Shown: positions 1 through 64,000 of the stretch, piece by piece | Layout of the letters: each line of letters starts with the position of its first letter | Position numbering within the stretch: the first letter of the stretch is position 1 | NCBI RefSeq assembly: GCF_964355755.1 | Contig: NC_092673.1 | Location: forward strand, 25,665,648 to 25,729,647 | Length of the DNA: 64,000 bases | From: Antedon mediterranea | Taxonomy: Eukaryota; Animalia; Echinodermata | Direction of reading: 5' to 3' | The notes under the pieces: generated by a model | Databases searched by the model: none | Told to the model about the DNA's origin: nothing | The model's input: only the letters and a program-made list of their open reading frames with translations | Made by a program: the position numbers and the translations under genes

Positions 1-98
1 CGACGCAACGTAACGCAATCTACGCAACGTAAGAAAATGCCCTTCCACTCATTGGGTTTTCCCCCGCCTGCGTGAAAGCAAACCTACGATGTTTGCAG
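1..98. mobile_element. partial MITE (family B of the AGCTTGGTTCCCACT group)
   Basis: Similar to 4552-4630. Confidence 0.7.
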
Positions 99-734
99 CA
101 GGGTGTCACAAAACCTAAGATCACGAAAGCTAAGACCCCTTAGACCTAAGATCACGAGACCTAAGACCTAAGATTACCAATAGTTCTCTTTCGCACCTGC
201 CTTGTATTTTAACTCTAAATTTGTTGACCAACTTTCTCCTGAATACCACACCTTAGAATTAGCTTGAATGAAAAAGAATCAATAAAATAACAATAAATTC
301 TTTAAATAAATGGATGATTTTACAGACTGTTTTGTTATCGGTTCCCAGTTTAATACGCCTAAATTTAGTATTTTGTGGTATTATTGTGTAGTAGGAGAGA
401 TATTTGTTTATAATGTATAGGACAAAATCTAATTTATATTTTCATTATTATATATTAATTTTGTATTTAATTGTACTTTAAGGCAGGGCGCTGCAAAACC
501 ATGGCCATAGCATTGCGCAGGTTCAAGCATCTGTCGGATAAGGACTGTATACTGGAGGTCCGGTGTAAATCTAGTTTGCATGCCGTCCGGTGTACTGGTC
601 TATAATTAGTCCTTATCGTCGTGGGTAGTCGAATGAGCGCCACCGCTTAAACACGAAGGGAGTCTTGGTATAAAGCGCATTACAAATGCATCCATTACAT
701 TCTTATGCTTCTAATTATCTATCTGTAATTTCAG

Positions 735-932
735 ATGGGTATTTATTCTATGAGTGGATCGTCAGTTAATGTTTATGTAGATTCAAAGATTGTAGTATCG
801 TTTGCAATGGCTACGGTAGACGATATTTCAGAGCTCAATGACGGCCAAATCTACACTTGGTACGCTTCTTACACGTATAACGGCAATGAAATTAGAGCTT
901 CTACAACTTTGACTGCAAATTTTTCTGTAATA
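735..932 (+). CDS. mosaic protein exon (beta-rich repeat)
   Basis: tttcag|ATGGGT...GTAATA|gtaagt, phase 0/0. Confidence 0.8.
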
Positions 933-3900
933 GTAAGTTATTGTATTATTATAAATAAATTGTAATCGTTTTAAAGGACAACTCGACCGAGGAACATATT
1001 TTTACAATCGCGAGATTAAGGATATCGCGATGCACCTGTGACGTCACAGCAATTTACTGCGACGGCCGGCTGTACGGCGAGCGCGTGCGGCGATATCCTT
1101 AATCTCGCGATGGTTCTGAAATCATGTACATCCCTAACACGTTGTTAAAATATAGTCCTTGGGCAAGTTGTCCTTTGTAAGTTCTACTTGCCGGTTATCG
1201 AGAGTATGTTTTTGTACTATCCCCAACGTAAAACTGAATTATTAGAAAGCGGTGCCTATATGTCGGCATGATCAAGCGATTTGTGGTATATTTTGAAACA
1301 CCTTAATAGAACGAATCAAGTAACAAACAAAAAACAATAATATTGGTTCACCTTTACCGTTAAAACATTATTAATAGATTTTGGGCTACAAAAAATTCTT
1401 TTCTTTTCAATAAAAATGACAAGTTTCTACAATATATAATTTTCAAAGGTTACTCCAAAGTCGAGTTTGTGTTTGAGCTAACTGTTCTGAAATTGACCGT
1501 TTATTTTTATTTAAATAGATAGATAATGATATTAAACTAGACCTGGAACGTACAGAGGGAGATCAAGTGATGCATCCCGGTGATAAAATGTCTGTTTTGA
1601 TCACCGCCATCTTTCCTCAATATTTTTTCGGAAATATTCGACTAAAAGTGTCAACAGAGTATGAAACTGACCCCGAGATACGAACATTTGGATATTTCAC
1701 ACAAGAACCACAACTACAGGATAAAAGTGGTGCAGATATGCGGGATACACACAGTTATATTGCGTCTACGGTAAGAATTTGTGAATTAAAATGTAACCTT
1801 ACAAAGTATATTTTGATTTTGAATGCGCACCCCAAGGATGTATGCACACAATGTAAACACACAATACAGAAATTCCTTTTTTTTTATAAATAATTCCATG
1901 TTATTGTTTAAAATGGTAAAAGTTAAAAGCAAACAAATTGTGTGTTTTATGGTGTTTCCATCTCAACTGACATGCCTCATCGCAGACGGAAGGAACCCCT
2001 ATCATCACTTTCGTTTCGCCTATATATTTGTCTTTTCTTCTAGCGATATAAATATGCTGCTTATACTCGAAGTGAAGCAGATTTTTCTGCAAGCCTCGCT
2101 GAAGAACGAATGGTTAAAATAGGGTTAACATTCATTTTGACTAACATGGAAGATATACTTGACAATACGAATTATACTATGAATGCTACATTAACACAAG
2201 ATGGCGAAATTCTAAAAATTGCTCAACTTAGCTTTATTACGAATCTTACTACTGAGGTATGAGATATTTAGTTTATTTTAATCTTACATACTAATAACAC
2301 TGTCATAAAAGGATTTCTTTTGTTGAGCCTGGTTAGACCTTGGATGGGAGACAATCTAGGATTATCGGGTGCTGTATATGGAGCTGGCATTTTAAATCAG
2401 CATTGCTGACACTTATGGCAGCCCCTGCATCTAGTATCTGCCTTTCCTCTGGTGAAAATGGGCACTGGACGAGAGAAGCCCTTGGTCAATGTTAGGACCA
2501 ATCAAGGTGCTTTAAACAGTCCTGGCTTTGTTTGTATCAAAGCTGTTATAGTGGCGGTAATTATCGCTGTTGGTTTTGATTGAATAAAAAAAAAGAACAT
2601 ACCATTCACGTCTCTAACACATTGTCAACTTTCCAATAACCGAAATTGTACTGTACTGTACATTTGAATTATTGCTATTATTATTGCCTGAAGAATAGTG
2701 CAATCATGGTTTTTGTTAGCAAGAAGTGTCTTTTTTTTATGAACTCCATGCATAGCTTCTTAAAATGAATCAATTCTAGTGATAATGTCTTCATTAGAAC
2801 AATCAATTGTATACAAATAATGAATGTTTATGAGCCAAAGCCTACATTTTGATTCACATTGATTAAAACAAGAACATTTGGTATTAATAATTATATTAAA
2901 TATTATTAACCCATAATTTAAATTCCTTTCTGATCTAAATTATATCTCTCCAAAATGTACATCCATCGCGAAAACGTCATAACAATAACATTCGCGGCGC
3001 GAAAGTACAACATAGAATATGGCGCTGTTGTATTTTAAAAGCAATAGCATAAAAAACGAAAAAGGGTACTATTAAACGATCGTTTAATAGTGCGTACTAT
3101 TGCACGTCATGTGACCCACAATCGTCTAATCAAATGACAGGAATTTAATTAGGTGTTATATAGTAAGTATTTTTTAGAAGTCAACATTGTACCATAATGG
3201 GGTAAAATCAATAATAATTTCATTCATTAATAATATATATTTCTTTTTTGTTGTATATATGTATTATGTATCGAAGGTCTATTGATATTGCCTTGGAAGG
3301 ATAGTTCAAGCATAGTTTTTTGTTACCAAGGAGTGTAATTCTTTATGAGTATTTATCTGAAATAAATAATAAATAAACGAATTTATAATATAATTTTTTT
3401 TATTATTTTTCATTTGCCTTTAGGAGCCTTTTATTAATGCTACAGTAGATTTCCCGTCTGTTCTCTACTTTAACCAACCTGAAGCGATGTTAATAAATAT
3501 AAAAGTTAAAGGAAAGTCAGCGCACTGGATTACAGCCTATGTTGACTTTAATGGACTAAATGACATTGTTATATGCCAGAAAACATTTTACAATATGGGA
3601 ACCTTCTGTGCAGATTATAGATATATAGATATTGATTCAACAGCGTCGGGCGGTAAGAAGTACGACTTCGGGGCATTAATAAACTGCCGTAAGTTTTAAT
3701 TAATTTCTACTTAATTCATCTCGTTTGAATTTATAAACTATGTCCCAATAATATTATAAGCCGACAAGGAAGAAGAGGTTGGAACTGAGGTCAATCATTG
3801 GTACGCATTGCCATATGATTTGTTTAGTAAACGCAACAACAAAGTATCCCTGAGTGAGTGAGTGGCCGAGCGGTTAAGACAGTGGAACCGTAATTACGAA

Positions 3901-6900
3901 GCCAAGGGTTTGAGGCTCACTCACTCCATGGTTCTGGTGGTAGAACGAGTCTTCTCGGATAAGTACTATAAACCTAGTACATCTTTCGAGACGAGTAGGA
4001 GGGGTGGGGTAACCCCGGGGTTTACCCCGGTGTATTAGTACATCACAGTCACTAATAGCTGGGCTCTCTGAGAGACCAGTCTTTGACTGAAGAGGTCGCC
4101 CAGTATAAATAAAATATTCCATTCATACTTCAACATCTGTGCAAGTGTTTGAAGCAAAATTGAACAAGTTTTGGTCAAATAAGGACTTTAATATCATTCT
4201 GGGCTATCAGGCATAACTGATTGTGGGTGAAAAATTAGCCATGTTACCAACATCATAAGGGTGTCAACAAACAGAGATTCTTGTATAAGGCATAATTGGT
4301 AGTTAAGTTTGTTTAGATCGGAGTTTATTTTTATATTTCAGAAACTGATTCTGATGAAACGGAACTGGTTCTCTTTCTTGGACTTGTATTACAAAATAAA
4401 GTGACCAACGTAACAAACATCAACGTTACTATACATATAAACGGAGAGCCATTAGCATCGGACCGGGTAGACAGAGAAATACTAGTCGTCGGCTTGGAAG
4501 AAGAAAATGCTTACCAATTGGAATCCGTAAGATAAGCTTGGTTCCCACTGGCGACGCAACGTAACGCAAGCTACGCAACATAAGAAAATGCCCTTCCAAT
4601 AATGGTGTTTGCCCCCGCCTGCGTGAAATCAAACATGGTTGTTGCGCGTCAACGTTAGCGTGTCGGCGTAGACTTTGACCTTTTGTTCACCCCGCGTACG
4701 TGTTGTACTATATTTTCCGATCCAGTGGTATTTTGCCTTGCGTTGGTTGTTGCGTAAAATCAAACTGATTTTATTTCCCGTAGCGATGTTTGCAGCACTG
4801 TTGCGAAGCGTCGATCGTCGGTACCTTTCGTCGATACGTCGCTGGGTTACGCTGCGCTGCGTTCTAGTGGGAACCATGCTTTAATACTAAGTTCCACCTG
4901 CATAGAGGTGGGCGTAGTGTTAAAATATATTTTTACACATGTTAGCCCGATAAACACAGAAAATAAAGAAAGACCGATATTGGTTATAAGTGTCTAATAT
5001 GAATGGCAAGTCGTTGTTGCAACACCTAAAAGGAGAACATTAAAAATGGAACATAAACGAAAACAAAAATAATGAGGGAGAGGAGGGAAGGAAGTTGAAA
5101 TTAGTTTACTTGTTGACGTACCGGTTGACAGGGTGATGTAAATAGGAGGAGAGACGCTGTCAAAAGACGGGCGCCCCGCATTAATCTTTTTTTTGACACA
5201 TGTGAGCCCGATACACACACAAAATAAGAAAGTATACTGGAAAGTTGTACCCTAAAAAGGGTGTCCTCTGAATAGGGTAGTCCCCAAAGAGTGGGTCGTC
5301 CTTATTCCCCTTGTTTGTTTTACAGGAAAGTGCTCCTTTAATATGACTAATGATAATCATATTTATTCGGCAAAAGTTCTTAAAAGTACGTTTTACATTT
5401 CATCTTGCCAGGATCAAGTAATAGGCATGAGCCCAAACAGAAAACTGCTCTTACTCCATCATTATTATAAAATTAATAAAAACAAAACAAAACAAAGTTA
5501 TAATGGGATACACCAATTAAGAATAAGCTGCATTGAATAAACAATAGCCTATAAACAATTACAACATAATATTTTGAGATCAAATGTTTGGTGAGTTGGG
5601 CTTTTAAGTCTGAAATTATAGCTTTGTTTAATTTCATTGAGAAGTTGCTCCCATAAACTAGGAAAAAAACAAACGATGAATTTAAAAATGTATTGGTCTT
5701 AGCCTTCCAATATATTAAACGCATGCATGTATCAAATTCACACCTCTCACTTTATCTCACAAACTCATTAAAGGATGAGGGACAGATGCCATGCAATATT
5801 TTAAAGTTACCCAAAGGATGGGTCCTAATGTAGGCCTAGGTCCTTTGCTTTACACAATTGTTTTTTACATAACTGAATTTGTAGGGTTTTTCCGCTTCAG
5901 TATCACGAAGTATCATGAGAATAGATAGAAAGTTAACGTTTTTGTTTGTTGTTTAATACCTTATACCTCTTTTCTGAGGCATATGAAATTAATTGATAAA
6001 TAAAGAAATCGGATTCTAAATCAGCTACAGCATGTGGTTGCTAGCGCCTTTTTAGTGGATATGCGCTATATAAATTATTATTATTACATCTATTTACAGT
6101 ATGACCCTGACATTGAAGAACCAGTCGTGTCTTCCGTGTCATCAAGCTCGACATCTGGTGATCGGAGAACTGTTAATTTCTATCTCTCTATACCCGCATA
6201 TCAAAACCGCTCATACACACTAGTTCCGGAATGGAAATCACCGGAACTTGACAGCAGTAACTTAAGAATAACCTCAATAAGTAAATCTGATAACTTCGGA
6301 CAAAATATCCCATGTGTAGATAGAGAAATAACTGAAGGAATTCCAGGCAGAAGCGTAATGATGGGTAGAATGATCAACTCTGGTAAGTTGTACAAAGTGT
6401 CATGTTTTTCTTTTCGCTTGGGGCCATTTATTTATTTATTTAGGCCTATTCTGTCTTTATACTGAATGAAACTTTCAGTGTTAAATCATTGATTTCAAAC
6501 TGGTTCAGTAGAAAACAAATAAATAATACAAATGATTCAAAGACAACTAAAACATAGTAATTTATATTTATTTATTCACATAGGCCTACAAATAAAGTAA
6601 ATATATGTAGATTTTGTTGTTCTAATTGACAATTGACAATAATTACATTTGTTTCAAAACTGTAGGTCATAATGAAAAAAAGTTAAACTGTTCCAATTAG
6701 ATACGTCTGCATAGGCCTATATAAATAAGCAATATTGTTGTAAATTCGTATTGTAACATTTCTAATGGAAACATACAAATGATTTAAGTGTTTTCCATGA
6801 TTATATGAGTCGGGTTGGTGAACATCAGTCCAAAATACGCAGAATTTTTTCCAAAATACGTCAAGTTGAGGGTGCTATACTAATCCAAAATACGCGTGTC

Positions 6901-9900
6901 TTTCCAAAATACGTCGACTTGAGGGTGCTATTCATTTTCCAAAATACGCGAATTGTCCAAAATACGTTAACTTGAGGGCGCTATTCATTTTCCAAAATAC
7001 GCGATTTGTCCAAAATGTGTCATATTGAGAGTGTACTGAATAAAAACAAATATGTGCCAACATCAGTCAATAGACAGTGCCTATAATATAATAATGTCGG
7101 AACGATGTACGATTGCATTGCCAGACGTAGCTAGAAATGAGGCATAAACCGGCTAAAAACAGCATGTACAAGTATTGTCATAGGTGATGTGTTATATATT
7201 TGGTGATCTACAAAATTGATATTTTTCCCGAGCTCGATAGCCCAACATCGCTTTCAATTAATGGTTCATCTTTTCAATGTTGAAGATACAATTCTTTATA
7301 GTAATTTTTAAAACAGCCTCGCGTTTTGAAGGTTCGAATATTTTTTGGGAAAATTTGCGTATTTTGGAAAACTGTGCCTTCAAGTTGGAGGGTATGTCGG
7401 ATAACTTTCTTATTGTAGAAAATTAATAGCGCTACAAAAGTTGTTTTAAGTTGGATAACTCAAGTTGACGTATTTTGGAAAAATTCTGTGTATTTTGGAC
7501 TGATAGCGGATAATAGTTGGATAACTTTCAAATTTTAGAAAATTAATAGTGGCCTCAAGTTGACGTATTTTGGAAAATTACTAACGCTCTCAAGTTGACG
7601 TATTTTGGACAAATCGCGTATTTTGGGAAATTAATAGCGCCCTCAAGTCGACGTATTTTGGAAAGACTCGCGTATTTTGGATTAGTATAGCGCCCTCAAC
7701 TTGACGTATTTTGGAAAAAATTCTGCGTATTTTGGACTGAATTTCACCAACCCTATTGGATTATATCGGAATAGGCCTATAGAACATTTTGATTATCAGA
7801 ATAATTCGGTTGAGTAATTAAAAAAAAATCATATTTCTATTCCTTCCGCCTATTGTAAGGTGTGGCGCAGTGTGTTGGACGTTGGACTACTGATCGTGAA
7901 ACGCATTGCTTGTATCCTTAGGCAAAATACCTTACTTACGTTTGCCTCTCTCCACCCAGGTGTATACATGGGTACCCGGCTAGATTAAGACACAACTTTT
8001 TGATGATTACTAGCTGCATTATGGGAGTATGTTTCCATACGTGTTTGATGCAAAAATGACCGGAGTAATAATGTTCAGCGCTTAGAGGTTTCACAACATT
8101 AGGCGCTATGTAAATCCAGGATAATATTAATATAACTCATGCCCAATAAATGTGTGATGAATCGAACATTCTATACTATTTCACGTTTATATGTATTGTT
8201 ATTTAATAGGATATGTTACCAACAATGGGAATTACAACAAAATGAGAATTAGCGTGACTGTAGAGCATAATATGTGCAATCTGCATCCGTCGGGCTCAAA
8301 TGTATTCTATATACACGCCCATTATTCACCCACTCAGTCTGTAAAAGCTCAGTCATCTTTTACTTATAATCCAGACCCATCACCCGAGGTAAGCCTAATT
8401 TTGTTTTGAGAACCTGTATGCGCATTTGTGGCGTCCGTGTAGAGCAACTGGGGACCGAGTTTTGAATACGTTAAATACGTTGGGGACTAACTAAGCCTAG
8501 CAACCCTCTAAATAATCTAAAAACAAATGTATAAATACAAATTGGACGCGGCACAAGGACGTTAAAGTGGTTTGACCAATTATGACGCGTAGATCACCCA
8601 AACTATCGCTTGTGATTGGTCAACTCACTTGCGTCTACGCCTACCTCGTCGTGTTGCATCCAATGAAATGCAAGCTTAACAATATTATAAATTTACCTTT
8701 TCTCCTTGATATACTTGCTGATTTTACTCTCTTTTTCAGATCCCCGAAATACCTACACCGGATCCATACCCTTTGGAATGTTCACCGACTCCAGACGTTT
8801 TAATGTTTTCAAACGTGACATGCCGGATCATTTTATTGCTACGGGAATCACGAACGTCTGTATCAGTTGAAGTTCGTCTTAGAGAGTCCGCTTCAGAACC
8901 TATTCTATTCCATTTTGTACAAGAAACGTTCGATGTCCATACAATTGGTGACGGTTTAGATATAAATGACACCATTTCATTTAACGTCGATCCCGATGAA
9001 GACGGGTCTGCTAACAAAAAACTTGTTATCGAAATAGGCCCAGTCAACAAACTTGAATGTACGTAATTTTAAAATCACGTTCACCATTGCAATGTTTTTT
9101 TTGTATATTCATTTTTCATCCTGGATACATCCGGCCGAATGAGGACGCCTACATATTATGTTAATCTATATTAGTATTTGCCAACTCCCGTCCAGTATCA
9201 TCACGCAAAGTTTTGCTTCAAACTATTACAATTATTGATTTAAATTATTCAACAATTATTTGTCCTGTTAAAGTGACAACATCGTGTGTTCACTGTTCAA
9301 TTTTTTCCCGCATAAATCGTTTAGTTATTATTATTAGTCTGTCTGTTTGCTTGTTTTTATAGTTGCACCAACATGTCCAGAGAATTGGCTACTCGGTGGC
9401 AGCAAATGTTACGCTTACGTGGGGGAGAGCAGTGTATATTCTGATGCCGTTGGCATGTGTGAGCAATATAGCAGTACTTTGGTAATTGTTGAATCGTATG
9501 AGGAAAACATGTTTGTTCAGTTAGTGAATGGAACTGAACAGTTGGTGAATGAAACTGAACAGTTAGTGAATGTAACTGACAATGTAGTTTACATTGAGTT
9601 TGAAGGCATGTGGCTGGGATTGTCTGATTCATCGGTAGAAGGAGAATGGCGTTGGATTTCCGCAAAAGATGATTCTGTATATTCAAGTAAGACCACCATT
9701 AACATTAGAACGATATGTTCTTTATAATTTCTTACATTGAATACCGTGTTTCCGCGGCCATAACAAAATTATTGGTTAATTTGTTAACTAATCAGATAAT
9801 TATTTAAAAAATAAGATGCTCATGTGCAGACATTACCGACCAACCAATTAGCCAATCACACCGCAACGAATTTCCTTCAGGTCAAAAGTTAAAATTATCC

Positions 9901-12900
9901 GATATCCGATAATTATCTGATTTAAGATAATTAATTGGTAGGCCTACCATGTTTAAATTGTTTAAATTCACTTCATATTACCTTCTTTTTTCTTATATTT
10001 TTACAACATTATTAACATTCTAATAATCTTATCAAATTTAGACTGGAAATCAATTAAGACATGTGATTCTACTAAGAACTGCGCGTTTATGGATATAAAT
10101 GGAACATGGGTATCCAGATCCTGCGATGAAGGTTTAACTATGAATGTTGTGTGTGAACAAGGTATGTGATGGTTAAAAGAACGGATGAGAACACGTGTCA
10201 ACTTACGTGGACCAATCAAATTTCTTGAATGTTGTTCTAAAGTTGTAAATAATTTTACAATCCCAATTACGGGCCATAATTATCATAACAAAAATAAGAA
10301 TACCACATAAGAATTACGTAATAACACATTAATTTCTTATTTAGGAGCAACATTTACAAGCAGTGAGCGGTTCCAAATGAGCTTAAACTTCTCATTTAGG
10401 CCTTATTCAATCGGAGACTTCATTATAGAAGCTACCGTGGACCAAGACGGTATTCTTGAAAATACCGATGCAGCAGAAATCAGCGTATTCCGCCCAGAAG
10501 CAGCTAGGGCTGAATTAATGTTAACCTATGCCTTCGATTCTTCCCTATCATATACTGTACAGTAAGTATATATTATCAAACAGTCAGGCAGGATTCTTTT
10601 CTTGATCGAGTGCAGTGTTAACGGTATAGCTCGATTTTCGCAGGGCCTAATAAACACCAGGTTTTAAATTAATCTTTGCTGTCGAATAAACATAACAAAG
10701 ATGTAAACAAACGTTTTAGTGAGGGTTCTCTTTTATGTGTGAACATAAATGTTTATATGTACAACTTTATAAATTGTAAATATAATAATAAATTACTATC
10801 GTATGTATATTTTTGATGGGAAACACTGCTCAAATTAGTATAATAATAATAATAATAATAACAATAATAATAATAAAATAATATAATAACATAAACCGTG
10901 TCTACCATATTATCTAGAATGGTAATTGCAATCAACTACAACCTCTAGACCTAGACCACAGAGCGAATTGCTTGTGAGCAAAATTACTGCGAATTTGTTT
11001 TATTATAATTGTCAATGTCTTTTGCAGATCTTTGATTGAAATACACTTTACTCTAAAACCAACCATGCAATCGGCTATTACGGCCGCCAACGTGTACATA
11101 ATGTTTTATCTTCCGAAGTTATTTAATTATGTGTCCGCTAACTGCTCAGAAACTGTCATCCCAACAAACTATGGTGTTAAAATATTGGTGAGTTTTTTAA
11201 TAGAATGCGACATTTACTAATTGGATTGCTTCATTTAACAATAGATATCCCCTTAAATTAACGTAATATGAATGGACGAACACATGTCGAATAAATGGAC
11301 GAACACACGAATGAATGGACAAACACACGAATGAAAGGACGAACACACGAATGAATGAACGAACACACGAATGAATGGACTAACAAATGAATGAATGAAC
11401 AAACACATGAGTGATGAATAGATGAACAAACACCCGAATGAATGAATAGACGAACACACGAATGAATGGACGAACACAACGAATGATCGAAGACACGAAT
11501 GAATGGACGGACACACGAATGAAAGAATGAACGAACACAAATGAAAATAAGATAATCATCAGCAACTGATAAAACTCTATTGTTTGTTCATACTATCAAT
11601 AATTACATGGAATTGAATATAACATAATAATATGCAAATAATGAATGTTAATGAGTGGAATGGTACACATAATAGCATAAGGTGAATGCTAGGCGAAGTT
11701 GAAATATAATTTTTCATTATTGACCGAAAAAGCGAAAAGATTTTTTTTTCGTGCATGAAAGATCTGTAAAAGTACTATTGAACGACCGTTCAATATACTG
11801 CGTACTATTGCACGCCATGTGACCCGCAATCGTCTAATCAAATGACAAGAATTTATTTATATGTTATATAATATGTATAACTTACAAAGCTGTGAGACCA
11901 TACCAACTATGTATGCAACACTATTTAGCAACAAAATTGAAGTTCGCATAAGTTTCAGTATTTATTAATTTATTTGCTAATGTGAAATGTATCCATTTCT
12001 ATTAACAATTATGTGAGCTGTCCTTTCCTCCTTTTCTAGACGTCCAATATATTTCCAGGAGAAGAACCTCTTCAGTTTAAAGTAACGTTTTCTGTTTCAT
12101 CGGACGTAAGCCTATTTAAAGAGAAAAATATATGCAAAGGAACAATATTTGTCAGTACTGTTTACAACCAAACGTATTTTGAAGGAAGTGAATACGCAGA
12201 GAATCATTTATTTGAAATCAAAAATTTGATCACGATTGACGTTACTCATCCTGACTTAGGTACGTAGTGTGTTTGACGTACTGTGTGTAAATAACATTAT
12301 TAACACACATGCTTTTGTTTTAATGATGATGATCGGATGGACTTTAAGCCGCGTTGGTACCATGAATATGAAAACCAAAGTATGCGATAAATAACTACGG
12401 TTGCACATTATTCGAACAGAACATTATGGGATAATCTACCGATTTTCCCCAGTTTCCAGTTAAGCGTGGTTTCCATTTGTGACTACGCAATGTGTTACAT
12501 TAATACGTAGTTGCGTTGCGTCCTATTGGAAATATACATAATTATACATTGCCTTCTAACTCGAAAAAGTTTTATAGTTTTATATATTCAATTGATTATT
12601 ATACTGTATTTAAATTGTCTTATTTTTATTATTAATACTGTACATTAATTTCTAACCTTACAGGATTGGTCCCGCGCTGCACGTCACCCGTGGCACTTGG
12701 TATGGAAAGTGGCCGCATAAAAGACTGCCAGATTACGTCATCAGAAGCCCCAGATGAAGACGCGCCTGCGCACAATGCCAGGTTAAACATGACAAATACG
12801 GGTACTTTTTGTGCATCTGTTGAACTTGATTATAGATGCTATTTTATTATATATCTTTTGACAGGGTTTTTAAACACAAGTGCTGCAAAAGCCTCCCCCA

Positions 12901-15900
12901 TCCCCAACCACCCCATCCAGCCCAATGACATATACAAGGTCCTCAATATCATATTGTCCTATGCAATATACAGTAGAACCAATCCGTTGGCACCAGAGAC
13001 ATATTACCAGAGAATCCAGTAACATCCCTTGCCGACAATTTTGATGTCCTGTAACTCTTTGTTATGTAAATAAGGTTTCCCCTTAATAGAAGTTTTACTG
13101 TACTTAGACATAATACATCATCTTTAATCTTATACATTTACAGCCTGGAAAATATACCGAAAACATGAGCTGGATAACCATGATAGTTGGCTAGCGATAG
13201 ATCTACTCTATAAAGCAACTATAACGAGCATAGCTACACAAGGCGGCTTGCGGGTCGGAACGTTGCATGATTTTCAGGGTTCGATTGGAAGTTTTCAGTT
13301 ACTTTATGGTACAAAGAAAGGCGTCTATAAGGTGGCTTTACCCAGAATACAGGTAAATGTGACATCTACTGTAGGCCTATGAGTCCGTTACTGACTGAAT
13401 TATCGATCCGGTTAAGCTTGGTTCCCACTAGAACGTAACGCAAGGACGTAAACGCAACGCAAGCGTTTAACCAATGACAAGTTATAGACAGTTAGCAATC
13501 ACAAGCGAATAAGCCATCGCTTGTGATTGGTCAATTCGCTTGCGTTGCGTTACGTCCTTGCGTTGCGTCGCTAGTGGGAACCACGCTTTAGTTGGATCCT
13601 ATAGCGACACGACAGCGATAAATGTACATACGTAACCAACTTACCCATGTAAATAATAGGCCTGGACAGAACCTATTACTTGAGACACACAACAAAACAT
13701 AACGTTGTACTGCCATTACCAATAGCACAATATACTTCTACCACTAAAAACGACTCTTTGTCAATGAATGTTAAATGTTAATGTTAGAACTCATAATTTA
13801 CCTTCGGATATTCGATACCTCTTGAAGGGTAGTCGATCGCGTGTGTCTGTTTGAAGATTGTAATTGTTTTCTGCTTTTTTATATAATTTCTAGAGTGATC
13901 CAAACAACAAAACGTATTTTGAACATGGTATACTTGACCCGAGTATTGTAAAGCACCACAGCCTTTTACCAGCCGTCGATGCTCGCTATGTTATGTTCAA
14001 GTTAGAACGTTACTGTCTGCATCATTTTGCAAGCATGAGAGTGGAGTTGTTCGGTTGTTATTACGACGACTTCAATGATACAGGTATATCAAAGCACCGT
14101 TGTTTTTTTTTCTTTTTCAAGCAAGAAATATTAAACATAACTTACCGTTCCTCATCGTACACCACTCTAGATGAGTGGTGCAAGAGGCAGGTAGGCCGGT
14201 CGTGGCCCTCTAGTAGCTAAAACGTGTAAAAATCAAGAACGTAATTATTTTAGGATTACAAAATAATCTAAAAGGCCATCACAACCACTGCCGTAACGTT
14301 GATAACGATCCCTCTGCCTCTGGTGATATATTTTATATATATGATATGATATGGTGATCTGGAGAAAACTGCTATGGTCATTTTCCGTTCATTTCACCAA
14401 ACAAGTGTGAACTTTGCTATGAGCACGCCATTATTAACTACCAGTAGCGGATCCAGGATTTTGAAATAGGGGGAGGGGGGGGGGCCTTAAAGTAGTGAAA
14501 TGAATTGCTGAACTTAATTTGATGTCCTATCTTTTGCATTACAATTTGTGAAATGTTTGGGCCCCGCATTGAATCCGCCTCTGACTACTGACAACGCATT
14601 AACATACTATGTGGCCGTATTTCCAGAATGCTATAGAATGACAGATGCTGTTGATTATCGAGGCTCAGTCAATATCACCGTAACTGGGAAAACGTGCCAA
14701 CTTTGGACATCACAGACACCCCATAGGCATACAAGAACTCCAAGCAATTATCCTGATACGGGTTTAGGCAGTCACAACCACTGCCGTAACCCCGATAACG
14801 AACCAACTGCCTGGTGTTATACAACAGATCCGACCTCTAGGTTTGAATTTTGTGATATCGGCAACCCTGGAGAAAATTGTTACGGTATTAGTATAGTTCT
14901 TCAACGTAGCAAAACAGTGTACCTCACTATCACGCCATTTATAGTTATCACCACACAAGGCACTTGGTCTGTTTATTTGTCTTATGTGTGTATGCCTGAT
15001 AACTGTTCTTTTACAGACGACAGAGTTTTATGTACGTTTTATATTTTGAGAGATACATAAGCTAACAGCAATGCATTCACAGTGCTTTTATGTATGAGTA
15101 AACTCGTCTCTGTCCCGTCAAGTGGCAATGCCGTTCGTTGTGCAGGCTAAAGAATAGGCCTAGATGGTTCGGATCTGGCGGCTTGGCATTCTATCAGATG
15201 TATGTTTTATCGCACTATAATAGTTTTAACACCACATTTGTATTGTATAATAACATAGATTTTGGTTTGTATATAGTATTTAGACTGTTGATATTATAAA
15301 CTTTGCACATGATACGATCGTAGTTCTGATAACAACAGTTTCTCTGCGTTTTGATCAATAAGCTTCGACGTATGCAAGGATATAATGTACAGTATATTAG
15401 TACAACCCTGTTTAGGGACACAAAATAGTACGTGTCCCCTTTATTTGAATGTCCCTTAAGCATGGTTCCCACTAGAACGCAACGCAACGACGTATTGACG
15501 CAAAGTGCTGTATTGCGTTATCACAAGTGGGAATCGACGACGCAACAACAGTGCTGCAAATATCGCAGGTTTGATTTCACGCAGGCGAGGGCAAACACAA
15601 TTGTTGGAAGGGCATTTTCTTCCGTTGCGTAGGTTGCGTTACGTTGCGTCGCTATTGGGAACATAAGCTTAAAGCTTGGTTCCCACTAGAACGTAACGCA
15701 AGGACGTAAACGCAACGCAAGCGTTTTAACCAATGACAAGCGAAGTTATAGACAGTTACCAATCACAAGCGAATAAGACATCGCTTGTGATTGGTCAATT
15801 CACTTGCGTTGCGTTACGTCCCTGCGTTGCGTCGCTAGTGGGAACCACGCTTTAGGAGTTAGCCGTAGTGCTAAAATAAATATTTCCTCTGGCTCTTTTT

Positions 15901-17808
15901 AGGGAAAAGTCTCTATTAACAGAGACGTATTATAAATTGTGTCTGAATTATTGATGTATGCTATATTGGTGAGATCACCTTTCCATAATTAATACGATAT
16001 TTTTATTATCCATACTATTTTCAGATTGTACTGTCTCCAATTCATTCCAGTCAGGCCTTGGTGAACAATCACGAGGCTTCATGGTAGTTGATGATCAACT
16101 ATTTGTTTGCGATTCTTTACCGTCCAAATTAGAATACAGTGACGATGCATTCGGAAATAGACTTTATTATAACTTTACACGGTGCGTGTTTATTAATGTT
16201 TTTATTGTTTAATAACAAAATTAAAATGTAGTTTTAAATCTTCCTAGTACAATTCTGGTCATTTTCACTACATATATTAATGGATACACAGGTAGTGAAA
16301 CAAGTTGTATAACAAACAAAAATACAAATTCTATATCTCTCTCTCTCCCCCTCCCCCTCTGGAACTAAATAGGCACAATAAGTTTTAATACGAGGATCAA
16401 CACCTTATTATTCAGTGGACACTGTTATGAAAGGGAATTGTTTTGGGCCTGTACTGAACGTGTCTCCTTAGTAGGACTTCTACAAATACAATGTTTATTA
16501 TTGTTTTTCTTCTGCCCGTAGAAATAATATGTTGGGATCATATTGTATGAAGAAACGATTTGATGAACAAACTTGGTCACGTAAGTATTATTTACGTCTA
16601 CGTTAAAGGCACCTATAAAAACAATTCCTGAGGAAATGCGTTTGTAAGAATATCTTATAAATAAAACTTAGTCAGGAATTACGTCGCCATTTTGATTGTC
16701 ACAGACGTTTGTTGTTATCGGTGTATCCTCATTTTTTTGTAACACCCGGGTGTCACTGGGTTATTGTAAAGTGAGGATGGATGGTACGATCCCTCAATAG
16801 GCCTAATATCTTTATTGAAGTCTGATTTAACCTTTCCTCAGGATTATGATACTTAAAATAATTTAAAGTTTGATGGCACTAGTTACAAGTCGTTATGCGT
16901 GATTGATTAATGGATGACGTAATGCATAAACGGCATAAATAGGGAGAAGGATTTGTAATCTGGGGTGACTGGGAGTCTGGTATGCGTCATACTATTGTAA
17001 CAAGACATATGTTGCAATTAGTTATACATTCTCTTTCCTGAGCTGATCGTTCAATTCATAAAACTGACCAGAATTGCACTTTTCCACTTTTGAAGGCTTG
17101 CCACCAGACGTTAGCATGCTTCTAGGTTACGATTCGGAGTCGTTCCATTTATACGGCACAAAGATCTCTGATACAAGTGGCACGGCAGTGCGCAGCATTG
17201 ATAATGGACGTAGCTGGCATGTGATGATGTCATGGATGTATGCCGAAATAAGGGACTCTTCTACGTTTGTATCAATAACAAACGTGCCAGTAAAGGCAGA
17301 AGATGATTTTAATTGGTTGAATCAGTCAAATATTCTTAATAATTATATCATTGGAAATATAGGAGGTAAGAAGACGGTTTTTATTTATTATCGTATTTGT
17401 GTTTTAAAGCTTAAATAATATCTTTCTTTTTTTATTTCATACGCATCCAATAGCGAGTGACTCGCCAATTACAGGATGGATAAACTATTTAATATTTTAG
17501 GTGCTTATTTGAGGCTTAGGAAGTGGAGTTGAAAGAGTCGTGAGTTACAACCCTGGTACTAGGTCAGGATTGAACCCCGGACCTTAGGATAGGAAGGCAA
17601 GCACGCTAACCACCAAGCTACAGCTCTACTTTGATCTGCATGTTCTATATTTACGTTTATACATTAACATATTCTATCTATTTTATTTCACTCTATAGCA
17701 TCCTATGACGGGATATATACGAATGTGAACGGCGACTGGCAAAGACTACTAAATTGGAAACAGTGTTGTTTGCAATCGACTGCCAACTATACACAACCAT
17801 GTGTATAA
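735..17808 (+). CDS. Probably 5'-partial, 21-exon gene for a large extracellular mosaic protein (beta-rich repeats + C-type lectin + F5/8 type C discoidin + kringle + Asp-box C-terminal region)
   Basis: Exons 735-932, 1519-1770, 2044-2256, 3424-3688, 4342-4526, 6100-6382, 8210-8388, 8740-9058, 9363-9686, 10042-10161, 10345-10561, 11028-11187, 12040-12259, 12664-12801, 13144-13352, 13894-14083, 14627-14884, 16025-16181, 16522-16580, 17096-17365, 17699-17808. All have AG/GT boundaries with matching phases and join to 4326 nt (1441 aa + TAA). No signal peptide is seen and position 735 follows a splice acceptor (tttcag). Confidence 0.88.
975..1174. mobile_element. Kolobok-like MITE
   Basis: TTAA|AGGACAACT...AGTTGTCCT; internal inverted repeat ATCGCGAGATTAAGGATATCGC / GCGATATCCTTAATCTCGCGAT. 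Confidence 0.6.
1519..1770 (+). CDS. mosaic protein exon
   Basis: aaatag|ATAGAT...TCTACG|gtaaga; IDNDIKLDLERTEGDQVMHPGDK... Confidence 0.82.
2044..2256 (+). CDS. mosaic protein exon
   Basis: ttcttctag|CGATAT...ACTGAG|gtatga; open frame RYKYAAY...FITNLTTE. Confidence 0.8.
2326..2520 (+). mobile_element. 5S rRNA-derived SINE (SINE3-like), 5'-truncated
   Basis: 2326-2376 GCCTGGTTAGACCTTGGATGGGAGAC...ATCGGGTGCTGTA resembles the 3' half of 5S rRNA and is followed by a non-5S body. Confidence 0.6.
3060..3165. repeat. interspersed repeat shared with 11770-11870
   Basis: GCGTACTATTGCACG.CATGTGACCC..AATCGTCTAATCAAATGACA is present at both sites. Confidence 0.7.
3424..3688 (+). CDS. mosaic protein exon
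   Basis: cctttag|GAGCCT...TGCC|gtaagt; ends DFGALINC, phase 0/1. Confidence 0.82.
3855..4110 (+). mobile_element. tRNA-derived SINE with Deu/Nin-like central domain
   Basis: A box TGGCCGAGCGG, degenerate B box GGTTTGAGGC, body TCGGATAAGTACTATAAACC; related fragment at about 530-690. Confidence 0.6.
4342..4526 (+). CDS. mosaic protein exon
   Basis: atttcag|AAACT...GAATCC|gtaaga, phase 1/0. Confidence 0.8.
4535..4880. mobile_element. PIF/Harbinger-like MITE, family B
   Basis: TIR AGCTTGGTTCCCACT / AGTGGGAACCATGCT; ATA and TTA flanks. Confidence 0.8.
6100..6382 (+). CDS. mosaic protein exon
   Basis: tttacag|TATGAC...TCTG|gtaagt; ends MGRMINS, phase 0/1. Confidence 0.82.
6810..7755. mobile_element. 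non-autonomous foldback / hAT-like element with long subterminal inverted repeats
   Basis: Ends GGGTTGGTGAA...TTCACCAACCC; about 200-bp inverted arms built from repeated TCCAAAATACG units; no clear TSD. Confidence 0.75.
7858..8118 (+). mobile_element. tRNA-derived SINE with CORE/Meta-like body and L2-like tail
   Basis: A-box head GTGGCGCAGTG, then TCCTTAGGCAAA...GCCTCTCTCCACCCAGGTGTA and tail AGCGCTTAGAG...GGCGCTATGTAAAT. Confidence 0.6.
8210..8388 (+). CDS. mosaic protein exon
   Basis: taatag|GATAT...CCCGAG|gtaagc, phase 1/0. Confidence 0.82.
8740..9058 (+). CDS. mosaic protein exon
   Basis: ttttcag|ATCCCC...GAAT|gtacgt; ends IEIGPVNKLE, phase 0/1. Confidence 0.78.
9363..9686 (+). CDS. 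C-type lectin domain, first exon
   Basis: CPENWLLGGSKCY...A..MC...LV.V.S.EEN.FV...WLGLSD...EGEWRW matches the CTLD consensus; phase 1/1. Confidence 0.9.
10042..10161 (+). CDS. C-type lectin domain, second exon
   Basis: NWKSIKTCDSTKNCAFMDINGTWVSRSCDEGLTMNVVCEQ; phase 1/1. Confidence 0.88.
10345..10561 (+). CDS. mosaic protein exon
   Basis: atttag|GAGCA...GTACA|gtaagt, phase 1/2. Confidence 0.8.
11028..11187 (+). CDS. mosaic protein exon
   Basis: tttgcag|ATCTTTG...ATATTG|gtgagt, phase 2/0. Confidence 0.8.
11268..11541. repeat. about 20-bp minisatellite (ATGAATGGACGAACACACGA)
   Basis: About 13 degenerate tandem units; explains the spurious minus-strand ORFs here. Confidence 0.9.
12040..12259 (+). 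CDS. mosaic protein exon
   Basis: tttctag|ACGTCC...TTAG|gtacgt, phase 0/1. Confidence 0.8.
12664..12801 (+). CDS. F5/8 type C (discoidin) domain, exon 1
   Basis: CTSPVALGMESGRIKDCQITSS...ARLN is the typical FA58C start. Confidence 0.9.
13144..13352 (+). CDS. F5/8 type C domain, exon 2
   Basis: AW...WLAIDL...ITSIATQG motif; phase 1/0. Confidence 0.88.
13415..13587. mobile_element. PIF/Harbinger-like MITE, family A
   Basis: Palindromic element of about 175 bp with TTA on both sides; near-identical to 15673-15851 and 38537-38715. Confidence 0.85.
13894..14083 (+). CDS. F5/8 type C domain, exon 3
   Basis: ARYV...SMRVELFGC motif; phase 0/1. Confidence 0.88.
14279..14378 (+). pseudogene. decayed kringle pseudo-exon fragment
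   Basis: TCACAACCACTGCCGTAAC..GATAACGA...CTGGTG.TATA...CTGGAGAAAA.TG.TA.GGT parallels the real kringle exon at 14773-14886. Confidence 0.7.
14442..14583. mobile_element. short hAT-like MITE
   Basis: CAGTAGCGGATCC...GAATCCGCCTCTG termini with a G-run; partial copy at about 22968-23005. Confidence 0.55.
14627..14884 (+). CDS. kringle domain exon
   Basis: CY...YRG...T.TGKTCQLW....PH.H....YP..GL..NHCRNPD.....WCYT......EFC; single phase-1/1 exon. Confidence 0.93.
15459..15851. mobile_element. two adjacent MITEs (family B 15459-15669 + family A 15673-15851)
   Basis: Two TIR-bounded units separated by a shared TAA. Confidence 0.85.
16025..16181 (+). CDS. mosaic protein C-terminal region exon
   Basis: tttcag|ATTGT...ACACG|gtgcgt, phase 1/2. 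Confidence 0.78.
16522..16580 (+). CDS. mosaic protein small exon
   Basis: ccgtag|AAAT...TCAC|gtaagt; NNMLGSYCMKKRFDEQTWS, phase 2/1. Confidence 0.75.
17096..17365 (+). CDS. mosaic protein exon with Asp-box (SIDNGRSW)
   Basis: tgaag|GCTTG...GGAG|gtaaga; contains S-x-D-x-G-x-S-W. Confidence 0.8.
17458..17627 (-). mobile_element. tRNA-derived SINE (same family as 61768-61922)
   Basis: Reverse complement has A/B boxes (TAGCTTGGTGGTTAGC, GGTTCAATCC) and the shared ATCCATCCTGTAA segment. Confidence 0.65.
17699..17808 (+). CDS. terminal coding exon of mosaic protein
   Basis: ctatag|CATCC...; ASYDGIYTNVNGDWQRLLNWKQCCLQSTANYTQPCV*. Confidence 0.82.
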
Positions 17809-18075
17809 GTATTTTTTAGATTAACGATTATGCAGCTTTCTCGTTTTAGTTGTCTTAAACAGTCTGGTTTTGGGTGTGACGACGACGATCATTCAAGAAT
17901 ATTATCTTTACATAGGTCTTACAGTTTTGACAAGTAGAAACCATTTAGTACACCTCTAAAGGATGGGTAGGATTAAAGTTGACAGTTTATTTCATCTTTT
18001 ATTCATTCATTTGGTTTAATAACTAAACTACAAAATGGCCTATTCGAAGTTTTTATTTTTCATGTTCAAAGATAC

Positions 18076-18081
18076 AATAAA
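18076..18081 (+). terminator. candidate polyadenylation signal of the mosaic gene
   Basis: AATAAA about 270 nt after the stop, followed by GT/T-rich sequence. Confidence 0.45.
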
Positions 18082-18323
18082 TATATATAATAGTGTGTAA
18101 AGTTGATGATTTTTTCTGGGTTTTTTTTGCTCTCACTTTGTTAATCCACATGACTAACTGTATATAGGCTAAAAGGCATTATACCCTATAAGAACGGTAT
18201 GTGTGTGTCTTAAACATGTTTGGCCTTTTCCTTTTTTGGAATAAAAGAAATTTTTTGTAGTTTTCATTTTATATAGGCCTATAAAAGAAAATAGTAACGG
18301 TACAGTCTCTCTTAGATGTTTCA

Positions 18324-18405
18324 TTGTACGCTAAACTAAGCAGACATAGTATTGAAACAATACTATTGTACGCTAAACTAAGCAGACATAGTATTGAAAC
18401 AATAC
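18324..18405. repeat. 41-bp tandem duplication
   Basis: ATTGTACGCTAAACTAAGCAGACATAGTATTGAAACAATAC twice. Confidence 0.85.
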
Positions 18406-19229
18406 TTAATCATTATTAGCCGATATCTGATTTCGCCTGTTCTCGTGTGTCATTTTAAAAGGCCTATTCTTATTTCGCTCAAATTAAATCAATGGCCAGA
18501 AAAAGCTCCCTCTATTGATGGTTAAGTTATCATAATATAGAGGGAAGCAGAATCAAAATGTTGATTTCTGAGAATAGTATACAGACGTATCATACGACAC
18601 CCATTACACACTACAAAAACATATTACTATTGCTTATTCTGCGGCTAAAATCTTTCCTTCCTTGATATTTCAAAGGAAATTTAAATTTCAAAAAGCTATA
18701 TAAGGAAAAATGTCTAGAACGTATGATGGGCCTATTATTATTTCTTAGAAGGTTATCCTTAGGCCTAAATAAATTTAATACCATAATTATCAGTAAGTAA
18801 ATGTCTAAATTCGGTAATTCACAACCGGTAATTATATATTGCATTTTGTTACCACCGTATTAGTTCTTATACCGTATTTATTCATATATCACGGCCAGGG
18901 ACGTGCATTGTTCGGGAGATGGGAAAGCGTCTTTCGAAGGGAGGGATTTAGTTGTTGAGTGGTAATGGTAACGTGTCAAAATCAAATACATTTCCCTGAC
19001 AAACAAAGTAGAACACAATTAGCAGGAAGTGAAATACAGTAAACCTACAAATTATTGTATCAAAATGCTTGGTGAATTGTAGATCATGACAGACGGTCAA
19101 TGTATTATACTACGTTTACGTTTTTCGAGTTGGAGGGCCTTTAATTTAAATCGTACAATAATTGGCGCCAGTAACTCTCCCGTTCCCTCGCGTTTCTTGA
19201 ACGGAAGTGACGATTTTTTAATCAGGTGC

Positions 19230-19335
19230 ATGGCGGCTGGATCGAACCAACAGAATACCGCGAACCGTTCAGTTATTCAAAAAATATACATAGCAAGGAG
19301 GAAGAGCAAAGCAACCACAAACAAAACTGACCTTT
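19230..19335 (+). CDS. candidate first coding exon of a third, unidentified gene
   Basis: CpG-richer patch with CGGAAGTG (19202-19209), ATGGCGG start, open frame MAAGSNQQNTANRSVIQKIYIARRKSKATTNKTDL and a consensus GTAAGT donor. No convincing downstream exon was found. Confidence 0.4.
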
Positions 19336-20866
19336 GTAAGTAGAAATATTCGTTATTTACACATTTTAAATCTATGTTTGTGCTCATTATATTATATTTA
19401 ATGTCCAGACTGATTGTTAGTAAGGGAAACACACAGTCACATGAAAAAACACGTAGTAGAATCATAAGCGATTCAGACGGTTTCTTAATATGTAAACTTA
19501 CATTAAGTCCCTGTGACGTCACAGTTATGTAATCGTTAATGTACAGTTGATACGCTGTCCTTAGGCCTACACCAGGGAAGAGTGAAATTCACACTCATCC
19601 TCGGTTATAATATAAAGTATATTATAAACATATTTACACCAACAGTTTTTAATTAAACCCGACTACCATGTGTAAATAAAACACTACCATTGATAGTCGA
19701 ATGTATATGATTATACTTATTAATAATTATATGTATTAATAATAATAATATTTTAGTAATTTCCAGAATCAATCTACTATGCAAGGTTATATTGTATATC
19801 ATTTTTAGATCACCTTGTGGAATTATTATTATTGTTTCTTGTACATTGTTGTAATCTATATCTACCGGTTGTTAATGACGGCGCTGGTTCAGTAGTCCCG
19901 CTAGTATTTATAAGACATCCTTTGGGACTAAAGATTAATGTCTGGAACACAACAGATAATCTACTTGCCACAAACGTGTTTATCTCCTCGTATTTATTAT
20001 CGAATATTTATTAAAACTATGATAAATCATGTATTATATGATTCCTCCGGAGGAATAAGTAGATTTTAAGAATTAATAATTTAAATGCTAATACACTTAC
20101 TGACATCATAACGTCAGTGTACCATATGTTAACGGCCGTGGTATCAACTGGAAAAAGATGTTTATTAATTTGTTTATATGAAATTCTATGGTAATTAAAA
20201 AAGCGTTACAATAAAATTTAATTAAAAATGCATTTACGGTGCATAATTTTTAAACCTATTGTAAGTTTATACATGCGTTCCACTATTATATACGTAGAAC
20301 CATTATTTAGTCGACGACTATCAGGTTGACACCTTCACGTGACACTAAGGAGAGGTTCTTAAGCTCTGTCTACACTATCAAATTTATGTGACAAAAACAT
20401 GTGAGGTGCCCATACATTGACACGATTACGTCATATCACTACCATATTTGGGCATATCACACTTGCTTTAAATCCAGAAACAATCATTACGGTATTTTTC
20501 TTTGAATATGTTTTGCTCTTTTGTCCTTAATTATGTCTAGATTCAAGATTCAAGATTCAAGAAATTTTATTTGTCCATAAAAATGGAAATTCACTTTGCT
20601 TGGTAGATTAAAACAACAATATTAAATATCTAAATATTAGACATCAATATTAGTACATAATCAACAAGAGAACAATGTGTTGTTTTATGTGGGCGAATTA
20701 TAGGTTACATGGGAGAATGTTAATATTTGTTAACAGGTAGACCTATTAAAGTTATTATTTAAAAAACAATGTTGTTGAAAGACCTAACATTAGGCTTATT
20801 GTAATTTTGAACGAACTGAAGAAAGTAGTATCACAGTCAACATTCATTTTTTTTTTGATCTAAAAT

Positions 20867-21018
20867 TGTCATCTCAACGTCGTTGTCGACGTCGTCATCT
20901 CAACGTCGTCGTCGTCGTCGACGTCGTCATCTCAACGTCGTCATCTCAACGTCGTCATCTCAACGTCGTTGTCGACATCGTCATCTCAACGTCGTCATCT
21001 CCCTCGTCATCTCAACGT
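20867..21018. repeat. CGTCATCTCAA / GTC-rich minisatellite
   Basis: About 7 units of GTCATCTCAAC interleaved with GTC triplets. Confidence 0.85.
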
Positions 21019-23450
21019 AATTATCATTTATTTCCTTAATTTGTCGTCATCATCATCTTACAATAAATGTGCAGCAATGAGGCAAAAGTCAGCTGTAGAT
21101 TGAAGGGGGTGCGAATATTTTTTTTAGTTCCAGAGTTCCTCTAAAAAGCTAACAAGTTTTGTTGTTTCCAACAGTAAGACTAAGATAACATAAGAGCATA
21201 TCGAAATCTCGGTTAGCAGTCTATATACACTATTCACGTCTCCTAAAATGCTCACACTGGCGTTTTGTACAGCTTGTACCAACTCCACAGATTTGCAGGC
21301 GTGATGTGGAAAAGGGTTTTTAGTCTATATATGTTGCATTGATCTATAAAATAATATCTCGTTTAGCAGTCATTCACCAGTCACATCGCCTATAGACTAG
21401 ACAATCTCACCCTGGCGTTTTGTACAGCCTGTGCGAACTCTAGAGATTTTCTAGGCGTGACTTGAAAGGGCTATTCCAGTATTTCGTAGGCCTACCTGTT
21501 TTTTTAAACGTTAGTTCCACCTCTTTAAGCCAGTCTACGCCTTGTACAACATCCTTGTCACTTAATGATTTTATTTTGACATATTAAGCTGCTTATGATT
21601 GGGTTATGTTTTGGTCCCAATTCCAAAACAACTGATATTTTAATTAGCCTATGATGTTAAATTCACGAGAGTGGAAATTGTCGAACTATTGCAGATCATT
21701 CGTTTTCTCTCAAATCTTTAAATATCACGAATTACTAATCATTGTTTTAAATTACAGAACTATAATCACACATTATATATATATATGTTTTTCATTTATT
21801 TTATTAAAAAAAGCAGTGTTAAAATATTTGACATAGAAATTTTTTTTTTTTAGTTTTTTGCCTTTTTTATTACGAAATGGCTGAGAAAAAACAAGAAGCG
21901 ATTTGAAATCATCAGCACTGCTAGCCATTGCAGAACTTAATATATATATTTAACAAGGTATAAATAACTTATATAATGATTATAAAGAAGAATAACATAT
22001 TGCACTATATCATCTTGTATGCGATCTTAACCTTACATGTAAACAACACACATTTAAGATATACTTAAATTCCGACTGAAAGTGGCTTTGTGAATTTTAG
22101 GTGGGCGTTCATAACAACGCTTACCATATCTAAATAATAAATAAGCTCAAGCTTCTACTAATAGCACCTTTATAATATAGGCCAAGCTAAAGACAATGAA
22201 CTACTATATTTCATACCTTTCATTAAAGCTAATATTTTCTATATTTTGCCAAAATAAAGCGAAAATTTGGTCTTATTGGAATAATTACTAGCATGACGTC
22301 ATACATTATGCATTTTAAATGAGATCAATTTTTGGAATTAATTATTCAGGATATGGAAAAAATAGTCAAGATTTACATACATGTGGACATTAATGTATGC
22401 TGTATAATGTATTTTACTAAGACAATCGATCAATCTTTTTATTTATAATTTGTTTTTGTAAATTATCACCATTGATAATAACATTAACATTTATAATTCA
22501 AATCCTAATATATTTCAAGCATTAACCATACACAGGCACAAAACGTCCACTAATAAAAAATAAAATTACATTATAAACTGTATAATAAACATTATAAGAT
22601 GCATTAAGATATCAAGCGCTTCCCATACTGCAAAACCAAATTATATAACCTGGATTAGAAGAATGTCGCCTGATAAAAAAAAACATAATTATAACAATAA
22701 AAAATCACAAATATGGAAGTCTTGCCTGATAATTTCCGTTTACCACGTAAATATAACTATATATAATGTTATAAATCAATGAATGTCTGGAGATTATACT
22801 GTCAAACGATATCCGATGACTGGCGTGCGTACAACAATATTACTGTTCATCAAGGTACAAATATTGTATTATACGCTTATAGTCTAATACGAGGTAGCGA
22901 CTGTAGTAATGGTAATGCTATATATACTGTCCGTGTAGGAACACTGTCGCGTTATATCATAACTCGTCAGTGTCAGATCCAGGATTTTTGTAAATAAGGG
23001 GTGGGGCACAGGACCTAACAATTGTAAAGTGTTAAACCTATTCTTTTAATCGTTTGCATTGCGATATTTGAACTGTTAACATAATTCTTAATTATTATTT
23101 TACAATACGAGTTATTAAACTTAGGCCTCCTAATCCGATATAAACGCGTATACGTGCGTAAAGTTGGATATATATTTTGTCTGTATCTCAAAAGTAATAA
23201 TTTTTAACCGTCTACGCAATAGAAATGGGTGAATGTCATTGGTTGTTGTGGCTTTGCGCGCACTAGCCTAAATCAAAGACGATAAATATCAAAGGCATGA
23301 CCCTGTCTCGAACACTAAAACCCTGTTTGAGCTCGCTTAGCGCTACAACCGACTTAATATTTACCCTGCAACAAAATCGAGTGCGTGCTTTTTTGACTGA
23401 ATAAAATGTTCACAAGTTGAATATAACAGACAGAACAATAAATATCTTAA

Positions 23451-23619
23451 AATAAATAATATAAATATGATAACTACATTCAAAAACATTTGGATGGATT
23501 TATATTTAGAATAAAATTTGTTCTCATGACGTCATTGCCTCTGACCACTTAAGGCAAGCTTATGAATCCAATAATAAATAGTTAATAAATTACCATAAAT
23601 ATTAAATAACATTTTAAAT
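23451..23619 (-). promoter_or_regulatory. AU-rich elements in the 3' UTR of the cytokine-like gene
   Basis: Five AUUUA pentamers in 23575-23619 and a UUAUUUAUU nonamer at 23451-23459 on the transcript strand. Confidence 0.5.
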
Positions 23620-23782
23620 AGATCTTTGGTATTCAGCTGAAGTGAATTAAACAATATTGTTCGTTTTAACTTTCTTCATTCGTTTCTAAAATTTCAAACT
23701 TTACCCCTTTCCTCGTAGATCATTTCTATTGCAATAGCGCTGAACTGTAGAGGGTGGGGCCTACCGTTCACAGGATGTGACG

Positions 23783-23965
23783 TTAACCACTGCGTGCGCG
23801 CGAGAGCCTGTTAATATCGCTTGATAGAACGGGAGAGTAATGCGCAAGCTCACGTAAAACAATAAGGTCTCGTCTGTTGATTTCCTCGTCATCAGCATTC
23901 GGGCTAAATATCAGAGTTGACGTCACAGGTGTTTGGTTGATGCCTACCAAATTTTCTATATCCAT
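23783..23965 (-). CDS. cytokine-like gene exon 5 (CD loop + predicted helix D)
   Basis: ttttcag|ATGGAT...GGT TAA, 183 nt. Confidence 0.87.
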   Translation of the reverse strand: MDIENLVGINQTPVTSTLIFSPNADDEEINRRDLIVLRELAHYSPVLSSDINRLSRARSG

Positions 23966-26900
23966 CTGAAAAATATGATGTGACTGATAAGACAACGTTA
24001 TGTTATGAAATTAGTTATAATCGTATTGTTTTTAATTAAAGAATTTAATTATTATAAATCAACAAGTATACATCATACATTTTGATAATTACTTTTATAA
24101 ATGATATGCAAATTCAATGCGAATGAACTCATGTTACCCGCACCTAACTATTATTAAAATTCACTATTTAAAAAAAAAATCTAAGTACTGCACCGGAAAT
24201 AATTATGACCTACCTAATGATGTAATCCAATATTACTAACAGTCATATTGGAAAAAAACTAATAACATACAATCCGGGTCATTGAAATTAAGGTATACTT
24301 TAACAATATGAATAATGCATACTCATTAAAATGAGGTGTTAATGAAGCTTAATAATATTATTCCGATTTAAGAGGACACTGAGTGAAACGACTAAGGAGC
24401 AATGTATTAAATTTTAACACTACGCTCAACCCATATTCACGAGAGAAGTTACCATTTGTGCACATGTTTTATGAATCATTAATTGACATTCATTTTAATT
24501 CGCGCTTCAAAATGTTCACGCTATTATATTTATGCGTAATATATTATTAATGTATGCTATTGACAATCTTTCGTTCAAAATAAGTGACTAGATCTGCAGT
24601 AGGCCTAAACATAAAATAAAAAAGGGTTGCGATTTATCTGTAGGACGTCCCCTATAGTATCGAAACTATGTCAGCATTCCAGTTTTTATCCATGTTCGGT
24701 ACATAACCTGCGGTTTATTTACCGTAATAATCTGTTTGTTTTTAAACGCTTCTTCTTCAACCACATGTATTACCAAACAATTAGGCCTAATTATAGATAG
24801 CTACGTCTACCACAAAAGGAAATAGTGGCTTATTGCATAAGCGTAGGTTATCATTTGTAATCGCCATCCCTGATGTTTTCGTGGAGTGGGAATTTTATCA
24901 CATTCTTAGGCCTGCTAATTTGTGTGTTACTATGTGTACAATTTAATGCAATTTCACAATGTTTTAATAGGTGAAAATCAAAGCCATCCCGTTCATTTAG
25001 CCTAGAGCAACTCTTGCATCTTTTCATGGAGGAATATAAAGTCAATGTCAGATATTGCTTAATCGGAAATGCCATGACAGGGTGGGAACCCTCGTTGACA
25101 AACAAAATTCCGTCAAAATGACGACAGATCCGCATTCCACTAATTTGCCCAAGAAACACGACACTGCTTATAATACTTGGCTAATCCAACTCAAATACCA
25201 CCATCAGAATAATTAGCTTTGAGTCGGTGTTATGTAATAAGGTATAAAAACAATTTGCAGTCATTGTTTTCTATAATATAGGATTTTTAGACAATTTTGT
25301 TGTTTTTGAACGGTTGGTGGGTTGTTCTATTTGTCAACCAACAGAGAGCACGTGTGAATAGCAAATTGTTATTACGTTGAAGATGGACCTTGTTATCCCA
25401 CGTATATTGCATAACGAACGTAACCTTTAATAAACGCTATAGATAACAATAATATTTACATGTATGAAAATATTAAAATTATTAGTTTAATAAACTAACG
25501 GCTAATTGATCTAGTACAAGCCCGGTGTGACATAGAACTATTACTATCTAGGCCGATGTGGCAGAAACGTTACGTGATTATAACAAGAACTCGGCACCGG
25601 GCTCGGCGTTCCACTTCCGTTTACTGAGCGTGTGGGGTTGTATTTAGAGGCCTGGTGTTTCTTGCGATGATGTCATTGTAGCTAATTCGACGACCGATGC
25701 TGCAAACTGACAAAAATTGTCGTAATCGGCTTAAATTCTATTTCACAATTGCTGACTCATTATAATAACATTTTATTGTTTTGATTTTATATGGATGACC
25801 TCTTCCAGTGACAAGTTAATATACTTGTTGTTACTAGTTTTATGGAATTTATTATTACGCTGAGTGCATATTTTAAATTTCTAAAATTGTAGGGGTAGAA
25901 CGGAAATGTTTGTATTGTGTTGTGTTTTTGTTATTAATTAAGCGTTATAGAAAGTTTTTATATACCCTGCATGGGGTGTCAAAAGTGGAAGTTAAACGTT
26001 ACACCCTTTTTGATGGAAAGAAAGGAATGAAAAGCGTGGGCAATATGATTTATATAAATCATGTTTATGTTTATTATAACAATTTATTATATGAATCGTA
26101 ACGGGAAATAACAACATCTAAACCACCCAGGGATGATAATGTCGAGTATTGTATTTTGGAGCAAAATCTCCATGGGTATTTAATTTAATCAATCATTTAT
26201 TTATCTTTATTATTTAAAAAAAAATGATTTGGTTTACATTACAGAAATGTGGCTGCTACAATCGATGTTTATATTGGCTTTTTTTTATTATTTATGTTCG
26301 ACAATATTAAACATCACCGATCTATGTATTTTATTACGTTTTACTGAGCGACAGTGCATACAATACTCCTATTGTTATTAGAACTAGAATAAACGAACTA
26401 TTGAGTTCATCCTGAATTGCATGATAGGTGGTCAGTGATATTATGAATTTTGGTTGTTTGACGTTGCGTACTAATCGTGATACGGATCTGGATGAGAAAT
26501 TCAATCCGAATTGACTGCAGTAGTTTCATTTGGACGATTTAATCAAATACCACTTAAGATATTTCTATAATTAAGCCATGATACATCTAAGACATTAAGA
26601 TTACGCACGGATCTTTACTCCATTAATTTTATATCCTTTTCGTACTATAAATACAAAAACTGGACTAAATCACGGCTTTGTGACGACGTGTTGACTAGTT
26701 AGCGCCCGTGTGTATTCATAGAGTGGGATATGCTACCGCTAAGATAATACAATTTATTTTAAAGATGGGCACTAATTAATTATTAACCATAGAGTGAAAT
26801 ATTTCACTCTTTCCTCTATTTGTATTGGACGTTTAATTGTTCAGTCTATGACTATTAGTCGTAATAGTTCAACCTGTAAAGCAGTGCCGCAGTAGTTTAA

Positions 26901-29900
26901 CCAATCGGTGTTGAGGAAGGTTACAGTATGAATAATCATACGTCAGAGACTATCAACGCGCGCGTTCAAATTGTGATATTGATGCCATTAATAATAATGG
27001 TAAAAATGATGATACAGTAAACCCCTATTAAGGAGACGCAAGTGTCCCCTTGATAGGAGTGTCTCCTGAATAGGCCGTAGAATGTTAAACATACTATTTG
27101 CTCCTCGTTCGTTTCATGGGGAAGTGTTCCCTTAATAGAATTGTCCCAAAGGAGGGTTTAACTGTATTATACATTAAAATGAAATGATTGTGTATACTCA
27201 CTATATGTTGCAATCCTGCTATCAAGGTGTTTAGTTTTGATCGAATTGCTCGGAAGTTTGTTCTAAAACTATGTGAACCAGAGTACGTTTGTTCATCGGC
27301 TTCCATATATCTTAATGCACGTTCAAATATTAATAGATTTGAAACATGAGTTTCAAGGACATCTGCTTCCTGGTAACAAAGCAAGAAAAACAAATTCATT
27401 ATAAACGGAGCGGTGTAAAAAAAAACAATTAGTTTAAGCTTCTTTATTATGTCATCGGATGCGTTCCATAGTCAATTAACTAGTGACGTAAGCTATTTTG
27501 CAGCAAATTGTACCAGAAATAGGTAAAAAGTTATTTTAGAAAAGTCTTTTTTAGAATTTGGGATAAGATTTAATACCCTGTTTTCATGCAAGTGTAGTAA
27601 ACACTGCAGATGAAGATGATAAAATCACTGGCCGTTCTGGAAATTCTAAATAGGCCTTAAGTCTTTTTTTTAAGGAGTAATTTTGACAGATAATTACTTA
27701 GTAGTATTTATTCAAGAATTAATTACTTTTTATGACGCAATATAAATGTAGAGAATGTGACAAATTTATCTTTGTTCTCCTTGGTATAAGACCTGTAATT
27801 AAAATAATTGCTAATGATAATCAACCAAAATCATAAACAGTCTGGTCAGGTAGTATACTGTTGGTTTTTTAACAAAAGTACCGGATTGTCAAACTGTTAG
27901 GTCGTGGGAAAAGCATACCAATATGTGACCAATAATATGCCTCTAATTTGAACTGCTTAACAATAAATAAACGTGTTTTTCGTTTTTTTTTAACATAAAT
28001 TTCTTTTGCTGTTTGTGTAGATTAAATATATGTTACATTGTTTGATGTTTACTTCTACTCTTCAGTAATTCGGTAATTACTCATATATCATATAAAATCC
28101 CAAATGTATTTAATAACAATACATAAATGATTTCACATTAGTACAGAGACAGTGAACATGCTCGTACTGAAATCATTTCCCTTGTAATAAGACATGGCTC
28201 GTACATTACGTCATTTCTATATGCATTGTCTGCATTAAATGACTGAAAGTTGTGCTATAGGCCTATAGTTAGAATTAATCTATATAATAAGTAATTGCTA
28301 TTAGGCCTATCATTACATTATGTATTTTAAAAATATAAGCATTCTATTCTCAATAGCCGGTAAATATATTTTGACGCAAATAGGATCCCCCATTTCATCC
28401 TCCCTCTGTTTTCCTCCTTCCTCTCTCACCGTCCTTCTTTCTTCCTCTCTGACCTTCCCTTCTTCATCCTCCCTCCCGTTTCCTTCTTTTTCTCCCCTTC
28501 CCTCATTCTTTTCCCCTTCTATCCTTCTTCCTCTCTCCTCTTCTCTCCTTCATCCCCTTACAGTAATGACCAATTACTAAACTATATGGCTACTTAGTAC
28601 TAGTGTAGATCTAGACAGATTTAAAGTATCACAATATCGATTTGTCTACTTACACTTGCAGCGTGCCTTTGTGCGTATGTCCAACTTAAATGATTCGGAA
28701 GACCTGTCAAATACCAATTGGAACTCATGGTATGGCCAACCCGTAACGTTTCCTATAAATAAAATATAACACTGTTATCAAGTGCTTAATACAATTATTC
28801 CATAAAATATATAATATTTGTTGCACTGTTAAGGTCAACGGATAGATAAAACAGACCAGTTAGCCGTCTGATGGGAAAGTCTAGGTCATAAATGATTAGG
28901 CTTTTGAACATTTGAATCAGACAAGAGCTTATTAAGTACTATCTGTTAAAATAACATAAAACGTGTTGAATTAATGTCGAGCATCCGACAGCCTAACGCA
29001 CCGGTGCGCCTTCAACCTAGCCCAGTGGAGAAGAACCGCGGGAGAGTCCCAACCTGTCTACTATCATAAGCGTGGTCTTCGTACATTTTTACCCATAATT
29101 CTGGAAATAAGCCAAGAAACTTGACGAGTATATATGACACATACATACAAAAAATCACTTTGATTACGGGAAATAATTGCTTGAATACTAACAATGATGA
29201 TATTTCAATTATCCGGACTGATCTTTTTTTTTTCTAAACTTGTCGGTTGGATAGGAAAGGACATCCGGCAATACAAAATGATAATATTGCCAAATACCAG
29301 TATTACAATGAAATCTAGTTAACATTTAAAGCCAGTCATTCATGTGTCCCAAATTTGTATTACTACGGATAACTTGTGAACAATTAATTGAATGAATTTC
29401 TACCACCCGTTGAATAGTTTGCAAAGGTAATTCGGGTTCACACATAATCCATTGGATTTTATAACAATTTTAATGGGTATGAAGTAATCAAAACAAAAAT
29501 AACCCTTTTTAAAATTCCTACTGTTTACAAACAGCAACCTTGGAATTATTTTTATCATTATACTTATAATATAGATATATGCATAGTATAGTAAAATAAC
29601 ATTACCAGGCTTACAACTTTGCTATCATATGAGCCTGTACTACAGTAGTTTTGCTTCGATCTTTTACAATTTATCGCGTACTTCATTTCTGACACTCCCT
29701 AGCCTTCATTCTAAGATTAATTTTAAAGCCCAGCCATAAGGACACCAATTTTATTTTGTTTTTACAAGTTGAATAATTCAATAATTCAATGTAAGCTATA
29801 ATGTATATTTTACAACACGACTTAAACATAATTCAGTGCCTTTCTTTCCAAAATTCAAATTAGCAATATTAAAAAAATAATCTCAATGTCTGCTGCCAAA

Positions 29901-30485
29901 CTTGCAATATTAACGTTAAACCTCCTTGTAGATATACGCTTATTATGTGTTATGTTATTCAAGCAAAATTTTACAATGACAATATTTTATGCAACAAAAC
30001 AGATACATTTACATAGATACATGGATTTGAACTTACAAATTGACTATATGTCGAAAATGTCTCCCGAAACATGTGCATTGTCTCTTCCCGCATCGCCGAA
30101 TATAAACGGGATACAGTTAACGTTGGAGCAGACTTTGCCAATTGTATAAATATACTAAACAAAATCATAACTATATAGACAAAGAAAATAGAAAGATAAA
30201 AGTAAAAATACGCTATAAATACAAAAATGCAAAGAAAATTAGAAATGTTAATGAATCTGGAAAAAAAAGTTAATTTCTTGAATATAAGGAGAAAAGTTAA
30301 ATATGGCACAATTCACAGCATGCGCTGTTGAATTTAGTCTGTGAGATTAAGAGATCAACCAGGTACTTAACCTAACATATCAAAGATGTCATAAGAAAAT
30401 AAATAAGCAAAAAAATAATATGAAACAATGTTATATTGCTATACTTACAAATAAAACGTCGAATACTACTTAATATCAGAGCCAT
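23783..30485 (-). CDS. Secreted four-helix-bundle cytokine-like protein (IL-11/IL-6-family-like), 5 exons, 206 aa
   Basis: Exons 30485-30449, 30170-30037, 28752-28654, 27369-27202, 23965-23783; GT-AG, phases 1-0-0-0. Protein: MALILSSIRRFIFMILFSIFIQLAKS-APTLTVSRLYSAMREETMHMFRETFSTYSQF|ETLRVGHTMSSNWYLTGLPNHLSWTYAQRHAAS|EADVLETHVSNLLIFERALRYMEADEQTYSGSHSFRTNFRAIRSKLNTLIAGLQHI|MDIENLVGINQTPVTSTLIFSPNADDEEINRRDLIVLRELAHYSPVLSSDINRLSRARSG. The gene model is strong; the family assignment is inferred from patterns. Confidence 0.8.
27202..27369 (-). CDS. cytokine-like gene exon 4 (predicted helices B and C)
   Basis: ttaccag|GAAGCA...CATATA|gtgagt, 168 nt, phase 0/0. Confidence 0.87.
28393..28558. repeat. 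polypyrimidine (CT-rich) low-complexity tract in intron 3 of the cytokine-like gene
   Basis: About 165 nt almost entirely C/T on the + strand. Confidence 0.8.
28654..28752 (-). CDS. cytokine-like gene exon 3 (AB loop, LTGLP)
   Basis: tttatag|GAAACG...GCAAGT|gtaagt, 99 nt, phase 0/0. Confidence 0.8.
30037..30170 (-). CDS. cytokine-like gene exon 2 (end of signal peptide + predicted helix A)
   Basis: ttgtctatatag|TTATG...CAATTT|gtaagt, 134 nt, phase 1/0. Confidence 0.85.
30449..30485 (-). CDS. cytokine-like gene exon 1 (start of signal peptide)
   Basis: ATG GCT CTG...ATT T|gtaagt, 37 nt, phase 1. Confidence 0.8.
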
Positions 30486-30629
30486 AACCAGTATTTTCAA
30501 GTGTTTCCGACAGTCGTATATTCCTTGTCCTTAATTACTCTTTTATTTGCCGAAAATGATATCCGTATGATATACACGCTTCTGTTTCGGCTTGTATGAG
30601 TTAACTCAGCAGCTATGGTTTTAAAAGCA

Positions 30630-30702
30630 TTTTATATACGTCGGCAAAAATCATTGGTCAACGATCCGAGCTTTGTGATTGGCTGGTTCCCTGTTCACGT
30701 CA
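30630..30702 (-). promoter_or_regulatory. core promoter of cytokine-like gene: TATA box, two CCAAT boxes, CRE/ATF-like site
   Basis: Minus strand TATATAAAA (30638-30630), CCAAT (30657-30653 and 30682-30678, the latter in the context AGCCAATCAC) and TGACGTGA (30702-30695), about 145-215 nt upstream of the ATG. Confidence 0.65.
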
Positions 30703-31402
30703 CCTCCTCCAGAAACTTCATTGCTGTGATCAAACGTTTTGATTGACTGTACTGGCAAGACAGACAGATACATATTCAATCAATTATGAATTTACAAATG
30801 TATTTGAAAAACAATAAGCGGTTATTCTGGTTAGTTAAGAATATGTAATACAAAATAATGTCGAACATTAAAGGTCAATAAATAATGATAATGGTTAAGG
30901 CCTGATTTCTACTGACGCTTATGGTGTGTTTCTGGATAATCCCTCCGCCCACTAATCGCTCTGATAGGTTATTGCAATTAGTACCACTTCTTACATACAA
31001 TAAGGTGTGAACATGAAATGTATAGCCATTTCATTAGAATAGATGTCCTCTGTTCAGTTGTTTCTAAGCACAGGAAGTCTTTGAAAATAAAGTATTCGGA
31101 TTATTGATGTTAATTTTACATCGTAATGTTATTCTTCTATGTTATTAATTATAATGTCTTTATAATCAGTACGTGTTTGGGGTTTTTACGCTGAAGAGGA
31201 AATGGAAATTGCAATGTTTTATGTTACGAATGTGCTAGTTGAGTGGCTCAGTGATTATATAAAATAATATAGCAGTCTCAATTAAAAAATAGTGTTTACT
31301 GAAAGCCCTTATTCTAATGCACTAACTGTGGGGAATAATTAATTTAATTAATTAGATCATGTGAGAATTATTATTGGTATAGTTTACTCATTTATATATT
31401 TT

Positions 31403-31651
31403 AGTGTGACTTCTGTCTGCTAGTGTGACTTCTGTCTGTTAGTGTGACTTCTGTCTGTTAGTGTGACTTCTGTCTGTTAGTGTGACTTGTGTCTGTTAGT
31501 GTGACTTGTGTCTGTTAGTGTGACTTGTGTCTGTTAGTGTGACTTCTGTCTCTTAGTGTGACTTCTGTCTGTTAGTGTGACTTCTGTCTGTTAGTGTGAC
31601 TTCTGGCTCTTAGTGTGAATTATGCTTGTTAGTATGACTTCTGTTTGTTAG
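31403..31651. repeat. 19-bp minisatellite (AGTGTGACTTCTGTCTGTT), about 13 units
   Basis: Direct tandem units about 0.8-1 kb upstream of the cytokine TATA box. Confidence 0.93.
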
Positions 31652-34600
31652 AGACTTTTAGAGATCTGTTATTGTTATTTTAATATTTTATTCAGCCAAA
31701 CACGATAAAACCAACAATAGTAATGACCGTATGGTTTTCTATTGGAATTAAGTTTGTTGTCCTATTGATATAACATTAACGAGGTCACGGAGCAAGATAG
31801 TTAGAGCACCTTATAATTTGATTTGATGTTCTCGTTCGATTTAATTCCCATGTATGAAACACAACGCCAAGTTCCAAGTTAAACGAATCAGGTTTTATTG
31901 CAACATTAGTCCTTAGTTAATAGTACGATTATATGGCTTGAGTCGATAGATTACTTTTACGACGCACTAGGGTAGGACCAGAGATACACTTGTTACATAT
32001 TTCTATAAATTATCAAACTAATAACAAAAATTGATACCTGAAATTTGTTCTAAGGCATACCAACCTACTTGAGGTAAAATTCTATAATTCTTTAGTGACA
32101 TTATGGTAATAACGACGATGAAATTATAAAAATTGGTTAATGAATGTCATTAGTTTGAAGGCGTTTAATTAGAACACGAATTAAGCCTATCGTATTTTTA
32201 TCACTCTTTCGATGAAAATCAACAATTTTTAAAATTAGATTTTAAACTTAAGCGTTCATTTGGTTTCTTAATAGGGATGGATAATTATTAGGCCTATTAA
32301 TAATTTAAATTGTTATGAATTATTTGAACAACAGAGTTCTTACCTTACAAAAACCAGATACGAGTGTCTTGTAAATTAAATCCGCACGTCTTTTAAGCTA
32401 CAAGCTGTAACTTGTTTGTTCTCTAGGCCTATGTATAGTGTGTTCAGTTATACGTTTTCCTTATTCTATTCCATTGTATGTACTTGTGTTGTAATTTGTC
32501 TGGACTAGTCTAAATGGGTTTGGTTGTTGCTTAGCGGTAGCCTAAATTATTGATTTGTTTATTAAGAAGCAGTTTGTTAAAAATAAAGGCTGCATTATGA
32601 CTAAGCCAAAGAGTTATTGAATTATAAAAATAGTGTGAGAAATATTAATTCCTTATTAAGGAATCCCTATTTATATAATGTAATCATTCTTTTTATTTTA
32701 AACGTGAAGACACATAATCTCTGCTGTAAATCAAGAGATAACTTTGAATTATAAAACCTCTAGTTACCGCATGTGTCACCACATGTGTAGGCCCTATATT
32801 AAACAAGCTAATAATAAATACAAATTAATGTATAAATCGATCCGTACAAATAAACTATGCTATCAACACCCGATGAAATAAATATGGGTTGTCACAAATC
32901 AACATGAAAAGATAATTCTCTGGCATTTCATAGAAAAAATGTATTTTAAAAATACATCACATCAAAAATACATTAAACCAAATAGAAAAACAACGTATGT
33001 GTTAATGTATTATTAAGCAATGTGACGTATTATATTTAAATAATACAATCAGTAATGTAAATTTATGAGGGATGCAACTTAAGTACTCAATTATATTGTG
33101 ATTATCATAATTAAGCTTAACTTAAGTATAAATATTCAAAATCGTTGAAATTCATTCATTTGCTATTTAGGCCTATACATAAAATCGTGTATAAGATGTG
33201 CTGTTTCTCCTAAAATCCGATAATGTGATTTTAAAATGCTATTTGACTTGCAACACAACGTTGATTATCAACAGCAAATGAATTAAATACACAGGGATGT
33301 GTCGAAATACATCCGTTTTTAGTACTCCAAAATTAGAGATTTACTTATAATAAGATACGGTACCTTTTGACCAGAATAACAATTATTATTATTATTATTT
33401 AGTTTTGGGGATTTAATTTTTTCATTTTTTTTTTCTCTCTCATTACCAAACAATCTTGTTTCCATTTTTTTTTTCTTTTGCTTCTAACGTTGAATAACCA
33501 TATTTGGAAATGGTTGGCAGTCAACTTTTACAAAGGCCTAACGGTATAAAGAGTTGTATCTTTAAATTATACTTTAATCGTGTTTTTCAGTATTCATGAT
33601 ATGCAGTAGACATTATTTTCGGTAAAATTGCGTTTTTGTATTGATGGTACATTACTAAATGTGTGAATATTTGAAAACGATTATTTAGGCTCATTAATAG
33701 GCCTATTATAATAATCCCAGCTATGTGAGCTGAACTAGAATTACATTGTGTGTGTCAGACACAGAATGTTAGAATTGATAATATCGCCCAAACATCACGC
33801 ATAAAAACATAGTATGTTGATATGTACAGTGTTTTGTTAATTTAATATAGAACGTAATACCTTATAGGCTACATCAACTGTATAAAACAAGTTTCAAGTA
33901 GCTAGGCCTATTATTTTGTCGAAGCCGAAAAGGAACCGAAATCCGTCCGACTAAGAGAGTTTTACCGCATGGTATAATAAACACTGTTGTGTATAAATTG
34001 TATGTCAATACTATTGCGGGCCCTTTGAAAAACAATTGCATTTATTTTACCAAAGACAAAAAGGTTTAAGTACAGACTTAACTTTAAGTAATTAGAACTA
34101 AAGTTTTTGTTTAGTACTTCGTAAGTATCAGAGTTTACAGAATTTCAAGAAATACCGTTAAATAGGCTTAAATTAATCGATGATCTTTAAATTTATACAT
34201 TGTAGAATTCTGTTGCGCAATCGGAATTCCATAGGGATAATGACCTTGTCGGAAAAGTCTAACCAAAAGGACAATTAGTAGCTAATTATAGTTATCTAGA
34301 ATTGTCAAGCAAGTCTGCCGATTGTGTGAGTGTATTAGTCATGGGGGTTTAATCGTGGTGAAAGGTAGTTCCCATCCTACTTAACAATACAGGTGTGATT
34401 CGGTCTTTCTGTAGCGTCTTATCTAATACTTCCGATCTACTTGTCATACTTTAGGCCCGGCATGTTTGTCTTTTATGCGGCCTAGAGGTTACCATGTTTT
34501 CATCAAGTTATTAATCTCCGAAGAAAACTTCTAAATTAACAACTTCCAAATTAACAACTTCCTTTAAAAACCGTTAGTTTTATTGGTTGATTTTAGGCAC

Positions 34601-37347
34601 GTATATGTAAGCCAGTCGAGATGATGGTGTCTAATTGCATGTTTCTGCCATACCCTGTCTGATGAGTTAGAAGATTTGCGGCTCCATAGACCAATCCCTA
34701 TTTTCTAAACAGAAAACACGTTCGTGTTTTATTCAGTAGGCGACGATAATGACGGGATTTGTAAAGTGGCATTTAAAAATGAATTTACTACAACACTAAG
34801 ATGTCTGTTCTTTGAAAAATAAAGATAATTGGATAATTATAAATTCAATAGCTTTATTTATGATAATATTAGTAAAATGTTTATTACTGCTGGGATTTCT
34901 TTATGACATTTTTTTTAAAAACCAATCACCAATAAATAAAAGAATACTATTTACAAAAGTAACTGAGGTTTGCAACAGATTCAGATTTTTTTTAAAAACA
35001 AAAACAAACAAACAAATCCATTTAAATAGCTTCAGTCATGTTCACACGGTTACGGTTATTTGTTCATAAAACATAAGGATCATTTCACACTTATAGTATG
35101 ATCCTGACATCATGTTCATAATGTATCGTATTTATTTTCAGTTTAAAAGTCTGAGATAGGCCCAAATGTGTTATGAAAATATAAGAATTATCTATTGAAA
35201 TCCGGGGAGGACAAATTTGCTGTTGTTAATAACGAAAAGTGTACGATTTTCATTTTAGTCATGGTACTTGTTATCCACATTCAAAATGCGCATAGTGTTG
35301 TGCACCGGTCATTAACTTTTTGTTACCCAAAGTCCAAAAATAAATTATTTCATAGCATTTTATGATTTTTTTCTGTAACGATACAAGGTCTATTGACTTG
35401 ATGGTGACTGTGCTGAACTTTCATCCCCAGTAAATTATGAAACGAAAGACAAAAGAGACGGTTCAGACAAAAAGGTAAAATACTTTTAATTAATCATTAT
35501 TTTTGTTTCATATGATTCATCATTATCTACCTTGACCTGGTAATTTAAGTCTTGTCAAGAACTAAGGGGGCGTGATAAGGAAGGACAAACAACCACACCA
35601 CCATCTGAAAACAAAATGACTTCCGGTCGGAACAAAAATTATGATTTACCTATTACATAAAAATAAAATGTATTATAAATGTTTAATCATCCAACGAAGA
35701 GTCTAGCCAGAAAAAAAGATTTGTCGGGACAGGTGGGTTGATTCGGTTATCTTCGTTATCGAGCTCGGGTAATCCTCGGAAGTATAGCTCGGTTGACGTT
35801 TCAGCGGGCTTTCGGCGAAACTACACAACTCGACTCTTCTTACTATGAATACAAATTATTGCCAAGGGCAATGTAACCACCAAATATGGTAAATGTATAT
35901 TCACCTCTGAACTTCTCAAGTAACTATTAAGCTCCCAAAGTGCTTAGGTTCAACTACAACACACGTGTTACCAATCAGGTAGTAAATCAAACCATAGCTC
36001 ACAACAATAATAAAACAAACTCGCTCTTTACAGCTATTTGGTGACTCTTGTCTGCCTAATTTGTTTTTGTTTATTGTGATATGTTATCAATGGTGCAACG
36101 GATACTTAAATACAGCGTAGTAAATATTAACTGTGACGTATTCTTTCAACAACTTACGGTTCAGGCTCAACGTATTTTCTCTTAAAAATTAAGATTGAGA
36201 ATAAATGGCACCCCTCTGTCCTATAAAAAAAAAACATATAAGCCTCTCAACAGGCCTACATTGTGTGTATGTATTTGTGGTCGGATATAACATGCATAAA
36301 TAAATGTTACAATTACTGTACCTCTGTCTAGTATTGAGTAAAATAAACGAATAAGCCTACAATAATTTGACAACACTGCTAATGATAATAATAATAATAT
36401 TGTACCTCTAATTTTAATGAGCATAGACTGATGATTAATTGATCATCAAGTGAATTTAATTACATTGTGATTTTAATATTATGAATTAATAAATACATTT
36501 GAAATAATCATAGTATAATATTTATGATTAATAACTGCAATGACAGCTTTCACAGAAATAATATGTTCTCGCAGAAAAAACTTATATTAACACAAATAAT
36601 TTAATTTGTAACCTGAGAATGTCTGCAATTAAAACAATGTTCGTTAGAGTTAATTGCTAGTTCTTTTTTGGGTTAAGTTATTATCTCTTTTGTAAATACC
36701 AATGAAACGTTTTGTTCGACTGTACTTTAAACGTCATCATTACAGAACGTCAATAAAGTTCCAATATTGAAAACATCAGTTTCTAATAATAAAGTGGAAC
36801 GGAAGACCGATGTGGTAAATTCGCCGACAAAAGTAGGTATATTTAGAACGGTAAAGTATAGGCCTAACGTAGGACGTATTTGCAATGATCCGTGACTTTT
36901 GGTAAAACTGTAGTACAGCAGTTCTGTGCTGAATGTCTGTATAATTGGTCCACTGCGAATCAAAATAGTGCTACGAATTAACGAATTGTGTTTGCTCAGT
37001 GGTAACAATGTTTTGCTCCCTTAGATTTTAATTTTAGATTCGTTGATCAGTTTACAAGTGTCCCATGGGATTATGATTGAAAATAAACAGGTAATTGATT
37101 TCGGAAGACTTAAGCCTAAAAATAATAGTTTTGATAGTAAGTTTGAAAGCTAAAATTGGTAATTTAAAAGTAATAGGCCTAAATACTTTTGTAATCTGTT
37201 TTGCATAGTCTGATACCATTAAAAATTTGGTTACATCTAAATTATGTTATAATTGAAAGGCTAGTCTGATTGCGATTGTGAAGTATAGGCGTAACATTTT
37301 AATTTTAAACTCAGTACATATAAATATGTAAAACATAATATAAATTT

Positions 37348-37378
<31 letters not shown>

Positions 37379-38536
37379 TAATAATAATAATTAAGTTCTA
37401 CGGTACCGGCAGTAGGTTAAAGATTCATTGATTTATTGTATGACCTAGTTTTAAAAACAAATTTAATATTGATAATTTACTTTGGTGTGATAATGTTTAT
37501 AAAAGTAGTAATAATTATGAAGAGTTTTAGATATATACTATATGCAATAGCATGGATAATAGGCACTGTGTGGTACCAGTATTTGTTTGTTGATTAGGCT
37601 ACTGGTGTGGTAATAACAACTACTTGTTCTTTATTGTTAGTTCTGTTTGTTGTTTCATAAAAATGAAAGGGAAATAATAATCGTATTTTATTATTTCCCA
37701 TTCGTTTCCAGCTATTCGCTCCATTTCGCCAGCGGGCCAATTAACTGTTTTGAGCTTCCGTAATAACCACTCTGTTTGTGTGTATACATTTATAAATACA
37801 TCGTATTACCAAAAATAAATTTAGGCACCGTAAGCTACCAGATAGATTACTAAAAATAAAATACATATTATTCGGTGAGTTCAAATTGAAATATTATCCA
37901 AGAATATCGCTCATGTGTATTTTGGTCTTTGACTATTGTTGTGTTAAGCAACATGCTTTGGGAATTCGAGGGTGGCAGTTTATAAGAGATATCAGAATCG
38001 ATAAAGAAATTCGACCGTTTCCTTAATTTACATTGTTTCTTCAGCACTATTTTGTAGAAACTGTCTACCAAATTTAATCATGTAAGTTGGTTATATTTTA
38101 TTTTCATCTCTGTAATTTAGTTATATAGACTGAAAAAAAAAAACAAATTTAAGTAGGGCCTATACTATTTAAAATGAAGTCATCTAATTGGCTTGAATAA
38201 TAAGTGTATCTCAAAATGTTGCGATTGGACAAGAATCTAGAAATTTCATACAATTTTACATTTTGGTATTTAATTCAGGTCGTCAATACAACAATGAATC
38301 AATGGAATTTTATATTCATAATCATTTAGCTTTTATATCACCGTTCACCCATTGCATGAACCTCGACAAAATTAATTCATAAACAACAATTGTAATCTAA
38401 GAAAATGATATTCTCGACTTTGCAGGATAATTAATGACTATTTGTTAATAAACGGTAGTAGGTTGTTAATGGATTGAAAACAGATAAATCCGTGTCTTAA
38501 TAATTGACGGTGAAAGAGAGTTCAAGGGGTTGTTAA

Positions 38537-38715
38537 AGCTTGGTTCCCACTAGAACGTAACGCAAGGACGTAAACGCAACGCAAGCGTTTTAACCAATGA
38601 CAAGCGAAGTTATAGACAGTTAGCAATCACAAGCAAATAAGCCATCGCTTGTGATTGGTCAATTCAATTGCGTTGCGTTACGTCCTTGCGTTGCGTCGCT
38701 AGTGGGAACCACGCT
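38537..38715. mobile_element. PIF/Harbinger-like MITE, family A
   Basis: Near-identical to 15673-15851; TAA and TTA flanks. Confidence 0.85.
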
Positions 38716-39549
38716 TTAGAGAGCAGACGATCTTGATGCATACTACAACAACTGGGCGCTAACAATCAATTAATATAGTTCGCATTATTTAATCATTGCG
38801 CAATACACGTCATTCATCCGTAATTATATAACAGTATTAATTTTTTTAACTTTTTTCTTGACGACATTTATTATTAGTTACCAAAGTAGCCGATGTTATT
38901 AAAGTACCGTATTACTTGTTGAATAGGTTTTTTTAGGCATAGATAAATAAGTTAACTAATTTCTCCATGGTTTAGGACACTGTATACACGTCATTCATCC
39001 GTAATGACGTAATTCGTAATTATATAACAGTATTAATTGTTTAAACTCTGAAACTTTTTTCTTAAGGACATTAAATAGTATAGTTACCAAAATATTCGAT
39101 GTTTTTCAAGTACTATACTTGCTGAATAGGTTTGTGGGGGACTGTAAAACAACTAGGCGATAACAAGCAATTATCTGTTCGCATTATTTTAGTTGTATTA
39201 AGTCAATGCGCAATTCAGAATGTGCAAAGTAGTATTGCGCAATTCATCCATAATTATAACATGATTGGTGGTCCCAAGTTAAAACTGTGTTATTTTTAGG
39301 ATACTTAGGCTATATACTATTTACCAAATTAGGCATGTAATCGATGTTATTAAAGTATACTTGTTGAATATAGTTTTGTTTAGCAGACATTCCTGGCTTT
39401 GTGGGCTGATAATTTTACAATGCAACTGCAAATGAAAAGGTTGAAGCTTCTTTTGATCATTTTCTTTGATTAGCACAATCCTAGCATTTTACTATTGCAT
39501 TAGAAGAATTGTCATTGAGTGTTCCAACAGATTATACTTTCTGTATTGA

Positions 39550-40520
39550 CGTAAGTCTATTATGTACGACATTGATTACCACTGATCGTATGAATACTGA
39601 ATCGGTTACTACTTGTTTCCGGCAATTACTTTGCTTTGTGTCGTTTGTTATGTATTCCACCACCACACTTCAGTTGTCAGTCAGAACAACGCTCTTAAAT
39701 AGATGGAATATCTAATCCTTTCTTGTTTTCTGAATATAGGTGCTATTGATAGTTTTGTTTGATCAATTTTATTCCAAAACCTTTGACGATACCGGTGATG
39801 TTTGTGTTGTCATACATCCGTTGAAGTCAATTGTACATGTAGTGTTAACATAAGTTAACAATCAAATGTTTGAGAACAATTAACATCCCATTGAACAATT
39901 TTCACTTCCTAATGACCCGAGGGGGTTCGAAGCTGACCGAAGTTTGTTAAGCGATGAACTTTCTCTAAATTCTTTGACAAGTTAGGCCGTCGAGTTCGTT
40001 CACATTAGCCCATCCGTAATCATCTCCCCACGCGGGTGGATCGGCGGTTTATGATGTCGATTACCGACCAGTAACCTACCCTCTCCATCTAGTGTTTTTC
40101 TTGCAATTTGAATCACAGCTTGATTTTCTGTTGGTAATTTATCGGTACAAAGGCCACTAACAGTTAGTAGTCAGCTCAAAATATCGCATTTCATTTATGA
40201 TATGACATGTTATACCAGAATCTACCTTATTCTGTGCACTATTCATGCAAAGTATAATAAATTACACAAATTGTTCCGTCTGGGCTATTTATTGGCACTT
40301 GTGTAAACCCTCAGGCGTTGAAATGAATTGATTTTCTCATACATCGAGATTGTCTACGAGATGTAACTCCTGCCGATGTTTTGTGACACCGTTATCAATT
40401 TGAACCGCGATAGACCTAATTAGGTGCAACTTCTTCTATCGTCAAAGCAGCCGCATGACAAGGTACCATTTTCACATCGGTATTTCGTCACATTTGGCGC
40501 ACCATCGACAATATTTCGGT
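39550..40520 (-). mobile_element. possible heavily decayed L1/Tx1-like LINE ORF2 3' fragment
   Basis: Stop-riddled remnants FYYTL, RFWYN, LTCQRI*RKF...FEPPRVIRK* and a later C..C/H trace, in an order resembling the post-RT region; weak. Confidence 0.3.
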
Positions 40521-43500
40521 AATTCGGTTTTCGTTTTAAGTGTTCCAACAATAATATTAGCATTAATCTAATTATAACTGAATTTCCAAGGGGCTCTTTA
40601 TTTTCAATATCAACATAGACACTCTGTCCGTTTTTGCAAGGGCAGAAATAATAATACCACAGAAATTAAGAAATGAAAGAACTAAGAACTAATCAAATAC
40701 CACATTATTAATTATAAGGATCCGGTGGAACAAATAATTCCAAACAGACATTTTTATATCGTTTAATACATGTTCAACAATTACATAGTGTCCATGTCAT
40801 AATATATTTATGTTGAAAAATAAATATGAACAAAGATGTAATATTAGGCTGCAGAATATGTTATATTGGGTCTTTTAAAAATCGTTATTACGCATAAATT
40901 TCAATTAAGCCTTAAAATGCTACGTTGTCGTAACCCTGTTTACAATTTAAAAAAATAAAGGGCGATGTGGTGTTATTTATTCAGTGGGAAACCCTATGAT
41001 GGGCCAGGCATTAGGTTTTCCATTGTAGAAATAAGTTATGTCTCCATAGTTTTACCAACATGCCATAAAACGTATATCATTATTAACAAAGTGAATTCTT
41101 AATACAAAGCTTTATCTAACTTTTGTTTATCATGTGCATTAATTTGTTCTATCGATGTAAAGTTTTCCAAAATTAGGACCATATATTAAATATATACCTA
41201 AATCATTGTTAGTATAAGTCAGAATAAAAACCCCTTGTTTTTATTATTTACCGCATTTAGTCTTGTATAAACATTGCTCGTAGAGATTCATGACGGAGGT
41301 AACACTGATCAAGATTACAAAGTCAATATTTAAAAAATATATACTTTTTAACAAAATCATAACACAAAGCGCGTCGGCCTATATTATTATTCTGTTTTGC
41401 ACTGAATTAAAAGCAATTTGCCAAAATAAGACATCACCCTAAATCATCATCTTGAGTTTTACTATTTACAGCCTATTAAATACGTCTTATATAAACACTG
41501 CTCGCACAGTTGCATGACGTAGGTAGCACTAAACATCATATAAGGAAATCGATTAGTACGGAAAGAAAAATATGCAGTTTGAAATATTAATTTTTTTTAT
41601 TACGTGATATAAAAACGCGTTTCGCTTCTTTTTCGTCAAAGATAGTCAATATCTGAAGAGAATATATATACACCAGTGACGTCACTATAAGTATAAACAA
41701 ACACAATTAGTAATTACAATATCATTAGGCCAACTTCTAGATTGATTGTTTTCATTTTTAGTTGAATGTTTTGCAAAAAAAGATGAAATCAAGAAACAAA
41801 ATGTGGTAAACATTTCTTTATATTGAAGACGGTTATCGTATAATTTTTAATTTTAATGAGAGGCCTAACAAGTATTAATTATTAATAAATTATCATTAAT
41901 TATTTAAGAGTGGTTATTAATGAATAAAAGCATTGTGTTGGTTTGAACTAAATTGTTGAAATTCTAATAAAATAAGAATTTTTTTTTTCGATACGATATT
42001 CATTCACTTCCTATTTATTTATTTTTTATTCTTGTTTTTAAAAATATTTATTGTTTGGCGATGAGCAAGCCTTTTTTTGATAATTATGTTTGTGTTTATT
42101 TATTTTTTTATGTTATTTGTTATGATTATTTATGTTTTGGTAACTGCGCCTTGAGCACTCTATCTTGTAAAATGACAATTGACGATTACAGTAATTTTAG
42201 TTCTATCCCATTTTTTTTTAATCCGTAACACAGTTCAGTAGTATTAGCTGTTATTGGGCACAACGGAAATATAGACATTTGGAAAAATGTTTTTTTTTTG
42301 TCAAGGCTATTGAAACGGCAATATAGATAAACGGAAACACCACTACAGCGTTTGATTATTGATAGTTTTAATTGACGTCATAGAACGTAATATGTTACAA
42401 ATAATAATATGGAACGCCAATATAAAAACAAAACATGTGATTATTATTTTTAAAACAAAATAATTGTATTCGTTTTATTTAACATACATTTATCAAAACT
42501 TATTATTTTTCATTATAAACGTGTAACCTTTGTATATGCTATATTCTAAAAATGTAAATTGTTTAAAAAAATCTCTATTTAAATTAACATAGCAATTATG
42601 ACGGAAGGTTATGAGTTATTGTTACTATTTTAGTTATATTATTTTGTATGTCCATTTCTAAATTTAGAGAAAAAATCTCAATTGGATTTTGGAAATTTGA
42701 CACATTAATATGAGTAATATATCGACATTGTTTAACAGTTATCCGTGCATTTATTTAAGAGCGATTCTCTACTAAGAAAACACAATAGGAGCAATAAAAA
42801 TAGAATATATCCGATTGTCAACATTAGGGAAGTTTTGGAAGGTTACCACCAGGCTTTTGGACAACTTTGATTGATAGTTTCTAGGCTAACTTACCCAAAA
42901 ACAAGACAAATAGAAAGAAACATTAACAATTCTAATTTATTCTGATATTAATAATAATGAATTGCTAAATAGGTACATAATGATGTCGTTTATATTATCA
43001 TTAAAGTTTTTCAAACAATTTAGCGCCACAAATTAAGTCATTATGACTCATTTGGCGGATATTAGCGATGTACTTTTTGTTCGTCTGCTGAGAACAACAG
43101 TGCCACTCATTCAAGTATTTGACCAATCAGAAACGTTGACACTGCGCACAATGACAGGAAACACCACCCAGTTGATCAGACGATATAACTGCACAGGCTA
43201 GCCATGTAATTTAAATCCACGCATTAGACCTAGCCTCACACCCCCACAAAATGTATTTTTAGAAAATATAGATTTAATTTAAAGAAATATTAAATTACAT
43301 ATCTACCGGGTATCTATAATAACCGGATCAAAATAATATTCTAATCTGTGGTGGGCCTACAACTTTGATAATAATATTAATAATGCTATTGTACTTATTT
43401 TTTGGGAAGATTCCCTTTTCTTGCCTCCTGATATGTTGTGTCACTACCGCACCATGGCATTACTACTAATAATGTACCGTAATAGGCCTACATACATTTA

Positions 43501-43634
43501 TGTGGTCACCAATATTGATAACCAGAAGTAAAAATAGGCTAAACAGATTCTGTTCCATATTATGGGCAAACAAAAAACATTTGATAAAAAATACAGCATA
43601 TTATATCGAGAAATAAACTGTCAGAGCATCTGTA

Positions 43635-43773
43635 AGCTCTGTCTACACTATCAAACTTTATGTCACAAAAAATGTGATGTGCTCATATATGGACATGATA
43701 ACATCATATCACTATCATATTTGGACACATCCCACTTTTTTTGTCAAACTCGTTTGATAGTGTAGACAGAGCT
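43635..43773. mobile_element. MITE family C (TIR AGCTCTGTCTACACTATCAAA)
   Basis: 21-bp terminal inverted repeats; related copies at 20362-20465, 45213-45387, about 47935-48050 and about 63165-63307. Confidence 0.8.
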
Positions 43774-45212
43774 GTAGACCTAAATTGTTTTGATAAAAGG
43801 TGTATGTTCACGGTGTCTGTTTCTATAAAGGGAAGACTGAAGAACAATGCCTTTTAACTTCTTTACAAACTTAAGCGATGTTTACACTTAAACTTAATGA
43901 AGAAGAATACTATTAAAATATCACGAGTATCCAATGTTTGACATCTCACTCTTTACCAATTTGCCCACTATAATAAATGTCAGTAATTGAAAATACACTA
44001 GATGCTTTACTTATTTTAACACAATGCAAGCATTGTTATGATAATGGTTTTAAAACATTGTGTTTTATTATACAATTACAATTACATTAAAAATAATTAT
44101 TGAGTATAAATTATACTCGAGTGCCATTCAGTTAATTGATCAATAATTCAATTTTGATATTGGACCGGTTTTTGTTGGTTTATTACGGTTTAACAATGGA
44201 GGGACCGGTACTGGCTATTTCGCAATAACACTTGTTCTGATTAACACAAATCCAGGGTTTTCGGACCTTGTAAACTGTAACGTCATCTTCGGGATGTTGA
44301 CTATGACGTCATTAATTAATTGGTGACTGTCCCACGTGTCACTAATCTTGGTCAGTAGGAAACCAATAATCTACATTATATCTATCGTTCTATTTTACAC
44401 ACGAAAAGAGACAAATTTATAGTGGGGGGGGGGGGGTGCAGGTGGGTTGGAGGGGGTGGGATGGAGAGAGGGTTTTCAACCATGTTAACTCCTCAATCCA
44501 ATACATTTAGTTCATTTTTTTGGTTTTGTATGTATGTATATATTTTATATGGACAGTTAGGCCTAGTCTGAAATAAAGTTGAATCGGATTACCGGTAAAT
44601 AACAGAATTGCTAAAGGTTAGCAACATTGTAAGACCAAACGATAGGACCTAATGTTATTATGCCTATATAATTCTTAAGCGTAAATCTCTTGGATGTGCT
44701 ATATTTTAATAGGTCATCGGCATGTATTAATGCTATACCATTTTAAAATAAACTGACACCAATTTTTTTTTTAATGAACAAATGAATCCTTAATATTCAA
44801 GAAAACTATTTAATGCAAACAAGTTTTCCTGTACGCTTGCGATTATCGAATGTTATGATTTTATCGGATTTTTCAGTTTAAAAAAAAAAATAAAAATCAG
44901 ACTCAGAGGCGAAAATCAGGAGGGTGGGGAGTGTGAGAGAGAGGCTTGTATATATAATATATATGTTTTGCCTAATTGATGACATAGATCTGATAATTTA
45001 AGCCAAAACATTGATGTCAACAACCGCCCACATCCCGCGCCCATATTTCTTTTCTACTATTTATATGTTAATAATTGCAATGTACTACTTCGGAGACATG
45101 ATTATGAATCCTTAACCTTCCACTTAATTTAAAAATGTCCTATTTTCAGTAATTAATTAAAAATTCAAAGAAATCAACCTTGTTAGCCATAATGACAGTG
45201 ATACTGATCTAA

Positions 45213-45387
45213 AGCTCTGTACACTATCAAACTAGTTTGTGATGTGCCCAAATATGGTGGTGTTGTAGTGCCCAAATATGGTGGTGTTGTGCCCAAATAT
45301 GGTAGTGATATGACATCATCATGTCCATATATGAGCACATCATATTTTGTTGTCACATAAAGGTTTGATAGTGCAGTAGACAGAGCT
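45213..45387. mobile_element. MITE family C copy with internal triplication
   Basis: Same TIRs; GTGCCCAAATATGGT occurs three times. Confidence 0.75.
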
Positions 45388-46390
45388 TTAGTCACATTTC
45401 AATCGTCTGTTGTGATAGGCATATTCATTAATTACTTAATACAACATTATCCATTTAAATGATTGTGTGTAATTGTTTTATAGTCGTTTTATTCAGAATG
45501 GCCTTGTAATTTGTATGTAGGCCTACATCATTTACGATTCTATCTGGTTTTGTTTTGGTTTTTTTTTTATTCTCTTCTCTCACCAGTTGTTTTGAAAACC
45601 CCTGTTGTTTTAATTTCAAATACAACTTGTATATTTTGTTGACATGTGCATGTTCACTTGTCAAAAATTGTACAATATGAGTTTGTGATTGTGACTGTAT
45701 ACCAACAGGGCCTATTTACCTCCAGTCGTCTCTGACCCACTTTGTTTGTAAACCTACCTGAAGCAAAAGCAACATTCTGGGTTAGGTAACCCGGTTCCCA
45801 TATGTCTGCCGCACCTGCATGGACAGGCAAATGAACCCTCCCTACCAGGCTAAGCCGTACGATTTCAGCATCAGTTTGACAAGCGGACAATAGTTTTCAC
45901 AGGTTGCCAATTTATAGCAACTTTTGATACAACGATGAAGTTATGATCGAATCAGCATGCTATTTATTGATTACACATGACGAATTAATGTCAGGCATCA
46001 ATGCCTCGTTTAAAATCATTCGTTTAGTCAACAAAACGAAGCTGTTTTTAGGAGAATAAAGAACTGACTGTTACGATAGACTGGTTCTAGTGTATGGATA
46101 CATTTTATCCTCATCAGCCTCCTCAAATGTCTTGGTATAAAGGTACTGAATTATGACTGCTGGATATGGGAGATGACAGCGGGGTGGTTCCCCACCTCAC
46201 CGTAAAATTAACAGTAATTTACACAAATTACTACCACAATTCGTGTAATCTTATACAAAATGATTTATGTTAGGTTTCCTGTTTTACACAGTTGATTTTA
46301 TTCATGTCCCAATTAAACTGTATTTATTTAACACAGTTCAAATATTGTATGTGATGGTATCGTAAACTCGTGCGCATTTAGCGTGCGTAA

Positions 46391-46754
46391 AGCGTGGTTC
46401 CCACGAGACGTATCGACGCAAAATGCTGTATTGCGTAATCACAAGTGGGAACCGACTACACAATAGTGCTGCAAACATCGCAGGTTTGATTTCACGCAGG
46501 CGCGGGCAAACTCAATTGTTATAAGGGCATTTTCTTACGTTGCGTAGGTTGCGTTACGTTGCGTCGCTAGTGGGAACCAAGCTTAAGGCTCGGTTCCCAC
46601 TTTAGACACAACGCAAGGACGCAACGCAAGGACGCAACGGAAGGGAAGTAATTTGACCAATCACAAGTGATGGATTATTCTAACTGTTGCTTGTTATTGG
46701 TCAACTCGTTTGCGTTGCGTTTACGTCCTTGCGTTGCGTAGTGGGAACCACGCT
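46391..46754. mobile_element. two adjacent MITEs (family B 46391-46583 + inverted A-like 46587-46754)
   Basis: TIR-bounded units sharing a TAA. Confidence 0.8.
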
Positions 46755-49700
46755 GTTTTCATCTTCTTATTGTGACTAGACGAGTTCTCTATGTATTTAA
46801 TGTTGTGGTATATGGTTAAACTGTTTTAAAAATCGTTACTGTTTTTAATATGGTACATTGAATATTTTATTTATTATCGTCACTTATAGCATTAAACAGT
46901 GATGACTTGAAATAATGTTGATTTACAGGCCAGGATATCAGTTGACTGTAACCGGCATTCCCCTCCCACCCACCTCTAATTAATTAGAGTAATTGAATAT
47001 TTGCAGTTGACACTATTGATATTATACAGTATCAACTGACTACACCGTCATCATTACCGTCAGAATTGATTAGAAATACATGTGTTAAGTGTACGATGTT
47101 TGTGAAAATCTCTATTTACCCTTATTTATCCTATACGACAGTGCGCTTTTAACTATTAAAAACGTAGGACTGTCTTCTGGGTTATTATTTTTAGACAATC
47201 AATTAAATACGAATTGTTTGTCGCAATTGCGGTTAAAAATGCTTCTGCGTCCGGGTAAATTACGTCATCGAGCTAAGTGTTTTTAGTCGTATTCGTTTTA
47301 ATTAAATGAGATACCATACTATCAGAATATAATCTATGAAACATGATCTAAATTACATATGTTCAGAATGCGTCAAAAACTATATTTCATTAAACAACAA
47401 AATTGATATGTTATTAATAGAATGATAGTAAACATACGTTTGTGAACATAGAGTACCACAGCAGTCTGTTACTTGGTGTGTTGGTATCTGTCAAATTATG
47501 TCATTCAATTAATTTGGCCAATCAAGCGATGAATTATTCGAACTGTATCGCTTGCCATTGGTCAACTCGCTTGCGTTGCACTGACGTTTGCGTTGCGTCT
47601 TTAGCTCTCAAGTCCAGGAAAACACTTTGCATCGTTATTTGCTTAAAGATTGTTGGTTTTTGTGTACAACATTCATTAGTTGTAATTAAAATAGTTAATA
47701 TTCGGGTTGTTTCAGAGTATTTAAGGTATTGGATGATTTTGTGGCGATTTTTGTGACGATTTTTATAAAGTCGATAAGCTTTTACGTTTGATTCCGGATT
47801 TTCATCTGCAGGAAGCCCTACTATTACAAAACAAGCAAGGACGTTGTTGACCAATCACTTGTGATTGGTCAAATCACTTACATTGCGTTTACGTGGCTTG
47901 CGTTTCGTCCTATTAGGACCATCCACCCTCCCAATGTGATGTTATACCCATGGAAATAATGATGTCATATCACAACAATATAATTTGAGTATATCACTTC
48001 CATACATCACACTTGCTTTGCCAAACTGGTTTGATAGTGTAGACAGAGCTTTATTATACAATGTAAATACAACTTGAACCATTTTCATAAGCATGTAAGC
48101 AATACATCCATGAGTTGCATCAAGATATATTGACAAAACCTTGACAGGGAATAAAAGTCTGTAGCGTTCTTTTAAAATAGGCCTATACATCGGCATTTGA
48201 CGTCAATCTGTTGTTAATTGTTATTGTACAGTGTTGATTATGTAATCTATTTTGTTGTATTAAGTCATGATTGTTTTCCTTTCCAAACCTTTGTATTGAT
48301 TTAGTGTTCTACTGCATATCGATATTAGAATAATTTACAGTACCCTAAAACACACACCTAAATAAACGTGGGTGTCATAGCGTTAAGTGATAATTACAGA
48401 ACAGATGGTATCAAGTAAATATGTATTTATTTTTATTAGCTTATTTCTGGGTGGTGTTGTGTTTTTCTCTACAAGGCTTATACTGCATTAGACTGCCAAA
48501 CCACATATGGGTTTTAAGTAAATATATAATGTGTTGTGTATGTATCACTATGTGTGGAGTTTTTCTCTACATCAATGGCTTAATTGCATAGACTCGGAAT
48601 TTATTACAGTACTATAGGCTTACTAGAGTATACGGATGGATGGATAGGCGCCTTTTTTGCTGGTAAAGACAATAATCGTGTTCTGTGGTGAGAAATATGA
48701 AGAAGAAGAAAAAAACTGTATTAAAGAGGAGACAAAAAAATTAATGATGCTTTTTGTAGCCACCATGATATTATTTATATACTTACTACTATACCTATAA
48801 CTAGTTGGGGGTTTTTTCCGGTTAAGAAAAAAATGTTGAAACAGAATCAGTACCTCGTTTGAAGAGTGTTTTGCTTCGTTGTGATGTTCATTTCGCAGCA
48901 CAGTTCAAAGCCAATATGTAGGCTGGGAGTACATTACAGTATCCCATTTGGGCCTACGTAGCATAAAGATCAATACTCAGTAAATTTTACTTATGAACCA
49001 TATCTTTTTTTAAATATTAAAACGCTTTAAATGATTTTAAAACCCACTCTCTATATCACATTCGTTATCAAACTGAACGCGTTTTTCGTTAAAGAAAATA
49101 CACCTTTGTTTATTTTCTTTCAAGAATTGATTATAATTTCTGCAGTCTTATTTTCTTACGCCAACTCAAATGGAGAGCAATTTTTCTTAATGTTAAACGA
49201 ATCAATTAAGTCGTATATTCGTCGAACACAATTTAAGATGAACGCGATGAATTTGGTAAAATTGAACATTTTAGCAAGCAAAGATAATACTAGAAATATA
49301 AATATGGGTAACTTGATTGCTTCTATTTGTAAAGATAACGTGTTCGTTTGTTGGGCTGTGGAGAATTAAGAAGTTTTGTTTGAAAAATTCAGGTCGAAGA
49401 AAGAGAGATGGTCTCTAAAAAAGACGGTCGGTGCTAAATAAAAGGCAACTCGTTTGTTGTGTCATGCCTTTATTGTATTGTGACAACAAGTGAACATTAT
49501 ATACTATTTATATTGTCATAAACCTTCCGCGTACCACCAGTAGGTGAGTTTAATTATCATAATGCCATAATAGGAGTAGGCCTATTGTAATGAGAAATAT
49601 TTAGGCCTAGAGAAGGTTATGATAATGGTTAGAATAACAAACCAAGTACCACCTATTACAAACAGTTACGACGTTTAAAAATAACATTTATAATTTATAT

Positions 49701-51527
49701 TTCCCTTAGTCGTCTGCTTAAAGAATTACGGCAAAATAAGGGCCGTGTACTTTTGACACCATGTGAATTGTAACACACATTCTGTACGGACCAAACATAT
49801 TTATCTAATCAGTCGTATTTAATCCTAAGCGAAACTTAATTTGATTTTCAATTAAAACGTTTAGTCATAATCAGCGCATTGTTTACAAAATATAATGTAC
49901 TATTAACTAATGTGTCTGGTTTGTTTTACCAGTTCCTATCATCAAAGTAATGTTTAACGTACCAATTAAATAACAGTAACGCTTTATACATGTATTAAGA
50001 AGCAGTTTAAAAACACGTAAATCATATATCGGTATGAAAAATGGGCTTGGTGTTGTTATCAAGCGTAAATTAAGCATGAGGGATCTCTTTATGTGTGTAT
50101 ATTATTTTAATAAAGATATAGATTTTTACCCGTCAAATTATCCTTTTGCCGCCTTTTTAAAAGTTACTTGACGCCGATCGTCTTCCCTTGGTGCCGATGG
50201 TGAATCGCGGAAACCGCAACTATTTTTGTAAAATATGGTTACTATTGTCGGCAAACGTATACTCCTCATGGTAACTTCCGGTTTTGTTTAGGACTGCATA
50301 TTGGGCCTCTAGCTATAGGCCATTAGCATTTGATCGATACAGGTATACCGTAAAACCTCGAAACGAAGCCCAATGGGACTCTTTTCGAAAAGAAAACGCA
50401 GCATTGTGAAAATATTATATGACCAAAAAAATGAGAAAAAGAAACTGATTATTGCTTAAAATGACTTGTATAATACTGTATAATGTAACAAAGCTACTAA
50501 ACCCATGCCGTAAGGTTATAATAAATTACCAAGGATTGATAAGATTTTACGCTACGCTAAGTACGGCTGGAGTTGGTTACGTAAGCGCAGTACAAGCAAT
50601 TTGAACAGCCAAGACGCGATGATTGTGATTGCGTCTATGTCGTTGCGTTGCTTCTACGTTGGACGTACGAAGCTTAAGTATCTTATAATATAATTAACAC
50701 TTGTTAACAAAGTATATTTTGTAGAAAATGTCGCCATGTGTACACTGATTGTTTTGATGACTCATAATAAGTAGAGAATTAACCCTACAGTACTTTCAGT
50801 TTGCGACTCTTTGTTTGGAGATCGACTTAATACCAAAATGTGTCTATATTCTGCTTCATTTGACAAGCGAATTGTAAAGTAGCGTTTGAACTTTATTTAT
50901 CCCTTATCAATTTGAAGTGAGAATGGACAACAACGAACTTCACAAGTGGTGCTAAATGACGCGTGTTGTTACAATGAAATTTGCTTGTAATTACCTGGTT
51001 AGTAATAAGATATATATTTACTGGTCATCAATATTCAAACATAAGTGCTGTTTTGACTTTTGAGATATGTCATATGTCGATACGCTAATCCGTTAACTAT
51101 ACCCTTATCACAGTATCTATCGTCGAACTAACACATTTATAATAAATTATTTTAACACCTTAATCGCTACAATATTATTTCACAAGAACGTCTGTAACTG
51201 TGCTCAATCACTTGAAATATTATTTAAACCGTGACAATCCATATACATGATGATCTATATATTTATTCACCAAGTACGTGGCATTATGTCAGGCATCCAA
51301 TAAGAAAACACAAAACGTATTTTAAATTAAGTTTACTTTATGAAAATGTTTCGTAAAAAGAAAATTAACAAAATAGAATAAAAAGATAGTAACAGTTTTC
51401 TCAAATAACTTATATGGATATTTATTTTGGCCACTGCGAAATAAATTCTGATATACATGTAAAATGAATGTACGATTCTGGCATAACATTTATCTATGGC
51501 GGGCCAAACTGTCATTTAATCATTAAC

Positions 51528-51740
51528 AAGATATCTTAGTTTTCAATAGATAGATATCTATTAAAAACAAATATATCTTAGTTTTAAATAGAGCTATATT
51601 AAATAGAGATATTTATTTATTTTTAATAGAGATATATTAGTTTTAAATAGAGATATCTCAGTTTTAAATAGAAATATCTCATTTAATAGAGATATCTCAT
51701 TCAATAAGGATATCTTAGTTTTAAATAGAGATATCTATAT
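51528..51740. repeat. AT-rich degenerate tandem repeat (AATAGAGATATCT...AGTTTT)
   Basis: Multiple degenerate units. Confidence 0.7.
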
Positions 51741-54214
51741 ATATGTTTAATGATTAAATGAAAAATAAGTTTCAAATTAGCTAGAGTGAAAAACGGCGTT
51801 TAACTATACTATACTAATCCTATAAAAGTGGGATTCAATCTCAATCTTCGGCATTGTGTCATACATAAAGAACAAATTGTTAAAACAATTATCACAGTTA
51901 CATCTTTAGATAGGAATGCCACTGACGGATTTATATACAATTTGAAATTCCTTATATAGAATACTTCTATTAAAACACCAAGGTTAAATTAGATAAGGAC
52001 GGAAGAAATAAAATTACCGCATGTGTAAATGTTTTGACTGGCCTTTCTCTTGACCACAAACAGTATCAATTAATTAATTCATCACCTAAGTACTCAATTA
52101 ATCAAGTTGCTTGTCTATTAAAAAGTTGCGACAAAACCAGATTACCACCCAGGAATAGTGTGTGAAATACAATTGGATAGACTTTGGGCCTAATTGTTTT
52201 AGAAGAATATTTAATGTCCGGATATGTGATAGTATCACGTACGTATATATCCATCCATCCAATCTACATGACCATTTAGGCTCACAACGCCGCCTACGTA
52301 AAAATAAACTCCTCTTTATTGGTTTTAGACGTTAAGGTACGTCTGCGCACGTAACATTTTGGTAGAGGTTTAGATCTATTGTCGCTGTTTTATAACTATG
52401 TTTGCGAACATAAAATTAGGTGGCCAGCTGGCCTAAACGTACGTTCTGCTTGGTCCTAGCCTATATCGCGCCAATGATCCACTTGGCCCTGACCAAAAAT
52501 ACTGAAACATCTACTGACGTGTTTAGACATAATATACAAATCCGCTTTGGTCAAGAGTCGTATTGTAGCATATTGTAGTTTGACAGTTTTGTTTCAATAT
52601 TTTTTTTACAATAAAGAACGCTATAAACCTGATAAAAATTAGATCTATAACAATATATCGGTTTATGTAGTACGTGCAGCACATACATGTTCTCGTTATC
52701 GAGCACAATGTAACTGAATGCATGTCAATGTATAGTATAACTATAATTATTGCACTAATAATATATGTATTAGTAACCTAATCACAATAATAAAACGCTG
52801 CTAATAACATTGTTAATGATGTAGGTTCGAATAACAACTATTATAGATTATAAGGTGATAATAAGTAACAATACATGCTCTTAAGTATATCAATTATACG
52901 GATAAAACGGGAGTAAAGAAACAAAGAAGGTAAAAGTGAGGCTAGGCCGTTTAGATTACTATGCCTTTCAACAGCTTATTTGATTTAGATGCCGACAAAC
53001 CGCAAGGCATCACAATATTGAATGCCTTTACACGGTCAGAATTACCGCGTCTTGGCTTGACCATCCGTTGAGTAGCCGCAGACGTAATTTGCAGGTCTGT
53101 GTATTTATTATACACCCTTCAATGTAGGTCGACGCCGGATTCGCTATCATCCAAATTTTACTGAGAGACATTTTACTCTAATGATATTGATATTGTTTCA
53201 TTTGTGGCTGATTTGGCGCCTATTTACCATAGAAATACTACCATCTCCTAAAATATCCACAAAACATAATAACTGCCGGTCTCTCTTCGTTTCTCCTAAA
53301 GCCCTACCTTTCAATTTCGAGGCGAAACCGAAAAGATGGAATTTTTTTTTCTGCCTTTTTTGTCTACTAACACTTGAACCCATATAGGATACGCGCGCAA
53401 CCGGGCCTAGCAAGTTTAATAGTGGTGCCTAAAAAGCGGTTGGCCGTGTGTTACAACGTATATGTCTCCTCATACCTTTCACATGAATATATAGTGTCGT
53501 TAAGAAAGGATTCTGCTTTTAAATATTCCTGATTCAAAATGTCCATTATTTATGGAACAGCAAGTATTCACACCGTTTTCTTCAGAAGCCGCGAGTTAGT
53601 CTAAATATGGTTTTTCCACTCAACAGATTTAAAATTGTGATTATATTTGGTGACTTGCTATTACTGTTTCTAAAAAAAATAATAACCTTTAGGCCTACTT
53701 CTTTGTTTTATATCGTGTTTTCTTTCTGTGAAAATACCTCATATTACCCATATAATATTACCCATATATAATTAGTAGCCTACCGACTATGAACAAAACT
53801 TAATGTTTTTTTGTATATATTTTTTTTAATATGTTGTGAGGGTAAATATTGTTATGTGTATATCTTAGGTGTTACCCTTTATAGTGTGTTCAACTTCATG
53901 ATATACAGTTATGTCTTTATATGTTTCAAGGTGAAGTTCGAGTTTTGATAAATGTCCATTCGTGTCTTATCCTCGTTTAATATTTCAAAAAGAAATCATC
54001 ATCATCAAAATTATGTTTTTATAAATTGTAAAAATATTGTTGCTTATATATTGAGGTCATCTATAAAACAACAAGAGCACATTTTAATTTCACCGTCATC
54101 TTTAATTTTTCGTTCAACCAGATAACGTTCAATAAGGTATATTCATTATCAACTCAATCATCACATTTCAACAACATCGAAAAGTTCTACGTAGTACAAT
54201 GCATGACTATGATT

Positions 54215-54607
54215 AAACATGTTCTTAACTAAACATGTTTTTAGCTGAACATGTTCTTAGCTGAACATGTTCTTATCTAAACATGTTCTTATCTAAACAT
54301 GTTCTTAGCTGAACATGTTCTTAGCTGAACATGTTCTTAGCTGAACATGTTCTTAGCTGAACATGTTCTTAGCTGAACATGTTCTTAGCTGAACATGTTC
54401 TTAGCTGAACATGTTCTTAGCTGAACATGTTCTTAGCTGAACATGTTCTTAGCTGAACATGTTCTTAGCTGAACATGTTCTTAGCTGAACATGTTCTTAG
54501 CTGAACATGTTCTTAGGTAAACGTTTTATTATATAACATTTTCTTAGCTGAACATGTTATTATCTAAACATGTTATTAGTAAAACATGTTCTTAGCTAAA
54601 CATGTTA
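54215..54607. repeat. 16-bp minisatellite (TTAGCTGAACATGTTC), about 19 units plus degenerate ones
   Basis: Direct tandem units, most containing the palindrome GAACATGTTC. Confidence 0.95.
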
Positions 54608-56326
54608 AATAAAAATGTGTGATAAATGTACTATCAGTGTACTAATGTTTAGGTATAAAGACTACCTCGTATGGCTGGACATGAATACACGTCGAAAGAG
54701 GTAGTTCCAGGTTTATAATCCAATCGCCGGCAAGCACGATAAATGTATGAACAATATGTTGAACATAGAGTAGGTCTAGAGACAAAATGATAAAATATGC
54801 ACACCCAGCGAAGATGCATTATGAGTTGAATTATAATAACAGTGACAGTGTTTCTAAAATTAAGGTCATTTGAGGTCATCTTATCAACTAATCAAGAAAC
54901 TTATTAGATAAGTAGGCTATCAAGCATGTTCGTGTTATTCTTGTGTGTGGGAGTGCTGCCGATGTTACACTTTTAGTTATCTTTCGTATGCGTAGGAAGA
55001 CATCAACAGCCTCATTTTCATCCAATGAGAGACAATAATCATTATAAATATTGCTTTAAATCAATCACTGTAATAGGGTATATTTTTTATAAATACACTT
55101 TTTAAGCAGTAAATTTTCCAGGTTTTATATAGTCTTGTTTCCTCCGTTATTGTATTGGTATGCACCTTAAATGAGTTTCTAAGATCTTGTACGTTAGGTT
55201 GAATACGGTGGCTTTATTCTTATAACAATTTGATATATTAAAACCTTTTCTGATATTATTTTGACGAAACACGTGAAACAATTCCTTGCAGATGCGGGAC
55301 CTTTTTGTAATATTATTATAATTTAGGACAACATGTTGCTAAAGGTTTTTTTTAGAAACAATATAGATTCCAACCCCGAAGTTTTATTTAAATTTGGTAT
55401 TGTCATAGTAACAGATTGTGTTCTCATTTTTTACTTAATTTGTCATTTGTTTCATATAATTAATTTATAAATAGTATAAATCGAACTTGTTAAATTTATA
55501 TCACAGTACAGTTAGGCCTAATGCTGTTTATTTATAGGCCTACATTATATATGTTTAAAGAGGTACGAAAAATACTATAACTTGTGGTTTATAAAGAATT
55601 AAAAAGATGAGTTTTCAAATTCTCACTAAAAAATAAAATTGGTTAAAGCTGTTACACGGGTTACGAGCGGCAACTGCAAAGACCTTAAATTATCCAAGAG
55701 ATATATATTCTGTCATTAAATGTTAGTTATCTTGTGGGCTTATAATTAGTTCATCTTAAATTTCTTTTTATAGACAAAATAAAATGATCCTATAGTGATT
55801 TAAATGCCATATACAATAGGCCTACTAATGTGTTGTGAATAATAAAAGATTGTACCGTACTTTCTGACGGGTATAAATACAATCATAATGTAGGCTTAAT
55901 AAAATATTAAGTGCTAGTTTTATTTATCTATAATAATATATGATATTACAAGAATGTACACTTAACCTGTTGTAAACGACATGAATGATTTGTGAGTTTG
56001 CTTAAAATTGCATCGTACTTAATTGCGCTGACAACTAATAATACAATCGCGGTGCCTGGGATTATTCTCAACGGTAATCAAAATAACAAAACAATAAGTG
56101 CTCCTTTTAAATTTATAATAATAATAATTATATTAATAATAAGCATGTACAATGTACTCAACTTATTTGCTATTATTCATACACCCGGCTATAAGTACAT
56201 TATGTAATCATATACGGACTGTATTATGTTATACGACTAAAATGCGTACAGTATATCATAGGCCTAATTAGGCCATGTAGTGTAGACCAGACTTATGTGG
56301 ATTCGTACAGGTACTGTACGTACTAA

Positions 56327-56515
56327 AGCTTCGTTCCCACTAGAGACGCAACGTAAGGACGTAAGCGTGATTCCCACTAGAGACGCAACGCAAGGACGAA
56401 CGCGCAACGCGAGCGAGTTGACCAATAAAGCCACTATTCGAATAATCCATCTTTTGTGATTGGTCAAATCACTTACGTTACGTCCTTGCGTTGCGTCGCT
56501 AGAGGGAACCAAGCT
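56327..56515. mobile_element. family A-like MITE
   Basis: AGCTTCGTTCCCACTAG...CTAGAGGGAACCAAGCT. Confidence 0.8.
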
Positions 56516-57988
56516 TTAAGCGCAACTTTCGTATTGCGTTGCGTTCTATGTGAGTTCTGAATACAGGAATACGGTAGACACTGTAAGTTTAATGATGATT
56601 AGTAGGCCCCTACTATAATATTAAAAAGTACTATATATCCGCGATTTATGCCGATTTCAGAGAATCAATTATCTATTAGAAAATCCATATAAATCCCAGT
56701 AAATCCCCGTAAATCCTTAGGATATGAAGGTTCAAAGAAGGTAAATCCTCGATTGAAAGGGCAAATCCCCTGATCAATAAACTGCCATTATTTATGTAAT
56801 TGTACTGAAAGTTATATAAACGGAACCAATATTATTCTTAATGTCGCAGACAATAGCTACTGTTGAGTACTATAAAAGTGACAAAGTGAAAGATTTAAAA
56901 TCCGTCTTAGATTACCACATTAGACAGTGGTGCTTTGTACAAGTGCTTACTTATTTACCTTTCATTCAGATAACTTTGTTTACATGTTTATAATTTGACA
57001 TCTATATGGATAGAATTAGGTGTGTATGAAAAGTAAATAGCAAAATAAGTTGACAAGAAAATTGAAAAGGTGTTCGTATCATTGCTTGAGGGTGATGTGA
57101 TATCGTATTGCAACCAATAATTAAAATCATCGAAAACAATCATGTTGTTTGTAGTTAGTTGAAGATTGATATTGGGTTAAAGGCAATTTTCTCTGTTTGA
57201 AAACCCAAAACAATTATTTCTTTGATCCTATCTATGTTTGTATTCGTACTTTGACATTAAGTAACGGCACTTTAGATTTCGTCATCTCCAATGTTTTTGT
57301 TTGCGTTGTATTTAGGATTGAGTTTCACAAGCTGTATTGACGACGCCCTCAGTTTTCTAACTTTAGAAAACTTTTGTAATATATACTGAATATCCTACTA
57401 CACAATATGTACAAACAATTGTACGTTTTGTATTGTTGCATTCAATGATGTTTTTATTATCAAAATTGAAACTTTTACAATAACAATAATAATATGCCTA
57501 ACATTCTGACTAGGACTAAATTGTAGTATATTATTATTATCAATTCATTTGGTACAATATGTCAAGTTCCAGATAAAATAGGGATTTCTTATATTTTTTT
57601 TCATTATTTCTACCGGTTTTCCTGACAAGGGCTAATATGACATTTTGTCATTATCCAAAGTCTACCGATAAAATAGGCCTATAATTACTAAAATTAACTA
57701 TAAATAATACCATGAAACTAGTTTTAGTTAAGAGTTTCTTCGAATCAAATTTGAACCTAAAAGAAAATTAAAATTTCATCAGATGTAGGCCTATATGTAG
57801 GAAGAAAGCGGGTCGCAGTTTCAATGGATATGTATGCTGTGGCTTAAAGTCATGTTATTAGATGGTCTGAAAAGGTGAATTTTTCGTCAATGTCATGCCA
57901 ACAAATAGGCCTATATTTGCGACCGTGGAACCACCTCGAAGTGCTGGTGCATTGGTGTACCGCATCATAAAAAATATATGTGTACTAT

Positions 57989-60900
57989 TAGTCCAGTCAA
58001 TCTAGTGATATTTAGAGGTAAACCCACCACAAATTGCAATAGTAACGAAACATTAATTTTTTCATTCCAAATGTAGTTTATAATGACATATTAAAAGTCA
58101 CCGAAAATTGAAGCATTGGAACACATTATTTTTTACGTAATCTCAACAACTATATAGTGATTTTATTCCATAAATATTTTGGGGTAGGGGGTAACATTTA
58201 TGCCCATAACTTGTGGTTTTATAATCCAATCTCAATAATCTTGATATCAATGTGTAGAATATATATTTCTTTCTAATATGCAATTTAAAAAAACAAAATA
58301 CAACATGTATTTATATAACTAGAGGTCAAAAGGTTATTGACCTTTTACAAAAACTCATTTTTTCCTTAAAAAAAAGGATTAACTGTAATATTGTGCCATA
58401 ATTGTATATGCATTTAATCAAAATTGTGTTTTATCTGTACCTATCGATATATAAAATAGGAAACATGATGTTAACTAGAAGAATTTTAAAAGTAATGATG
58501 TAGGCTACTATTCTTATTGAAATTGATTCTTGATCAAATGTAATGTAAACAATTTTGGGGTAAGGGGTAGCGTTTATGCAAATTTGTTGACGACACTGTC
58601 TTGCTGTCTCTCCTTCAAAATTCACAGGACGGTCATGGTTCCGCATTAGATGGTTTTATCCAATTTTGTGGAAACTCCTACTTGGAACTCAATGTGACCA
58701 AAACCAAGGAGATTATTGTAGATTTTAGGAAGGAGAAAGGACGCAGCCCTCTGGTATCCCCCACAAATGACGAACCAGCGATATTGTCCATTCCTTTAAA
58801 TACCTAGGTACTATATTTGAGGACATTCTCAGCTGGGAATTAAATAAAGAGGCAATAGTAAAGAAAGGACACCAGAAACTTTATCTGTTAAGGAAGCTGA
58901 ACCATTTTAATGTCGATAAAAGTAATTCTCATGGTTTTTCATAATTCCTTTATTGAGAACGTTTTAACTTTTTTCCTTTATATGCTGGTTTTTTAGTCTT
59001 AGGGTCAAAAAGAGAAACTCACTACAAAGAATTGTTAACTTAAGTTCTAAATTAATAGGTTGTCAACTTCGTAGCTTATCTTCCTTCTGTGACATGCAAA
59101 CTCTAGAAAAAAGTAGAGCTATTCTTGTTAACCATGCCTTGTTCAGTGATTTCGAGCTCATGCCTCATGGGCGTCGCTTTCAATGCCCGGCATGTAGAAC
59201 AAACTGGAAAAGAAATTCGTTTTTGCCAATTGCCATCTGACTCTTAAATTCTTGAACTTTGACTCTTGTTATATTGTACTGTATATTGTGATATTTTTGT
59301 ATATTTTGTAAGATCATTTTAATCCAGACCTTTTTATTTGAATTGCTCCGTGTGGGATGATATTGTTTAATACTTCAAATAGAAAAGGACTCACAACTTA
59401 TATGTCATCAGTATCACTTTCTTGTTCGGGTATTAGTACAGTGCAATGCCATTGCATTCACCACATGTAGTTCTAGTTACCCTGAATGCTTCAAGGAGAT
59501 ACTTGGGTTCTGGCTTTAAGTCTGTGTGTAGAGGAACCATGTTTCCATCATCTGATCTTCCATCCCCAATCCTCGGTACACATATCAACCCCACTCCATT
59601 GCTAAAAGATAACTTGAACTTGAACATGATGTTAAGTACCTTGGTTGTGGTACGATTATGAAGTTGGCGATATGCGAGGTTGTACTTGTAGATGGGATGG
59701 AGTCATTCCACGTTGTCCAGGTAGTCCATTGTACAGACGCACTAAACCATTTTCTCTAGCAACCACAATGTCATCCTTTGTAGCTTGTTTGCATCTGAAG
59801 ACTACAGCATAATGTCAGAAATAAGTGCAATGACAAGCTTTTTTAGAGCCACTTGTTTTCCAATTCCGAAAACTTTGGATGTTGTGTCACCAGTATCGCA
59901 TGAGCAAACAGAAGGTTATCACAGATGTCTCTCAAAAGTACTGTTTGAACCAGTTTGATAGTCCAGCATCTCAGCTCCAGTCTAAAGAATATCACAAGAT
60001 GTTTTAAATGCTTGACTGCAGAGGAGCACTAGTAGATCCGTGTCATCGGATAATGACAGATGTTTTCCTGTTTGCTGATTCAATGGTTTTTTGTACTATC
60101 CGAAAGTTCAAATACTAGTTACGAAGATTTATAAATTGTTGTTTGTTACAGAAAGTGATCCTATTTTGTGGCACATGTCACTGGTAAAATGTACAGGGAT
60201 ACTACCACCTGACCCGCCTTACCATGTGCGCCGTCTTTGGTGGATGAGCCGCTTTCATAATTATCAAAGACTATGCAGAGCAATATTTTTTACAGATCTC
60301 TACACTATTCCATGGAATGCTGTGCAGGAGAGCACTACCATCTAAAATGTAGGCCTACTGGACATCATTCAGTGAGTTGGATGTATTAGACTATTCAGAA
60401 GAAGTTGTTTCCACGTGGCATCATGTTGGTTTATTAGCTGAAAGTATTGTAAGTTGGTAGTTTCAAAAAGTGGTGGTGGATAACAAAGTCACCTCGAGTC
60501 TCCTCTGGAACTGTAGGATTGATGCACACATATGACTTTATTGCCAGGATCTTGAATACATTGCAAGACTTTCTGGCCAAAATATTCAATCCTTAATACC
60601 ACATTGCTAATATTCCGAGTCACCTGCAGTAACTCCCGTGTCAATGGTATGAAGTCTCTGAGTCGTAACCAAATGGATTTTTCAATTGCCATTGTGTTTC
60701 TGACGTGTGGCCATAAGGTCTTATGTTGGCCGCTGCTGGAGTAACGCCCTGATACTATTACAAGGCATTACATACATTTCAGTGCAGATTTGGTCTGGAT
60801 GTACGCATTCCTATTCTCTTGTCAAACCTCTGGTTTTCTTTGAGGCTTCTCATAGAAACTTTTTCAATCACCAGGTCTGTTGACAATCCAGCCTAGATGG

Positions 60901-61530
60901 TCCGAACGTCATACAACATGGAGGTCATTGTCAAACTGCTGTTGAACATTTTGTATTTCCACTGGTTAAAAAATAGTTATACATCCCAATATAAATACTG
61001 TAACCATGGCAACACAAATGCCATCTGGAAAAAATGGAATGTAGATCATCCAGAAGCAACAGGAACGGAGATGTCACTCATCTGCATCTTGAACTGGTCA
61101 TGTGTATCGCGTTGGACTGAAATGTTCACCCCAGGGTATCCCTCCTGTGTGTATACCATTGTTGTTTACATTGAAAACAACATTTTTAGCCAAAATTGAC
61201 ACATTATGTTGTGTTTTTCCGCAAAAATGACATTCTAAATAAAATGTTATGACTATAAGTCTGATATCACTGAATAGGAAATTTAATAAGCTTTCGGAGA
61301 CATAAATCCCACTTGTATATAATGTATTTTAAATGGTTAAATTTATGTAATTAATGGGGCATATTAATTTTGACTTAAAATGACCTTTATTGACCTCTGA
61401 CCCCTTGACCCAATGCTTGGATTTTCGGTGACTTTTAGTATGTCGTTCTACACATTATATAGAATTCAAAAATACTAGCTTTGTTACTATTGCAATTTGT
61501 GGTGGGTATATCATTAGATTGACTGGACTA
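57989..61530 (-). mobile_element. decayed, internally deleted Academ-type DNA transposon
   Basis: Imperfect TIRs of about 130 bp (TAGTCCAGTCAATCTA... / ...TAGATTGACTGGACTA) with a 3-bp TSD TAT. Minus-strand remnants GLSTDLVIEKVSMRSLK, LDGSALLHSIPW, IVFDNY, DDTDLLVLL, GDTTSKVFGIGK and GNMVPLHTD..PEPKYLL resemble Academ transposase/XPG-like motifs. Confidence 0.8.
58570..59370 (+). mobile_element. 5'-truncated Rex1/Babar-like non-LTR retrotransposon nested in the Academ element
   Basis: RT C-terminal motifs FVDDTVL, LELNVTKTKEIIVDFRK, FKYLGT, QKLYLLRKL, SFIENVLTF, LMPHGRRF and CRTN..RNSF, with frameshifts and stops. Confidence 0.8.
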
Positions 61531-61767
61531 TATTGTAAAAACGATTTCACATTTGCACATACTGAATATTTTAACACGTTTACATTCATCCGTTATCCGG
61601 GTAGACACTATAGTGGTCCTTAGATGACATTTACAACATTTTCGACATAACAATTGACATATTTGTGGGTATAAGAGCACTAAGAAATACGTTTTTTCTT
61701 TTTCGATGTAGCGGTACGATAGTTTTTTAGATGTTGTCGTTTACTATAGTATCAAAGTTTGCATAAC

Positions 61768-61922
61768 GGGCTGTAGCCAATGGTTAACGTGCTTACCTTC
61801 AAATCCCAAGGACCAGGGTTCAACCCTAACCTAGTTCTATGCTTGTAACTCCACTCCTATAATGAGACTTAGTTTATAAGCACGATATATTATAATGTTA
61901 TCCATCCTGTAACTGGCAAGTT
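61768..61922 (+). mobile_element. tRNA-derived SINE (same family as 17458-17627)
   Basis: GCTGTAGCCAATGGTTAAC...GGGTTCAACCC...ATCCATCCTGTAA. Confidence 0.65.
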
Positions 61923-62606
61923 TGTGCTCGCTGGGTGCGTATGAAATTAATAAATATGTATATAAACACATTTTAAACCACCCGGTGATATACTGAAATT
62001 TAATTAAATAATTTGAAACGATAAAGATGAGGAAATCTATGAGAAGAGAAGATTCGAACCCGAAACCTTCTGCTTGATATGTCCTAACCATTAGATCAAT
62101 ATTATATTATGTGTGTGTGTGTATGTGTTGACTCGTAAAAGCACAAGAAATTAATTAATATTATTTAGGATTTGTTTTCTACGCCATCATTAATTGTGTA
62201 TTTTAGTTTCAATAATTGAAGATAATAATTTTCTTTGTACGACAATTAATCGTCAATTGTTTGTACTTAACTATTAATTTACCTTTTTTTTTTGCTTTCT
62301 AATTTAAATTTAACTTTTGCTTTGAATAACTTCGTCACTTTATTGAAAACATGGTCTTTAATAAGAACAATAAATATCCGTTTGAAATATTAGTAACGCG
62401 TACGCTGTCATTAAATTTACTTTTATACGACAGACTTGATCTTGAGAAACCACAACCCCACCAGGGAACTTGGTTTTCTTGTTTAATGGTACTTCCGAAA
62501 CCATGTATTACTAGATATCTGGATGGTGTTATATCAAAATTAACATTTAACTTCCGGTTCATAGAAAATCTTATTTTTATTACATATTATAAAATCAATT
62601 ACTTAA

Positions 62607-62909
62607 AGATATATTGTCCCCCTAAAACAATGTTTTTTTTTCACATTTTTGTTGAATATAGCAGTTTAATGTCACATAATAGTCATTTAATTTGACCAAA
62701 AACTGGATCACAAAAAAAAAAATATTTAGCTGAAAATAAAATTTAAAGCAAAAAATACCAGACAGCGGTTTTTGGTTAAAATTAAACACACCTTTGTCTT
62801 TTTATAAGTGAAATAAATATAATAACTTTATTAAAACTGCAAAATGGCCAATTTAAAGTCTGATTTTATTAATCTCCAGTTTTCAAATTTTTTTGGGGAC
62901 AATACATCT
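62607..62909. mobile_element. Kolobok-like MITE
   Basis: TTAA|AGATATATTGTCCCC...GGGGACAATACATCT inverted termini. Confidence 0.55.
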
Positions 62910-63365
62910 TAATTATTTTGATTTTATTTAATTTGTGTTGATTTCTAAAACACGAGCGACGCTGTTGACAATTTCTCGTCAACCATAAATATCACCAATA
63001 ATTATTATCACTTGAAATGACAATAATATCCATATTCACTACTTAACAAGAAATATATTTTTAATTTAATTTGAAATACTAATTTGTTAAGTAATTTATT
63101 ACATGTTTAATGAATTAGAGAGACGGACGTTAACTCTAAAGCCATTAATGAGAAAAAATATTAAACGAGTTTGACAAAAGAAGTGTGATGTGCCTAAATA
63201 TTGTAGCGATATATGCCCAAATATGGTAGTGATATGAAATTATCATGTCCATATATATGGGCATATCAAATTTTTTGTCACATAAAGTTTGATAGTGTAA
63301 ACAGAGCTTAAGACTAGTATCTTTTATTCCGTTGACGGTAAGGAACGTTGTTAGTGAAACAGTGA

Positions 63366-63630
63366 AGCTACGTTCCTACTGCTAGAACGTTGACTAATGA
63401 CAAGCGACAGTTCAAATAATTCATCGCTTGTGATTGGTCAAATCCCTTGTGTTGCGCTTACTTACGTTCTTGCTTTACGTCCTTTGCAATTAAGCTTAAT
63501 CTTAGTTCCAACCAGGACGCAAAGCTTGGACGTATACGCAACTCTAGTAATTTGACCAATCACGAAGCGATGATCATCCGAACTTATCCGCTTGTGGTAA
63601 ACTCACTTGTGACGCAATTCGTGTGCATAT
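63366..63630. mobile_element. two degenerate adjacent family A-like MITEs
   Basis: Internal CGCTTGTGATTGGTCAA / TTGACCAATCAC motifs. Other degenerate copies lie at about 8545-8680, 12465-12530, 47515-47605, 47830-47915 and 50570-50675. Confidence 0.6.
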
Positions 63631-64000
63631 TATGCAATTATTGATTATTAATTTATTTTAAATGTATCAATATTTAATTCAGGACACTCAAGCTATTGTT
63701 TGAAATAAGAATCATTTCTTAATCACATTATCTTTTATTCCTGAAATCATTAATTCAATGTGATAGCTTCTCGTGTCAGTATTAATTGATCGTGTCCGCC
63801 TTTCTTTCCGCAGACACGGGGTCACCCGGATGTCAACGGAGGCGATCCCTCTGTCCCTGACACAAAAAATTAATTTCATTTTAATTCCTATATTACTCAT
63901 TACTCGTCTACACCAATAACATGTGGAGTATATATTAATCATAACACTACTATGAGGATGTTTTCGTAATTGTATTTAGAAAGAAAATTTGGTCTATTTG

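Follow-up and report, generated by a model that had tools for sequence, protein, structure and literature searches.

A five-exon gene of the crinoid Antedon mediterranea encodes a protein with the predicted fold of long-chain class I cytokines

The window, i.e., the whole 64,000 nt stretch of Antedon mediterranea DNA that was analysed, harbors on its minus strand a gene with five exons, and the predicted fold of its 206 aa product places it among the long-chain class I helical cytokines. This class assignment is based on the structural model, on the top structural ranks, which are all held by helical cytokines, and on a family profile that ranks CNTF first. The protein is probably a secreted long-chain four-helix cytokine with the IL-11/CLCF1/CNTF fold that would signal via a gp130/Domeless-type receptor to JAK/STAT. 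The gene model itself was already annotated, and the protein family to which the product belongs has no name.

Gene Structure and Flanking Regions

The following exons build the gene:

30449..30485, minus strand: exon 1, coding, 37 nt; holds the ATG, covers the likely signal peptide for its first half, and ends in a phase-1 donor; equals the RefSeq model
30037..30170, minus strand: exon 2, 134 nt; encodes the remainder of the likely signal peptide (putative cut after residue 26) as well as the larger part of helix A (residues 27-57)
28654..28752, minus strand: exon 3, 99 nt; encodes the last part of helix A and the long AB loop, in which R61, G74, and P76 are invariant and residues 83-88 form a short helix
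27202..27369, minus strand: exon 4, 168 nt; encodes helix B (91-117), a short BC loop, and helix C (126-149); the exon starts exactly at the start of helix B
23783..23965, minus strand: coding part of exon 5, 183 nt including the stop; long CD loop, one N-glycosylation sequon (N156), helix D (172-205)

All four introns are of the GT-AG type with pyrimidine-rich acceptors. Their lengths are, from 1 to 4, 278, 1284, 1284, and 3236 nt, and their phases are 1-0-0-0. The coding sequence of 621 nt has one terminal stop, and the spliced product is letter for letter identical to RefSeq XP_071946783.1 (P0005), an "uncharacterized protein" of Antedon mediterranea. An earlier note on this DNA had proposed five minus-strand exons with consensus splice sites that join to a 206 aa ORF, in an apparent invertebrate, and the identical RefSeq model and the crinoid source bear this out. 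The note had also described the gene as hidden, which it is not, since NCBI already carries the identical model, annotated but unnamed.

We scanned all six frames of the window with a profile built from 13 relatives, leaving out the query. Exactly four ORFs passed the threshold, with E values from 4e-16 to 1e-3; they correspond to exons 2-5 and lie in colinear order, and the ORF that scored next best had E 1.1. The modelled junctions of introns 2, 3, and 4 scored best among 6, 12, and 6 open-frame donor/acceptor combinations, respectively. For intron 1, which lies inside the likely signal peptide, there were 10 combinations, and a rival acceptor at 30212 scored 2 bits better than the modelled acceptor at 30170. 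The Anneissia protein P0007 tracks the query up to the end of exon 3, and its following 5 codons match the read-through of query intron 3, so that a second crinoid seems to have its donor at this position, too. The Anneissia model XP_033110287.1 is truncated and appears to run into intron 3. The five-exon gene model is real and is regarded as confirmed. The coding exons hold 1 of the 28 listed sequence differences, a synonymous one; since only about 2 are expected by length, the polymorphism comparison has no power. Of the 5 runs listed for 23300-30700, none is recorded as RNA; three that were aligned, all of them contigs, showed no joint, which bears neither on expression nor on splicing.

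Two features flank the coding region:

23439..23619, minus strand: cluster of AU-rich elements in the putative 3' UTR; 8 ATTTA, 5 TATTTAT, and 2 nonamers within 483 nt past the stop
30632..30702, minus strand: likely proximal promoter, with a TATA-like box that precedes the ATG by 153 nt, CCAAT at 30682 and 30657, CRE-like site at 30702; pattern matches only

The 8 ATTTA motifs behind the stop compare to 2.2 in 5000 base shuffles (p 0.0006), and this number was reached in 1 of 264 non-overlapping segments from both strands. Cytokine 3' UTRs typically carry ATTTA motifs, according to PMC3271213. The promoter patterns are weak evidence because TATA and CCAAT are frequent in the window (3.6 and 4.6 per kb). 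Strict NF-kB, AP-1, and STAT sites were absent from the 1.2 kb upstream; one loose kB-like site was present at 30943, which carries no weight as evidence. Among the neighbours recognised in the window, a kringle/C-type lectin gene lies nearest.

Relatives in Echinoderms and a Hemichordate

Relatives of the query were found in crinoids, a brittle star, a sea urchin, starfish, and an acorn worm, and none of them is functionally named. The RefSeq entries, all uncharacterized, are from Anneissia (XP_033110287.1, XP_033103059.1, XP_033102914.1), Amphiura (XP_072041021.1), Strongylocentrotus (XP_001200744.1), Patiria (XP_038045367.1), Acanthaster (XP_022085396.1), and Glandiceps (XP_077997519.1). 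Identity to the query over the matched stretches was 26-46% (E 5e-21 to 2e-4), and XP_033110287.1 was the sister of the query in the tree (support 99/96). Asterias rubens also has a family member (P0023). P0011 (655 aa, repetitive, ENA), which was among 10 matches, was discarded as a repeat artefact. The alignments A1 and A2 omit Amphiura P0009 and P0015, which have more than one domain, and P0016 and P0017, which are cluster mates of P0010.

No second family member was found within the window; a candidate paralogue at 8437-8324 (tblastn with P0006, E 0.004) was rejected, as it contains a stop codon and the profile misses this region. Literature describing the family or mentioning the sea-urchin locus tag LOC764451 was not found in a search that covered few subscription journals.

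Protein Features and Predicted Structure

A hydrophobic stretch spans residues 10-24 (mean hydropathy 2.1) and precedes a mature chain of 180 aa. The cut region, small-small-x-Pro, is conserved across the family, and Pro28 is common to 12 of the 13 aligned rows that have a residue there. As judged from the sequence, residues 1-26 are likely to be a signal peptide that is cut after residue 26, and the protein is likely to be secreted. A secreted chain of about 170-200 residues with an N-terminal signal peptide is a trait of long-chain class I cytokines, which the predicted leader matches. Cysteine is absent from the query and occurs at no conserved position across 13 listed family proteins.

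For AlphaFold2, we used an alignment of 14 rows, and none of the named ones is a vertebrate cytokine. The resulting model (pLDDT 87.8, pTM 0.80) has helices at residues 27-62 (continuous with the signal helix), 91-117, 126-149, and 172-205, and these four long helices, joined by a short BC loop and by AB and CD loops that are long, agree with what had been claimed from the sequence. Folding without an alignment was poor (pLDDT 49); nonetheless, the helix positions recurred.

In the VIA-align comparison with 48,161 solved chains, IL-11 (8qy4) was the top match with Z 19.8 and an rmsd of 2.8 Å over 163 aligned residues, in an order-dependent alignment. It was followed by CLCF1 (Z 18.6), IL-27p28 (17.8), placental lactogen (17.2), CNTF (17.1), and LIF and IL-6 (15.9); growth hormone had Z 14.9. 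Ranks 1-11 were all long-chain class I cytokines, ranks 1-32 were all helical cytokines, and the first unrelated chain had Z 8.6. All 44 matches listed by Foldseek were long-chain class I cytokines, with IL-11 first (E 2.5e-3) and prolactin at rank 4, and none reached E 0.001 or better. An IL-11 mutein gave TM 0.82 by target (rmsd 3.1). The earlier note had likened the protein to IL-11 and expected an up-up-down-down bundle in such a comparison; IL-11 was indeed the top match in both programs, and the predicted model has this bundle. Structural identity was at most 18% to every cytokine, with 14% for IL-11 and the highest value for IL-27.

The query's own model in the ESM Atlas had pTM 0.76, and the 10 entries listed scored 0.91-0.94. 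Nine of these 10 were clusters holding CNTF, IL6, GCSF, IL11, LIF, IL12, or Hormone_1 members (shares 10-69%); clusters with Hormone_1 scored 0.91-0.92, and the top feature cluster was the CNTF group. The result for a sea-urchin relative was alike. A mostly-mollusc cluster matched at TM 0.81 and a mostly-arthropod cluster at a feature score of 0.94-0.95. The viral structure library gave no match at E 0.001, and among the 50 matches listed only herpesvirus K2 exceeded TM 0.5.

Sequence Comparison to Known Families

The whole query protein matched no Pfam family even at E 10. When 14 family members were compared to Pfam, only CNTF (E 0.17) and IL11 (E 0.26) appeared, once each and below the cut-off. 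The family profile, searched against 177,635 PDB sequences, placed CNTF at ranks 1 and 2 (E 0.016 and 0.022). The match extends over 128 positions and keeps in register the G-x-P in the AB loop, the point where helix B ends, the Phe that precedes helix C, and the L-x-E-L in helix D. No growth hormone or prolactin chain was among the 6 matches. The whole query against PDB sequences gave one chance match (E 0.77), no useful match was obtained when single exons were compared to Pfam or to PDB sequences, and the word-index search with the whole query returned only the query itself among 161 candidates. No Upd protein was named among the family sequence matches.

If the protein were an unrelated secreted bundle of four helices that had reached the cytokine shape by convergence and acted through no cytokine receptor, significant Pfam and single-sequence matches would also be missing, and helical bundles can get middling Z values by chance. 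We consider such a convergence highly improbable, since Z was 19.8 over 163 residues compared to 8.6 for the first unrelated chain, the CNTF profile match is independent evidence, and the exon layout and the AU-rich elements are of the cytokine type. Common descent with the vertebrate class I cytokines is likely.

Comparison to Vertebrate Cytokines and Hormones

Query and IL-11 (PDB 8qy4, 4mhl, 8dpw; PF07400) are similar in length, and both genes have five exons, a short first exon with a phase-1 donor, and AU-rich elements. The exons of IL-11 have sizes of 7/173/87/162/171 nt. Judged from these sizes and from the end points of the alignment (model 32-204/IL-11 35-199), intron 2 would share its offset in helix A with IL-11, while introns 3 and 4 would be within 2-4 residues of those of IL-11. 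Introns 2-4 of vertebrate IL-6, IL-11, and G-CSF have phases 0-0-0. Growth hormone and prolactin genes also have five exons with phases 1-0-0-0, and their proteins have conserved disulfides. The 1-0-0-0 layout thus argues for a long-chain class I ancestor and not specifically for IL-11, which is less than the earlier note implied. PMC13081863 and PMC6389648 describe five exons for IL-6 and G-CSF as well, and together with PMC3271213 they allow the query gene to be placed in the IL-6/IL-11/G-CSF gene type. Mammalian IL-11 also has no cysteine, as stated in PMC3271213. In contrast, identity to IL-11 is low, the query has no Pfam match, and IL-11 proteins are described as basic in the same paper, while the mature chain of the query has a pI of 6.2. 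The IL-6/G-CSF cysteine signature (PMC5716431) cannot be present in a protein without cysteine. The fold is shared with IL-27p28, IL-6, LIF, OSM, IL-23p19, and G-CSF at Z values from 17.8 down to 10.2.

The group of CNTF, CLCF1, and cardiotrophin (PDB 1cnt, 8d74, 8d7h; PF01110) was the only one with a sequence-profile signal and had Z 17.1-18.6. CNTF itself lacks a signal peptide and has two exons. In the weak profile alignment, the F-x-x-K motif of CNTF aligns to E-E-I-N of the query, and F152, which we take to be a site III residue, aligns to E173; residues 173-174 are Glu-Glu. According to this weak alignment, the query lacks the hydrophobic site III hot spot that marks the IL-6 (gp130) family where helix D begins. 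The IL-6 equivalent of CNTF F152 is a Trp hot spot (PMC7378365). None of the three full-length crinoid proteins has an aromatic residue at position 173 or 174, while 6 of the 10 remaining rows have Phe or Tyr at 174.

The missing aromatic residue at site III would suit a class I cytokine that functions as a hormone in growth or metabolism, in the manner of growth hormone, prolactin, or leptin; it would use only sites I and II to dimerise one receptor and would have no main immune role. The hormones (PF00103) share the fold (Z 14.9-17.2) and the gene layout, prolactin was at Foldseek rank 4, and the Hormone_1 clusters scored high. However, IL-11 and CLCF1 had higher Z values, the profile matched CNTF and, among its 6 matches, no growth hormone or prolactin chain, and the AU-rich cluster also speaks against a hormone. 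The conserved disulfide cysteines of growth hormone and prolactin are absent from the query, and the family has no conserved cysteine. We regard a hormone role as unlikely.

The acidic residues at the place where other members hold an aromatic one, the ranks 2 and 3 of CLCF1 and IL-27p28, and the highest structural identity to IL-27 could also indicate half of a composite cytokine that needs a soluble receptor-like partner, as do CLCF1 and IL-27p28, or a natural antagonist that occupies the receptor without clustering it. This is still less probable than a hormone: the Z gaps of 1-2 among these matches are small, the query has a full hydrophobic leader, and none of the 8 long plus-strand ORFs examined in the window was recognised as a partner gene.

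IL-11 orthology is unsupported because of the 14% identity, the close scores of prolactin-type hormones, and the missing site III aromatic residue. We would rather place the gene in an invertebrate sister group of the IL-6/IL-11/CNTF clan than call it an IL-11 orthologue.

Discussion

As a secreted cytokine, the predicted ligand would leave the cell by means of its signal peptide (residues 1-26) as an up-up-down-down bundle, and would bind and cluster a gp130/Domeless-type receptor to activate JAK/STAT. Receptor clustering with STAT activation is likely. We see about an even chance that the mRNA is short-lived and inducible as in inflammatory or wound signals.

IL-6-family ligands are said to be restricted to vertebrates in three surveys, PMC13203501 (2026), PMC12284397 (2025), and PMC8226699 (2021), while gp130/IL6R-like receptors, JAK, and STAT are reported from invertebrates. 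The first of these surveys lists IL6R/gp130-like receptors for sea urchin and acorn worm. A 2012 paper found no apparent cytokine receptor signalling system in the purple sea urchin (PMC3296744), which counts against our main reading. A structure-guided search lately extended IL-6 to lampreys, as described in the preprint PMC13081863 (2026). Drosophila Unpaired (Upd1-3) and a 1996 "IL-6-like molecule" of Asterias forbesi are invertebrate ligands proposed for gp130-like receptors in PMC7378365 and PMC8226699. That the Asterias forbesi molecule belongs to the family of the query is a guess.

In a wider view, which we favor slightly, the family is the ambulacrarian branch of the IL-6/IL-11/CNTF clan and derives from a five-exon gene of the last common deuterostome ancestor, probably even of a bilaterian one. 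Its members would be the ligands of the orphan echinoderm gp130-like receptors, with roles in inflammation and regeneration, and the starfish activity of 1996 may belong among them.

A named set of proteins that share this fold and gene layout in echinoderms and hemichordates would move the origin of the clan to the deuterostome ancestor or earlier. It would provide concrete candidate ligands for sea urchin and starfish, in which innate immunity and regeneration are studied as established models, and the gene described here is a candidate for the JAK/STAT-activating signal that surveys call missing in echinoderms and acorn worms.

Gene model and exon junctions

The gene for the 206-residue protein under study has five exons.

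30485-30449, minus strand, exon 1
30170-30037, minus strand, exon 2
28752-28654, minus strand, exon 3
27369-27202, minus strand, exon 4
23965-23783, minus strand, exon 5 (coding part)

All introns are GT-AG with phases 1-0-0-0, and the joined frame of 621 nt encodes 206 residues with a single stop at its end and no cysteine. The five minus-strand exons are those given in the earlier note. When exon 4 alone was used as a query, the sole match among longer proteins (29 candidates) was P0005 (XP_071946783.1). This 206 aa protein, listed for the crinoid Antedon mediterranea as an "uncharacterized protein", has the same sequence as the spliced product. The source is therefore an invertebrate, as had been supposed, but the gene is not hidden: NCBI RefSeq already carries the identical model, merely unnamed.

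A six-frame scan of the window with a profile of 13 relatives, the query left out, recovered exons 2-5 and nothing else. For introns 2, 3 and 4 the profile favoured the modelled junction over the open-frame alternatives (6, 12 and 6 tested, respectively), and for intron 1 profile scoring did not discriminate between alternative junctions. Full-length relatives crossed these same three junctions without an alignment break at the junction. The Anneissia protein P0007 (XP_033110287.1) is a truncated model whose reading frame seems to continue past an intron-3 donor located just where the query has it. Introns 2 (30036-28753) and 3 (28653-27370) are each exactly 1284 nt long, which is probably a coincidence. 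Intron 4 contains a short high-copy repeat (27040-27156), matched by many sequencing-run contigs that then continue into unrelated sequence; no inverted repeat of at least 14 nt was present in 26900-27200.

Predicted fold and structural matches

The AlphaFold2 model built from A2, the 14-row family alignment, reached a pLDDT of 87.8 and a pTM of 0.80. It comprises helix A (to residue 62), a short helix (83-88) and helices B (91-117), C (126-149) and D (172-205). Long AB and CD loops and a short BC loop result, the four-helix layout predicted earlier. Folding of the query without an alignment as a control was unreliable (pLDDT 49), and helix positions were nonetheless similar.

Among 48,161 representative chains, the top structure was IL-11 (Z 19.8, rmsd 2.8 Å, 163 aligned residues), the nearest fold, yet with only 14% identity. 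It was followed by CLCF1 (Z 18.6), IL-27p28 (17.8), placental lactogen (17.2) and CNTF (17.1), and by LIF and IL-6 (both 15.9), OSM (15.2) and growth hormone (14.9) with lower scores. Ranks 1-32 were helical cytokines throughout, and the first unrelated chain had a Z of only 8.6. With Foldseek, all 44 matches listed were long-chain class I cytokines, again with IL-11 on top, and none reached an E value of 0.001 (best 2.5e-3).

The ESM Atlas has its own model of the query protein (pTM 0.76). The clusters listed as closest to it in features scored 0.91-0.94 and had CNTF, IL6, GCSF, IL11, LIF, IL12 and Hormone_1 members; an unnamed, mostly arthropod cluster was also among them (53 members, 191 aa, feature score 0.94-0.95 over the searches with the query and the sea-urchin relative). 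The sea-urchin relative had the same feature neighbours. By structure, the best match listed, with a TM of 0.81, was an unnamed cluster of mostly mollusc proteins (114 members, 229 aa); 11% of its members carry PF00489, and the second match had a TM of only 0.51. These two clusters are candidate protostome relatives.

Sequence-level link to known cytokines

The query protein had no match in Pfam and no real match among PDB sequences. When the family profile was run against 177,635 PDB sequences, CNTF took ranks 1 and 2 with E values of 0.016 and 0.022, ahead of a third match at 0.34. The alignment spans 128 positions, starting in the AB loop and reaching the end of helix D. With a smaller family profile, the E value was 0.49, at rank 2. 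The invariant G74-x-P76, D115-E116 and F125 and the L183-x-E185-L186 pattern align in register with CNTF residues. The CNTF match is weak on its own, yet independent of the fold prediction.

Class membership and gene layout

Fold, size, leader and gene layout indicate that the protein likely belongs to the long-chain class I helical cytokines. Within that class, its lack of cysteines sets it apart from IL-6 and G-CSF proper. Our results support the earlier interpretation, with the label "IL-11-like" replaced by the wider description of a long-chain class I cytokine nearest IL-11/CLCF1/CNTF, with no claim to IL-11 orthology.

Exon 3 corresponds to the AB loop, exon 4 starts exactly at helix B and spans that helix and helix C, and the CD loop and helix D are encoded by exon 5. 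Judged by IL-11 exon sizes and the end points of the structural alignment, intron 2 would lie at the same helix-A offset as in IL-11, and the positions of introns 3 and 4 would agree with those of IL-11 to within 2-4 residues. The growth hormone and prolactin genes share the five-exon layout and phases, and the layout therefore marks the wider long-chain group. Five exons are described for the IL-6, IL-11 and G-CSF genes in PMC13081863, PMC3271213, PMC6389648 and PMC5716431.

Protein family

HMMER against 1.84 billion representatives (E ≤0.001) returned 10 matches: the query, 8 relatives and a repeat artefact, which was dropped. The profile search yielded 8 proteins, 5 of them new relative to the HMMER set. 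Named members came from a crinoid (Anneissia), a brittle star (Amphiura), a sea urchin (Strongylocentrotus), starfish (Patiria, Acanthaster, Asterias) and an acorn worm (Glandiceps), all carrying the name "uncharacterized"; the HMMER and profile matches that bore a name included neither chordates nor sea cucumbers. The closest relative was Anneissia P0007 (46% identity), sister of the query in the tree (support 99/96). The Amphiura filiformis proteins P0009 (326 aa) and P0015 (327 aa) each have one partial and one full cytokine domain per RefSeq chain, representing either a true tandem cytokine or two adjacent genes merged by annotation.

Regulatory features and neighbourhood

The 483 nt 3' of the stop contain 8 ATTTA motifs versus 2.2 in shuffles (p 0.0006), a number reached by 1 of 264 non-overlapping windows of this size. 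Such motifs are a typical feature of cytokine 3' UTRs (PMC3271213). Given these AU-rich elements, the mRNA may be short-lived and inducible. The 150-220 nt upstream region has a TATA-like box, two CCAAT boxes and a CRE-like site, patterns of a kind common in the window.

In a multi-exon neighbour gene on the plus strand (1500-17400), one exon matches C-type lectin (9338-9724, Pfam E 7e-7) and another matches kringle (14518-14880, Pfam E 2e-23); its ORFs at 12636 and 13894 look discoidin (F5/8)-like by eye, with no Pfam match. Minisatellites were seen at 31401-31651 (19-nt unit ×13, about 900 nt upstream of the cytokine gene) and 54216-54606 (16-nt unit ×24). The approximately 33 kb upstream (31000-64000) hold just five stop-free frames of at least 100 codons and may be a gene-poor regulatory region.

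Proposed action and receptor

Residues 1-26 would likely be removed and the mature protein secreted. From what is known of the family (PMC7378365), the cytokine would engage the cytokine-binding module of a gp130/Domeless-type receptor and draw two receptor tails together, and the paired tails would activate JAK and STAT. PMC13203501 lists IL6R/gp130-like sequences from sea urchin and acorn worm, and contigs annotated as IL-6-receptor were up in diseased sea stars (PMC4503460); a 2012 paper stated, to the contrary, that a cytokine receptor system is not apparent in the sea urchin (PMC3296744).

In none of the three full-length crinoid proteins is residue 173 or 174 aromatic, whereas 6 of the 10 other alignment rows have an aromatic residue at 174. 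In the weak family-profile alignment, Glu173 of the query aligns to CNTF F152, which we take to be the site III hot spot residue. The query thus differs from vertebrate gp130 ligands, which have a site III hot spot (Trp157 in IL-6; PMC7378365). Since the crinoid proteins lack the site III aromatic, the query may act in a simpler two-site complex, as part of a composite cytokine or as an antagonist.

Relation to earlier reports

In earlier surveys, IL-6-family cytokines are given as restricted to vertebrates by BLAST with a 30% identity filter that covered echinoderms and hemichordates (PMC13203501), leptin and IL-6-family cytokines as not identified outside jawed vertebrates (PMC12284397), and invertebrates as having no IL-6-family ligands found (PMC8226699). 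A 2026 preprint extended IL-6 as far as lamprey and hagfish and no further (PMC13081863), and a Foldseek screen of invertebrate proteomes targeted the interferon fold and not the long-chain class I fold (bioRxiv 10.64898/2026.05.30.728932). The main text of a 2026 IL-1 paper does not mention IL-6 or IL-11 (PMC13736523). An IL-6-like molecule of Asterias forbesi from 1996 is known via citations in PMC4503460 and PMC8226699. We found no description of the echinoderm and acorn-worm family in the main texts of the mostly open-access literature covered. With the likely assignment of the Antedon protein, there would now be a long-chain class I cytokine in a lineage reported to have none.
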